A DNA stretch of 37,202 nt, taken from Thermodesulfobacteriota bacterium (GTDB lineage Bacteria > DASVDK01). The translations under genes and the position numbers were made by a program. Positions 1-37,202 of this stretch are shown piece by piece. Where the stretch lies: positions 1-37,202 of the forward strand of contig DASVDK010000273.1 of NCBI GenBank assembly GCA_036381125.1. Direction: 5' to 3'. Positions within the stretch are counted from its first letter, which is position 1, and every line of letters begins with the position of its first letter. The notes under the pieces are model-generated. The model ran no database searches, was not told where the DNA came from, and saw nothing but the letters and a program-made list of their open reading frames with translations.

Positions 1-209
1 GGCACCGAGAGCGAGGCGCGGCTCGCGAAACGCCTGCCTTCGGCAGGCTGCGTCTCACGCCGCGCCGAGCGGGAAGGGGGGTGCGGGGGGCCCGGCTCGG
101 CGACGCGGCCGGCGGTGCGGCCCGTGAGGCCCCCCGCGGATGATGACGGCAGCCGGCCTCGAGATCGTGGGGTGCGGGACGTGAGCGAGGCGCTCGAGGT
201 GCAGTCGTC

Positions 210-860
210 GTGAAGGTGGGCGCCGCGGTGCTGGCCGGCGGCCAGAGCCGCCGGATGGGCCGGGACAAAGCCTTCCTCCCGTTCGGCGGCCGGCCGCTGA
301 TCGAGCGAACCCTCGAGACCCTCGACCGCCGCTTCGACCGCGTCCTCGTCGTGGCGAACGACCTGCCGAGGTACGCCTACCTCGGCCGGCGTGTCGTGGC
401 CGACCTCAGGCCAGGCACCGGCGCCCTCGGCGGCATCTACACGGCCGTCGCGCTCGGCACCGACGAGGCGAGGCCCCGCGTGTTCGTCTGCGCCTGCGAC
501 ATGCCGTTCCTCGACGTCGCGCTGATCGACCTCCTCCTGCGCGAAGCGGCGCGGGAGGCCGACGGCGGCCTTCCGGACGTCGTCGTGCCGGAAGACCCCG
601 ACGCGCCGGACTCGTCGGCCGGGCTGCACCCGCTCTGCGCCGTCTACGGCCGCGGCGTGCTCCCGGCCATCGAGCGCCGCCTCGCCGAGGGGCGGCTCAA
701 GGTCATCGGCTTCTACGACGACGTGCGCGTGCGACGCGTCGGGGCCGACGCGCTGGCGCGCGCCGGCGTCCCGCGGCACGCGCTGATGAACACCAACACG
801 CCCGAGGACCTCGCGCTCGCCGAGGCCATCCTCGCCCGGACGCCCGGCCCCGGCCGGTGA
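210..860 (+). CDS. mobA: Molybdenum cofactor guanylyltransferase
   Basis: [15 protein letters not shown]-terminal motif, GALGGI, ACDMPF, HPLCAVY and NTNTPEDL C-terminal motif; GTG start. Confidence 0.93.
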
Positions 861-930
861 CGGGCGCCGTCACCGGTTACCCGTCTCACACGGCGTAACC
901 CCGCGTGCGGGGCCGGCCATCGATCGGGGC

Positions 931-2202
<1,272 letters not shown>

Positions 2203-2283
2203 TCGACCGGGCACCGCGCAGTCGGGCCAGGACCCCTCTTCCCCTTCGCCCGCCGGCTCGCTACCCTTGCCCGCCGCGAGCCG

Positions 2284-2387
2284 GTGCGAATTTTGTCACC
2301 GACGCGCACGTTTTGCGTGCGCGCGGCCCGACTCCCGGCGGCGCATGCCTGCAATACCACGAGAATCCCGGCGGCACGGCGGTTGCT
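2284..2387 (+). promoter_or_regulatory. Putative sigma54 (-24/-12) promoter with upstream activator-like palindromes
   Basis: CGGCACGGCGGTTGCT at 2372-2387 fits GG-N10-GC / GGCAC-N5-TTGC. Imperfect palindromes GTGCGAATTTTGTCAC (2284-2299) and GCGCACGTTTTGCGTGCGC (about 2304-2322) lie upstream at enhancer-like distance. Confidence 0.6.
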
Positions 2388-2468
2388 TTCCGGCGGAGCC
2401 GACGGCCCGGCGCGACGCTGGCCGGGCGTGCCGCCGCCGGCGGGGTCGCGCGAAGGGAGGCATCGAGG

Positions 2469-3200
2469 ATGGTCGCTCGGGTGCTGCTCGTCACAGTCGT
2501 GCTCCTCGGAGTGCTGGGGAGCCAGGCGCGAGCGGACGACGTGTCGGTCCGGGACCTCACGCAGGAGCAGTTCCGCGAGCTGTCCACCGAGGTGGGACTC
2601 GCCATCACGCCCTACCAGCTCCGGCCGGCCGAGGGCCTCGGCTTCCCCGGCTTCGACCTCGGCGCCGAGGTGACGGCCGTCGAGATCAACAGGAGCCGGA
2701 GCTACTGGCAGGCCGCGGTCGACGACCCGGACGACCTCCCGTCCTTCCTGCCGGTCCCCAAGCTGCACGCCAACGTCGGCCTGCCGCTCGGGATCGACCT
2801 CGGCGGCTACTACGGCGCCGTGCCCGGCTCGAACATCCGCCTCTACGGCGGGGAGGTGAAGTGGGCCATCCTCCGCGGCGGCGTCGTCTGGCCGGCCCTC
2901 GCGGTGCGGGGCGCCTACACGGAGCTGGCCGGCGTGGACGACCTGGACCTCAACACCAGGTCGCTCGACGCGTCGCTCAGCAAGGGCTTCGGGCCCCTCA
3001 CCCCCTACGTCGGCGCCGGTCGGGTCTGGATGGAGGCCGAGCCCAGGCAGGCCGCGGCCGCCGTCCTCGAGCGCGAGACGGAGCAGGAGGACCGGGTCTT
3101 CGTCGGCCTCAGGCTCCGGGTGCTCTTCGTCTCGGCGGTGGCCGAGGCGAGCTTCGCGAAGGTGCCGGCCTACACGCTGCGGCTGAACGTCAGCTTCTAG
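2469..3200 (+). CDS. Outer-membrane beta-barrel protein of unknown function (DUF6588-like)
   Basis: ATG at 2469 after GGGAGG; signal peptide ending ARA-D; amphipathic strands; C-terminal YTLRLNVSF beta-signal ending in Phe. Confidence 0.75.
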
Positions 3201-3215
3201 GAGCCACCATCGATC

Positions 3216-4493
3216 ATGTCCGACGCCGCATCGCGAGAGCCCGGGCAGCCGACCAGGTCCCGTCCCTGCCGCCGCCGCTGTGTCGCGTGCGGCCGCCCGT
3301 CCGCCGAGGTCCGCCGCCTCGTGTCGAACGAACGGTCGCGCATCTGCACCGACTGCCTCGACGCGTTCAACGCCGCGGTCCTCGTGGCCGACCAGCCCCA
3401 GACCGAGTCGTCCCGCCGCGAGCTGCCGACGCCGGCCCGCATCAAGGCCATTCTCGACGACTACGTGATCGGCCAGGAGAAGGCCAAGAAGATCCTCTCC
3501 GTGGCGGTCTACAACCACTACAAGAAGATCGAGTCGAACGCGGTCAACCGCGACGTCGAGCTCAAGAAGTCGAACATCCTCCTCCTCGGGCCCACCGGCA
3601 CCGGCAAGACGCTCCTGGCCCAGGTGCTGGCGCGGGTGCTGCGCGTGCCGTTCGCGATGGCCGACGCCACGGCCCTCACCGAGGCGGGCTACGTCGGCGA
3701 GGACGTGGAGAACATCCTCCTCAACCTCGTCATGGCGGCCGACTACAACATCGAGCGGGCCCAGAAGGGGATCGTCTACATCGACGAGATCGACAAGATC
3801 GCCCGCAAGAGCGAGAACCCCTCCATCACCCGCGACGTCTCGGGCGAGGGGGTGCAGCAGGCCCTCCTCAAGATCATCGAGGGCACCGTCGCCAACGTCC
3901 CGGTCACGGGGGGGCGCAAGCACCCGCAGGAGGAGGTCATCCGGGTCGACACCACGAACATCCTCTTCATCTGCGGGGGGGCCTTCGACGGCCTCGAGAC
4001 GATCATCGAGCGGCGCCTGGCCACCCGTGGGGCGATCGGGTTCGGCGCCGAGACAGCGCCCAGGACCAGGCGGGACGGCTCGCTCATGCCGCTCGTCCAG
4101 CCGGAGGACCTCTTCAAGTACGGCATGATCCCGGAGTTCGTCGGCCGGCTCCCGGTGACGACCGTCCTCCACGAGCTGGACGAGGAGGCACTCGTTCGCA
4201 TCCTCAAGGAGCCGAAGAACGCGCTGGTCAAGCAGTATCAACGCCTCTTCAAGCTCGACGGGGTGAGCCTCGAGTTCACGGACGCGTCGCTGCGGGCGGT
4301 GGCGCGCGAGGCGATCCGCCGCCGCGCCGGGGCCCGCGGCCTCTCGGCCATCCTCGAGGAGGCGATGCTCGACCTGATGTACGACCTGCCGTCGCGCCGC
4401 GACGTCAAGGGCTGCCGCATCGACGAGGCGGTCGTCCTCGGGCAGGGGACGCCGGAGTTCACCTACCGGGCCCGCAGGCGCAGGACGGCGTAA
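3216..4493 (+). CDS. clpX: ATP-dependent Clp protease ATP-binding subunit ClpX (paralog 2)
   Basis: CVAC...CTDC zinc finger, [43 protein letters not shown] loop; AGGAG upstream. Confidence 0.95.
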
Positions 4494-4512
4494 CTCGCTC
4501 TACCATCGGGGG

Positions 4513-4854
4513 ATGCTCGAGGCGCGCGACATCCCCTGGGCGCTCGGTCTGGGCGCCCTCCTCTCCCTCCTCGTCTGGATCGGCTTCCGGCTCGGCGTGG
4601 AGTCGCGCCGGCGTGACGCCGCGCACATCGCCCTCTGGACGCTCTACTTCCTCGGCGTCGTGGTCCTCGGCACGATCGGCCCCTTCTATGTGGCCGACCT
4701 CGCGCAGATCAACCGCCTGTCGCTGCGCGAGCAGTTCTTCTGGGTGGTCCTGGCGATCTGGGTGTTCGCCACGGGCGCCTTCATGGTGCGGGCGCTCGTG
4801 CGCCAGGTTCGGGCGGCCAGGGAGCACGATCGCAAGGGGAGCGGGAAGGCGTAG
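4513..4854 (+). CDS. Small hypothetical membrane protein (about 3 TM helices)
   Basis: Three hydrophobic segments, high GC3, 19 nt after the clpX2 stop. Confidence 0.7.
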   Translation: MLEARDIPWALGLGALLSLLVWIGFRLGVESRRRDAAHIALWTLYFLGVVVLGTIGPFYVADLAQINRLSLREQFFWVVLAIWVFATGAFMVRALVRQVRAAREHDRKGSGKA

Positions 4855-4857
4855 GCG

Positions 4858-5349
4858 TCAGCGCCCGTTGCCGAACCGCTCGACGATCCGCGCGATGATG
4901 GCGGTCGTCGAGAGGCCCTCGACGAGCGGGATGCGGACGACCCGGCCGCCCGCGGCCTCGACCGTGTCCCGCCCGACGATCCGCTCGAGCGGCCAGTCGG
5001 CGCCCTTCGCGAGGACCATCGGCCTCACCGCCGCGATGAGGGGGCCGGGGTCGGGCTCGTCGAAGAGCACCACGTGGTCCACGCAGCCGAGCCCGGCGAT
5101 CACCTCGGCCCGGTCCTGCTCGCCCATGATCGGCCGCTCGGGGCCCTTGCCCAGCGTCCGCACGGAGCGGTCGCTGTTCACGCCGACCATGAGCGCGTCC
5201 CCTTCGGCCCGCGCCGCCTCGAGGTACCGGACGTGGCCGGCGTGGAGCAGGTCGTAGACGCCGTTGGTGAAGACGAGGCGCGTGCCCGCCGCCCGGTGGC
5301 GATCGGCGATGGCGACGGCCTCTTCCCTCGTCACGATCTTCGCGCGCAT
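4858..5349 (-). CDS. rfaE2: D-glycero-beta-D-manno-heptose 1-phosphate adenylyltransferase
   Basis: VFTNGVYDLLHAGHVRYL, GVNSDRSVR, KGPERP, KGADW, STTAII. Confidence 0.93.
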   Translation of the reverse strand: MRAKIVTREEAVAIADRHRAAGTRLVFTNGVYDLLHAGHVRYLEAARAEGDALMVGVNSDRSVRTLGKGPERPIMGEQDRAEVIAGLGCVDHVVLFDEPDPGPLIAAVRPMVLAKGADWPLERIVGRDTVEAAGGRVVRIPLVEGLSTTAIIARIVERFGNGR

Positions 5350-5352
5350 GCG

Positions 5353-5853
5353 CTAGGTCCTGGGCAGGTAGGGGTCGCCCACGAAGAGCCCCTCGAGTTC
5401 GCCCGGCGGCGCGCCTCGAGCCGCGGCCACGGCCCGCGCGACGACCTCGCGGGTCCCTTCGGTGACCGGGAGTCCGCCCAGGTCGGCCGCCGACACCCAC
5501 CGCCCCTCCGGGCAGTCGTCGCCGCAGACGATCTCGCGCGAGGCGTCGGCCGCGAGCCCGCAGAGGAAGTCGATCAGGACGTAGTGGTAGCGCACGCGCC
5601 CGTCGTCGTCGCGGACGATCCGCTCGAGCAGCTCGACCACCGGACCCGCCTCGACGACGAGGCCGGTCTCCTCGCGCACCTCGCGCTCGACGGCGGCGCG
5701 AAGCGACTCGCCCGCCTCGACGGCGCCGCCGGGGAGCGTCCACTGCCCCACGTTGGGCGGGCGGCCGCGCCGGGTGAGGAGCACCAGGTCCCCGTCGAGC
5801 ACCACGGCGCCGACGCCGACGATGGGGCGCGCTGGGTACTCGCGGTCGCTCAT
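5353..5853 (-). CDS. NUDIX hydrolase (ADP-ribose pyrophosphatase-like)
   Basis: Nudix box GGAVEAGESLRAAVEREVREETGL; REYPARPIVGVG N-terminus; YHYVLIDF. Confidence 0.92.
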   Translation of the reverse strand: MSDREYPARPIVGVGAVVLDGDLVLLTRRGRPPNVGQWTLPGGAVEAGESLRAAVEREVREETGLVVEAGPVVELLERIVRDDDGRVRYHYVLIDFLCGLAADASREIVCGDDCPEGRWVSAADLGGLPVTEGTREVVARAVAAARGAPPGELEGLFVGDPYLPRT

Positions 5854-5931
5854 GTGCCTCCCGTCGGAACCGGACGGTGCCGGCCGGACCGGCGGCGCCG
5901 CCCGGGCGGTCGTGCCGGCCGCACGCCTCCG

Positions 5932-7059
5932 CTAGTGGCCGTGCTCGGCCCCGAACATGAAGATCCGCACCAGGTACACGAGGTAGAAGAGCCCTCCCAC
6001 CAGGAGCGGCCAGGCGGGGAGCCGTCCCTTGGCCCGGATCACCAGGAGCGCGAGGCCGGCCGACGCGAGCGTGATGATCAGGTTCAGGAGCTCGGTCGTG
6101 CCGAGGTTCCACTCCGTGAACCAGAGGCCGACCGTCACCGGGATGGTGGACTGGAAGACCAGGGCGCCGGAGATGTTGCCCATCGCGAGCGTGTCCTGGC
6201 GCTTGATGGTCCAGCTGATGGAGTTGTACTTCTCCGGCAGCTCGGTGGCGATCGGGGCGATGATGAGCGACAGGACGAGCGCCGAAAGCCCGAGGACCCC
6301 CGAGAGCGCCTCGATCGTGCCGATGAAGAGGTGCGCGCCGGCCGTGATGGCGACGAGCCCCAGGATGCACTGGGAGACGATGGTCGGCCAGTTGATCGGC
6401 AGCCGGAGGAACTTGTTCAGGTAGAACGTATCCGTGTACTCCTCGTGGGCCTCGGCCTCGTGCCCGAGCTGTCGCCGGAAGTAGAGGACGTAGATCAGGA
6501 GCACGACCACGCCGGCGACGATGTTCAGGATCCGGTTGCCGATGATGGACACGACCAGGACGAACGCGAGGGTCGCGAGGAACCACCGCAGCTCGAAGGC
6601 GAGCGACTTGATGTTCACGTCCATCTTCCACTGCCGTCGGCCGAGCGCCCAGAGGATGGTCACCGTGACGCCGAGGAGGAAGAAGGCGAGGGTCGAGAGC
6701 ATGAAGGGCGCGCCGAGGATGGCGCCGATGCCGATGTCGTGACCCGAGCCGGCCGCGCCGAAGAGGATGGCCAGGATGGGGATCATCGTCTCGGGGAGCG
6801 CCGTGCCGACGGCCGCGAGGAGGCTGCCGGCCGCGGCGTGGGAGAGGTGGGCCTTGTCGCCGACGTGCTCGACGCCGTTCGCGAACATCTCGCAGCCGGC
6901 GAGGATGATCACCATGGAGCCGATGAGCTCGGCGAAGAGGAGCCCCGTGCTGGTCGTCGCCCCGCTCTCGGGCAGGGTCGCTGCGGCAAGGGCGGACACG
7001 GGAACGGCGAGTGCGGCGAGAACCAGGAGCCGGCGGATCCGGCGAACTCCTCTGGTCAC
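5932..7059 (-). CDS. Sodium:calcium (Ca2+/cation) antiporter family protein
   Basis: Two alpha-repeat motifs, GTALPE and ATELPE...GNISGA; many TM helices; GGAGGAGG RBS before the GTG start. Confidence 0.88.
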   Translation of the reverse strand: MTRGVRRIRRLLVLAALAVPVSALAAATLPESGATTSTGLLFAELIGSMVIILAGCEMFANGVEHVGDKAHLSHAAAGSLLAAVGTALPETMIPILAILFGAAGSGHDIGIGAILGAPFMLSTLAFFLLGVTVTILWALGRRQWKMDVNIKSLAFELRWFLATLAFVLVVSIIGNRILNIVAGVVVLLIYVLYFRRQLGHEAEAHEEYTDTFYLNKFLRLPINWPTIVSQCILGLVAITAGAHLFIGTIEALSGVLGLSALVLSLIIAPIATELPEKYNSISWTIKRQDTLAMGNISGALVFQSTIPVTVGLWFTEWNLGTTELLNLIITLASAGLALLVIRAKGRLPAWPLLVGGLFYLVYLVRIFMFGAEHGH

Positions 7060-7197
7060 AGATGGCCTCCTCCGAAGCGTTTCGAGAGCGTCGCGATGTC
7101 CGTGTACGGCGCGCCGCTCGCATTCACGATGCGCGGGCGGGCGCCGTCGCGTCGGCCGACCCCTTCCGGACCGACCCGCGGCTCACGGCGACGGAGC

Positions 7198-7227
7198 ACG
7201 CTATCAACCCCGTAAGAATACCGTCAA
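7198..7227 (-). promoter_or_regulatory. Putative sigma70 promoter of the antiporter gene
   Basis: Minus strand TTGACG (7227-7222), 18-nt spacer, TAGCGT (7203-7198). Confidence 0.45.
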
Positions 7228-7259
7228 GCGCCTCGTGCGTGCGCGGTACCATATCCGGC

Positions 7260-7616
7260 ATGGCCGAGGCCCTCACCACCCCGACCGACCGCCATATCCT
7301 CGTGCTCGTGACCGTGCCGACCGCCGCGGACGGCGATCGGATCGGCCGCGCCCTCGTCGAGGGCCGCCACGCCGCCTGCGTGAACGTCGTGCCGGGACTG
7401 CGCTCGGTCTACCGCTGGCAGGGGGCCGTCGAGGCCGCGGACGAGGCGCTGCTCCTCGTGAAGACAACCCGCGAGGCCTTCGAGCAGGCCGCCGCCGCCG
7501 TCCGTGCCCTCCATCCCTACTCGCTGCCCGAGATCGTCGCCCTGCCGATTGCGGCCGGCCTCTCGGCCTACCTGGCCTGGATCGACGACGGCACGACGCC
7601 CGAACGGTCGTCCTGA
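7260..7616 (+). CDS. cutA: Divalent-cation tolerance protein CutA
   Basis: AACVNVVPGLRSVYRWQG, E.LLLVKT, LHPYSLPEIVALPI, YLAWI. Confidence 0.93.
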   Translation: MAEALTTPTDRHILVLVTVPTAADGDRIGRALVEGRHAACVNVVPGLRSVYRWQGAVEAADEALLLVKTTREAFEQAAAAVRALHPYSLPEIVALPIAAGLSAYLAWIDDGTTPERSS

Positions 7617-7644
7617 CCGTCCGGCGTCGCCTCGACTGCCGTCC

Positions 7645-8895
7645 ATGCCCGCCCCCGACACGGCCCTGGCCGAACGGCTCTTCGGGACGCTCCGCGAGCG
7701 GAGCCGCGACACCCCGGGCGTCACGCGCCCGTCCTACGGGCCGGGCGAGCAGATGGCGCACGACCTGGTGCGCGGCGAGGCCGAGGCGCTCGGCCTCGAG
7801 GTCGCCGTCGACGCGGCCGGCAACCTCTACGCGACGATGCCGGGTCGCGACCGGCAGGCGCCGGCCTTCGTCGTCGGCTCGCACCTCGACACCGTTCCCC
7901 ACGGCGGCAACTACGACGGCGCGGCCGGCGTCGTGGCCGGCCTCTCGGCCCTGGCCGGCCTGCGGCGGGCGGGCGTCACGCCGCCGCGCGACGTCACGGT
8001 GATGGGGATACGGGCCGAGGAATCGACCTGGTTCAACGCGTCCTACATCGGCAGCCGCGCGGCGCTCGGGCTGCTCGCGCCCGAGGAGCTCGACACCGTC
8101 CGGCGATCCGACACCGGCCGCTCGCTCGGCGAGCACCTCGCGGAGGCCGGCTTCGACCCGGCGGCCATTGCGCGCGGGGCGGCCCACCTCGACCCGGCCC
8201 GGGTCCACGGCTTCATCGAGGTCCACATCGAGCAGGGCCCGATCCTGGTCGAGCGAGGCATCCCGGCGGCCGTCGTGACCGGCATACGGGGCGCCTTCCG
8301 CTACCGCGAGGCGAGGGCCATCGGGCAGTGGGCCCACTCGGGCGCCGTGCCGCGCGCCCACCGGCGCGACGCCGTCGTCGCCGTCTCGGAGTTCGTGGCG
8401 GCCCTCGACGCGGCGTGGGGCGACCTCGAGGCCGGCGGGCACGACCTCGTCGTCACGGTCGGCCAGCTCTTCACCGACCCGCGCCTGCACGCGTTCAGCA
8501 AGGTCCCGGGCGAGGTCCGCTTCTGCATCGACGCCCGGAGCCTCTCCACCGCCACGCTCGACACGGTGCGCGAGACGGTGCATCGGCTCGCCGCGGAGAT
8601 CGGCGATCGGCGCCGCGTCCGCTTCGAGCTGGGGCCGATCACCGGGACCAGGCCGGCGGTCCTCGACGCCGGCCTTCGGGGCCGGCTGGCCGACGCCGCC
8701 GGGCGGCTCGGCATCCCCACCATCGAGATGGCGAGCGGCGCGGGGCACGACGCCGTCACCTTCGCCAACGCCGGCATCCCCACGGCGATGCTCTTCATCC
8801 GGAACCGGGGCGGCAGCCACAACCCCGAGGAGGCCATGGACCTGGCCGACTTCGAGCGGGCGGCCTCCATCCTCGCCGCCGTCCTCGCCGGGTAG
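7645..8895 (+). CDS. M20 family Zn-dependent amidohydrolase (allantoate amidohydrolase / N-carbamoyl-amino acid hydrolase type)
   Basis: GSHLDTVPHGGNYDG, AEES, EVHIEQGP, AHSG, SGAGHDA, GGSHNPEE. Confidence 0.9.
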   Translation: MPAPDTALAERLFGTLRERSRDTPGVTRPSYGPGEQMAHDLVRGEAEALGLEVAVDAAGNLYATMPGRDRQAPAFVVGSHLDTVPHGGNYDGAAGVVAGLSALAGLRRAGVTPPRDVTVMGIRAEESTWFNASYIGSRAALGLLAPEELDTVRRSDTGRSLGEHLAEAGFDPAAIARGAAHLDPARVHGFIEVHIEQGPILVERGIPAAVVTGIRGAFRYREARAIGQWAHSGAVPRAHRRDAVVAVSEFVAALDAAWGDLEAGGHDLVVTVGQLFTDPRLHAFSKVPGEVRFCIDARSLSTATLDTVRETVHRLAAEIGDRRRVRFELGPITGTRPAVLDAGLRGRLADAAGRLGIPTIEMASGAGHDAVTFANAGIPTAMLFIRNRGGSHNPEEAMDLADFERAASILAAVLAG

Positions 8896-8901
8896 CGTCA
8901 G

Positions 8902-8951
8902 GGGGTCAGGTCTTTCCATTTTCCAGACCGGCAAACGTTGGGGCCTGACCC
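8902..8951. repeat. REP-like 25-bp unit (family A) between convergent genes
   Basis: 8902-8926 GGGGTCAGGTCTTTCCATTTTCCAG is the exact reverse complement of 22376-22400; a partial inverted copy (GGCCTGACCC) follows at about 8942-8951. Confidence 0.8.
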
Positions 8952-8987
8952 GACTCGTTTGCCGGCGCGTCGGCCGGGCGCCGCACG

Positions 8988-9701
8988 TCAGCGGTGTCCC
9001 GTGAAGAGCCGGTCCGGGCCGACCCCGAAGCGGCCGAGCAGCTCGAGGGGCCAGGCGAGGTTGCCGACCTCCGAGGCGACGTAGGCGCCGCTGCCGAGCG
9101 CCAGCCGCGCCCCCGCGGCGAGCCACCGTTCGAGGGCCCGCTCGTGGGGCAGCCTCGTCCGCCCGGACAGCTCGAGCGCCACGCCCTCCCGGGCCGCCGT
9201 CCGGCCGATGCGGTCGAGGTGCCGGTCGTCGAACAGCGCGGGGGCGTTTGGCCGCAGGGCGCTCGGCAGGAGCGTGGGGTGGGCGAGGAGGTCGATCGGC
9301 TCCTCCTCCATCGCCTCGCAGAGCCGGTCGACGACCGCCTGCACGATCTCCTCGGGCGCGACCTCCGGGCGGCCCGGGTCGGCCATCGAGACGGTATGCG
9401 GCCCGATGCGCAGCGTGTGGAGCCCTCCCACGACGTAGTCGAGGCGGCGCTCCACGGACGGGGAGAGCCGGAACCGTTCGCCCAGCTCGACCTCGAGCGA
9501 GCGGAGCACCGGGAAGTCGGCCAGCTCGTCGAGGTGCTCGTGGATGCGCGCGTCGGTCGACAGGACGCTGTCGCCCCCAGCGTGGTCGGCGACGCCGATC
9601 CGCACGCCCCGGCGGTCGGCCAGCTCGACCAGCTCCGGCAGCTCGAGGCCGCCGGAGACGGCCGAGTGGACGTGGAGGTCGACGAGCCGGTCGACGCTCA
9701 T
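8988..9701 (-). CDS. PHP-domain (histidinol-phosphatase/YcdX-like) protein, metal site partly degenerate
   Basis: DLHVHS, ADHA, LEVE, GGLH, LAHP; last motif reads GSGAY instead of GSDAH. The ATG at 9701 overlaps the upstream TGA. Confidence 0.78.
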   Translation of the reverse strand: MSVDRLVDLHVHSAVSGGLELPELVELADRRGVRIGVADHAGGDSVLSTDARIHEHLDELADFPVLRSLEVELGERFRLSPSVERRLDYVVGGLHTLRIGPHTVSMADPGRPEVAPEEIVQAVVDRLCEAMEEEPIDLLAHPTLLPSALRPNAPALFDDRHLDRIGRTAAREGVALELSGRTRLPHERALERWLAAGARLALGSGAYVASEVGNLAWPLELLGRFGVGPDRLFTGHR

Positions 9702-9856
9702 GCCGGGCGGCCCCGCTCGGCCGGCCGGACGATGCGGGCGACGAGCGCCTCGCCCACCGCGGTCTCCGGCGGGTCGGCCGGCTCCGCGACGGCCCAACGC
9801 CAGCGCCCGGTCACCTGCGACGCGAAGCGGTCGACGTGGAGCATGAGGAGCCGCAT
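9698..9856 (-). pseudogene. 52-aa ORF resembling the N-terminus of stand-alone archaeal-type threonyl-tRNA synthetase editing-domain proteins, apparently truncated
   Basis: Translates to MRLLMLHVDRFASQVTGRWRWAVAEPADPPETAVGEALVARIVRPAERGRPA; the MRLL.lH.D...EP....v.EALV pattern is recalled from that family; ATGA overlap with the PHP gene. Confidence 0.45.
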
Positions 9857-10013
9857 CCCGAGACGCTAGCGCCGGGAGCCTGCCGCGGGCAAGGTCTCGG
9901 CGAGGTGGTCGGCCGCCCGTCTGGCAGCCCTCGTTGGCCGTCCCGGCGAGGCGTGCACGACGACCTCGGCGTCGGGCAGCGGCGGAGGCCGTCGGCCGCT
10001 CCCGGGACGCAGT

Positions 10014-10077
10014 GCGCTTGCCGCCGGCGGGCAGCGTCTCGCGAGCCACCACGTCGAAGGGAGAGGAGAAGAGGCGC
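10014..10077 (-). pseudogene. Remnant copy of part of the 10842-11252 gene
   Basis: 64-nt direct repeat of 11067-11130 with 5 mismatches; encodes RLFSSPFDVVARETLPAGGKR. Confidence 0.7.
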
Positions 10078-10474
10078 CGCCTGCCGCAGTCAGGCGTCGC
10101 CGAAACGAGCCCCGGAATGCGGCAGGGTGCGGCGTGGGGTACCCGCGGTGTCTGGGGCCGACCGCGAGGTTTGGAATGGCAGTTGAGGCATCCAGTACCG
10201 CATCAAGCTCGCCGTCTGTCGAGAGTCAGACGAAGTGGCCTGTCAAGGGCCTTTTTCGTTTGCGAGCCAGTCGACGAAGCGACCATAGTCCAGGCCAATA
10301 GGCACGTTTGGGCAGGGTGCGGCCGGTGGGGCAATGGCGAAGGGCCAGAAGGGCGAGTCGCAGCCAGGCGTAGCGCTTGAGATCATCGGGCCGCGAGCTT
10401 CAGAAGAAGATCGATCCTGGACGTAGTTCCAGCAATTCGACACCTAGAGGGACAACGCGACCTGGGGACAAGCC

Positions 10475-10672
10475 ATGGCGGCAGCCACAGAAGCAGCTGC
10501 GGCGATCCACTTCGCGCTCGTGCTTTTCCTGCTCTGGGTGCTCATCTTCTGGATGTGGCCGAGCCTACGGCTGGATATGGGACAGATTTCGTTTCCGAAG
10601 CACGCTCCCGGCAGCCACGCCTCCGCTCGGCCGCCCCGTGCCGCACGCCGCGACGCCCGGAACGGCCCTTGA
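10475..10672 (+). CDS. Short hypothetical membrane peptide or gene fragment in a lower-GC patch
   Basis: One strong TM segment (IHFALVLFLLWVLIFWMW); atypical codon usage; GGGGA upstream. Confidence 0.3.
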   Translation: MAAATEAAAAIHFALVLFLLWVLIFWMWPSLRLDMGQISFPKHAPGSHASARPPRAARRDARNGP

Positions 10673-10841
10673 TGGCGGTATGGCGTCCGGCTCAACTTGG
10701 CCGCCCTGCACGAGGAGGCGTCGCCCCACCCGTCCGAGGCGGGGAGCCGCTGGTGCTGGCAGGGCTACGAGCGGCGCGAGGACCGGCGGGACCTCGGCCG
10801 CGGGTGGGGTGGCGCCGGGGAACAAGGCCGTTCCCGCGCCA

Positions 10842-11252
10842 TCAGAAAGGCGGGCCGTCCCAGCCCTTGGCGCGGTCCTCCATCTCGAAGGTCTGGAAGG
10901 CGCGGTTGAAGGAGCCGGCGCTCTCCTCCTGATGGAGGCGCCAGACCTCGTGCAGGCGGATCTCGACGGTCAGGTGGGTGCCGGGCGCGAGGCGGACGAC
11001 CTCCCTGGCGGCAGGGCCGAGCCTCCCCTTCAGGCGAATGCCGTACTCGCCGGGGGGGAGCGCGAAGCGCTTGCCGCCGGCGGGCAGCGTCTCGCGCGCC
11101 ACCAGGTCGAAGGGCGACGAGAACAGGCGCAGCTCCGCGGCGGGCAGGTGAAAGAGCCCGCTGGTGAAGCGGATGGTGAGCCCCTCGTGGCCGGGCGGCG
11201 CCGGCGCCTCGGTGACCGCGATCGTGGGGCGTTCGTCCGTGGCGATGGTCAT
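10842..11252 (-). CDS. Hypothetical protein (beta-rich)
   Basis: High GC3; 6 nt downstream of the previous gene; the synonymous-biased remnant copy at 10014-10077 supports this reading frame. Confidence 0.72.
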   Translation of the reverse strand: MTIATDERPTIAVTEAPAPPGHEGLTIRFTSGLFHLPAAELRLFSSPFDLVARETLPAGGKRFALPPGEYGIRLKGRLGPAAREVVRLAPGTHLTVEIRLHEVWRLHQEESAGSFNRAFQTFEMEDRAKGWDGPPF

Positions 11253-11258
11253 GGCGCG

Positions 11259-11801
11259 CTACCCCGCCTGCGCCACGCTCCACCGCGTCGGCGGCGGCAG
11301 CGGTAGGCCCTTCGCCTTGCGCTCGCGGATGGGCCCGCTGTGGCCCAGCGCCTTCACCGCGGCGATGTCGGCCTTCACCCGGTCGGCGAGCGCGGGGTAG
11401 CCGAAGCCGCGCAGGAGGCGCTCCGCCTCGGTGAGCCCGATGTTGTCCACCGCGCGAGCCGACTCGACCCAGAGCACGGCGGCCCGGGCGGCCGCCATGG
11501 CGCGTGGGTGCGTCACGAAGCGGCGCGCCTCGGCGACGAGGTCCCGGTACGACTCGACCGCGACCGCCTTCGCGCCGACACGCTCCACCTCCGCGGTGAA
11601 CCGGTCGAAGAAGGCGGCGGTCCAGAGGCGCTCGTCGGCGAGGACCCGCCTTGCCGTCTCGTTGCCCGCCTTCGCGCGCAGGACGAGCCGCGCGGCGTCG
11701 AGCCGCTCGCCGGCCGTCTTCGCCGCCCGCATCCGCGCGAGGGCCGACCTGAGATCCGGGGGGCCGAACCAGGCGTCCGCGATCTCGCTCCAGACTCCCA
11801 T
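11259..11801 (-). CDS. Hypothetical protein (helical)
   Basis: GGGAGG RBS, high GC3, tight operon spacing. Confidence 0.72.
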   Translation of the reverse strand: MGVWSEIADAWFGPPDLRSALARMRAAKTAGERLDAARLVLRAKAGNETARRVLADERLWTAAFFDRFTAEVERVGAKAVAVESYRDLVAEARRFVTHPRAMAAARAAVLWVESARAVDNIGLTEAERLLRGFGYPALADRVKADIAAVKALGHSGPIRERKAKGLPLPPPTRWSVAQAG

Positions 11802-11811
11802 GCCGGCCTCC

Positions 11812-12204
11812 CTACGCCCCCGCGCCGGCGCGGCTCGCCACGACGACGACGAGGAGGGCGAAGCCGATGACCTGGAGGCCGAGGAGCGCCGCCTGGGCGC
11901 CGACCTGATGGGCGAGGACGCGCCGCTTGGCCTTGCTCATGCCGAAGGCGACCACGTAGACCACCAGGGCCGCCACGACGAGGAGCCCGATCGTCCCGCC
12001 GAGAACGCCCCCGGTGAAGCCGGCGAGGGCGAGGAGGGCGAGCAGCAGGGTGCCTCCGAGCGTGGCGTAGTGCGCGGCCGCCTGGTAGCTGCCGTCGTAG
12101 ATCATGGTCACCTGGCCCTTGACGGTGTAGGCGGCCACCAGGGCGAGGCTCACCAGGAAGACCCCCGGCACGAGCGCCAGCAGGAACGCGAACAGACTCT
12201 CCAT
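11812..12204 (-). CDS. Hypothetical membrane protein (about 4 TM helices)
   Basis: Four hydrophobic segments; GGAGGA RBS; 16 nt after the FrhB-like stop. Confidence 0.75.
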   Translation of the reverse strand: MESLFAFLLALVPGVFLVSLALVAAYTVKGQVTMIYDGSYQAAAHYATLGGTLLLALLALAGFTGGVLGGTIGLLVVAALVVYVVAFGMSKAKRRVLAHQVGAQAALLGLQVIGFALLVVVVASRAGAGA

Positions 12205-12220
12205 CTCTCGGATCCTCCGC

Positions 12221-13393
12221 CTACGACCGGATGACGACGGGAAGCCCGGCCGCCTTCATGGCCGTCTCCCGCTCGGCGCCGCGCTCCTTCTTGAAGAGCA
12301 CGGCGAGCTGGAACTCCTGCTCGGCGCTGATGACCGGCAGGCGGGTGACCGCCTTGAGCCCCCAGCCGAGCGCCTTGAGGGTGAGGTCGGTTGCGTCCAT
12401 GGGGGCGCCGCTCATCGGGACCCTCTGGGGGTCGGCGAGGAGCCCCTTCTCGGCGGCCATCCGGAAGAGCCGCTGCCCGGCCTCGGACCGGAGGATCACC
12501 GAGAAGCGCCCGGCCCCGGCCCCGAGGCGGCCGAAGCTGATGTCGGCCAGCTCGGCGGTGGGGTCGACGCAGGTGATGCAGGCGTCGGGCGCGTAGTGCG
12601 AGACGACCGAGGCCGGCATCGTCTTCGTCTTCCCGCCGGTCGTCTCGACCCGGTAGAAGAGCGTGGAGTCGAGGCCGTGCCCGATGTGCCTCACCTCGTC
12701 GAGCGAGATGCCCACCCGCTCCCGGAGCATCGTCTCGAGCGCCTGCCGCCTCAGGACGCCGAAGCAGTAGTGCCCGATGATCAGCCCGATCTTCGACTCG
12801 AACTTCTTGTCGGGCATGTACTGCAGCTTGCGCCACGCCTCGGTGACGCACGGCGGCCCGATGAGCCCGACCCGGTCGAGGCCGTGGTAGTCCACCGCCT
12901 CGGTGAGGGCGGGCGTCACGTCGTCGAAGCCGATCAGCTCGTTCTCGCGCGCCTCGTTGAGGACGTCGATCCTGTGGAGGTCCTCGGGCCGGTCGACGAG
13001 CACGCCGGAGCGGTTGCCGAGCCGGTTGCGCCCCGTCCCGATGCCGACCCAGGCGCGCACCATCCCGGTCTCGAGGGCAAGGCGGGCGAGGGCGGCAATC
13101 TCGTTCTGCCGCACCGTCTGGACCTCCCGGTACCGACCGAAGACCGGGTCCTTCACGTCGACGCCCGGCTGCTCCGGACCGAAGACGAAGCTCTGCATGT
13201 CGGCCATCGGCAGGAAGTTCTTGGGGCAGGCGGTGAAGCAGGCGCCGCAGTCCCGGCAGGCCTGGAGCGGCCCGGGCCCGACGTTGTCCACCCACTCGAT
13301 GGCGTCGTACGAGCAGGACGCGAGGCAGGTCCCGCAGTGGCAGCAGAGGTCGTGCTCGACCTGCTGGAACAGCTCCTTCAGGCCAATGGCCAT
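12221..13393 (-). CDS. Coenzyme F420 hydrogenase/dehydrogenase beta-subunit (FrhB/FdhB) family protein with N-terminal 2x[4Fe-4S] ferredoxin domain
   Basis: CCHCGTCLASC and CRDCGACFTACP ferredoxin motifs; FrhB C-domain cysteines in GPPC, IGHYC and CITC.D.TAELADISFG. Confidence 0.82.
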   Translation of the reverse strand: MAIGLKELFQQVEHDLCCHCGTCLASCSYDAIEWVDNVGPGPLQACRDCGACFTACPKNFLPMADMQSFVFGPEQPGVDVKDPVFGRYREVQTVRQNEIAALARLALETGMVRAWVGIGTGRNRLGNRSGVLVDRPEDLHRIDVLNEARENELIGFDDVTPALTEAVDYHGLDRVGLIGPPCVTEAWRKLQYMPDKKFESKIGLIIGHYCFGVLRRQALETMLRERVGISLDEVRHIGHGLDSTLFYRVETTGGKTKTMPASVVSHYAPDACITCVDPTAELADISFGRLGAGAGRFSVILRSEAGQRLFRMAAEKGLLADPQRVPMSGAPMDATDLTLKALGWGLKAVTRLPVISAEQEFQLAVLFKKERGAERETAMKAAGLPVVIRS

Positions 13394-13477
13394 GGCGTCC
13401 CGCCCCCGCGTGTTAGAATGGGCCAGCCACCAGCGGATCGGGCCCTACCAGAGCGACGTCACATGGCAGTTCACGAC

Positions 13478-13529
13478 AATTGGTAGGACCAGTAGCGCCA
13501 GGTTAGGCCAGGTCCTGGAGGCTTGTCAA
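13478..13529 (-). promoter_or_regulatory. Sigma70 promoter of the FrhB-like operon with FadR-type operator
   Basis: Minus TTGACA (13529-13524), 18 nt, TAACCT (13505-13500). Operator AATTGGTAGGACCAGT at 13478-13493 lies at the predicted start site and matches the PdhR/LldR-type AATTGGT-N3-ACCAATT box. Confidence 0.72.
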
Positions 13530-13558
13530 GGGGCAACGGCGTGGAAGGACGGGACGGC

Positions 13559-14341
13559 GTGACCACGACAACACCGACAACATCTCGAACACCCGCGCAG
13601 CCCGAGCGCCGCGGAAAGGTGACCGAGGAGATCGTCCGCGCGATCCAGTCGCAGATCAGTCGCGGCGAGCTGAAGCCGGGCGACCAGCTCCCGCCCGAGC
13701 GGCAGCTCGCGAGCCGCTTCCACGCGAGCCGGGGCTCGATCCGCGAGGCGCTGCGCGCGCTCGAGCTGTCGGGGCTCATCCACTCCCGCCAGGGGGGCGG
13801 CAACTACGTCGCCAGGAGCCTGCCGTCCGCGCTCACCGTGCCCCTCGGCCACTACCTCGAGCGGCAGCGGCACGCGCTCGTGGACCTCTACGAGGCGCGC
13901 GAGATGCTCGAGCCGCGGCTCGCCTTCCTCGCCGCCGAGCGGGCCACGCGGGAGGACATCGAGCGGCTGCGCCAGGCGCTCGAGCGCCAGGAGCGGGACC
14001 TCGACAGCCACGACGCCGCCACCGCGTACGACGCCGATCGGGCCTTCCACCAGGCCATCGCCGAGGCGGCCGGCAACCAGACCTTCATCAAGCTGCACAA
14101 CTACCTCTCGGACCTCGTCTCCGAGAGCCGCCGCGAAGCGGTCGACAGCGCCTCGCGGCGGGAGCAGGCGGTCGTCGACCACCGCCACATCTTCGAGGCG
14201 ATCGCCGGCGGGGACGGCCCCGCGGCGTCGGCGGCCATGCTGCAGCACCTCAAGACGGTCAAGGAGATCCTCGTCGACGCGCTGACCGCCTACCAGCAGG
14301 CGCTGGCCCGACTGCCGGGCGCGCCGACCGAGCAGGGCTGA
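13559..14341 (+). CDS. GntR family transcriptional regulator, FadR subfamily (PdhR/LldR/GlcC-like)
   Basis: wHTH GELKPGDQLPPERQLA..F..SRGSIREAL..LE..GLI.SRQGGGNYV; FCD domain with EAREMLE, DRAFHQAIAEAAGN and DHRHIFEAI; GTG start at 13559. Confidence 0.93.
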   Translation: MTTTTPTTSRTPAQPERRGKVTEEIVRAIQSQISRGELKPGDQLPPERQLASRFHASRGSIREALRALELSGLIHSRQGGGNYVARSLPSALTVPLGHYLERQRHALVDLYEAREMLEPRLAFLAAERATREDIERLRQALERQERDLDSHDAATAYDADRAFHQAIAEAAGNQTFIKLHNYLSDLVSESRREAVDSASRREQAVVDHRHIFEAIAGGDGPAASAAMLQHLKTVKEILVDALTAYQQALARLPGAPTEQG

Positions 14342-14434
14342 CCGCCGCCCCTCCTCCGCTCCCCGACGCCTCCGTGATCCGCCCGCGCGCGGCCGCGCCG
14401 CGCGCCCTCGACCAGGCGGCCCGGCCGAACCTGC

Positions 14435-14503
14435 TTGACAGGTTTGCCGCGAGGGCACTAGAGTAGCCGCATATTGGACCAATAGCGTATTGGTCCAACC
14501 ATT
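14435..14503 (+). promoter_or_regulatory. Sigma70 promoter of the oxidoreductase operon with FadR-type operator
   Basis: TTGACA 14435-14440, 18 nt, TAGAGT 14459-14464. TATTGGTCCAACCATT (TGGT-N3-ACCA) at 14488-14503 overlaps the inverted repeat TTGGACCAATA-GCG-TATTGGTCCAA (14474-14498). Confidence 0.75.
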
Positions 14504-14518
14504 CCTTCCGGGGGCGCC

Positions 14519-15151
14519 ATGCAGGAACCGGAGATCCTCGAGATCAACGTCTGGACGCGGGGCGTCGTGATGGACAAGGAGGGGCGCGACGTCACGTTCG
14601 CCCTGGCCCGCGCCGCCCAGGAGGAGGGGAAGTTCGTCCAGGCGTTCGACAACTACGTCGACCAGCCCGACCGGGTGAACGTCCCCATGCGCAAGTACGC
14701 GCGGATCTCCGCCGTGGAGATCGAGGACAAGTACGTCTACGAGAACCACGAGCCGAACATCGTCGTCCTGGTCGAGGAGAGCCTCCTCAAGGGCATGAAC
14801 GTGCTGCGCGGCATGCGCCCCGGCGGCACGCTGATCGTCAACAGCCACCGCCCGATCGCCGACCTCGTCAAGTTCCTGCCGCCGCACGCGCCCGGGACGC
14901 TGCGCAGCTTCGCCGTGATCCACGCGGAGCGCTTCGCCAGGCGCGTCATGGCCGACTTCCTCGGCGCCGAGGGGGCGAGCGTCCGGGGCGGCCTCGGCAG
15001 GGGGATCGCCGGCCCGATCATCGGCGCCACGGCGCGCGTCGGCGGCTTCGTGTCGCTCGACGCGGTCAGGAAGGTCGTGTCCGACCCCGCGGCGGCCGAG
15101 CGCGGGTGGGAGTCGGTCCAGATCCGCGAACTGGGCGCTGCGACCGTCTAG
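14519..15151 (+). CDS. 2-oxoacid:ferredoxin oxidoreductase gamma-type subunit, equivalent to the N-terminal part of the oxalate oxidoreductase delta subunit
   Basis: VWTRGVVMDK..RD, NYVDQPDRV.VP, KYVYEN, VLVEESLLKG and GIAGPIIGA closely follow my recollection of Moorella OOR delta; lacks the GRGGQG loop of CoA-dependent PorC. Confidence 0.85.
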   Translation: MQEPEILEINVWTRGVVMDKEGRDVTFALARAAQEEGKFVQAFDNYVDQPDRVNVPMRKYARISAVEIEDKYVYENHEPNIVVLVEESLLKGMNVLRGMRPGGTLIVNSHRPIADLVKFLPPHAPGTLRSFAVIHAERFARRVMADFLGAEGASVRGGLGRGIAGPIIGATARVGGFVSLDAVRKVVSDPAAAERGWESVQIRELGAATV

Positions 15152-15239
15152 GGCGCGCCGACCGAACCAGGCAGTCCGGCCGGCACGGCCGCGCCGGCTG
15201 CGGAGATGGCACGGTCGGCAGAGCTGTCACGAGGTCACG

Positions 15240-15593
15240 ATGCCGTACGCCTACACGCCGAAGCTCATCCACATCCCGCCCGAGAAGGACGTGCCGTTCG
15301 GCATGATCGTGCCGGCCCCCGAGGTGAGCGGGGAGCAGCCGGGCATGATCACCGGCAACTGGCGGCAGAAGCGGCCGGTGTTCGACCCGATGCGCTGCAC
15401 GCAGTGCCGCTCGTGCGAGATGCTCTGCCCGGACGCCTGCATCTCGATCGACGAGAAGGGGATCGTCGATTCCGACATGAAGTACTGCAAGGGCTGCGGC
15501 GTCTGCGCCTTCGAGTGTCGCGAGGGGGCCATCGTGATGGTCCCAGAACTCGACTTCGAGGACGGCGTCGTCCGTCTGGAGACCGTCTTCTAG
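15240..15593 (+). CDS. 2x[4Fe-4S] ferredoxin-like delta subunit of the oxidoreductase
   Basis: TGNWR..RP, CTQCRSCEMLCPD, YCKGCGVCAFEC, VPELDFED; GAGG RBS. Confidence 0.9.
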   Translation: MPYAYTPKLIHIPPEKDVPFGMIVPAPEVSGEQPGMITGNWRQKRPVFDPMRCTQCRSCEMLCPDACISIDEKGIVDSDMKYCKGCGVCAFECREGAIVMVPELDFEDGVVRLETVF

Positions 15594-15610
15594 GAGCCGG
15601 GAGCACGCCG

Positions 15611-18104
<2,494 letters not shown>

Positions 18105-18139
18105 GATTCAGGCCCGCGCCCCCGCGGCCGGCGGAGTCC

Positions 18140-18166
18140 TTGACAACGCGCGTCGACTCGTATAGT
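18140..18166 (+). promoter_or_regulatory. Possible sigma70 promoter
   Basis: TTGACA 18140-18145 and TATAGT 18161-18166, but the spacer is only 15 nt. Confidence 0.4.
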
Positions 18167-18207
18167 CAGGCGGCACGCGGCCGGAAGCCGGATCCCCGGG
18201 AGGACAC

Positions 18208-18786
18208 ATGCTTGCGGGCTGCCGCCACATCTGCGTTGCCTGGGCCGCCATCGGGCTCCTGGCGCTCGCCACCGGCCTCGCGGCAGAGCAGGGCGATCTC
18301 GTGCGCGTCGGCGCCTTCGCCCTGCTGGCCTTCGGCACGCTCCGCCTCGCCATGGCGAGCGACGACTTCGAGGCGATCGGCGCCCGGCTCGCGGCGCGCC
18401 CGGCCGAGGCGCCGCCGAAGCCCGCCGTCCCGCGCGCCTTCTGGTCGCGCCCGGCGCCCTACGTCCTGCTGCCCCTCATCGGGTTCATCGTGCTCGTGGG
18501 CCGCGTCCTCTGGCGGCCTCCCCTCGGCAACGACGCCCGTTACCTGATCACCGGCATCATGGCGGCCGCGCTCACCGTCACGGTCGTCTACCTCGTCCTC
18601 CTCGCCGTCGAGGGGGCGCACGTCGCCGCGGCCGCGCCCGCCCAGGGGGCGCTCGAGGACCCCGCGCCGCCCGGTCCACGCGTACAGGGCGACGAGGGGC
18701 TTTCCGCCATCGGCGCCCTCGACACCGCCCGGTTCACGCGCGACGTGCTCGACGTCCACGGCCAGGGCGGCGCCCCTCGCCCCTGA
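18208..18786 (+). CDS. Hypothetical membrane protein (about 4 TM helices)
   Basis: GGAGGA RBS, four hydrophobic segments, high GC3. Confidence 0.65.
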   Translation: MLAGCRHICVAWAAIGLLALATGLAAEQGDLVRVGAFALLAFGTLRLAMASDDFEAIGARLAARPAEAPPKPAVPRAFWSRPAPYVLLPLIGFIVLVGRVLWRPPLGNDARYLITGIMAAALTVTVVYLVLLAVEGAHVAAAAPAQGALEDPAPPGPRVQGDEGLSAIGALDTARFTRDVLDVHGQGGAPRP

Positions 18787-18808
18787 CGGCACCCCTTCCG
18801 ATCGGCTG

Positions 18809-18823
18809 AACTGGTCGGACCAC
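18809..18823. promoter_or_regulatory. Distal FadR-type operator candidate
   Basis: AACTGGTCGGACCAC (TGGT-N3-ACCA) in the intergenic region upstream of tctC. Confidence 0.5.
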
Positions 18824-19025
18824 CGCGACCGCGCGCACGAATCGGCTCGGGTTTTCGCGCACCTGGACGACGCCCGGCAGTCGCGCGCGCCGCCGTGTGA
18901 CCTCCGCCACGGAAGCGCGCCCGAATCCAGCGCGGCTCGGCCCGACGCCGTCCCGTCGCGCCGTTGCGTGCGGGTCCGGGCCGCGCCAAGCGAGAAATGC
19001 CTTTATATCTTCAGTAGAATAACGC

Positions 19026-19069
19026 TTGACACACCCCTGGGTGCGTCGCACAGTCGTGGTAGGACCAGT
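19026..19069 (+). promoter_or_regulatory. Promoter of the tctCBA operon with FadR-type operator
   Basis: TTGACA 19026-19031, 17 nt, CACAGT 19049-19054, AT-rich sequence upstream. TGGTAGGACCAGT at 19057-19069 is identical to 13481-13493. Confidence 0.7.
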
Positions 19070-19218
19070 GGGGCAGGGGCCTACGCCCAATCGCCGGCAC
19101 CTCGTCGTCCGGCCGCAATAAATCATTGTCATGCGCCGTCTTACGACCATCCTGCGGCGCGGACGGGTTCACCCCGGCCGGCGTCACGGTATGTTGAAAC
19201 ACCGTTAGGAGGTCTGCT

Positions 19219-20205
19219 ATGGCACGTCTCCGGGGTCAGGTGGTCGCGGCAATGCTCGCGTCCGCGTTCGTCCTGGCGCCCTTCGCGGCGCACGCGGCGT
19301 GGGAGCCGCAGAAGCCCATCGAGTTCATCATCCCGGCGGGGACGGGCGGCGGCGCGGACCAGATGGCCCGCCTCATCACCGGCATCGCCGAGAAGTACAA
19401 CCTCTCGCCGCGGCCCGTCGTGGCCATCAACAAATCGGGCGGCGCCGGCGCCGAGGGCTTCCTCTACGTCAAGGGCAAGAAGGGGGATGCCCACACCATC
19501 ATCATCACCCTGTCGAACCTCTTCACGACCCCCCTCAGCACCGGCGTTCCCTTCAACTGGAAGGACCTCACCCCGGTCGCCCGCCTGGCGCTCGACGAGT
19601 TCATCCTCTGGGTCAACGCGAGCACGCCCTACAAGAGCGCCAGGGAGTACATCACCGCGGTCAAGGAGAAGGGCCCCATGAAGATGGGGGGCACCGGCAC
19701 GGCGCAGGAGGATCAGATCATCACGCTCCTGCTCCAGCAGCGGACCGGCGCCAAGTTCACCTACGTGCCGTTCAAGGGGGGCGGCGAGGTCTGCGTGAAC
19801 CTCGTCGGCGGCCACGTCGACTCGACCGTCAACAACCCCATCGAGTGCGTGAGCCACTGGCGCGCGAACCCCTCGCGCGTGCGGCCGCTCGCCATCTTCG
19901 ACGAGGAGCGCAGCCAGGTCGGGGGCTGGACGGAGATCCCGACCATCAAGGAGGCGCTCGGGGCGGACATCAGCTACCTGATGCTCCGCGGCATCTTCGG
20001 ACCGCCCGACATGCCGAAGGAGGCCACGGAGTGGTACCAGGCCTTCCTGAAGAAGGTCATGGAGACGACCGAGTGGAAGGACTTCATGACCAAGGGGGCC
20101 TTCAAGCAGTCGTGGCTCACCGGCCCCGAGTTCGTGAAGTGGCTCGAGCAGACGGAGGCGCTCCACCGCGAGTTGATGGAGGCGGGAGGCCTGCTCAAGA
20201 AGTAG
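19219..20205 (+). CDS. tctC: Tripartite tricarboxylate transporter substrate-binding protein (TctC/Bug)
   Basis: Signal peptide ending AHA-A; P.KPIEFIIPAGTGGGAD..AR, NKSGGAG, YVPFKGGGE, GGHVD; AGGAGG RBS. Confidence 0.93.
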   Translation: MARLRGQVVAAMLASAFVLAPFAAHAAWEPQKPIEFIIPAGTGGGADQMARLITGIAEKYNLSPRPVVAINKSGGAGAEGFLYVKGKKGDAHTIIITLSNLFTTPLSTGVPFNWKDLTPVARLALDEFILWVNASTPYKSAREYITAVKEKGPMKMGGTGTAQEDQIITLLLQQRTGAKFTYVPFKGGGEVCVNLVGGHVDSTVNNPIECVSHWRANPSRVRPLAIFDEERSQVGGWTEIPTIKEALGADISYLMLRGIFGPPDMPKEATEWYQAFLKKVMETTEWKDFMTKGAFKQSWLTGPEFVKWLEQTEALHRELMEAGGLLKK

Positions 20206-20214
20206 CCCCACACC

Positions 20215-20252
20215 CCGCGCGCGGCGATGCCTCCGAGCGTCGCCGCGCGCGG
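20215..20252 (+). other. Strong 16-bp stem-loop between tctC and tctB (mRNA-stabilising or attenuating hairpin)
   Basis: CCGCGCGCGGCGATGC-CTCCGA-GCGTCGCCGCGCGCGG with one G-U pair and no U-tract. Confidence 0.6.
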
Positions 20253-20278
20253 ATCGTCGTCACCTGCCGGGGGGCCTC

Positions 20279-20740
20279 ATGCGGAAGGCGGATCTCGTCA
20301 CGGCGACCATCCTGCTGATCCTGGCCGCCGTCGTCGTCTGGGACTCCTACGAGCTGGGCATCGCATGGGGGCCCGGGGGGCCGGGCAGCGGGTTCTTCCC
20401 CTTCTGGATGGGGCTCATCATGATCGGCTGCTGCCTGGGGATCATCGCCCAGGCGCTGCGCCGGCCCGAGGGGAAGCCGTTCATCGCCCGCGAGGGGATC
20501 GCCCCGGTCCTCAAGGTCCTCGGGCCGGCGGTCGGCTTCGTGGTCCTCATCCAGTTCGTCGGCCTCTACGTGTCGGCCGCCGTCTACCTCGCCGTCTACA
20601 TGCGCTGGATCGGACGCCATTCCTGGCCCACCGTGGCCGGGGTGGCGCTCGCCTTCGCCGTGATCGCCTTCTTCGTCTTCGAGACCTGGTTCCTGGTGCC
20701 GATGCCCAAGGGCCCGGTCGAGTCGTGGCTGGGGTACTAG
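20279..20740 (+). CDS. tctB: Tripartite tricarboxylate transporter small permease TctB
   Basis: GPGSGFFPFW motif, 4 TM helices, VPMPKGP C-terminal motif. Confidence 0.9.
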   Translation: MRKADLVTATILLILAAVVVWDSYELGIAWGPGGPGSGFFPFWMGLIMIGCCLGIIAQALRRPEGKPFIAREGIAPVLKVLGPAVGFVVLIQFVGLYVSAAVYLAVYMRWIGRHSWPTVAGVALAFAVIAFFVFETWFLVPMPKGPVESWLGY

Positions 20741-20743
20741 ATC

Positions 20744-22264
20744 GTGGGATTCGAGAACCTGCTGCTCGGCTTCGAGGTCGCGCTTCATCCCTACAACCTC
20801 CTCATCGCCGCCGCCGGGATCGTCCTCGGTGTCATCGTGGGGGTGCTGCCGGGCCTCGGCGGCGCCAACGGCGTGGCGATCCTCCTGCCGCTCACGTTCT
20901 CGATGGAGCCGACCTCGGCCATCATCCTCCTGAGCTGCCTCTACTGGGGCGCCCTCTTCGGGGGCGCCATCACGTCGATCCTCTTCAACATCCCGGGCGA
21001 GCCCTGGTCGGTCGCCACGACCTTCGACGGCCACCCGATGGCCCGCAACGGTCAGGGAGGCCAGGCGCTCACCGCCGCCTTCTCCTCGTCGTTCATCGGC
21101 GCCTTCGCGGCGGTCGTCGTCATCACGTTCTTCGCGCCGCTCCTCGCCGATCTGGCCCTCAAGTTCGGGCCGGCCGAGTTCTTCGCCATCCAGTTCCTGA
21201 CGTTCTCGGCCTTCGTCGGACTCGGCGGCGGAAGCCCCCTCAAGACCCTCGTGGCCATCATGATCGGCTTCATCCTCGGCTCGGTCGGCCTCGACATGGT
21301 GACCGGCCGGCTGCGGCTCACGTTCGGCTTCACCGACCTCATGAAGGGGTTCGACTTCATCGTGGCCGTGATCGGCCTCTTCGGCATCGGCGAGATCCTC
21401 CTCACGATGGAGGAGGGGCTCTCCTTCCGCGGGGCGATCGCGAAGATCAGCCCGACCGTCGTCTGGCAGACCTGGAAGACCTTCCCCCGCTACGCCCGCA
21501 CGTTCGCGCGGGGGGCCTTCATCGGCTTCTGGATGGGCTTCAAGCCGGGCGGCGCCACGCCGGCCTCCTTCATGAGCTACGCCTTCGCCAAGCGCTTCTC
21601 GAAGCATCCGGAGCGCTTCGGCAAGGGGGAGATCGAGGGGGTGATCGCCCCCGAGACGGCGGCCCACGCCGCCGGTACGGCGGCGCTCCTGCCGATGATC
21701 ACGCTCGGCATCCCGGGCTCGCCGACCGCGGCGGTCATGCTCGGCGGCCTCATCATCTGGGGCCTCCAGCCGGGGCCGATGCTCTTCGTCGACCAGCCGC
21801 ACTTCGTCTGGGGCCTCATCGCGAGCATGTACACCGGGAACGTCATCGGCGTCCTCATGGTGCTCGCCTTCGTCCCCTTCTTCGCCTCGATCCTCAAGAT
21901 CCCCTTCGCCATCCTCACGCCGCTCATCGTGTCGATCTGCGCCATCGGGGCCTACTCCGTGCACAACAGCATGATCGACATCTGGTTCATGCTCGTCTTC
22001 GGCGTCGTGGGCTACGTCTTCAAGAAGCTCGACTACCCGCTCGCACCGCTCGTCCTCGCCCTGGTCCTCGGGGACATGGCCGAGGCCGCCCTGCGCCAGA
22101 GCCTCATCATGTCGGGCGGCTCGATCGGCATCTTCTTCACGCGGCCCATCTCCGGGACGATCATGTGGTTCGCGCTGTTCCTCTTCGCGATGCCGGTGAT
22201 CGGCCCCTGGTGGCGGAAGCTCAGAGGGAAGCCGGCCGCGAGCCTGCCGTCCGTCCCGCACTGA
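20744..22264 (+). CDS. tctA: Tripartite tricarboxylate transporter large permease TctA
   Basis: GVLPGLG, SILFNIPG, TTFDGHPMA, APETA, TLGIPGS, PLVLALVLG. Confidence 0.95.
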   Translation: MGFENLLLGFEVALHPYNLLIAAAGIVLGVIVGVLPGLGGANGVAILLPLTFSMEPTSAIILLSCLYWGALFGGAITSILFNIPGEPWSVATTFDGHPMARNGQGGQALTAAFSSSFIGAFAAVVVITFFAPLLADLALKFGPAEFFAIQFLTFSAFVGLGGGSPLKTLVAIMIGFILGSVGLDMVTGRLRLTFGFTDLMKGFDFIVAVIGLFGIGEILLTMEEGLSFRGAIAKISPTVVWQTWKTFPRYARTFARGAFIGFWMGFKPGGATPASFMSYAFAKRFSKHPERFGKGEIEGVIAPETAAHAAGTAALLPMITLGIPGSPTAAVMLGGLIIWGLQPGPMLFVDQPHFVWGLIASMYTGNVIGVLMVLAFVPFFASILKIPFAILTPLIVSICAIGAYSVHNSMIDIWFMLVFGVVGYVFKKLDYPLAPLVLALVLGDMAEAALRQSLIMSGGSIGIFFTRPISGTIMWFALFLFAMPVIGPWWRKLRGKPAASLPSVPH

Positions 22265-22325
22265 CGCGGATCACCGTGGCGTGAGGCGCGGGGGACGGGT
22301 CGGCTGCGGCCCGTGGAGAACGCGC

Positions 22326-22400
22326 CTGGAAAACGGAAAGGCCTGACCCCCTGGAAAACGGAAAGACCTGACCCCCTGGAAAATGGAAAGACCTGACCCC
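22326..22400. repeat. Tandem array of three 25-bp REP-like units (family A)
   Basis: CTGGAAAAYGGAAAGRCCTGACCCC at 22326, 22351 and 22376, head-to-tail with no spacers. Confidence 0.9.
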
Positions 22401-22488
22401 ACGGACGGCAACGGTGGCGCGCGCCCTTGTCGAGGCCCCCGGGTGTCGTTACCCTGAGCCCGTTTGACCGGATCGCCTGGGGGCTCTC

Positions 22489-23199
22489 GTGAACGACCAC
22501 CCGATTCCGCGCCGTGTCGTCGCCATCGCGGCGCATCCGGACGACCTCGACTTCGGCTGCGCCGGCACCCTGGCGCTCTGGGCCCGGCAGGGCGCGGAGG
22601 TGACGCAACTCCTCGTCACGAGCGGCGACAAGGGCTTCGAGGACGACCGCCCGCTCGAGGAGAAACAGGAGATCCGCGAGCGCGAGCAGCGGGCGGCCGC
22701 GCGCGAGATCGGCGCCCGGGCCCCGCACTTCCTCCGCTTCCCGGACGGCGAGGTGGAGAACACGCCGGCCCTGCGGCGGGAGATCGTGCGGGTCCTGCGC
22801 GCCGTGCGGCCCGACACGGTGCTCAGCTTCGACCCGGCGAACCTCGCGTTCGACAACTTCTACCGGTACCACCCGGACCACCGGGCGGTCGCCATGGCCG
22901 CCTACGATGCCCTCTACCCGGCGACCGGCAATCGCAACTTCTTCCCCGACCTCCTGCTCGAGGGGCTCGAGCCGCACAAGGTCAAGGTCGCGTACTTCAT
23001 CAGCCCCTCGCAGCCGGACGTCTGGATCGACATCTCGTCCACCTTCGATCGGAAGGTGGCGGCGCTCAGGGCCCACGCGAGCCAGATCAGGGACCCCGAG
23101 GCGATCGCCGAGTACGTGGCCGATTGGGCCCGCCGCGTCGGCGCGCCGAAGGGGCTCGCGCTCGCCGAGTCGTTCCGGCGTCTCGAGGTCCCGGACTAG
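22489..23199 (+). CDS. PIG-L/LmbE family N-acetylglucosaminyl deacetylase
   Basis: AHPDD, TSGDKG, IREREQRAAA..IG, PDG, HPDH, ALRAHASQ, AESFRR. Confidence 0.92.
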   Translation: MNDHPIPRRVVAIAAHPDDLDFGCAGTLALWARQGAEVTQLLVTSGDKGFEDDRPLEEKQEIREREQRAAAREIGARAPHFLRFPDGEVENTPALRREIVRVLRAVRPDTVLSFDPANLAFDNFYRYHPDHRAVAMAAYDALYPATGNRNFFPDLLLEGLEPHKVKVAYFISPSQPDVWIDISSTFDRKVAALRAHASQIRDPEAIAEYVADWARRVGAPKGLALAESFRRLEVPD

Positions 23200-23201
23200 C
23201 C

Positions 23202-23993
23202 GTGCGTCCCATACCGTTGCCCGGGCTCGGCGGACCGGGTGCGCCTCCCGGGGGCGGGCATTGGCCCGACGGGTGGCGGCTCACGCGGTTTCCGGGTGCG
23301 GGCGGCGCCGGAGCCGGCCTGGTGGTGCGGGAGCGAGGCCGGCCCGGCTATTTCACCGACCATGCGAGTCGCTTCCTCGCGGCGCACCTCACCGTCCCGC
23401 CCGGCGCGGCGGTGGCCGAGCCGGGCTGCGGCACGGCCGCGTTGTCGGTGCTGGCGGCCCGTCTCGGGGCCGGCCGCGTCTTCGCCACCGACGTCGACGC
23501 GACGGCGCTCGCGCTGGCACGCTCGACCGTGGAGGCCAACGGCCCGCTGCCGGTGACCGTTCTCGAAGGCGACCTCCTCGACCCGCTGCCGGCGGCCGAG
23601 CGCCTCGACCTCGTCGTGGCGCTCCTGCCGCACAAGCCGGCGCCGGCCGCCTTCTCCGTGCGGTACTACGGCGGCGAGGACGGCACCGACCTCGTCCGGC
23701 GTGCGATCGAGCAGGCGTCGCACCGGCTGAGGCCGCACGGCGTGCTGCTCCTCTACCACCACTCGATCGCCAACCTCCCGCGGGTCCGCGCCGCGGCGCA
23801 GGCGGCCGGGTTCTCGATCGAGACGCTCGCCTCGCGCAAACGCTACTTCACCGAGCGCGAGTTCGACGGCTACGCACCCGGCGGGATGGCGCACCTCGAG
23901 CGGCTCCGCCGGGCGGGGGCGGCGGAGTTCCACCGCGACGCCTTCGGGCTCTACTTCGTCGCCCGCGTGCTGCGGCTCGCGCGCCGGCCATGA
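23202..23993 (+). CDS. Class I SAM-dependent methyltransferase (HemK/PrmC-like fold)
   Basis: VAEPGCGTA motif I, ATDVD, GDLLDPL, GGEDGTD; the NPPY position reads LLPH. Start uncertain (GTG 23202). Confidence 0.8.
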   Translation: MRPIPLPGLGGPGAPPGGGHWPDGWRLTRFPGAGGAGAGLVVRERGRPGYFTDHASRFLAAHLTVPPGAAVAEPGCGTAALSVLAARLGAGRVFATDVDATALALARSTVEANGPLPVTVLEGDLLDPLPAAERLDLVVALLPHKPAPAAFSVRYYGGEDGTDLVRRAIEQASHRLRPHGVLLLYHHSIANLPRVRAAAQAAGFSIETLASRKRYFTEREFDGYAPGGMAHLERLRRAGAAEFHRDAFGLYFVARVLRLARRP

Positions 23994-24682
23994 AGGCGCT
24001 GATCGTCAACGCCGACGACCTCGGCCTCGCGCCGGAGGTCGATCGCGGGATCCTCCGCGCCGCGCTGGCGGGGCGCGTGACGAGCGCGACCCTCATGGTG
24101 ACGGTGCCGGGGTCGGAGGGCGGGGCGCACACCGCCCGGCGGCTGGCCGCCCTCGGGGTCTCCGTGGGCCTGCACGTCGACCTCGTCACCGGCCGCCGGG
24201 TGGACCCGCGCGACGCGCAGGCGGTGGCCGCCGAGGTGCGCGATCAGGCCGAGCGGTTCGAGGCGCTCGTCGGGCGCCCCCCGACGCACCTCGACACCCA
24301 CAAGCACACGCACCGCGACTTCGAGCCGGTGCGGGCCGCCGTGGCGGACCTCGCCCACCGTCTCGGCGCACCGGTGCGCGCCCAGGACCCGGCGGTGCGG
24401 GCCTGGCTGCGGGCGCGCGGCCTGCGCACGCCGGACGCCTTCGTGGGGGACGTGTCGCCCGAGCCCTACTGGACCGCCGACCGGCTCCTCGCCGCCGTGG
24501 CGGGTGTGGGCCCCGGCACGACCGAGCTCATGTGCCACCCGGGCGAGCCGATGGGGCCGATGCCCGGCCTCTTCTACCTCGCCCAGCGGGCGACCGAGCT
24601 CGAGGCGCTGCTCGACCCGCGCCTGCCGGCCGCCTGCGCCGCCGCGGGGGTGCGCCTCGTCCCCTTCACCGGTCTCGGGTGA
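23990..24682 (+). CDS. YdjC/ChbG/HpnK family carbohydrate deacetylase
   Basis: LIVNADDLG, TSATLM, VGLH, PTHLDTHKH, TELMCHPG, R..EL..L; ATGA overlap with the methyltransferase. Confidence 0.9.
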   Translation: MKALIVNADDLGLAPEVDRGILRAALAGRVTSATLMVTVPGSEGGAHTARRLAALGVSVGLHVDLVTGRRVDPRDAQAVAAEVRDQAERFEALVGRPPTHLDTHKHTHRDFEPVRAAVADLAHRLGAPVRAQDPAVRAWLRARGLRTPDAFVGDVSPEPYWTADRLLAAVAGVGPGTTELMCHPGEPMGPMPGLFYLAQRATELEALLDPRLPAACAAAGVRLVPFTGLG

Positions 24683-24690
24683 GAGGAGTC

Positions 24691-25629
24691 ATGCGTCTCG
24701 TCCTGCTCGACTACAGTCCGTACGGCAACGTCTACGACGCGGTGTCGAACCGCCGCCTGGTGCGGGCCGCCGCGGATGCGGGATACACCCTCGACCTCGT
24801 GCCGTGGGGGGGCGTACGCCTCGCGGCCGGTCCGGAAGGGCTCGCGGCTCGCGGCCGCGCGGCCGACGGCCGCGACCTCGACCTCGCCGCGGCCGACTGC
24901 GTCCTGCCGCGGTTCGACGCGCGCGATGCGCGCGACCTGGCGCTCGTGCTCGGCACGGTGCGCTGGCTCGCCGCCATGGGGGTGCCGACCATGCCCGGTC
25001 CCGACGCCATCCTCGCGGCCGAGGACAAGGTCGAGACGGCGCGGCGCCTCGTCGCGCTCGGCCTGCCGGCGCCCCGGTCGGCCGTCGTCGCGGCGCCCGG
25101 GTCTCCCGAGACCCGGGAGGGGCTCGACGCCGTCGTCGAGGCGGTCGGGGGCTACCCGGTCGTGGTGAAGGCGCCGGTGGGGTGGGGCGGCCACGGCGTG
25201 GCCCTGGCCGAGTCGCGGGCGGCGCTCCGCTCCTGGCTCGACCTCGCGGCGCAGGCGGCGCCCAACGCGACCTACCTCGTCCAGGCGCACGTCGCCCACG
25301 ACGTCTCCGTGCACGTCGTCGCGGCCGAGGGCCGCGTGGTGCTCCACGGGCAGAAGACGGTGGCCGAAGGGGAGTTCCGCACGAACGCGCGCCTGGGGGG
25401 CCGCGAGGCGGCCACCCGGCTCACGGCCGAGGAGCGCGAGATCGCGCTGACCGCGCTGGCCGGCTTCGGCATCGACGCGGGGAGCGTCGACCTCGCCCGC
25501 ACCGCCGGCGGGCCGGTCGTGCTCGAGGTGAACGCCTGTACGGGGCTCGCCGGCGAGCACGACGACCCGATCGCCGACGCCTTCGTCGCCGCCGCGGCGT
25601 CGGTTGCGCGACGGGCCGGGCGGGGCTGA
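24691..25629 (+). CDS. RimK/LysX-like ATP-grasp amide ligase
   Basis: AEDK, YPVVVKAPVGWGGHGV, LVQ, EFRTNARLGG, VDL, VLEVN; AGGAG RBS. Confidence 0.85.
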   Translation: MRLVLLDYSPYGNVYDAVSNRRLVRAAADAGYTLDLVPWGGVRLAAGPEGLAARGRAADGRDLDLAAADCVLPRFDARDARDLALVLGTVRWLAAMGVPTMPGPDAILAAEDKVETARRLVALGLPAPRSAVVAAPGSPETREGLDAVVEAVGGYPVVVKAPVGWGGHGVALAESRAALRSWLDLAAQAAPNATYLVQAHVAHDVSVHVVAAEGRVVLHGQKTVAEGEFRTNARLGGREAATRLTAEEREIALTALAGFGIDAGSVDLARTAGGPVVLEVNACTGLAGEHDDPIADAFVAAAASVARRAGRG

Positions 25630-26705
25630 TGCGGGTCGCCCTCCTGCTCCCCTACCGGCCGTCGGCCAACCGGGGCAACTCCACGGCGGCGCTGCGGCTC
25701 GCGCGCCACCTCGAGGCGGCCGGCGCCGAGGTGGCGACGGCGAGCCTCGAGGCGGCCGGCGTCCCCTTCGGTCCCGAGGGGCGCGACCACGCCGTGCGCC
25801 GCCTCGGTCCGGAGCTGCGCCGGTTCCGGCCCGAGGTGGTCCACGCCCTTCACGGCTACCGGTCCGGTCCGGCCGGCGTCGCGCTCGCCCGCGCGCTCGG
25901 CGCGGCGCTCGTGATCGGCCTCAGGGGGACCGACGTCTCCGTCGACCTCCACGATCGATCGCGGCGCGAGGCGATGCTCGACGCCCTCGACGCCGCCGAC
26001 GCGATCGTCGCCTTCGCCCGGTTCATGCTCGAGCCGGTGCTCGCCGCCAGGCCGTCGCTCGCGCCCCGCGCGCACGTCGTGGCGCACGGCGTGGCCGAGG
26101 CGTTCTTCGCCGGGGGAGGGCCCCGGCTCGAGCCGCCGCGGACGCTTCGCTTCCTGCTGCCGGCGAACCTGCGATCCATCAAGGCGCCGCACGTGGCGGT
26201 CCACGGGCTCGACCCGGTGGCCGCGTCGCGGCCGGACCTCCGGCTCGCGGTCGCCGGCCCGGTGATCGAGCCCGAGGTGGGCCGCCGCCTCGCGCAGGCG
26301 GCCGCCTCGCGGCCGTGGGTCACGCTCCTCGGCGAGGTGCCGCACGCCGAGATGCCCGCCGTCCTCGCGGCGGCCGACGTGGTGATGAACACGTCGATCG
26401 CCGAGGGGATGTCCAACGCGGTCCTCGAGGCGATGGCCATGGGACGCGCGCTCCTCGTGTCGGACATCCCGGCGCACCGCGAGATCGTCGAGCCGGAGGT
26501 CTCGGGGCTGCTCTTCGACGTGTCGGGGCCCGACGGGGGAGCGGCGGCCCTCGCCCGGCAGGCGGCGCGGCTCGCGGAGGACCCCGCGCTGCGGGCGAGG
26601 CTCGGACGGGCCGCCAGGGCGCGCGCGCTCGCGCGTCACCGGGCCGAGGACGAGGCCGCACGTACGCTCGAGGTCTACCGGGAGGCCAGGGCGAGGCGCG
26701 GGTGA
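25629..26705 (+). CDS. Glycosyltransferase family 4 (SenB/GLT1D1-like N-terminus)
   Basis: GNSTAALR, HALHGYRS, GTD, NLRSIKAP, NTSIAEGMSNAVLEAMA; TGATG overlap with the ligase gene. Confidence 0.88.
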   Translation: MRVALLLPYRPSANRGNSTAALRLARHLEAAGAEVATASLEAAGVPFGPEGRDHAVRRLGPELRRFRPEVVHALHGYRSGPAGVALARALGAALVIGLRGTDVSVDLHDRSRREAMLDALDAADAIVAFARFMLEPVLAARPSLAPRAHVVAHGVAEAFFAGGGPRLEPPRTLRFLLPANLRSIKAPHVAVHGLDPVAASRPDLRLAVAGPVIEPEVGRRLAQAAASRPWVTLLGEVPHAEMPAVLAAADVVMNTSIAEGMSNAVLEAMAMGRALLVSDIPAHREIVEPEVSGLLFDVSGPDGGAAALARQAARLAEDPALRARLGRAARARALARHRAEDEAARTLEVYREARARRG

Positions 26706-26793
26706 GGGACTGTGACGATCGTCACCTGGCCGCCCGGCGCGTCTGGCGGGCCTCCTGCGCGCATGATATTCTCGGCCGCAAAGGAGACTGGCG

Positions 26794-27306
26794 ATGGCGT
26801 CGGACCGTGGTACTCCCGATCCCTGGCTCGCGGTCGTCCGCATCGCGCTCGGCCTCTGGTTCCTCAAGGCGGCGTTCGAGAAGCTCGACGTCGTCTGGGC
26901 CTTCGGCTACGTGCCGCTGCCGGGCGCCAGCGAGCGGTTCCAGGTCGTCCTGGCGACGCGGGTGGCGGAGTGGGTCGCCACGCCGGAGGTCGCGGGGTGG
27001 TACCGGGGATTCCTCCACTCGGTCGTCCTGCCCAACGCCGCGACGGTCGCGCACCTCCAGGCGATCGGCGAGACGGCGGTGGGCCTCGGCCTGCTGCTCG
27101 GGCTCTTCACGCCCGCGTCGGCCGCCGTCGGCCTGTTCCTCACGCTCAACTACGCGCTCGTGACGATCCACCTGGGCTTCTGCCAGCAGGGCTTCCATTT
27201 CCTCCTGGTCGCGTGCCTCGTCGCCGTCCTCTTCGGCCAGGCGGGCCGCCGCCTCGGCATCGACGGCTGGCGCAAGGGGCCGCGGCCGGCCGTCACCCTG
27301 GCATGA
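26794..27306 (+). CDS. DoxX / TQO small subunit DoxD family membrane protein
   Basis: VRIALGLWFL.A..EKL, WY..FL, GE.AVGLGLLLGLFT, AGR.LGIDG; AAGGAG RBS. Confidence 0.85.
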   Translation: MASDRGTPDPWLAVVRIALGLWFLKAAFEKLDVVWAFGYVPLPGASERFQVVLATRVAEWVATPEVAGWYRGFLHSVVLPNAATVAHLQAIGETAVGLGLLLGLFTPASAAVGLFLTLNYALVTIHLGFCQQGFHFLLVACLVAVLFGQAGRRLGIDGWRKGPRPAVTLA

Positions 27307-27322
27307 GGGAGCGTTCGACGCC

Positions 27323-27952
27323 ATGACCGTCCGCACGCCCGAGGTCCGCACGATCACCGTCGGCCCCTACGACAACAAGGTCTACCTGCTGCGCGACCCC
27401 GAGACCGGCAAGGGGCTCCTCGTCGACGCCGCCTCGGAGCCGGACACCATCCTCGCCGCCGTCGGCACGACGCCCCTCGTCGCGCTCGTGGTCACGCACG
27501 GCCACTTCGACCACGTCGGCGCCCTGGCCGACCTGCGGAGCCGCACCGGCGTTCCCGCCGTCATGCACGGAGCGGACGTCCGACGCTTCGGGCTCGAGGT
27601 GGACCGGGTGGTGGAGGGGGACGACGCCATCGAGGTCGGTGCGCTCCGCGTCGCGCTCCTCCACACGCCGGGGCACACGCCGGGCGGGCTGTCGCTCGCG
27701 TGCGGCGAGGCCCTCTTCTCGGGCGACACCCTCTTCCCCGGCGGACCGGGCAAGACCGACTCGCCCGAGGCCTTCCTCGACGTGGAGCGGAGCATCCGCG
27801 ACCGGCTGCTGACGCTCCCGGAGGCGACCGTCGTCTATCCCGGGCACGGCGGGCCGACGACGATCGGCGAGGCGAAGCGCGAGTACGCCGCCTTCGCCGC
27901 CCGCCCGCGCCGGCCGGGGCTGTACGGCCACGTGCGGTGGATGGGGGGCTAG
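27323..27952 (+). CDS. MBL-fold metallo-hydrolase (glyoxalase II-like)
   Basis: THGHFDH, HTPGHTPG, FSGDTLFPGGPG, YPGHG. Confidence 0.92.
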   Translation: MTVRTPEVRTITVGPYDNKVYLLRDPETGKGLLVDAASEPDTILAAVGTTPLVALVVTHGHFDHVGALADLRSRTGVPAVMHGADVRRFGLEVDRVVEGDDAIEVGALRVALLHTPGHTPGGLSLACGEALFSGDTLFPGGPGKTDSPEAFLDVERSIRDRLLTLPEATVVYPGHGGPTTIGEAKREYAAFAARPRRPGLYGHVRWMGG

Positions 27953-28064
27953 CGAGCAGGTCCCGAGCGGCGGGCCCCGATGCGACGGCTCGCCGGCTCC
28001 GGAACGCCGCCGTGTCCGCATGGCTCGTGAAAGCGCGCCGACGCGAGTGCGTCCTCGGCGCGAG

Positions 28065-28400
28065 CTACCTGGGCGAGCCCGACGCCGAGCCGCGGAGCCG
28101 CGCCTCGACGTAGCTGCTGAGCGCCGGGTCCGCCAGGACGTGCCAATGGATCTGCAGGAACTCCTCGTACGACATCGGGGAGTCGTCCAGCGCGGCCTCG
28201 ATCGTGTCGCGGCGCTGCCCGGTGAGATCGGTCGACTCGGCGGCGCGCGCCATCTCCGGGCCCTGGCTGGCGAGCTGACGGCGCGCCTCGACGTAGCGCT
28301 GCAACTGCGTGTCGGGGACCCGCGCGGCCGATGACTCGGGATCGGTGGCGCACCCGGCGATCAGGACGGCCGCGGCGAGGGTGAGGATCGTGCGGCGCAT
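28065..28400 (-). CDS. Hypothetical lipoprotein
   Basis: Lipobox LIAG-C after an MRR-hydrophobic signal; AAGGAGG RBS. Confidence 0.75.
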   Translation of the reverse strand: MRRTILTLAAAVLIAGCATDPESSAARVPDTQLQRYVEARRQLASQGPEMARAAESTDLTGQRRDTIEAALDDSPMSYEEFLQIHWHVLADPALSSYVEARLRGSASGSPR

Positions 28401-28472
28401 GGCTGCCTCCTTGGCGGCGGGAGCGCCGGCTCCCGGCTCGCCAGGGGAGCACCAAGCGTGCCGGCCGTCGGC

Positions 28473-30260
28473 TCAGATGGCGCGCGACCCGCGCCGGCCG
28501 TCGAGCGGATCGCGGTCCGGAAAGTACTCCCGCCAGCGTCGGTCGACCAGGGCGACTGTCTCGGGGGCCGGTTCGACCTCCTTCGGGTAGCTCGGCTTCA
28601 TCCGCGCGTCGATCACGATGGGCCCGCGGTAGCAGAGGTGGTGTCGCCGGACCTCCACCGCCGCGGCGTGCAGGTCGGCGGCCGGCTCGAAGCGGGTGAA
28701 CACCTGCCAGAGGAACCGCGGCGCGGAGGCGGCAGGCGCCAGGTCGTCGGCGAGGACGACGAGCGGCCAGGCGGCGACGGCCGGGTGGCGCGCGAGCCGG
28801 GCGGCCTGCTCGGGGTCTTCGGCGTAGGGCCGGCCGGCCACGACGAGACACCCGCCGCAGAAGACCGCGGCGCCGGCGCAGTCGGCCGGCAGGTCGCCGG
28901 AGAACGCGCGCGGCAGCTCCCGAACCGCTTCGCCGAGGCCGAGGAGGATCGCCTTGCTGCCGCGGTTCACCTCGGGGCCGGTGTAGTCGAGCGTGTCCAT
29001 GGAGAGGTTCGCGATCACGAAGAGGTCGGTCTCCCACTGGACGCGCGCGAGGAGGTGCTCGAGGAGCCCGGGGAAGTCGGTGAGGTCGAGCGGCGCGTCG
29101 GTGACGAGCAGGACCTTCGTGAGCGAGAGCTGCCCCTCGCCGAGGATCCGGAAGGCGGAGGCCATCGCCTCTCGCGGGTAGCGGTCGGCCACGACGGCGG
29201 CCGCCAGCGAGTGGAAGCCGGTCTCGCCGTACGACCAGAGGTCCCGCACGGTCGGCATGACGAGGGGGAAGAGCGGCGCGAGCAGCGCCTGGAGGTAGTC
29301 GCCGATGTAGAAGTCCTCCTGGCGCGGCTTGCCGACGACGGTCGCCGGATAGATCGCGTCGCGACGCCTCGCGATCGCCTCGACCTCGAAGACCGGGTAG
29401 TCGTGCCGGAGCGAGTAGTACCCGTAGTGGTCGCCGAAGGGCCCCTCGGGCCTGCGCACGCGCGGCGGCACCCGCCCGATCAGCGCGAACTCCGCCTCCG
29501 CGACGAGCCGGTGGGGCGAGAGCGGCGAGCGGACCATCGGGAGCCGCTCCCCGAGCAGGAGCGACGCCAGGAGCAGCTCGCCCACCGGCTCGGGGAGCGG
29601 CGCGATGGCCGCCAGGATGAGGGCGGGCGGACCGCCGAGGAAGACGGTCGCCGGCAGCGCCTCCCCCCTCGCCTCGGCCGCCGCGTAGTGGAACCCGCCC
29701 CCCTTGCCGATCTGCCAGTGCATCCCCGTCGTCGTCGGCCCGTGGATCTGCATCCGGTACACCCCGAGGTTGTGCTGGCCGGTCTCCGGATGCTCCGTGT
29801 AGACGAGCGGCAGCGTGACGAACGGGCCGCCGTCCTCGGGCCAGAGGGTGAGCGCCGGCAGGGTGTCGAGCCGCGGCGGGCGCTCGACCACGTCGAGCAC
29901 CGGGCCCGACGGGCGGGTGACGAGGCCGACGCGCAGCGCGTCGAGCGCGAGGCGGCGCGCGCCCCAGAGCTTGCCGAGCGTCGGGGGGAGGATGGTCTTC
30001 GCGAGCCCGACGACCTCGCGCACGAAGCGCTCCGGCCTGGGGCCGAAGGCGAGGTCGATCCGCTCGGGCGACCCGAAGAGGTTCGTCACGACCGGGAAGG
30101 CGCCCGAGGTCGGGCGCCGGAAGAAGAGGGCCGGCCCTCCCGCCGCCGCGACCCGGCGGTGGATCTCCGGAAGCTCGAGCGCGGGATCGACGGGCGCCTC
30201 CACCTCGAGGAGGTCGCCGCGGGCGCGGAGGGCGTCGAGGAACGGGCGGAGCGAGCGCAC
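28473..30260 (-). CDS. UbiD family prenylated-FMN-dependent decarboxylase (long form)
   Basis: PALFF, VTNLFGS, WPEDGGPFVTLP, NLGVYRMQ, EGPFGDHYGYY, VVGKP.QED, DTLDY. Confidence 0.92.
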   Translation of the reverse strand: MRSLRPFLDALRARGDLLEVEAPVDPALELPEIHRRVAAAGGPALFFRRPTSGAFPVVTNLFGSPERIDLAFGPRPERFVREVVGLAKTILPPTLGKLWGARRLALDALRVGLVTRPSGPVLDVVERPPRLDTLPALTLWPEDGGPFVTLPLVYTEHPETGQHNLGVYRMQIHGPTTTGMHWQIGKGGGFHYAAAEARGEALPATVFLGGPPALILAAIAPLPEPVGELLLASLLLGERLPMVRSPLSPHRLVAEAEFALIGRVPPRVRRPEGPFGDHYGYYSLRHDYPVFEVEAIARRRDAIYPATVVGKPRQEDFYIGDYLQALLAPLFPLVMPTVRDLWSYGETGFHSLAAAVVADRYPREAMASAFRILGEGQLSLTKVLLVTDAPLDLTDFPGLLEHLLARVQWETDLFVIANLSMDTLDYTGPEVNRGSKAILLGLGEAVRELPRAFSGDLPADCAGAAVFCGGCLVVAGRPYAEDPEQAARLARHPAVAAWPLVVLADDLAPAASAPRFLWQVFTRFEPAADLHAAAVEVRRHHLCYRGPIVIDARMKPSYPKEVEPAPETVALVDRRWREYFPDRDPLDGRRGSRAI

Positions 30261-30278
30261 GCAGGCATTCTAGACCGA

Positions 30279-30425
30279 TCCTGTCCCCGCGTGCCGCCCA
30301 CGCACCGGCGTCACGGCGCTCCGGGCTAACGCCCGGGCCCCCGCTCGCGCGGGGGCGCATTCCCGCTACGTGCCTGCGGCGCTCGGGCCGCGGCCGGGCC
30401 CCGCGAAGCGGGGCGCATCTCCGCT
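30279..30425 (-). repeat. Composite palindromic REP/BIME-like element (family B), second copy
   Basis: Reverse complement contains GCGGAGATGCGCCCCGCTTCGCGGGG, TAGCGGGAATGCGCCCCC and TAGCCCGGAGCGCCGTGACGCCGGT...GACAGGA, matching 16840-17010. Confidence 0.75.
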
Positions 30426-30461
30426 GCGCGCCCGCGGTATCCTGACGCGAGGAGCCGATCG

Positions 30462-31472
30462 ATGCGGCGCCGACAGTTCCTCGCGGCCGCCGGCGCGGCC
30501 CTCGCCCTGCCGCCCCTTGCCGCGTGGCGCGGCCGCTCCGCCGGCGCGGAGCCGGAGGCGGGGCTGCCGCCCCTCGTCACGCCGAGCGAGGCCTTCTTCG
30601 AGGTCTCGAAGAACCTCCCCTGGCTCGGCGGCGATCCCCGGATCGACGCGGCCGGCTTCCGCCTCGCGGTGGGCGGCCTCGTCCGCCGCCCCCTGGCGCT
30701 GTCGCTCGGCGACCTGCACCGGCTCCCCGCCGAGACCGTCCTCGCGACGCTGGCCTGCATCAGCAACGAGGTGGGCGGCCCCCTGATCGGCACCGCCCGG
30801 TGGCGCGGCGTGCCGCTGCGGCGCCTGCTCGCGGAGGCCGATCCTCGCCCCGCGGCGCGGGTGCTCGTCGCGCACTGCGCCGACGGGTACTCGGAGACCC
30901 TCCCGACGGCCGTGCTCGGCTCCGAGCCGGCATGGCTCGCCTACGAGATGAACGGCGCGCCGCTCCCTCGCGGGCACGGGTTCCCGGTCCGGCTCCTCCT
31001 GCCGGCACGCTACGGGCTCAAGAGCGCCAAGTGGGTCGTGCGGATCGAGCTGGTGGACGAGCCCGTGCGCGGCTACTGGGCGTGGCGCGGCGGGTGGGAC
31101 GAGTCGGCGTTCGTTCGAACGTCGAGCCAGATCCTCGTACCGCGCCCCTTCGGCGCGGTGCCTCCGGAGGGAGCGACCGTCGCCGGCGTCGCGCACGCGG
31201 GCGCCCGCGGGATCTCCGGCGTCGAACTGAGCGCCGACGGCCGGCGCACGTGGCATCCCGCCGCCGTCGAGCCGGCGGCCTCGCCCGTCGCGTGGGTCCG
31301 CTTCCGCTGGCGCTGGAAGCCCGATCGGGGGACCGCCGTGGCCCCCGGCCGCCACGTGCTCCAGGTGCGTGCCGTCGACGGCGGCGGCACGCCGCAGGTC
31401 GAGGCCGACCACTCACCCTTCCCGTCCGGCGCGACCGGCCTCCACAGCGTCCTCGTCCACCTGCGAGCCTGA
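30462..31472 (+). CDS. Tat-exported molybdopterin-dependent oxidoreductase (sulfite oxidase family)
   Basis: RRRQFL Tat motif, TLACISN Mo-ligand Cys, W.GVPL, AYEMNG.PL...HGFPVRL, YGLKSAKW, C-terminal Ig-like domain. Confidence 0.9.
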   Translation: MRRRQFLAAAGAALALPPLAAWRGRSAGAEPEAGLPPLVTPSEAFFEVSKNLPWLGGDPRIDAAGFRLAVGGLVRRPLALSLGDLHRLPAETVLATLACISNEVGGPLIGTARWRGVPLRRLLAEADPRPAARVLVAHCADGYSETLPTAVLGSEPAWLAYEMNGAPLPRGHGFPVRLLLPARYGLKSAKWVVRIELVDEPVRGYWAWRGGWDESAFVRTSSQILVPRPFGAVPPEGATVAGVAHAGARGISGVELSADGRRTWHPAAVEPAASPVAWVRFRWRWKPDRGTAVAPGRHVLQVRAVDGGGTPQVEADHSPFPSGATGLHSVLVHLRA

Positions 31473-31477
31473 CGGGG

Positions 31478-32176
31478 TCAGTGGCCGAAGGGGGGGCGGC
31501 CGTGGAAGTCGCCGTCGAGGCGCACGGTGGCCGCGGCGAGCGACCGCCCCTGGACGCGCAGGGCCGCCGAGAGGCTGTGCACGCCTCGGGCGCGGAGCAG
31601 TGGGACGAGGCGCATGTAGATGCGGCCGGCGATGACGGCGTCGCCCCGCGCCGTGTGCCGGCCGTCGCACGGTACCTCGAGCCGCGCCGCCAGCTCCTCG
31701 AGGGAGAGGCCGGCCCAGTGGGGCGACAACGCCCGCGCGAGCCCGGCCACGTCGAGGGCCGGGACGGTGAGCGCCGGCAGGCGCAACCGGCGCGCGAGGC
31801 GGTTCAGGATCGAGAGGTCGAAGCCGAGAGCGAACCCGACGAGCGGCGCGAAGGCGCCGCACGCGGCGGAGAGGGCCGGGAGCACCGTCTCGAACGGCGG
31901 CGCGCCGGCCACGTGCCCGTCGTCGATCCCGTGGATCCGCGTGGCGGTGAGCGGGATGGGCCGACCCGGGCGGACGAGGCTCTCGTACCCCCGCTCGGGC
32001 CGGGGGTCGCCGTCCTCGAAGGGAATGGCGGCGACGGAAACCGGCTCGTCGCGGCGGGTGTCGAGCCCGGTCGTCTCGATGTCGAGGGCGCAGAAGCGGC
32101 CGGTCGGGAGCGGCCCGGGTGGAGAGTTGCCCGCCCCCCCGAAGGGCCAGATCCGTCCGATCCAGGGCCGCGTCAT
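31478..32176 (-). CDS. DnaQ-like 3'-5' exonuclease domain protein
   Basis: DEDDh motifs ALDIETTG, FDL, HTARGDA; IHGI. Confidence 0.88.
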   Translation of the reverse strand: MTRPWIGRIWPFGGAGNSPPGPLPTGRFCALDIETTGLDTRRDEPVSVAAIPFEDGDPRPERGYESLVRPGRPIPLTATRIHGIDDGHVAGAPPFETVLPALSAACGAFAPLVGFALGFDLSILNRLARRLRLPALTVPALDVAGLARALSPHWAGLSLEELAARLEVPCDGRHTARGDAVIAGRIYMRLVPLLRARGVHSLSAALRVQGRSLAAATVRLDGDFHGRPPFGH

Positions 32177-33687
32177 CCGAACAGCATATCAGTCAGGAAG
32201 CGGGTCCGGAGGTCGTTCTGCAGCCGGCGGACCGCGAGGAGCGCCTCCCTGAGGCCGGCCCGCTCGGCGCGGTTCAGGGCGCCCGGCTCGACGGCGCTCG
32301 TGGGCGGACGCCCGGCGTCGAGGTCGGCGAGCTGTCGACGGAGCCGGAGCCGGGTGATCACCTCGTACGCGGCCGTCAGCTCCTCCACCTGGCGCGGTGC
32401 GAAACGGCCGTCGCGGGCGGCGGCCGCCTCGAGACGCTCGAGCGTGTTCGTCTGCCGCAGTGCGAGCTCCAGCGCGTGGACACGCAGCGCGTTCACGAGG
32501 GGGAGCATCCCCTGGAGCTTCAGGTTGATCTTGCCCCGGGAGGGCCCCCACAGCGGCGTCACGAGGCGCCCGAAGAGGCCGATCGGCGGCGCCGTCGAGA
32601 CGGCCGACCAGGCCATGAGCCGCAGGAACGCCTTCCAGGCGTCGACCTCCTTTCGGAGGTGGGCGAAGAGGCGGTCGGCCAGGTCGTGCGCGCCCCAGAC
32701 CGGCCTGAAGTCGAACACGATGGAGGCCTCGAGCAGGTCCTCCGGCGACGACTGCCGGACCCAGCGCGAGAAGCGACGCTCCCAGACGTCCACCGGCTGG
32801 CGCCAGGTCCTGTTCGACGCCATCACGTCCGCCGGGCAGCGCGGCACGCCGCACCGGACGAGGCCCGAGACCGTCTCGGCGGCGAGGCGCTCGAAGTAGC
32901 GGTCGACTGCCCAGGCGGGCACGTCGGCGGGCGGTCGCTCGTGGACGAGCGCGTTGTCCTGATCGGTCGAGAGCGTCTGCTCCCGGCGCCCCTCGCTGCC
33001 GAGGGCGAGCCAGCAGTAGCGGACGGGCGGATGGCCGAACCCGTCGGCCGCGAGCGCCTGTTCGGCCATGCCGAGCAGGCGCCGGACGAGCGCATCGTGC
33101 AACTCGGCCGTGATGCGCGCGATGTCCGCGGACGGCACGCCGTCGTCGAGGAGGGCGCGGATCACGGCCGTCACCTTCGGCGCGAGCGCCGCGAGGTCGT
33201 CGACCCGCGTCTGGCGCTCGATGGCTCGCAGGAGGGGAACGGGGTGCGCCTCTCCCGGCGTGAGGAAGTCGTGGCTCGAGACGACGCCGACGAGGCGGTC
33301 CCGGACGCCGCCGGCCGGCTCGCCGCCCGGCGCCGGCGCCTCGAGAACGGGCAGGTGGCGGATGCCGCGGCGGAGCATCTCGAGGAGCGCCTCGATGGCC
33401 GGCGCACCGGCCGAGACCACGTGGAGCGGCGCGCTCATGATGCGGCCGACCGGCTCGGAGGGGGGAAGCTCCGCGGCGACGACCTTGCCCCGCAGGTCGC
33501 GGTCGGTGACGATGCCGATCGGCGCGCCGTCGCCGTCGACGACCACGACGGCGCCGACCGCCTCGGCCTGCATGAGGCGTGCGGCCTCGGCGATGGTCGT
33601 GGCGGGCGAGCAGGTGACCGGCGCGTGACGGATCAGCTCCCGGACCGGGCGGTGGAGGGGGGCGGACCCCCGGTGGGCGAGCGGCAT
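32173..33687 (-). CDS. CBS-pair plus DUF294 nucleotidyltransferase-like protein (paralog 1)
   Basis: GIVTDRDLR and IRHLPV CBS repeats; GSEGRREQT..TDQDNAL, CPADVMASN..W, FDFRP, INLK. Confidence 0.9.
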   Translation of the reverse strand: MPLAHRGSAPLHRPVRELIRHAPVTCSPATTIAEAARLMQAEAVGAVVVVDGDGAPIGIVTDRDLRGKVVAAELPPSEPVGRIMSAPLHVVSAGAPAIEALLEMLRRGIRHLPVLEAPAPGGEPAGGVRDRLVGVVSSHDFLTPGEAHPVPLLRAIERQTRVDDLAALAPKVTAVIRALLDDGVPSADIARITAELHDALVRRLLGMAEQALAADGFGHPPVRYCWLALGSEGRREQTLSTDQDNALVHERPPADVPAWAVDRYFERLAAETVSGLVRCGVPRCPADVMASNRTWRQPVDVWERRFSRWVRQSSPEDLLEASIVFDFRPVWGAHDLADRLFAHLRKEVDAWKAFLRLMAWSAVSTAPPIGLFGRLVTPLWGPSRGKINLKLQGMLPLVNALRVHALELALRQTNTLERLEAAAARDGRFAPRQVEELTAAYEVITRLRLRRQLADLDAGRPPTSAVEPGALNRAERAGLREALLAVRRLQNDLRTRFLTDMLFG

Positions 33688-33754
33688 GCGGCGCCCGTTC
33701 CGAGCGGAGACGCGCGGGCGGGGCGCCGGCCCCGCCCGCGCAGGCGCCTTCGGC

Positions 33755-33832
33755 CTAGCGGCCGAAGACGACGAGCATGAAGACGACGGTGAAGAGGATC
33801 GATCCGACCAGCCAGTAGTCTTCGCGTGCCAT
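33755..33832 (-). CDS. 25-aa single-TM membrane peptide (not in the ORF track)
   Basis: MAREDYWLVGSILFTVVFMLVVFGR; GGAGG RBS; high GC3; 15 nt after the SSS transporter stop. Confidence 0.7.
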   Translation of the reverse strand: MAREDYWLVGSILFTVVFMLVVFGR

Positions 33833-33847
33833 GCGTGAACCCTCCGT

Positions 33848-35671
33848 CTACCGGTTCGCCCGGTCCGGCGAGGCGACGCCGAGCGCGGAGGCGGCCGCCG
33901 GCGCCACCTCGTGGACCACGTACCGGGTATCGGTCTCGGCCCGCTCGATCTGCGCCCGGCCGAGGAACGAGAGGCCCGCCTTGAACGTGAGCGCCCACAT
34001 CATCGCGATCCCGAGGAGCCACCAGACGATCTGCCACGACCAGAGCGGCGGGAAGCCGAGGAACGAGAAGGCGTTGTTGCCGAGCACGGCTCCCGGTCCG
34101 ATCGCGAAGAGGTACCACACCGGCACCACCACCCACATCGCCTTGCGCCACTTCTTCTGCTGCTCGGTCGGCCGGTCGATGTCGGCGAGCCATTCGCGCA
34201 CCTCCCGGCGCCTGGCGAGCTTCTCGGGCGCTTCCTGGCCGATCTTGCTCGCGAGGAGGCCGACGACGATCGCCACGCCGAGGCCCCACCCGGCCGAGTG
34301 GATCGTGAGCGGATACTTCCAGCCCGGCACGAGGATGTCGGTCAGGAAGACGGCCGCCACGCCGGCGATCAGGCCGAGGACGGTCCCGAGCCCTGTCACC
34401 CGGAGGCCGTAGCACACGCCGAGGAGCGGCAGGTACATCAGCGTCCCGAACGCCGTCGCGAGGCCGCCGAGCATGACGAGCGCCGCCTGCGAGTTGACGG
34501 CGATGACGAAGGCGACGACCGTGATGAACACCGCGAAGGCGCGCGACGTCCAGATCTGCTCGCCGTGACCCGCGCCGGGGCGGATGTAGCGGAAGTAGAC
34601 GTCCCGGCAGAGGATCGTCGAGCCGGTGCCGATGTAGGGCGACGCGGTGGACTGCATGGCGGCGAGCGCCCCGATGGTGACGAGCGCCAGCCAGAAGCCG
34701 GGCAGGTAGGCGTGCATCAGCTTCGGGACGAGGTCGCTGTCCCTCGCGATGCCGAGCGTGTCGGTCACGATTCGGCCGCCCATCCCCTGGATGGCCGTGA
34801 AGAAGAAGAGGGCGAAGCCGACCACGAACGTCGAGGCGAACGTCTGCTGCCAGGGGAAGGGCCTCGGGTTCTTGTTCGAGAAGGCCCACATCGTGAAGGC
34901 CGGCGAAGCCTGGATCCCCATGAGGGAGAACATGTAGGTGAGGATCATCGTGCCGGTCCAGATCGTCTCGCCGGCCGTGACCTCCATGACGGCCGGGATC
35001 TCGAGGTACCGCTCGGGGAGCTGCGAGATCTGCTGGCTCAGCGTGGACCAGCCTCCGACGGCGCCGAGCGTGAAGGCGCCGAGCGTGATGATGCCGGCCA
35101 CGAGGAGGACGCACTGGAGGGCGTCGACCCAGGCGATGGCCCTGAGGCCCCCCGCGGCCACGTAGAAGACGACGATCGCCGCGAGCAGGATCGAGCCGGT
35201 GACGGCGGGGATGCCGGTGACCCAGTGGAAGAGGGCGCCCGACGCCATGAGCTGCACGGCCGAGTAGAACGAGCTGTAGAGGAACGCCACGAGGACGACG
35301 AGCCACCGCATCGCCTCGGTGCCGAAGTAGTACGCGTACATGTCGCCCGGCGTGATGAAGCCGTAGCGCTTGCCGAGGAGCCACTGGCGCTTGGCGAAGA
35401 AGGCACCGGTGATCGGGATCGTCAGGACGTAGAACGAGGCGAACGCGTACGCGAGGCCGTCGCGCCAGATGAGCCCCGGATGCCCGATGAAGGTCCACCC
35501 GCTGAACGACGTTGCGGTCGCGGCGAGCAGGAAGATCCACATCGGGAGGGCGCGGCCGGCGATCATGTAGCCGCTGGCCGTCTTCGATCGGCGCGCCCCC
35601 TGGATGCCCCAGTAGATGCAGTAGGCCCAGTAGAGGACGACGGCCGTCCAGACCCAGGCTTCGTTGCTCAT
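33848..35671 (-). CDS. Sodium:solute symporter family protein (probably monocarboxylate/acetate by context)
   Basis: ATATSFSGWTFIGHPG, KRYGFITPGD, GGLRAIAWVD.LQ, ALAAMQST; many TM helices; ATG at 35671 after GGAGG. Confidence 0.92.
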   Translation of the reverse strand: MSNEAWVWTAVVLYWAYCIYWGIQGARRSKTASGYMIAGRALPMWIFLLAATATSFSGWTFIGHPGLIWRDGLAYAFASFYVLTIPITGAFFAKRQWLLGKRYGFITPGDMYAYYFGTEAMRWLVVLVAFLYSSFYSAVQLMASGALFHWVTGIPAVTGSILLAAIVVFYVAAGGLRAIAWVDALQCVLLVAGIITLGAFTLGAVGGWSTLSQQISQLPERYLEIPAVMEVTAGETIWTGTMILTYMFSLMGIQASPAFTMWAFSNKNPRPFPWQQTFASTFVVGFALFFFTAIQGMGGRIVTDTLGIARDSDLVPKLMHAYLPGFWLALVTIGALAAMQSTASPYIGTGSTILCRDVYFRYIRPGAGHGEQIWTSRAFAVFITVVAFVIAVNSQAALVMLGGLATAFGTLMYLPLLGVCYGLRVTGLGTVLGLIAGVAAVFLTDILVPGWKYPLTIHSAGWGLGVAIVVGLLASKIGQEAPEKLARRREVREWLADIDRPTEQQKKWRKAMWVVVPVWYLFAIGPGAVLGNNAFSFLGFPPLWSWQIVWWLLGIAMMWALTFKAGLSFLGRAQIERAETDTRYVVHEVAPAAASALGVASPDRANR

Positions 35672-35923
35672 TCCCACCTCCGTAGGTCAGGGAGAATGAC
35701 GCCGGCGTAGCCGTGGACGACCGCCTGCACGCGACGATGGATGGATGGTGAACGACCGGCGGGGTCCCGGTCCATGCCGTCAGGTCGCTCGGTCCCCTGG
35801 GTGGCGTTTCGTGTTGCGAGCGGCCTGTCCTTACAGCTTCGCATGCTAGACCCGGCAGGGTAGGGGCGCAATGCGCGGCATGGCTCGCTCGGCACTGCCG
35901 GCAACCGCTCGGAAGGGTTTCGC

Positions 35924-37202
35924 CTAGCCTGCCTGTGCGGTGAGGAAGCGCTCGGCGAGGGCGCGCTGGAGGGATGCGACCGTGCGGAACGCCTCGGTGA
36001 GGGACGCCCGCTCGATTCGGTCGAGACGGCGCGGCGCGACGCGGTTGTCGGGCGGCCGGCCGGCGGCCACGGCGGCGAGCTGGTGGGCGAGGCGGACTCG
36101 CAGGATGACCCTGTAGGCCGCCTCGAGGTCGGCCGCCTCGGTCGGGGTGAAGGCCCCGCGCGCCGCCGCGCCGGCCAGGCGCTCGAGGGTGCCGGTCGCC
36201 GTGAGACCGTAGGACAGCGCGTAGACGCGCATCGCCTGCGTCACCGGGAAGACGCCGGCCCCCTTGAGGTCGATCGTGCCGCGATGCACCCCGGTCCAGT
36301 CGGTGCGAAGCCGCCCGAAGAGCCCGATCGGCGGCCGGCGCTCGGCGGCGGTCCGCGCCAGGAGGCGAAGGAAGAGCGGGTGGCGGGGGGCCTCACCGCA
36401 GGCCCAGGTCGCAAGCTCGCGGCCGGGGCCGTCGTCGCCGCCGGCGACCGGCCGCATGTCGAGGTAGACGGAGGCCTCGAGCAGGTGCACCGGCTCGGGC
36501 TCCGCGAACCAGCTCGCGACGCGGCGCCGCCACACGCGGAGCGGCTGGCACCACCGGGGGTTCTCGGCCATGTACCCCCCCTCGCACCGGGGGACGCCGA
36601 CCCGCGCGAGGCCGTCGCCGACGGCGCGGCCGAGGCGCCCGAAGTAGGCGGCCGCCGCCGCGTCGATCTCCTCGGGGGGGTCGGCGTAGACGAGGCCGCT
36701 GTCCTGGTCGGTCCTGAGCGTCTGCTCGCGGCGTCCCTCGCTGCCGGCGGCGACGAGGGACCAGGCGACGGGCGGACGCCCGAGCCCTTCGGCCTCGAGC
36801 CGCGCGATGGCCAGCGCCGCGACGCGTCGGACGAGCCGGTCCGACAGCTCGGCGACGACCGCCGCGGCCTCCACCGGGCCCGCCCCCTCGTTCACGAGCG
36901 CGCGCAGCACGCCGACCTGCATCGGCGCCGCCGCGGCCAGCGCCTCGATCGACGGCGCCTCCTCGATGGCGCGCGCCATCGCGATCGGGCCGGGCGAGGC
37001 CGCGGAAGGGAGGTCGTCGCGGCCGAGGACGCCGACGAGGCGCCCCTCCTCGATCACGCCGAGGTGGTGGAAGTTCCCTCTGGTCATCGCCAGGAGGGCG
37101 TCGAAGGCCGGCGCATCGGCCGCAACGGCGACGAGCGGCGCGCTCATGACCTCGGCCACCGGCGTCTCGGTGGAGCGGCCCGCAGCGAGGACGCGCGTCC
37201 GC
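35924..37202 (-). CDS. CBS-pair plus DUF294 nucleotidyltransferase-like protein (paralog 2), 5' end outside the window
   Basis: Frame stays open to the window edge (RTRVLAAGRSTETPVAEVMS); FHHLGV, GSEGRREQT..TDQD, C.GGYMAENP.W, IDLK. Confidence 0.88.
   Translation of the reverse strand, partial: RTRVLAAGRSTETPVAEVMSAPLVAVAADAPAFDALLAMTRGNFHHLGVIEEGRLVGVLGRDDLPSAASPGPIAMARAIEEAPSIEALAAAAPMQVGVLRALVNEGAGPVEAAAVVAELSDRLVRRVAALAIARLEAEGLGRPPVAWSLVAAGSEGRREQTLRTDQDSGLVYADPPEEIDAAAAAYFGRLGRAVGDGLARVGVPRCEGGYMAENPRWCQPLRVWRRRVASWFAEPEPVHLLEASVYLDMRPVAGGDDGPGRELATWACGEAPRHPLFLRLLARTAAERRPPIGLFGRLRTDWTGVHRGTIDLKGAGVFPVTQAMRVYALSYGLTATGTLERLAGAAARGAFTPTEAADLEAAYRVILRVRLAHQLAAVAAGRPPDNRVAPRRLDRIERASLTEAFRTVASLQRALAERFLTAQAG

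Follow-up and report, generated by a model that had tools for sequence, protein, structure and literature searches.

Do the transcription units that surround a FadR-type regulator gene in this DNA form one oxalate regulon, and does the FrhB-like protein encoded there take the electrons of an oxalate oxidoreductase (OOR)? The window, by which we mean the whole stretch of 37,202 nucleotides that was analysed, holds at 10842-22264 an island made of a leftward four-gene operon (an FrhB-like protein, a 4-TM protein and two proteins without an assigned function), an FCD-type GntR gene, four OOR genes, a doubtful membrane ORF and tctCBA. The host is a soil bacterium of a very sparsely sampled phylum, and its genome of 4,331,856 bases (4.33 Mb) is 96% complete. 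The genes of the enzyme, with the ORF that follows them, are:

14519-15151, plus strand: OOR gamma-type subunit (OFOR domain III), 210 aa; NF045790, PF01558
15240-15593, plus strand: OOR ferredoxin subunit (OFOR domain V), 117 aa, 2x[4Fe-4S], separate from gamma; Fer4 families, two CxxCxxCxxxC motifs
15611-16834, plus strand: OOR alpha; NF045791, 5c4i_A
17019-18104, plus strand: OOR beta (TPP and proximal cluster), start GTG 17019 behind AGGAGG; NF045792, 5c4i_C
18208-18786, plus strand: m192, a doubtful 192-aa membrane-like ORF between beta and tctC; GC3 0.92, about four hydrophobic segments

Judged by sequence, the enzyme is a true oxalate oxidoreductase ortholog, and the original prediction of an OOR-like enzyme can be put more firmly. 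Two subunits pass the NCBIfam equivalog cut-offs: alpha with 540.9 bits against NF045791 (cut-off 500), and gamma with 242.4 bits against NF045790, OxalOxreddelta (cut-off 230), a match that covers only model positions 8-207 of 316. Scores to the Moorella thermoacetica enzyme are about twice those to PFOR, both for alpha (462.1 bits, E 1.7e-137, to 5c4i_A of PDB 5C4I; best PFOR alpha 203.8 bits) and for beta (452.4 bits to 5c4i_C; PFOR beta 235.5 bits). Alpha is about 60% identical to the crystallised Moorella enzyme along the full subunit and keeps YPIRP and the 10-residue loop unchanged, while beta has the GDG...N TPP motif and Cys 52, 55, 80 and 253. With the Moorella OOR (PDB 5C4I, 5EXD, 5EXE; NF045790-NF045792) the island enzyme thus shares the TPP-dependent OFOR architecture, the OOR-specific alpha motifs and three [4Fe-4S] sites. 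It differs in that Moorella has domains III and V on a single delta subunit (316 model positions), whereas in the island they are split between two genes, a gamma of 210 aa and a ferredoxin of 117 aa, the latter 58-60% identical to stand-alone ferredoxin genes of two Bacillota loci (L013 and L014). This ferredoxin gene had been missed earlier, and the oxidoreductase operon is now corrected to four genes. The N-terminal extension of the long alpha ORF is false; the ferredoxin gene sits beneath it in another frame. The m192 ORF was likewise missing from the earlier description; it has no Pfam or NCBIfam match and no homolog in the 80 OOR loci described below or elsewhere in the genome.

Moorella is an acetogen, whereas the island's host is an aerobe-type bacterium. 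Its genome gives eight heme-copper oxidase (COX1) matches, hence an oxygen-sensitive OOR would need low-oxygen conditions. The usual oxc/frc route had been reported absent from the window. It was not found in the whole genome either, since by profile score neither oxc (best match 240.9 bits, cut-off 739.4) nor frc (202 bits, cut-off 504.2) reaches its cut-off.

Downstream of the enzyme lies the proposed importer:

19219-20205, plus strand: TctC-family solute-binding protein with N-terminal signal sequence; PF03401, 85.1 bits
20279-20740, plus strand: TctB small membrane subunit; PF07331, 67.8 bits
20744-22264, plus strand: TctA large membrane subunit; PF01970, 504.3 bits; 62% identical to the copies in the Nitrospirota loci L062 and L076

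As in known TTT systems (TctCBA, with the binding proteins Bug, AdpC, TphC and MatC), all three subunits score above the Pfam cut-offs, and TctC has a hydrophobic N-terminal segment at residues 6-27. TctC is 62% identical to the TctC encoded directly downstream of OOR in the two Nitrospirota loci, whereas the best paralog that the host genome encodes is only 36% identical. It is far from every solved TctC (at most 117 bits, to 4x9t_A); what sets it apart from these is its genomic link, which is to OOR. OOR beta of L013 is followed by the gene of an oxalate/formate antiporter equivalog (450.5 bits, cut-off 335), and TctCBA of L062 and L076 holds the position where Bacillota OOR loci carry this OxlT antiporter. 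In our opinion, this replacement, recurring in two genomes, supports oxalate uptake by a TTT system and with it the importer claim of the original prediction; for Moorella the comparison is an MFS antiporter. The literature searched yielded no TTT system that carries oxalate, and we know of none.

Could the enzyme and importer instead act on an analogue such as oxamate, glyoxylate or mesoxalate? Beta has NF045792 as its best model, yet its 475.8 bits fall under the cut-off of 590. Alpha stands apart in the OOR tree, at the end of a long branch (0.72). The genome further contains a second OOR-like OFOR, which keeps YPIRP and has the DF of the PGDFG loop changed to AF, so the lineage diversifies this family; and the distance of TctC from all solved binding proteins points the same way. 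However, the curated equivalog cut-offs are passed by alpha and gamma, the identity to the crystallised enzyme extends over the whole of alpha with its loop intact, and the orthologous loci carry an OxlT equivalog. We consider a substrate other than oxalate improbable, and infer that oxalate is also what the TTT system carries.

The neighbourhoods of OOR in other genomes bear on the novelty of the island. Relatives of OOR alpha are encoded by 551 species genomes or more, and we compared the neighbourhoods of the best 80 loci (L013-L092), 71 of which are from Acidobacteriota, so that the counts are not independent. OOR loci in MAGs of Acidobacteriota, Actinomycetota, Bacillota and Nitrospirota share with the island the order gamma, ferredoxin, alpha, beta, then transporter. 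In 70 of the 80, an FCD-GntR homolog (35-45% identity) is encoded no more than 10 kb from OOR alpha. Judged again from gene content, OOR with an FCD regulator is widespread and already known as an enzyme; to call this core undescribed was too strong. The other loci also carry a CDC48-type AAA ATPase (61/80), a fusion of a GltD-like NAD(P) flavoprotein with the OOR ferredoxin domain (73/80) and an OxlT-like MFS transporter (57/80). All three are missing from the island, which carries the FrhB-like operon in their stead. The frequency of the GltD-like fusion suggests that dedicated output modules are usual for OOR, a point in favour of such a role for the FrhB-like protein. Failure of the units to co-occur in other genomes had been named in advance as refuting the idea of one regulon. 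What we found is divided: the regulator (70/80) and TctCBA (L062 and L076) do recur beside OOR, but the FrhB-like gene and its three companions do so in none of the other best 80 loci, where no FrhB-family gene at all was found at E 1e-5.

The next question is what holds the units together, and here the regulator and its putative operators have to be considered:

13559-14341, plus strand: FCD-type (FadR-subfamily) GntR, the probable island repressor; PF00392 69.9 bits, PF07729 110.1 bits
13481-13491, no strand: box 1, TGGTAGGACCA, within the divergent region of 165 bp; distance to the FrhB-like ATG 88 nt, to the GntR GTG 68 nt
14435-14501, plus strand: OOR promoter and operators, with TTGACA-18-TAGAGT at 14435-14464, the palindrome ATTGGACCAAT at 14473-14483 and box 2, TGGTCCAACCA, at 14491-14501
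18812-18822, no strand: box 3, TGGTCGGACCA, 26 nt past the stop codon of m192, with box 4 following 245 bp downstream
19026-19067, plus strand: tct promoter region, with TTGACA at 19026-19031 and box 4, TGGTAGGACCA, at 19057-19067, 152 nt upstream of tctC

The GntR ORF spans 13523-14341, and its start was placed at GTG 13559 from the sequence. With the PdhR/LldR/NanR/GlcC branch the regulator shares the wHTH and FCD domains, the best NCBIfam models (NanR, LldR and PdhR, 106-148 bits) and the TGGT-N3-ACCA inverted repeat. It differs in falling below every equivalog cut-off and in adjoining OOR. The two Pfam domains, together with the family-typical palindrome at all transcription units, bear out its assignment as a FadR-type GntR. 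To our knowledge, oxalate is not an effector of any of the named regulators of this branch, whose generic motif is TGGT-N3-ACCA.

The box TGGTNNNACCA (TGGT-N3-ACCA) occurs exactly four times in the window, at 13481, 14491, 18812 and 19057, always between genes and inside the island. Shuffled sequences give a mean of 0.13 and a maximum of 1, and none of 100 reaches 4. Each transcription unit had been said to possess a TTGACA promoter followed by a box. This stands for the three TTGACA copies at 13524(-), 14435(+) and 19026(+), each 25-50 nt upstream of a box; but the boxes are four and not three, and only the OOR promoter passes a consensus promoter scan, the other two having weak -10 hexamers. 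TTGACA by itself is not significant in the window (5 copies, 2.63 expected; 10 of 100 shuffles reach 5). Box 2 ends 18 nt ahead of the gamma start codon. Going by the best-supported differences, boxes 1 and 4 are intact in contigs of related strains, with nearby changes at 13456, 13463, 13473, 13498 and 13516 and at 19037-19039, respectively. Box 1 could serve GntR autoregulation alone.

It may be objected that the boxes are bound by another FadR-type protein, or are partly chance palindromes, in which case there would be no single regulon. The genome indeed has about 19 GntR-type tblastn matches, among them a 77% identical paralog on contig C5 whose own locus has one-mismatch boxes, and contig C97 bears a box of the same core, TGGTAGGACCA, in the neighbourhood of EamA and CCG-domain genes. 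Against this, the whole genome holds 16 exact boxes, of which four sit within 5.6 kb of intergenic-rich island DNA and 12 in the remaining 4.3 Mb, 7 of the 12 being inside coding frames and 5 appearing intergenic by rough GC3-based ORF calls. The island boxes, moreover, adjoin the regulator gene, and an operator next to its own regulator gene is the commonest arrangement for FadR-type repressors. The same motif also precedes OOR clusters that have their own GntR in two other phyla: exact boxes lie ahead of OOR in two Bacillota loci (L013, L014) and one of Nitrospirota (L062), and a site similar to the OOR operators, gtatTGGTCATACCAtt, is upstream of the gamma genes of L013 and L014. Across the OOR loci, upstream zones totalling 65.8 kb contained 5 exact boxes, versus 19 in 1,434 kb elsewhere. 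It speaks against the regulon that the 71 Acidobacteriota loci showed neither exact boxes nor an excess of boxes with one mismatch. We give very little credence to a different binder or to chance, and infer that the island GntR binds these boxes, its effector presumably being oxalate or a close analogue.

There remains the leftward operon:

12221-13393, minus strand: FrhB-like Fe-S flavoprotein; PF04432 86.6 bits, Fer4 families, two 4Fe-4S motifs
11812-12204, minus strand: m130, a small membrane protein of 130 aa, hydrophobic helices about four; hydropathy segments 1-30, 42-93 (two helices) and 101-130
11259-11801, minus strand: u180, a 180-aa all-helical protein, function not assigned; weak TPR-like structural neighbours in the Atlas, TM 0.31-0.41
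10842-11252, minus strand: u136, 136 aa, last gene of the operon; predicted transthyretin/CarboxypepD_reg-like beta sandwich; GC3 0.96

The FrhB-like protein begins with a 2x[4Fe-4S] ferredoxin domain, continues with a reductase domain of FrhB type that holds a third, 4-Cys cluster, and has a unique pair of helices (~334-381) at the C-terminus. In a 40-sequence alignment Cys 17, 20, 23, 27, 52, 56, 182, 210 and 275 are invariant, and Cys 46, 49 and 272 are kept in at least 90%. A Foldseek search with its AF2 model (pLDDT 86.1, pTM 0.88) returned 8riu_B first (E 1.3e-23, TM 0.72), followed by 8rja_E, FrhB, Fsr and HCAR. The first two are the zeta subunit of the F420-reducing CO dehydrogenase (8RIU) and FwdI, a module of formylmethanofuran dehydrogenase (8RJA; TM 0.67), both of Ca. 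Ethanoperedens thermophilum, which share the N-terminal 2x[4Fe-4S] domain, the FrhB-type domain carrying a single cluster and a flavin site, and an extension at the C-terminus, at an identity of only 19-23%. According to passages of PMC11493965, these modules join CO2-forming enzymes to a flavin site via the N-terminal ferredoxin domain. They are F420-linked and archaeal, whereas the island gene belongs to a bacterium and is in a separate divergent operon with three partners. F420 is an unlikely acceptor here, since F420 synthesis genes were not found in the genome: CofD and CofE have no match, and the CofH-like gene is MqnC.

As for the companions, u136, u180 and m130 have no Pfam or NCBIfam match and no redox motifs. 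Structure matches of u136 in the Atlas are to DUF1416/CarboxypepD_reg-type models (TM 0.57-0.64). Third codon positions account for 4 of 4 listed differences of related strains in u136 and for 4 of 7 in u180.

The strongest challenge to our reading is that this operon is independent of OOR. The FrhB-like/GntR pair would then be older, with OOR and tctCBA inserted downstream or recruited to the operator; OOR would reduce the general ferredoxin pool, as in Moorella, and the FrhB-like complex would carry out, for example, a ferredoxin-dependent small-molecule reduction like those of HCAR and BciB in F420-free organisms. The absence of the FrhB-like gene and its companions from the best OOR loci favours this, as do the companions' lack of redox motifs, the presence of HCAR among the fold matches, and the Bacillota and Nitrospirota OOR loci with a stand-alone ferredoxin, which have no dedicated acceptor gene. 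The operon was found only in the host's lineage; among 1.84 billion representatives the FrhB-like protein makes up a single 50%-identity cluster, with the next relative 31% identical. Its homologs at 78-94% identity fall into seven clusters; for OOR alpha a single cluster reaches 95% and the rest stay at or below 61%, thus the FrhB-like gene is probably present in relatives that lack OOR. A contig of 2,826 bases from one relative seems to carry just the FrhB-like/GntR pair (P0006 and P0297, placed together by equal contig size alone). On the other hand, the operon and the OOR regulator have the divergent control region and an exact operator in common, the box lying downstream of a minus-strand TTGACA (13524-13529) directed at the FrhB-like gene; both the N-terminal ferredoxin domain and the closest folds are those of modules that take electrons from CO2-forming enzymes; and the closest strain (~93-97% identical, in runs of two other studies) keeps the whole island together, FrhB-like operon included. 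A same-genus genome (G001) has neither OOR nor the FrhB-like gene, hence the island is accessory. We give the independence of the operon a serious hearing, at somewhat below an even chance. Since the FrhB-like gene does not co-occur with OOR in the 80 other loci, the case for its role as electron acceptor of OOR is built from the operator held in common, the divergent position of the gene, its fold and the analogy. By that analogy the role is plausible, and we propose it tentatively, as a rather doubtful assignment.

Returning to the island as one unit, the original reading stands in part: OOR, the FCD-type GntR, the boxes and the position of the TTT genes hold, but the undescribed core and the co-occurrence of the FrhB-like gene do not. 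We regard it as fairly probable that the island is an oxalate-catabolic regulon composed of a repressor, OOR, a TctCBA importer and the FrhB-like operon. In such a regulon, the GntR would bind its operators at or just downstream of three promoters, until oxalate or a close analogue presumably releases it and the three units are de-repressed. TctCBA would import oxalate, replacing the OxlT antiporter of other OOR loci, and OOR would split it on TPP into 2 CO2, two low-potential electrons passing through three [4Fe-4S] clusters to the surface of the ferredoxin subunit. If that ferredoxin has a dedicated oxidant, the best candidate is the FrhB-like protein, which may hand the electrons to a non-F420 acceptor. 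The likeness to zeta and FwdI would then lie in a CO2-forming, normally ferredoxin-linked enzyme that has a flavin output module of its own, as we propose for the island OOR.

The window is rich in GC (0.68-0.78), so that long false ORFs abound in it; genes were called from codon-position GC together with Pfam and NCBIfam matches, and the island (10842-22264) then reads as follows.

Gene content of the island
10842-11252, minus strand: u136, 136-aa protein, transthyretin-like sandwich; FrhB-like operon
11259-11801, minus strand: u180, 180-aa protein, weakly TPR-like, helical; FrhB-like operon
11812-12204, minus strand: m130, 130-aa membrane protein, 4-TM; FrhB-like operon
12221-13393, minus strand: FrhB-like protein, first gene of this four-gene operon
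13559 (start GTG behind GGAAGGA), plus strand: FCD-type GntR regulator, start chosen from the sequence
14519-15151, plus strand: OOR gamma (Pfam/NCBIfam)
15240-15593, plus strand: OOR ferredoxin, 117 aa, 2x[4Fe-4S], overlapped by the long alpha ORF, whose N-terminal extension is false
15611-16834, plus strand: OOR alpha (NCBIfam)
17019 (GTG, AGGAGG ahead) to 18104, plus strand: OOR beta (NCBIfam)
18208-18786, plus strand: m192, doubtful 192-aa membrane ORF, coding-like GC3 (0.92), about four hydrophobic segments
19219-22264, plus strand: tctC, tctB, tctA (Pfam)

The flanking genes are unrelated in function to the island: MobA-like, two ClpX-like, NUDIX, Na/Ca exchanger and M20 peptidase genes on the left, PIG-L, YdjC and glycosyltransferase genes on the right. 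The ClpX-like pair (zinc finger plus AAA_2) is in tandem at 790-2202 and 3201-4493, with an ORF without family match in between. By codon-position GC the island does not stand out, and neither an Rfam family nor a tRNA (ARAGORN) was found in the window, hence no tRNA-linked integration signature.

Judged by sequence, the enzyme is an oxalate oxidoreductase (OOR), and on this point the original prediction of an OOR-like enzyme is borne out. Alpha scores 540.9 bits on NF045791 (cut-off 500) and 542 bits, again above the cut-off, in the genome search. Gamma reaches 242.4 bits on the OOR-delta model NF045790 (cut-off 230) over model positions 8-207 of 316, which is the domain III part only; for the domain V part of OOR delta there is a ferredoxin gene of its own, whose product has two CxxCxxCxxxC motifs. 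Beta, at 475.8 bits, falls short of the 590 cut-off of NF045792, which is still its best model (PorB comes next at 308.6), and it has a GDG...N TPP motif, with four of its cysteines as candidate cluster ligands. Among solved structures, alpha is closest to 5c4i_A (462 bits, against 204 for PFOR alpha) and beta to 5c4i_C (452.4 bits, against 235.5 for PFOR beta). The YPIRP motif and the RTLDPPGDF loop of alpha are kept in the alignment to 5c4i_A; we take Arg31 of the former and Arg109, Asp116 and Phe117 of the latter to be the oxalate-binding residues, their roles reportedly coming from the structures of Drennan and Ragsdale. In seven aligned sequences the Arg31, Arg109 and Phe117 columns are invariant, paralogs included, and the Asp116 column has Ala in the two paralogs. 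The oxc/frc route, seen earlier to be absent from the window, has no oxc or frc ortholog anywhere in the 96%-complete genome.

We know of OOR biochemistry from one acetogen only. A pattern scan with one genome per species nevertheless gave at least 599 candidate stretches, at least 551 of them with an alpha relative; the hosts of these relatives are mostly soil and peat bacteria, and PGAP already labels such proteins OOR. Neighbours were counted within 10 kb (tblastn, E 1e-5) in the best 80 loci, of which 71 are from Acidobacteriota.

Neighbours of OOR in the best 80 loci
GltD-like NAD(P) flavoprotein fused to the OOR ferredoxin domain: 73/80
FCD-GntR homolog: 70/80
CDC48-type AAA ATPase: 61/80
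OxlT-like MFS transporter: 57/80
TctC, TctB and TctA: 2/80 (Nitrospirota L062 and L076), directly after beta, TctC and TctA 62% identical
FrhB-like gene, u136, u180, m130, m192: 0/80 each

Example checks agree with these names for the CDC48 ATPase (TIGR01243, 822.5 versus 802.65) and for OxlT (TIGR04259, 450.5 versus 335). The GltD-like protein combines Fer4_20 and Pyr_redox_2 with a PorD-type C-terminus, and the fusion gene sits between gamma and alpha (e.g. 8100-9932 in L015 and 8003-9880 in L078). From the frequency of this fusion in the best 80 loci, soil and peat bacteria are predicted to have an OOR linked to NAD(P). Our literature search returned no paper joining oxalate oxidoreductase with Acidobacteria or with F420, and no description of oxalate import or of the fate of the low-potential electrons in OOR-bearing organisms. 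The neighbour counts, together with shared operator boxes, indicate that the core of regulator, OOR and transporter is a widespread and modular locus. Hence the core of the combination is not as novel as had been supposed, since at least 551 species genomes have an alpha relative and the regulator accompanies OOR in 70 of the best 80 loci.

The regulator is of the FadR subfamily, as first proposed: it has a winged-helix domain (PF00392, 69.9 bits) followed by a C-terminal FCD domain (PF07729, 110.1 bits). A palindromic candidate operator of T.GT-N3-AC.A type lies near its own gene, as is the case for the FadR subfamily. The sequence TGGTNNNACCA has four exact copies in the window (boxes 1 to 4, at 13481, 14491, 18812 and 19057), all intergenic and all within the island; shuffling gives a mean of 0.13 exact boxes, and 0 of 100 shuffles had four. 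The 4.33 Mb genome holds 16 exact boxes, and 7 of the other 12 are inside coding frames by rough ORF calls. As for promoters, each of three units had been said to carry TTGACA followed by a box. Three TTGACA copies do precede boxes 1, 2 and 4 by 25-50 nt, facing the FrhB-like gene, OOR and tctC. However, the hexamer occurs five times in the window against 2.63 expected, which is not significant alone, and only the OOR promoter (TTGACA-18-TAGAGT, 14435-14464) passes a consensus promoter scan. Between the -10 hexamer of this promoter and the start codon are both box 2 and a further palindrome, ATTGGACCAAT (14473-14483), a placement that would suit a roadblock repressor.

Exact boxes also precede the OOR clusters of L013 and L014 (Bacillota) and of L062 (Nitrospirota), with similar flanks (gtatTGGTC..ACCAtt). 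Near OOR there are 5 in 65.8 kb of upstream zones versus 19 in 1,434 kb elsewhere. No exact box is found in the Acidobacteriota loci, 71 of the best 80, and the density of one-mismatch boxes ahead of their OOR genes is not raised (0.20 versus 0.28 per kb), so the operator in this form is not conserved there. Among the 40 best-supported of nearly 2,000 strain differences, some flank boxes 1 and 4 and none is within them; on that sample the conservation amounts to a weak footprint. Elsewhere in the genome, contig C97 has TGGTAGGACCA at 1669 (L101), with the core of island boxes 1 and 4 and island-like flanks (aatt left, agt right). This box, apparently intergenic, adjoins an EamA transporter gene and a CCG-domain (GlcF/LutA-like) gene, and it may be a further member of the island regulon or of a sister regulon. 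In our opinion it is quite probable that the island contains the core of an oxalate regulon.

The transporter is complete (TctC, PF03401, 85.1 bits; TctB, PF07331, 67.8; TctA, PF01970, 504.3) and fills the slot that OxlT, an MFS antiporter, holds in other OOR loci. The genome is well stocked with such systems (27 TctC-family and 26 TctA-family tblastn matches); the island TctC shares 62% identity with both Nitrospirota copies that adjoin OOR and only 36% with its best paralog in its own genome, and it is far from every solved TctC. Positional orthology of TctCBA across two phyla is evidence for oxalate uptake, and judging from it the system probably imports oxalate. We found no link between tripartite tricarboxylate (TTT) transport and oxalate in the literature. 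The association of a TTT importer with OOR, as originally proposed, thus recurs directly after beta in L062 and L076, but in these two of the best 80 loci only.

Of the 13 cysteines of the FrhB-like protein, 12 make up three four-Cys sets; in a 40-sequence alignment nine of the 12 are invariant and three are kept in at least 90%. PF04432, the C-terminal FrhB_FdhB domain, matches with 86.6 bits; three cysteines of its cluster (Cys182, Cys210, Cys275) are invariant, and the fourth, Cys272, is kept in at least 90%. Pfam does not call PF04422, the N-terminal FrhB_FdhB domain; the model of the protein nevertheless aligns with FrhB-type chains over 316-416 columns, and HMMER aligns residues 86-320 to FrhB 3zfs_C. 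No hydrophobic segment was found in the protein. Its sequence marks it as an orphan clade. A word-indexed search gave seven clusters at 78-94% identity and then a fall to 26-27%; among 1.84 billion representatives HMMER found 1,199 relatives, with its own cluster alone below E 1e-30 and the next relative 31% identical (E 7e-28). In 40 other genomes across the domain matches were at most 26% identical, and the same-genus genome G001 had none. Scanning genome contigs with the protein alone revealed no further context, and scanning metagenome contigs with its alignment gave only two matches (32%, ferredoxin domain).

Its AF2 model is confident (pLDDT 86.1), and the best fold match is 8riu_B, the zeta subunit of F420-reducing CO dehydrogenase (E 1.3e-23, TM 0.72), followed by FwdI (8rja_E), from the F420-reducing formylmethanofuran dehydrogenase of Ca. 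Ethanoperedens, and then by FrhB, Fsr and plant HCAR. Coenzyme F420 is the classical substrate of the FrhB/FdhB/FpoF family, and was considered as the acceptor here. We reject it as unlikely, since the 96%-complete genome has no match to CofD or CofE and its sole CofH-like gene is MqnC (478.9 versus 428.1). PMC11493965 describes CODH zeta and FwdI modules with a ferredoxin domain, a reductase domain and a C-terminal extension in one chain, which is also the plan of the FrhB-like protein. With such an F420-reductase module, the paper shows, CO2-forming enzymes that normally use ferredoxin become wired to F420 instead.

Does the FrhB-like protein accept electrons from OOR? Its operon shares a control region and an exact candidate operator with the OOR regulator, its entry domain is of the right kind, and a dedicated flavoprotein outlet, usual in the best 80 OOR loci, is missing from the island. 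On the contrary, the co-occurrence with OOR that had been expected of this gene and its three companions did not appear, each being absent from all of the best 80 loci, and u136, u180 and m130 give no redox clue, an Atlas feature search with u180 returning no usable match. Further, the OOR alpha has one close homolog (95%, the next at most 61%) against seven close clusters for the FrhB-like protein, which suggests that relatives probably carry the FrhB-like gene without OOR. A 2,826-base contig seems to hold the FrhB-like/GntR pair alone, a weak observation from a single match and by size only. A complex prediction for gamma, the ferredoxin subunit and the FrhB-like protein (score 0.00, mark 0.32) is evidence neither way. 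In our analysis the acceptor role is a hypothesis with good structural precedent and no comparative support, and we regard it as doubtful. Of the original proposal as a whole, then, the enzyme and the regulator were right and the importer probably so, while the FrhB-like acceptor lacks comparative support.

Were the role real, the FrhB-like protein, the 4-TM m130 and the two proteins of no assigned function would together be a bacterial counterpart of the archaeal F420-reducing CODH/Fwd modules: an aerobe without F420 would have put an FrhB-type reductase to new use as a dedicated, possibly membrane-tethered, electron outlet of OOR. It would hand the electrons to menaquinone or pyridine nucleotide; the importer of oxalate would be the first TTT transporter with specificity for a C2 dicarboxylate, and one oxalate-sensing FadR-type repressor would control all units. 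We think it unlikely that all three, outlet, C2-specific TTT and common repressor, hold together.

The three companions of the FrhB-like gene are probably real genes, as 10 of the 13 strain differences listed for them are at third codon positions (our count). The comparison comes from runs of two other studies, in which contigs of a strain about 93-97% identical cover the entire island in pieces. In a related strain 697 bases between 10017 and 10715 are swapped for 749 others, so the left edge of the island is variable; a 67-nt direct repeat, 91% identical, lies at 10014-10080 (in the ORF left of u136) and 11067-11133 (within u136). Inside the island, m192 is flanked by TTGACA at 18140 ahead of it and box 3 just behind, and it has no homolog wherever we searched, including within 10 kb of OOR in the best 80 loci. 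The alpha-beta spacer (184 nt) is unusually long and is filled by two 43-nt GC-rich hairpin repeats (16841-16883 and 16925-16967) whose core has 14 copies in the genome; in related strains it is shorter and different (joint 16838 to 16948). Directly after the tctA stop codon, at 22325-22399, a 25-nt unit (CCTGGAAAACGGAAAG.CCTGACCC) is repeated three times in tandem. Its 16-nt core has 15 copies on 12 contigs of the genome, and in two runs the bin with this repeat has a metagenome contig depth that greatly exceeds that of its neighbours. The repeat appears to be a dispersed REP-like element, here placed at the right edge of the island.

The GTDB phylum has two species genomes, both of one genus, and G001 is without the island; it has only a 42% OOR-like paralog (on its contig C525; L094, L098). 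The genome of the window has the paralog locus too, on contig C5 (about 8589-13760; L100), where a GntR 77% identical to the island's is followed by an OOR-like OFOR (alpha 42%, beta 45%). There alpha keeps YPIRP and has AF for DF in the PGDFG loop; boxes with one mismatch are at 12734 and 13677, and close by is a gene for a Leu/Ile/Val-type ABC binding protein. Being shared with the same-genus genome, the C5 locus is probably the native copy, and the island GntR, about 40% identical to OOR-linked regulators elsewhere, is closer to this native paralog. In an alpha tree of 25 sequences (every fifth Acidobacteriota locus kept, C5 paralog as outgroup) the window's alpha forms a long separate branch, nearest to Bacillota (62%) and outside the GltD-fusion clade (support 93); given the long branches, it is not firmly placed. 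The host is a Bug-rich, aerobic soil organism: its genome has eight heme-copper oxidase (COX1) matches, the MqnC of the futalosine route, and CaiB/Frc-type CoA-transferase paralogs (31 matches).

The island offers three candidates: a FadR-type repressor that would respond to oxalate, with a defined putative operator; an oxalate-binding protein of a TTT system; and an alternative electron-output module. If the acceptor role is true, the principle of a 'bolt-on FrhB reductase', seen in archaeal CODH and Fwd, would extend to bacteria and to an acceptor other than F420. If it fails, the island would still show neatly how modules are exchanged about a conserved OOR core, the exchanged parts among OOR loci being an MFS or a TTT transporter, a GltD-like output module or none, and a CDC48 ATPase that is present or absent.

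Follow-up and report, generated by a model that had tools for sequence, protein, structure and literature searches.

The window, by which we mean the whole 37,202-nt stretch of DNA analysed, carries on its minus strand four open reading frames (ORFs) separated by gaps of 16, 10 and 6 nt, exactly the layout described in an earlier reading of the DNA (the sequence-only reading). The first encodes a 390-aa FrhB-family Fe–S protein (12221..13393), assigned from Pfam, alignments, an AF2 model and Foldseek. It is followed by the genes for a 130-aa membrane protein with four predicted transmembrane (TM) helices (4-TM protein; 11812..12204), a 180-aa all-helical, TPR-like protein (11259..11801) and a 136-aa protein predicted to be a beta-sandwich (10842..11252). 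GC3 is 0.95–0.98 in all four genes; RBS-like GGAGGA/GGGAGG sequences lie upstream of the 4-TM and helical genes, and G-rich stretches only upstream of the other two. Divergently, on the plus strand, lie genes for a GntR-family regulator with an FCD domain (FadR subfamily; 13523..14341, start codon uncertain), an oxalate oxidoreductase (OOR)-like 2-oxoacid:ferredoxin oxidoreductase (14519..18104), a 192-aa membrane protein of no known family situated between OOR beta and tctC (18208..18786), and a TctC, TctB, TctA tripartite carboxylate transporter (19198..22264). Scans of the whole window with Rfam at the gathering threshold and for tRNAs returned nothing.

The FrhB-like protein is laid out as an N-terminal 2×[4Fe-4S] ferredoxin domain, a degenerate N-domain, a four-Cys C-domain and a two-helix C-terminal tail. 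Pfam FrhB_FdhB_C (PF04432) matches residues 173–319 (86.6 bits; cut-off 23.3), as it matches all members of our 60-sequence alignment, and a genome-wide search found no other PF04432 gene. Fer4 dicluster models match residues 12–66, where both ferredoxin motifs are complete (C17-x2-C20-x2-C23-x3-C27 and C46-x2-C49-x2-C52-x3-C56). The FrhB-type cluster cysteines C182, C210, C272 and C275 are present as well; C182 and C210 align to FrhB Cys104 and Cys134, and C272 and C275 to the FrhB CxxC motif. Cys134 is given as a cluster ligand in the structural report on FrhB (PMC3930138). All three cluster sites are intact, and Pfam and the alignment bear out the two ferredoxin-type clusters and FrhB cysteines noted earlier. 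Nine of the 12 cluster cysteines are invariant in the 60-sequence alignment, C182, C210 and C275 among them; the other three, C46, C49 and C272, reach 90% or more (98% for C272), and the eight subfamily members have all 12 without exception.

The AF2 model (pLDDT 90.6) has the FrhB fold, including the N-domain core. When the FrhB-like model was compared by Foldseek, as the sequence-only reading had suggested, all 14 matches listed (of 21 at E ≤ 0.001) were FrhB-family chains, FrhB and HCAR (5dqr) included, the top match being 8riu_B (E 2.2e-23, TMq 0.72). The C-terminal extension remarked on in that reading is real with respect to FrhB proper, and K368 within it is conserved in 92% of 52 distant relatives; but because ferredoxin-domain-bearing relatives likewise extend beyond the core, the tail is not a distinguishing feature.

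The N-domain is where the flavin of the family would be bound. FrhB_FdhB_N (PF04422) gave no match to the FrhB-like protein even at E ≤ 10; it matched 52 of the 60 alignment members, namely all 52 distant relatives and none of the eight subfamily members. MAFFT and hhalign (probability 100%, E 1e-53) agree on a 12-residue gap opposite the relatives' ...QDGG, whose second G is present in every one of the 52 distant relatives, and on the placement of NEARENELIGFDD opposite the relatives' AG[ST][KR]Y. The G-[ST]-K-Y loop is replaced by NELIGFDD, and its Y, 94% conserved in the distant relatives, is E or A in the subfamily. In the AF2 model, strand 90–95 joins helix 97–108 directly, without an intervening loop. 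As described in the structural report (PMC3930138), 24-QDGG wraps the FAD pyrophosphate in solved FrhB, and the loop A72–N81, including G73–T77, holds the adenine. The FAD-contacting loops are lost: of the two segments that the sequence-only reading took to be replaced, one is deleted and the other replaced. Pfam, the two alignment methods and the published role of the loops together support the loss or alteration of the canonical site. Where a column is conserved in 60% or more of the 52 distant relatives, the subfamily retains the residue at 16 of 21 positions (ferredoxin domain) and 29 of 44 (C-domain), but at only 7 of 28 in the N-domain.

The protein could still be a two-electron reductase whose remodelled N-domain binds flavin, another cofactor or a substrate in a non-canonical way and reduces a soluble metabolite, like HCAR and BciB. 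It retains the FrhB fold with the N-domain core and has HCAR as a structural neighbour (E 5.5e-16), and the former flavin loops hold new subfamily-invariant residues (His208, Tyr209, His239, Arg113 and Trp115) that could form a different flavin or cofactor site despite the loop loss. We judge this unlikely all the same: the pyrophosphate-wrapping loop is excised and not merely substituted, 20 of the 28 family-conserved N-domain positions are changed in all eight members, and the window holds no candidate substrate pathway besides oxalate/carboxylate uptake.

Seven homologues share 78–94% identity with the FrhB-like protein. At 50% identity the whole subfamily falls into a single cluster out of 1.84 billion representatives, and the next match is 31% identical; judged by this clustering it is an orphan, outside any characterised subfamily, and the prospect of placing it in one, which the sequence-only reading had left as a way of being wrong, came to nothing. 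Searches of genomes and metagenome contigs with the protein and the alignment found no close relative, just ferredoxin-domain matches (32–57% identity, residues 15–87). So narrow a distribution, together with the lost family-defining N-domain signature, might be expected of a decaying relic or pseudo-enzyme without redox function. We find this very improbable, given that the frame is open with a GC3 of 0.98, the 12 cysteines are invariant across members 78–94% identical to the query, the fold is confidently predicted, and 16 of the 23 strain differences listed inside the four ORFs fall at third codon positions (hand count).

None of the three small proteins matched Pfam or NCBIfam, and all three had likewise gone unrecognised in the sequence-only reading. 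The TM helices of the 4-TM protein are hydrophobic stretches counted by eye from the sequences. Its homologues are 67–92% identical, and the TM1–TM2 loop, VKGQVTMIYDGSYQAA.HYATLGG, is invariant bar one position (A44); the alignment contains one invariant His only and no recognisable quinone or haem motif. The helical protein (AF2 pLDDT 86.9) has eight homologues (65–91% identical) with a conserved C-terminal motif, GHSG.IR.R..KG.P.P.PT.WS. A VIA wide structure search with it reached a best Z of 7.9, to generic TPR-like helical repeats only, which is within the stated noise level for helical proteins, and these matches were set aside. Its identification as a TorD/NarJ-type chaperone or another known fold was also rejected (no Pfam match; Atlas TM all <0.5). 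For the beta-sandwich protein, the Atlas model has prealbumin/CarboxypepD_reg-like neighbours (TM by query 0.51–0.64); its 90% cluster has n = 2, and a 94% identical copy lies on a 14648-nt contig.

Homologues of the 4-TM protein were found on contigs of 14648, 8875, 15205 and 7322 nt, and those of the helical protein on contigs of 8875, 24187 and 7322 nt. The sizes 8875, 24187, 15205 and 7322 nt are the same as those recorded for the FrhB-like homologues P0002, P0005, P0004 and P0003. The sequence-only reading would have been refuted had the three small genes not been conserved with the FrhB-like gene; the 4-TM and helical genes are so conserved, on contigs of matching size, whereas a copy of the beta-rich gene was found no further away than the 94% strain. 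The 14648-nt Logan contig of that strain spans 10715–13008 at ~94% identity, and its sole two indels lie where one gene gives way to the next, on or adjacent to 11252 and 11813. Linkage of the operon to the OOR genes was checked among strains ~94% identical. In a same-genus genome (G001) the FrhB-like protein had no match, which we rejected as evidence that the operon is absent: on either side the orthologous flank stops at a contig end or close to one (contig C590 within the variable spacer, and the locus on C93 at OOR beta, 96% identical), so that the region is an assembly gap. From the operon structure and the predicted TM helices we infer that the four proteins may form a physical, membrane-associated complex; a complex prediction of four chains with the FrhB-like protein as partner gave 0.01 against a mark of 0.32, a run without controls that speaks neither for nor against binding.

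The OOR-like enzyme, recognised by NCBIfam and PDB 5c4i, is encoded by ORFs for a gamma-type domain (14519–15151), a ferredoxin (delta-type) subunit (15240–15593), alpha (15590–16834) and beta (16848–18104, start probably later). Alpha scores above its NCBIfam equivalog cut-off (NF045791, 542.2 bits against 500) and matches PDB 5c4i_A over its full length (E 1.8e-137, against 5e-59 for PFOR). The first ORF exceeds the cut-off of the delta model (NF045790, 242.4 bits against 230), and the second covers the C-part. Beta scores 475.8 bits against an equivalog cut-off of 590, so that specificity for oxalate, as predicted from these matches, is likely without being certain. Among the 33 window ORFs scanned, none showed a hydrogenase or formate dehydrogenase domain, as the sequence-only reading had remarked of the neighbourhood.

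The regulator combines a GntR helix–turn–helix domain (PF00392) with an FCD domain (PF07729), and its best NCBIfam matches, NanR, LldR and PdhR, are all below cut-off. The motif TGGTNNNACCA, which we take to be the generic FadR-subfamily operator consensus, occurs 16 times in the 4.33-Mb genome; four perfect sites lie in the window, all intergenic, where 0.13 are expected. The composite TTGACA-N(24-54)-TGGTNNNACCA occurs three times, against 0.00 expected, once each into the FrhB-like operon, the OOR genes and tctC. On the minus strand, towards the FrhB-like operon, a promoter-like TTGACA (13524–13529) is followed by the palindromic putative operator TGGTAGGACCA (13481–13491; composite 13481..13529). 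On the plus strand, promoter-like TTGACA-18-TAGAGT and then TGGTCCAACCA precede the OOR-like genes (14435..14501), and TTGACA and then TGGTAGGACCA precede tctC (19026..19067). The fourth perfect palindrome, TGGTCGGACCA, is intergenic (18812..18822, no strand assigned). This common architecture suggests that the FrhB-like, OOR and tct operons are co-regulated; the operator at 13481 could chiefly serve gntR autoregulation, though its TTGACA composite faces the other way. Six other genomic TGGTNNNACCA sites were inspected: four lie in GC-rich, coding-like sequence, one is ambiguous (C286, between divergent genes), and the last, C97:1669, looks genuine and sits beside unrelated genes for an EamA transporter and a CCG-domain protein. 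The C97:1669 site did not clarify the regulon. The OOR-like neighbour and the shared promoter/operator architecture, both absent from the sequence-only reading, give the operon a metabolic context.

The host is an uncultured soil bacterium with a 96% complete genome, from a phylum with two species genomes only in the collection searched. Eight COX1 matches above cut-off (haem-copper oxidases) mark the genome as that of a predicted aerobe. It contains no RnfD/NqrB family match, no NiFe hydrogenase above cut-off and, within its 96% completeness, no match to CofE (TIGR01916) of the F420 pathway; a CofH-like match scored 338.5 against a cut-off of 374.1. In such a setting the operon might encode an accessory, protective or maturation factor for an oxygen-sensitive OOR, for instance an electron sink through which the OOR clusters stay oxidised or are repaired, or an assembly scaffold. 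An OOR-like enzyme in an aerobic genome, the co-regulation with OOR, and the TPR-like helical protein, of a kind typical of adaptors, would all suit such a role. We nonetheless regard it as improbable, as no similarity to known maturation factors was found and three conserved clusters better fit sustained electron transfer.

Because the FrhB-like operon and the OOR genes share promoter/operator signals, the FrhB-like protein may carry OOR electrons away. We tentatively propose, as the best of the readings but short of an even chance, that it is a flavin-free three-cluster wire from OOR/ferredoxin to a membrane acceptor, probably a quinone, via the 4-TM protein. The FrhB-derived protein would then serve as an Fe–S electron wire and not as a flavin-dependent two-electron (hydride-transferring) enzyme. 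Low-potential electrons from the co-regulated OOR-like enzyme, arriving directly or via ferredoxin, would enter at the N-terminal 2×[4Fe-4S] domain, move on to the [4Fe-4S] cluster in the FrhB C-domain, and leave for an acceptor that occupies what was once the flavin pocket, now remodelled; this acceptor would most likely be a membrane quinone presented by the invariant 4-TM loop. The TPR-like and beta-sandwich proteins would be scaffold or accessory subunits, and the GntR/FCD protein would be a repressor with joint control over the FrhB-like operon, the OOR genes and the Tct carboxylate transporter. What we infer here is the identity of electron donor and acceptor, the formation of a physical complex and the attachment to the membrane.

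Much of this evidence would also suit a soluble, dedicated polyferredoxin: the FrhB-like protein would be OOR's private three-cluster acceptor or carrier, handing electrons to soluble partners, and the small genes would be merely co-transcribed, unrelated or accessory. Intact cluster sites, lost flavin loops, co-regulation with OOR and small proteins without redox motifs are all in its favour. Yet the 6–16-nt gaps argue for a functional unit, as does the fact that the 4-TM and helical genes are conserved together (65–92% identity, same-size contigs), and the invariance of the 4-TM loop suggests that it interacts specifically; we consider a soluble carrier possible but rather unlikely. The membrane wire, carried to its full extent, would be an undescribed respiratory module in which a flavin-free FrhB-derived protein, a haem-less 4-TM anchor and two scaffolds link a thiamine-dependent OOR directly to the quinone pool, a combination that we consider doubtful. 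If true, it would amount to an oxalate:quinone oxidoreductase system in an aerobe from a nearly unsampled phylum, and to the first FrhB-family member working without flavin. To our knowledge, characterised FrhB-family proteins use flavin as the switch between one- and two-electron chemistry. A conserved member with its clusters kept and its flavin loops excised would show this scaffold to be open to reuse, either purely as an electron wire or with a new cofactor. The locus also raises the question of how very low-potential oxalate electrons enter aerobic respiration where no Rnf was found, and it offers a defined candidate regulon with four promoter sites, comprising regulator, uptake, oxidation and electron outlet.

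Among known systems, FrhB of the F420-reducing [NiFe] hydrogenase shares the fold (PDB 4ci0, 4omf, 3zfs, 6qgr and 9r51; Foldseek E 4e-20 to 8e-19, TMt 0.77–0.80) and the four-Cys [4Fe-4S] site. FrhB is a hydrogenase beta subunit, whereas the window has no hydrogenase genes. According to the structural report (PMC3930138), FrhB lacks a fused ferredoxin domain, and its FAD is bound by 24-QDGG and G73–T77; the FrhB-like protein has neither loop. In the solved FrhB-family structures matched here, flavin is the switch between one-electron and two-electron chemistry. The best sequence and structure matches are the F420-reductase subunits of the CODH and formylmethanofuran dehydrogenase complexes of Ca. 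Ethanoperedens (8riu_B and 8rja_E; best phmmer E 1.6e-23), which have the same sequence of N-terminal 2×[4Fe-4S] domain, FrhB core and C-terminal tail. Identity to 8riu_B is 22% only, and its QNGG motif is missing from the FrhB-like protein; these subunits come from archaea and are described as F420-reducing in the titles of their entries, whereas no CofE was found in our host.

HCAR (5dqr) has the FrhB fold, and HCAR and BciB, which take ferredoxin and not F420 as donor, as we propose for the FrhB-like protein, are flavoproteins acting on chlorophyll intermediates. The present locus has no chlorophyll pathway context, and the FrhB-like protein resembles them less than it does the archaeal F420 reductases. 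The N-terminal half of the F420-dependent sulfite reductase Fsr (7np8, 7npa; Foldseek E ~3e-19) likewise fuses a ferredoxin domain to an FrhB-type domain, but Fsr binds FAD and carries a fused sirohaem sulfite reductase, neither of which is found in the FrhB-like protein. In Fsr, electrons are relayed from the FrhB-domain cluster to two ferredoxin-domain clusters, as set out in its description (PMC10229431).

OOR of Moorella thermoacetica (5c4i) shares with the OOR-like alpha an identical ten-residue stretch and YPIRPYT, stretches that presumably hold the oxalate-binding Arg residues and switch loop of OOR. In contrast, the window enzyme has two separate ORFs for the gamma/delta-type subunit that is a fusion in Moorella, its beta falls below cut-off and its host genome is aerobic by prediction; the only OOR known to have been characterised comes from a strict anaerobe. 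We know of no FrhB-like partner described for the Moorella enzyme, and our literature search found no paper joining oxalate oxidoreductase with FrhB (FrhB together with oxalate gave unrelated papers only).

FpoF/FqoF, the FrhB-family F420H2-oxidising input subunits of membrane quinone/phenazine reductases, are a precedent for a protein of this family that delivers electrons to such a reductase. They give the best full-length NCBIfam alignment (NF040616, residues 10–322, E 3.6e-25), with scores below both equivalog cut-offs (88.6 against 475 for NF040616; 85.2 against 444 for NF006808). In contrast to these systems, the window lacks Nuo/Fpo genes, the flavin loops are missing, and the 130-aa 4-TM protein is the sole putative membrane partner. 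For such an anchor, E. coli FrdC and FrdD offer a precedent: both are small, contain no haem and make up a quinone site next to an Fe–S cluster.

The FrhB-like protein, the 390-aa product of the first gene of a four-gene operon (12221–13393, minus strand), belongs to the FrhB superfamily on the strength of its fold, C-domain and cluster site, and departs from the FrhB family in its N-domain and FAD loops. In Pfam searches, FrhB_FdhB_C matched residues 173–319 (86.6 bits, cut-off 23.3) and 4Fe-4S dicluster models matched residues 12–66; FrhB_FdhB_N gave no match, even at E ≤ 10. The best NCBIfam matches were the FrhB and FpoF models, far under their cut-offs, and every equivalog cut-off was missed. 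Two ferredoxin-type clusters plus the FrhB cluster cysteines had been read from the sequence alone, and all 12 cysteines are there: two CxxCxxCxxxC motifs (C17/20/23/27 and C46/49/52/56), with C182, C210, C272 and C275. We aligned 60 sequences: the query with 7 close homologues, plus 52 distant relatives from an exhaustive search of representatives. Nine of the 12 cysteines never vary, and the other three (C46, C49 and C272) reach 90% conservation or more. In M. marburgensis FrhB the residues aligned to C182 and C210 are Cys104 and Cys134, the latter described as a ligand of the cluster adjoining FAD (PMC3930138).

The FAD of FrhB is described as enclosed by loops 23–30, 71–77 and 131–138, with the conserved 24-QDGG wrapped in extended form about the pyrophosphate; at the adenine lies loop A72–N81, which includes the highly conserved G73–T77 (PMC3930138). 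A Q/x-[DNSAG]-GG motif was present in all 22 distant relatives inspected and an A-G-[ST]-[KRC]-Y motif in all but two of them; across the 52 distant relatives, the second G of GG is 100% conserved and the Y of the G-[ST]-K-Y-type motif 94%. All eight members of the subfamily (the FrhB-like protein and its 7 close homologues) have a 12-residue gap at the QDGG position, between VRQNE and IAAL, and NEARENELIGFDD at the position of the A-G-[ST]-[KRC]-Y motif. Profile–profile alignment with hhalign agrees on the gap and the replaced loop (probability 100%, E 1e-53). PF04432 was found in 60 of 60 aligned sequences and PF04422 in 52, the eight without it being the subfamily. When we scored columns conserved in 60% or more of the 52 distant relatives, the subfamily kept 16 of 21 in the ferredoxin domain, 29 of 44 in the C-domain and 7 of 28 in the N-domain, where 20 were changed in all eight members. 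The sequence-only reading had both flavin segments as apparently replaced; the two alignments refine this to a deletion of the first and a replacement of the second.

An AF2 model (pLDDT 90.6, pTM 0.91) keeps the FrhB fold, and in it strand 90–95 leads straight into helix 97–108, so that no loop would be left for wrapping a pyrophosphate. The Foldseek comparison suggested along with the sequence-only reading returned the same fold: the 14 matches listed, of 21 at E ≤ 0.001, were all FrhB-family chains, with 8riu_B, a component of an F420-reducing CODH, listed first (E 2.2e-23, TMq 0.72), followed by 8rja_E, several FrhB entries, Fsr and HCAR. The C-terminal extension noted earlier (helices 334–350 and 357–381) does exceed the length of FrhB; ferredoxin-fused relatives likewise extend beyond the core, with K368 conserved in 92% of them, so the tail is no distinguishing mark. 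As all three cluster sites survive and the flavin loops have been cut out, the protein is most simply read as an electron wire, as opposed to an enzyme of flavin-dependent two-electron (hydride-transferring) chemistry. That it is a reductase whose cofactor site is non-canonical, set beside the retained fold on one side and the excised loops on the other, seems to us unlikely.

The clade is very narrow. A word-indexed search found 7 homologues at 78–94% identity and nothing else above 27%. Exhaustive search of 1.84 billion representatives gave 1199 matches at E ≤ 1e-3, including one close cluster only (P0001, 94%), the next match being 31% identical (E 7e-28). The gene is the sole PF04432 gene in its genome. 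The host phylum is represented in the collection searched by two species genomes of one genus, other relatives being related at domain level only. The second genome (G001) had no match to the FrhB-like protein; on either side of the locus, its orthologous flanking sequence breaks off where a contig ends or close to that point, so the missing gene reflects an assembly gap and not absence.

Three minus-strand genes follow, at spacings of 16, 10 and 6 nt as first read: a 4-TM protein (11812–12204, 130 aa), a helical protein (11259–11801, 180 aa) and a beta-rich protein (10842–11252, 136 aa). GC3 is 0.95–0.98 in all four ORFs, in a window of about 72% G+C; clear RBS-like sequences (GGAGGA/GGGAGG) precede the 4-TM and helical genes, and no minus-strand terminator-like site was found within the operon. 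The three small proteins had gone unrecognised, and Pfam and NCBIfam likewise give none of them a match. The 4-TM protein has four homologues (67–92% identity), and its TM1–TM2 loop, VKGQVTMIYDGSYQAA.HYATLGG, is invariant save one position (A44), H45 being the protein's sole invariant histidine. Judged by eye with the positive-inside rule, the KAKRR loop should be inside, from which we infer that the conserved loop is on the cytoplasmic side. The helical protein (8 homologues, 65–91% identity) is modelled as all-helical (pLDDT 86.9) and resembles generic TPR-like repeats only (best Z 7.9). Structural neighbours of the beta-rich protein in the Atlas are prealbumin- and CarboxypepD_reg-like (TM by query 0.51–0.64), and its 90% cluster has one other member, 94% identical.

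Co-conservation was judged from matching contig sizes recorded with each match. The contigs that carry FrhB-like homologues P0002, P0005, P0004 and P0003, which share 78–86% protein identity, measure 8875, 24187, 7322 and 15205 nt; helical homologues are on contigs of 8875, 24187 and 7322 nt, and 4-TM homologues on contigs of 14648, 8875, 15205 and 7322 nt. Conservation with the FrhB-like gene thus holds for the 4-TM and helical genes; for the beta-rich gene it could be followed only as far as a 94%-identical strain. Logan contigs from mangrove and soil metagenome runs cover 10715–13008 and 10715–12303 at about 94% identity, with two indels only, both placed where genes meet (at 11252 and 11813 or next to them); relatives at about 94% come from soil, sludge and mangrove habitats. 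Among the best-supported 40 of 639 differences, counted by hand, 23 are substitutions within the four ORFs, and 16 of these affect a third codon position (beta 7/8, helical 5/10, 4-TM 3/3, FrhB-like 1/2). Beside these counts and the conserved cysteines, a relic is highly improbable. That the protein is a private polyferredoxin in soluble form, the small genes being unrelated to it, would fit the cysteine motifs, and has to be set against the shared contig sizes; we find this rather doubtful.

Where the operon ends on its 3′ side, a 67-nt segment (10014–10080) duplicates, at 91% identity, part of the interior of the beta-sandwich gene (11067–11133) and lies precisely on the border of a lower-GC spacer (10018–10714), in whose place the 94%-identical strain has 749 unrelated letters. 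The spacer, which contains a plus-strand terminator-like hairpin (10237–10261) and a small hydrophobic ORF (10475–10672, plus strand), resembles the scar of a rearrangement or a hot spot for one. Elsewhere in the window, a 25-nt dispersed repeat, GGGGGTCAGGTCTTTCCATTTTCCAG (8899–8926; 22326–22400), occurs once after an M20 peptidase gene and, after tctA, as three tandem copies in reverse complement; the stretch around it (about 8899–8952) matches about two dozen G001 contigs. Tandem ClpX-like genes (790–2202 and 3201–4493; zf-C4_ClpX, AAA_2 and ClpB_D2-small) flank an ORF without a family match (2019–3200); the presence of ClpX genes marks the DNA as bacterial. A sodium:solute symporter gene (33848–35686) lies between two CBS–DUF294 nucleotidyltransferase genes within 32173–37201, with an RNase T-like exonuclease gene at 31478–32188.

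Divergent from the operon is a GntR/FCD regulator gene (13523–14341), followed by a four-ORF 2-oxoacid:ferredoxin oxidoreductase (14519–18104, plus strand), a membrane protein gene and TctCBA. The best match of the enzyme is oxalate oxidoreductase (OOR). Alpha scores 542.2 bits on the OOR model (equivalog cut-off 500) and the gamma-type ORF 242.4 on the delta model (cut-off 230), the ferredoxin ORF corresponding to that model's C-terminal part; beta, at 475.8, is below its cut-off of 590. Moorella-type OOR has a fused delta subunit, whereas two ORFs are present here (14519–15151 and 15240–15593). Among solved structures, alpha aligns end-to-end with Moorella OOR alpha (5c4i_A, E 1.8e-137, versus 5e-59 for PFOR). 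YPIRPYT and a 10-residue stretch, which we take to include the oxalate-binding arginines and switch loop, are identical between the two. A short repeated element between the alpha and beta genes (16840–16912; about ten G001 contigs at 74–89% identity) reaches into the 5′ portion of the beta ORF, which suggests that the called start of this ORF (16848) is too early. A paralogous GntR (82% DNA identity)–OFOR (66–68%) cluster occurs in G001 (C525), and a second OFOR alpha in the host genome (G000:C5:9660–10832) falls short of the OOR model's cut-off with 372.9 bits; no accompanying FrhB-like gene was found.

Four perfect TGGTNNNACCA palindromes, presumably a FadR/PdhR-type operator core, occur in the window (13481, 14491, 18812 and 19057), all intergenic; 0.13 were expected, none of 100 shuffles reached four, and the whole 4.33-Mb genome has only 16. 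TTGACA-N(24-54)-operator composites number three against 0.00 expected: one points into the FrhB-like operon (13529 to 13481, minus strand), one precedes the OOR genes (14435 to 14501, plus strand) and one precedes tctC (19026 to 19067, plus strand). Uptake, oxidation and the FrhB-like operon can therefore be read as one local regulon with putative operators. At least one further good operator-like site lies elsewhere in the genome: that at G000:C97 1669–1679 has extended identity to the 13481 site (AATTTGGTAGGACCAGT) and adjoins an EamA transporter gene and a CCG-domain (GlcF/LutA-like) gene, and may mark a further regulon member or a site of a paralogous regulator. We regard the anatomy and the regulon as solid; function is what we infer. 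An OOR protection or maturation factor would also suit co-regulation with the OOR-like genes, and, next to the 12 retained cluster cysteines, appears decidedly unlikely.

The genome has eight COX1 matches over the cut-off, and searches of it gave no RnfD/NqrB family match, no NiFe hydrogenase over the cut-off and no CofE, with a sub-threshold CofH-like match only; as it is 96% complete, the Rnf, hydrogenase and CofE negatives mean 'not found' and not 'absent'. An OOR-like enzyme in an apparent aerobe, with eight haem-copper oxidase matches and no Rnf match, is noteworthy in itself. The likely electron donor would be the co-regulated OOR-like enzyme or a ferredoxin reduced by it. In an aerobe with no Rnf found, the quinone pool would be the likely sink, reached via the 4-TM protein. 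Our tentative preference is that the FrhB-like protein is a wire carrying OOR or ferredoxin electrons to the quinone pool through the 4-TM protein. In the literature searched, no paper was found joining 'oxalate oxidoreductase' and 'FrhB', and the two papers with both 'FrhB' and 'oxalate' were, from their titles and abstracts, unrelated. For each half of the wire-to-quinone idea there is a precedent: FpoF/FqoF for one and the haem-less FrdCD anchors for the other. Fsr shares the domain arrangement itself, and there electrons are described as passing in relay between the cluster of the FrhB domain and the two clusters of the ferredoxin domain (PMC10229431).

Follow-up and report, generated by a model that had tools for sequence, protein, structure and literature searches.

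What do the closely packed enzyme genes in the middle of the window (the whole 37,202-nt stretch of DNA analyzed here) make, and do they act together? A preliminary description of the locus proposed that they build a new aminoacylated, methylated amino-sugar conjugate, possibly a redox thiol or an S/Se-sugar. Our analysis leans toward a single biosynthetic operon at 22489-26705 whose product is a modified hexosamine conjugate, small and soluble. The DNA comes from an uncultured bacterium whose phylum has been sampled very thinly, and its genome is 96% complete.

Five tightly packed genes precede a DoxX and an MBL gene

A third-position GC frame plot and stop maps revealed seven consecutive genes on the plus strand at 22489-27952:

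22489-23199, plus strand, PIG-L/LmbE-family zinc amidohydrolase of 236 aa (Pfam PF02585, 100.5 bits against a cut-off of 28.2)
23202-23993, plus strand, MTS methyltransferase of 263 aa (Pfam MTS, 44.6 bits against a cut-off of 23)
23990-24682, plus strand, YdjC deacetylase of 230 aa (Pfam PF04794, 159.1 bits against a cut-off of 29.7)
24691-25629, plus strand, RimK-type ATP-grasp ligase of 312 aa (Pfam RimK, 76.4 bits against a cut-off of 21)
25629-26705, plus strand, GT4 of 358 aa (Pfam Glycos_transf_1 70.8, Glyco_trans_1_4 74.8 and Glyco_transf_4 29.2 bits)
26794-27306, plus strand, DoxX/DoxD membrane protein of 170 aa (Pfam, 28.5 and 29.6 bits)
27323-27952, plus strand, small MBL-fold hydrolase of 209 aa (Pfam Lactamase_B, 85.6 bits)

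The first five genes are packed as tightly as had been described. A 2-nt gap separates the PIG-L and methyltransferase genes (TAG, CC, GTG), the methyltransferase and YdjC genes share an ATGA overlap, an 8-nt gap containing a ribosome-binding site lies between YdjC and the ATP-grasp gene (TGA, GAGGAGTC, ATG), and the ATP-grasp and GT4 genes share a TGATG overlap. A public record begins the methyltransferase at residue 41 (GTG 23322), which would leave a 122-nt gap. Across codons 1-40 from GTG 23202, 8 of the codons that differ from the sister genome are synonymous changes and 3 are non-synonymous, and 9 of the 13 altered bases are in third positions, while the two other frames over these codons show 1 synonymous versus 10-11 non-synonymous differences. 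Because the reading frame is conserved at the codon level and GTG 23202 is kept in the sister genome, these comparisons support the long form as the probable start, and hence the 2-nt gap.

The ATP-grasp ligase is linked to the glycosyltransferase

The best-matching NCBIfam models of the ligase were RimK, LysX, MptN and CofF, at scores below the cut-offs (rimK_fam, 120.6 bits versus 143.4; RimK proper, 87.3 versus 331). Its fold matched RimK-family clusters in the Atlas (TM 0.83-0.86), and no Rimk_N domain was detected in it. The clade around it is narrow, with identity falling from 68% to ~40%, and K160, E279 and N281 are invariant in 12/12 clade members. Judged by the names of its best NCBIfam models, the ligase would belong to a family whose known members attach L-glutamate or alpha-aminoadipate rather than cysteine.

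A HMMER search of 1.84 billion cluster representatives with the ligase returned 2294 matches, and among the best 150 of these, 8 were at least 600 aa long. Six of the eight (622-655 aa, 37-40% identical to the window ligase) carry an N-terminal ATP-grasp and a C-terminal GT4 domain according to Pfam, which is the order of the genes in the window. In 6/6 fusions, the C-terminal half was best matched by NF038229 (155-228 bits), which is also the top model for the window GT4; the window GT4 is 32% identical to one fusion protein (E 1e-32). One fusion cluster includes a member labeled Planctomycetota. No ATP-grasp::methyltransferase protein was found in the 23 proteins scanned of the best 150 listed matches. 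A functional link between the ligase and the GT4 is shown by these natural fusions in other lineages.

Ligase-linked glycosyltransferases share an altered acceptor pocket

The window GT4 falls in a 'GPMC-system'/SenB-like branch and carries the E259-x7-E267 motif. NF038229 scored 267.4 bits against a cut-off of 400, followed by SenB (84.3 versus 300), the second-best NCBIfam model for this enzyme and all its relatives; BshA (46.7 versus 273.7) and MshA (31.7 versus 462.5) scored lower. No enzyme of the cluster reaches the NCBIfam cut-off for BshA, BshB, MshA, SenB, RimK or GloB. A family profile searched against solved proteins placed BshA (79.5 bits) slightly above SenB (71.9 bits), and PimA was also among the solved relatives.

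Alignment to SenB (8jjq) revealed that H75, R78, T101, D102, R182, K185 and E259 correspond to SenB H58, R61, T85, D86, R155, K158 and E231, which PMC10891094 describes as selenophosphate-pocket, catalytic and donor residues. In BshA, Tyr and Pro occupy the H75 and R78 sites. Residues N17, H75, R78, R99, T101, D102, R182 and K185 outline a predicted oxyanion-type acceptor pocket. This pocket is altered exactly in the ligase-linked forms, since Arg99 replaces SenB T83 in 14/14 window-lineage and 6/6 fusion GT4s, and SenB T23 is Ala or Ser in the same two groups. Stand-alone relatives have Thr at position 99 (26/26 second-tier proteins and 4/5 from the genome sample).

Two deacetylases and a methyltransferase complete the enzyme set

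Both deacetylases have intact motifs. In PIG-L these are AHPDD (15-19) and HPDH (128-131); its nearest solved proteins are LnmX (5bmo, 124.8 bits) and then an archaeal diacetylchitobiose deacetylase (8bgn, 99 bits), the match to BshB1 (6p2t) reaches just 50 bits, and the NCBIfam BshB1 model scored 104.7 bits against a cut-off of 182.5. A second PIG-L paralogue is encoded on a different contig of the genome. Because relatives at 50-59% identity occur in non-sugar contexts (e.g., with carboxyltransferase and MBL genes), PIG-L may act on a non-sugar substrate. YdjC, single-copy in the genome, retains NADDLG (7-12) and HLDTHKHTH (100-108). Its nearest solved protein is a chitooligosaccharide deacetylase (7vi8, 67 bits), and both the ChbG (101 versus 227) and HpnK (85.6 versus 232.6) models scored below their cut-offs.

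The methyltransferase is a class I SAM enzyme of MTS type (small-domain, PrmC/PrmA-like) with a Gly/Pro-rich stretch over its first 40 residues. At the site of the NPPY motif of PrmC-type enzymes it has LLPHKP, and related methyltransferases show NPPQ or NVPM. The NCBIfam PrmC model scored 45.5 bits against a cut-off of 199.1, and PrmC-related methyltransferase models scored 45-57 bits.

The gene set is conserved in close relatives and recurs in part elsewhere

The order TctA, PIG-L, methyltransferase, YdjC, ATP-grasp, GT4, DoxX, MBL is identical in the sister genome, at 93-98% amino-acid identity. Searches for PIG-L, ATP-grasp and GT4 homologues returned 'longest contig' figures of 8565 and 10743 common to all three (65-77% identity), and further figures common to ATP-grasp and GT4 (12908), ATP-grasp and PIG-L (56987), and GT4 and PIG-L (16959; 71-84% identity for these pairs). 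From these matching figures, we infer that the gene set is kept in relatives at 65-84% identity.

Gene pairs from the set also occur in three unrelated genomes. The methyltransferase gene is followed by YdjC in G041, by YdjC (with a 4-nt overlap) and then a ROK kinase gene in G273, and is convergent with GT4 in G248; these methyltransferases, 32-53% identical to each other, are 25-32% identical to that of the window. Among 399 other sampled genomes, a GPMC-like GT4 was found in 6, a YdjC homologue in 8 and both in 4 (from three genera). In five genomes with a GPMC-like GT4, the search for ATP-grasp homologues gave nothing at E 1e-8 or better, and YdjC and/or the methyltransferase was present in 4/5 of these genomes. 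The full set was found in the window lineage alone and in none of the 400 other sampled genomes (40 of 400 queried with the ATP-grasp ligase, all 400 with a fusion protein). Together, conservation in the sister genome, inferred retention in 65-84% relatives, the natural fusions and the recurring gene pairs indicate that the five genes function as one unit and are more than neighbors by chance.

A proposed route to a soluble hexosamine conjugate

The product we favor is a soluble glycoside formed on a small anionic acceptor and modified by de-N-acetylation, amide ligation and methylation. The GT4 would move an N-acetyl-hexosamine from a UDP-sugar to the acceptor, held in a SenB-type His/Arg/Thr pocket with the extra arginine R99. 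YdjC would strip the N-acetyl group, and PIG-L would strip a second acetyl or amide group or recycle the product. Acting as a unit with the GT4, the ligase would form an amide bond; family precedent suggests that L-glutamate, or an amino acid like it, would be coupled to a carboxylate carried by the conjugate, and alternatively an amino-acid carboxylate could be joined to the freed sugar amine. The MTS-type enzyme would then methylate the product at a heteroatom. We inferred the identities of donor sugar and acceptor, the sequence of the steps, the atoms that are acylated and methylated, and the status of the product as a free metabolite. Consistent with a soluble product, a Kyte-Doolittle scan revealed no clear hydrophobic segment in any of the five enzymes (the GT4, at 1.64, was borderline), compared with 2 segments in DoxX and 10 in TctA.

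Alternative products

GT4 enzymes often act at the membrane surface, on lipids or on polymers, though they are not membrane proteins. Among YdjC enzymes whose substrates are known, HpnK acts on hopanoid-GlcNAc and NaxD on undecaprenyl-phosphate-GalNAc. The operon could serve the envelope, with the GT4 glycosylating a membrane lipid or polymer (phospholipid, hopanoid, quinone or polysaccharide), YdjC and PIG-L exposing an amine as HpnK and NaxD do, and the ligase and methyltransferase decorating the head group. The HpnK score of YdjC, the solved relative PimA and the DoxX membrane protein after the operon are in line with this, as is a menaquinone-type UbiD decarboxylase gene ~500 nt downstream on the other strand; UbiD-family genes also adjoin GT4 in G041 and YdjC in G055. 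However, the operon contains no flippase, lipid-carrier GT2 or GT-C, acyltransferase or hopanoid gene, the five enzymes lack clear membrane segments, HpnK and ChbG alike remain below cut-off, and the small polar/basic pocket of SenB type would suit a small oxyanion over a lipid head group. We consider an envelope role unlikely.

The S/Se-sugar suggested earlier drew hints from the pocket. A SenB-like GT4 could use a UDP-sugar and selenophosphate from SelD (or a sulfur analogue) to make a 1-seleno- or 1-thio-hexosamine, which the methyltransferase would cap at Se or S and the deacetylases and ligase would convert to an N-aminoacyl methylseleno-glucosamine. Besides the SenB model rank and the seven shared residues, two of which differ in BshA, the window genome encodes SelD (351 bits, with an in-frame TGA), and in G273 a true SelD gene (319.5 bits) immediately precedes, in the same orientation, a stand-alone GT4 of this family that keeps all those residues. 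Against this, the SenB score is far from its cut-off, the T83 and T23 positions have changed in the window lineage and fusions, the family profile slightly prefers BshA, and the window contains no SenA, EgtB or OvoA-like partner. Furthermore, SelD is common (144/301 sampled genomes), its presence in 5/6 genomes with a GPMC-like GT4 is no enrichment, and G035, a 100% complete genome with the best-scoring GT4, has no SelD at E 1e-40 or better. The evidence is weak, and a chalcogen sugar is quite unlikely.

A new low-molecular-weight thiol is still more doubtful. Here GlcNAc-X would be converted to GlcN-X, Cys-GlcN-X and then an N-methyl form, with the ATP-grasp ligase replacing BshC/MshC and DoxX and the MBL hydrolase as users. 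The order of enzyme types is that of (N-methyl-)bacillithiol synthesis as given in PMC6282198 and PMC6336425, and GshA, GCS2, GshB and BshC were not found in the 96%-complete genome, so that these searches identified no known major thiol route. We found no direct support for a thiol product, however; the named members of the ligase family add glutamate or alpha-aminoadipate, and BshA, BshB, MshA and MshB all fall far below cut-off. The MBL hydrolase resembles glyoxalase II, as had been noted, but scored below threshold for GloB (TIGR03413, 79.3 versus 200.8; SolJ, 69.2 versus 350), and small MBL hydrolases are ubiquitous. DoxX, with a good ribosome-binding site ahead of its start, begins 88 nt past GT4, and the MBL gene follows 16 nt past DoxX. 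Their proposed role as downstream users rests on adjacency, confirmed in the sister genome alone (where the contig ends 27 residues into the MBL gene), and their membership of the unit is uncertain.

Finally, that there is no pathway and the ATP-grasp and methyltransferase modify proteins beside unrelated sugar genes is very improbable: although their best named matches are RimK and PrmC-related enzymes, those scores are far below the cut-offs, the methyltransferase lacks NPPY, translational coupling spans all five genes, and six independent cluster representatives join the ligase to a GT4 of the same subfamily in one protein. Because two true PrmC genes (266.7 and 205.2 bits) sit on other contigs, and given the fusions, a housekeeping RimK/PrmC role independent of the glycosyltransferase was ruled out.

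Comparison with known systems

For the GT4, the best-scoring named model is 'GPMC system family 4 glycosyltransferase' (NF038229, Glyco4_Geo_Pelo), which matches the window GT4 over its full length (E 1.6e-79) though below cut-off. Its companion model NF038230 (Regu_Geo_Pelo, a 935-position regulator) had no match above cut-off in the genome; we found no paper on the GPMC system, and the NCBIfam model is unpublished. SenB (TIGR04348; PDB 8jjq, 8fbx and 8k5u), the Se-glycosyltransferase of selenoneine synthesis, shares the GT4 branch, but T83 and T23 are replaced by Arg and Ala in the window enzyme, SenA and SenC are absent from the cluster, and, unlike in the SenB setting, the GT4 is accompanied by a ligase, two deacetylases and a methyltransferase.

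Bacillithiol and N-methyl-bacillithiol synthesis (BshA, BshB, BshC and NmbA) remains a fair analogy, with a GT4, a PIG-L-family deacetylase, an amide ligase and a SAM methyltransferase in common, and by family profile BshA gives the highest score among solved proteins for the GT4. However, the bacillithiol route uses BshC where the window has a RimK-type ATP-grasp enzyme, the window has an extra deacetylase of a different fold (YdjC), the BshA acceptor side differs at H75 and R78, and all Bsh models score far below cut-off.

Among solved proteins of named function, ChbG (YdjC family) and archaeal Dac (PIG-L family) are the closest relatives of the two deacetylases, except that LnmX scores higher for PIG-L. 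Both chitobiose deacetylases strip N-acetyl from GlcNAc units, but unlike a chitin-use operon, the operon here includes no chitobiose transporter or kinase and has a biosynthetic setting (GT4 and ligase). RimK, LysX, MptN and CofF share the fold and ATP-grasp core of the window ligase, and comparable chemistry may be expected, in which an acyl-phosphate forms first and an amino acid is then joined through an amide bond. Their partners are a ribosomal protein, a carrier protein or a cofactor, whereas the partner of the window ligase is a glycosyltransferase.

Organization of the gene cluster

The window has a G+C content of ~72%, so plain ORF lists were crowded (63 ORFs of at least 80 aa within 18-32 kb). 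Genes between 22.4 and 28.0 kb were called from a third-position GC frame plot together with stop maps and start candidates, and the frame plot and stop maps gave a single clear reading of seven consecutive plus-strand genes.

Genes of the cluster (coordinates, strand, product, basis of the call)
22489-23199, +, PIG-L family protein; frame plot, Pfam PF02585
23202-23993, +, methyltransferase; frame plot, start GTG at 23202
23990-24682, +, YdjC family protein; frame plot, Pfam PF04794
24691-25629, +, ATP-grasp ligase; frame plot, Pfam/NCBIfam
25629-26705, +, family 4 glycosyltransferase (GT4); frame plot, Pfam/NCBIfam
26794-27306, +, DoxX; frame plot, Pfam/NCBIfam
27323-27952, +, metallo-beta-lactamase-fold (MBL) hydrolase; frame plot, Pfam/NCBIfam

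The first five genes are tightly packed. PIG-L and the methyltransferase are separated by 2 nt (TAG-CC-GTG), the methyltransferase and YdjC overlap by ATGA, an 8-nt gap containing a ribosome-binding site (TGA-GAGGAGTC-ATG) lies between YdjC and the ligase, and the ligase and GT4 have one base in common in a TGATG overlap. All four junctions match exactly those read in the preliminary description of this DNA. The 2-nt gap depends on a methyltransferase start at GTG 23202, and a public record puts the start at residue 41 of this long form. Codon changes against the sister genome (a second genome of the same genus) settled the matter in favor of GTG 23202: of the differences in codons 1-40, 8 are synonymous and 3 non-synonymous, and third positions account for 9 of the 13 substituted bases. 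The other two frames of the same stretch give 1 synonymous versus 10-11 non-synonymous changes.

DoxX lies 88 nt beyond GT4, and 16 nt separate it from the MBL gene. These two had been proposed as downstream users of the product. They follow the operon on the same strand, after the 88-nt spacer and with an adjacency confirmed in the sister genome only, and are at most candidate members of it. On the GloB model TIGR03413 the MBL protein scored 79.3 bits versus 200.8, over positions 9-164 of 248; the protein is only 209 aa.

Upstream of the operon, on the same strand, lies a TctCBA tricarboxylate transporter; downstream, a small unassigned ORF is followed by a UbiD-family decarboxylase on the opposite strand (28473-30260, -, 595 aa, ~500 nt past the cluster), which most resembles the menaquinone SCO4490 type (453 bits versus a cut-off of 495.9). 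UbiD-family genes also adjoin a stand-alone GT4, i.e., a relative without a fused ligase, in sampled genome G041 (locus L022, 10702-12243) and a YdjC gene in G055 (L088, 7651-9297), which may be chance. Elsewhere in the window, two tandem ClpX-like genes (zinc finger plus AAA_2; 955-2202 and 3216-4493, +) are split by a 243-aa ORF that has no Pfam match, and four consecutive ORFs of 237, 136, 180 and 130 aa (8988-12204, -), with coding-type GC3 and no Pfam match, adjoin an FrhB/FdhB-like iron-sulfur protein.

Three tandem copies of a 25-nt unit that matches TGGAAAAYGGAAAGRCCTGACCCC lie shortly before the PIG-L gene (22327-22400, +). The same tandem has two copies in the sister genome, and a further copy follows the M20 peptidase gene of the window (8902-8925, -). 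With at most 1 mismatch, the unit matched 244 times genome-wide (124 forward, 120 reverse), frequently as adjacent pairs, and the reversed pattern, used as a control, gave 0 matches. In a genome of 72% GC, this unit stands out as AT-richer; it is REP-like and dispersed over intergenic regions. The 224-nt spacer upstream of the operon contains small ORFs, which lie within this repeat and were rejected as a candidate precursor peptide. We found no Rfam family in the window and neither a sigma-70-like promoter nor an intrinsic terminator within 22100-28600; the GT4-DoxX spacer (z -0.15) and the region after the MBL gene (z 0.37) fold no better than shuffles.

Family assignment of the encoded enzymes

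Pfam and NCBIfam confirmed all seven names at the family level (e.g., PIG-L, PF02585, 100.5 bits versus a gathering threshold of 28.2; YdjC, PF04794, 159.1 versus 29.7) and none of the seven at an equivalog cut-off. The five operon enzymes, the methyltransferase excepted, carry the expected catalytic motifs. PIG-L has AHPDD and HPDH, which we take to be the metal-site (zinc) motifs of the PIG-L/LmbE family, and NADDLG and HLDTHKHTH in YdjC, K160 and E279-x-N281 in the ligase, and E259-x7-E267 in GT4 are presumably the corresponding family motifs. The methyltransferase has LLPHKP at the aligned position of NPPY, which we take to be the substrate motif of PrmC/HemK-type enzymes; it scored 45-57 bits on PrmC-like models, with 45.5 versus 199.1 for the PrmC/HemK equivalog. 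YdjC missed the ChbG (101 versus 227) and HpnK (85.6 versus 232.6) models, and the ligase missed both the RimK equivalog NF007764 (87.3 versus 331) and the RimK subfamily TIGR00768 (120.6 versus 143.4). The ligase also has no Rimk_N match, a domain that classic RimK proteins from the same search carry. A simple hydropathy scan detected no clear membrane segment in the five operon enzymes (the GT4 peak of 1.64 is borderline), compared with 2 segments in DoxX and 10 in TctA.

The ligase and GT4 are fused in other lineages

The host assembly (4.33 Mb, 96% complete) belongs to a GTDB phylum of two genomes in one genus; NCBI labels the sister a Thermodesulfobacteriota MAG. Eight genes from TctA to MBL occur in identical order in the sister genome, and this synteny alone says little. 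A contig scan of genomes with a ligase alignment returned 1 locus, on the sister's contig only, and two metagenome scans returned 0 loci in one case and 1 unrelated 36% fragment in the other. Homologue searches with PIG-L, the ligase and GT4 also report, for every protein cluster, how long its longest contig is. The sizes 8565 and 10743 occurred in all three lists, with homologues of 65-77% identity; 12908 was common to ligase and GT4, 56987 to ligase and PIG-L, and 16959 to GT4 and PIG-L, these pairs reaching 71-84% identity. We infer that matching sizes denote the same contigs, and that at least both ends of the operon and its middle are conserved across the lineage.

The best evidence for a unit is an exhaustive HMMER search with the ligase, which gave 2294 matches, only 5 of them at E 1e-30 or better; the ligase clade is narrow. 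The lineage's own representative (70% identity) ranked first, followed by two stand-alone proteins (40-41%) and then by proteins of 622-655 aa. Among the matches listed, 6 of the 8 that are at least 600 aa long proved by Pfam to be fusions of an N-terminal ATP-grasp domain to a C-terminal GT4; one of these clusters has a member labelled Planctomycetota. The GT4 half begins at residues 299-304 with almost no linker, its best model is NF038229 in all six (155-228 bits), and the window GT4 is 32% identical to one of them (E 1e-32). Thirteen other longer ATP-grasp matches were scanned: they join a classic RimK to a Zn_protease, MazG or TrkA_C domain, and none is fused to a methyltransferase. Because the ligase and GT4 are fused in other lineages, with the domain order matching the gene order of the window, this classical Rosetta-stone case indicates that the two enzymes act in one process.

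In a quick GT4 tree (SH-aLRT support, midpoint root), 51 of the 59 rows fell into one GPMC-like superclade (support 100). Its three-way split is unresolved and separates the 6 fusions (support 100), 14 GT4s of the window lineage (support 100) and all 31 stand-alone forms (support 98).

The predicted GT4 pocket compared with that of SenB

On NF038229, named "GPMC system family 4 glycosyltransferase", the window GT4 scored 267.4 bits (cut-off 400), and it stayed below the equivalogs SenB (TIGR04348, 84.3 versus 300), BshA (TIGR03999, 46.7 versus 273.7) and MshA (31.7 versus 462.5). A GPMC system regulator was not found: NF038230 reached at best 179.5 versus 1200 in the genome, and the match covered the AAA+ part only. 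Among solved proteins, the family profile matched BshA best (79.5 and 78.8 bits), followed by SenB (71.9) and RsSenB (70.5, over full length).

The SenB mechanism study describes a selenophosphate pocket of N20, H58, R61, T83, T85 and R155, a key catalytic residue, K158, and the donor determinants N20, T23 and E231, the last within EGGAHV (PMC10891094). Alignment to SenB (8jjq) pairs window residues H75, R78, R99, T101, D102, R182, K185 and E259 with H58, R61, T83, T85, D86, R155, K158 and E231, respectively. Thus H75, R78, T101, R182, K185 and E259 are kept, and N17 fits N20 in the family alignment, whereas T83 is replaced by Arg99, T23 by Ala20, and EGGAHV by EGMSNA. BshA, in contrast, carries Tyr and Pro at the positions of H75 and R78. 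The R-x-x-K and GTD motifs, however, occur in BshA as well and so discriminate nothing.

A site table of 59 sequences showed that position 99 is Arg in all 14 window-lineage GT4s and all 6 fusion GT4s, whereas all 26 second-tier stand-alone proteins and 4 of the 5 stand-alone GT4s of the genome sample have Thr. The fifth, from genome G248, adjoins a methyltransferase gene and has Arg. Position 20 (T23 of SenB) is Ala or Ser in ligase-linked forms and Thr in 30 of 31 stand-alone forms, the exception again being G248 (Ser). The aligned residues suggest that, in the fashion of SenB, the acceptor of the GT4 is a small molecule of the oxyanion type. In the ligase-linked forms the pocket would be altered, with one extra positive charge, and the acceptor is probably another one. 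Position 99 offers an easy marker for mining, with Arg pointing to ligase-linked and Thr to stand-alone GT4s.

Related genes in other genomes

The sample searched comprised 400 other genomes from across the domain. Six of them have a GPMC-like GT4 (E 1e-50 or better), 8 a homologue of YdjC (E 1e-12 or better) and 10 a homologue of PIG-L (E 1e-45 or better). GT4 and YdjC occurred together in 4 genomes of three genera, on separate contigs or 84 kb apart; these co-occurrence counts include related genomes and are not independent. An MTS-type methyltransferase gene lies directly before YdjC in G041 (L086, 6163-7977), G273 has a methyltransferase gene, YdjC (4-nt overlap) and a ROK sugar kinase gene in succession (L089, G273:C35, 8908-11360), and in G248 the GT4 gene is convergent with a methyltransferase gene (L023, 3698-5488). 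The three methyltransferases, from unrelated genomes, form one family (32-53% mutual identity; 25-32% to the window's) in which NPPQMP or NVPMMP replaces NPPY. No ligase homologue at E 1e-8 or better was detected in five genomes with a GPMC-like GT4, four of which also carry YdjC and/or the methyltransferase, and none of the 400 genomes has an ATP-grasp::GT4 fusion. GT4, methyltransferase and YdjC thus form a loosely linked set, sparse in several phyla, to which the window lineage has added the ligase and PIG-L, packing all of them into one operon.

Neighborhood searches yielded little beyond these pairs. Around the 6 stand-alone GPMC-like GT4 genes, the other four cluster genes were not found by tblastn; only G248 has a methyltransferase. 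Generic RimK-like matches in three sampled genomes (G011, G027 and G039; 30-34% identity) had no other cluster gene within their 1.5-kb flanks, and tblastn found no other cluster gene near 12 PIG-L places, including the window genome's own paralogue. That paralogue (G000:C36:17743-18420, -, 44% identical) is present in the sister too. The sole extra match at the PIG-L places was a generic GT4 beside PIG-L in G117 (L047; 31% over 127 residues). The coupled cluster of the preliminary description is supported by the gene order in the sister, the fusions in other lineages and the recurring pairs; the full five-gene set was found in this lineage only.

The PIG-L family is large (2485 matches, many of them 50-59% identical in Nitrospinota, Tectomicrobia and others), and among solved proteins the window protein is closest to LnmX and an archaeal diacetylchitobiose deacetylase rather than to BshB. 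A Pfam scan of neighbors at six of the 12 places showed that these relatives, except that in G117, adjoin carboxyltransferase, MBL or unrelated genes. Because of these surroundings, the window PIG-L may hydrolyze an amide other than a sugar N-acetyl group, which would explain the presence of two "deacetylases" in one operon.

Possible products of the operon

Our preferred reading of the operon is that it makes a soluble modified hexosamine conjugate. Less likely, the GT4 acts on a lipid or polymer, a reading that YdjC precedents, PimA-like relatives and the neighboring DoxX would fit; however, the operon encodes no GT2, GT-C, flippase or acyltransferase.

A second alternative is that the product of the operon and of the fusions is an amino sugar linked through selenium (or sulfur), formed by SenB-like C-Se bond formation followed by Se-methylation, de-N-acetylation and aminoacylation. 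We consider this quite unlikely. The window genome does encode a SelD (351 bits; its gene has an in-frame TGA), but on another contig; the window itself contains no SenC/SelD and no SenA-type C-Se bond-forming enzyme, and the altered GT4 pocket together with the missing SenA-type partner lowers the odds further. SelD co-occurrence was rejected as phylogenetic-profile evidence because SelD is found in 144 of 301 sampled genomes overall versus 5 of the 6 that bear the GT4, and no SelD is present in the 100% complete genome G035, whose GT4 has the highest GPMC score (385 bits). A more favorable case concerns a stand-alone GT4. In G273, the only SelD gene (319.5 bits, in-frame TGA) lies directly upstream of a same-strand GT4 gene (L019, G273:C35, ~9523-11935, -) whose product scores 361.5 bits on NF038229 and 112 on SenB and keeps all SenB selenophosphate-pocket residues. 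This adjacency is suggestive of a selenium role for the stand-alone family, and makes the G273 protein a candidate Se-glycosyltransferase outside any selenoneine cluster. If the selenium reading were true, an anaerobe whose phylum is known from two genomes would have a route to selenosugars with no relation to selenoneine or ovoselenol, and the stand-alone GT4s, such as the one beside SelD, would be a second, widespread family of Se-glycosyltransferases.

The preliminary description had listed a redox thiol, by analogy with mycothiol and bacillithiol, among the possible products. This reading is unlikely. Its only positive point is that GshA, GCS2, GshB and BshC were not found in the 96%-complete genome, and the other results lend it no support. 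BshC (TIGR03998) had no match at E 1e-5 or better, with a model that in a control set of 14 genomes found 3 (Bacillus subtilis, Thermus thermophilus and Deinococcus radiodurans; 2 above cut-off). PIG-L did not reach BshB1 (104.7 versus 182.5) or BshB2 (76.3 versus 195.25), MshB reached 40.1 versus 224.35, and the GT4 falls below both BshA and MshA. Moreover, the named relatives in the best-matching NCBIfam models of the ligase add glutamate or alpha-aminoadipate to a carboxylate. Finally, the reading of the ligase and methyltransferase as RimK/PrmC-type housekeeping modifiers of proteins, acting independently of the GT4, is excluded because of the ligase::GT4 fusions and the two true PrmC genes elsewhere in the genome.

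Comparison with known systems

Bacillithiol and mycothiol illustrate that the combination of a GT4, a deacetylase and a ligase yields major redox metabolites, and SenB that the same GT4 branch can place selenium in small molecules. The locus described here pairs a GT4 of the SenB branch with a ligase family hitherto known for glutamylating proteins and cofactors. From this pairing, backed by natural fusions, it follows that the product should belong to a class of metabolites that has yet to be described. With a length of only 4.2 kb and enzymes that are apparently soluble, the operon could be expressed directly. Our literature search, with subscription journals mostly outside its reach, returned no paper on such a cluster, on ATP-grasp/YdjC cassettes or on the "GPMC system". 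All enzyme families involved are known, and bacillithiol synthesis follows a similar logic; as far as we have seen, what appears to be new is that a RimK-type ligase is paired with a SenB/GPMC-type GT4, in some phyla within one protein.
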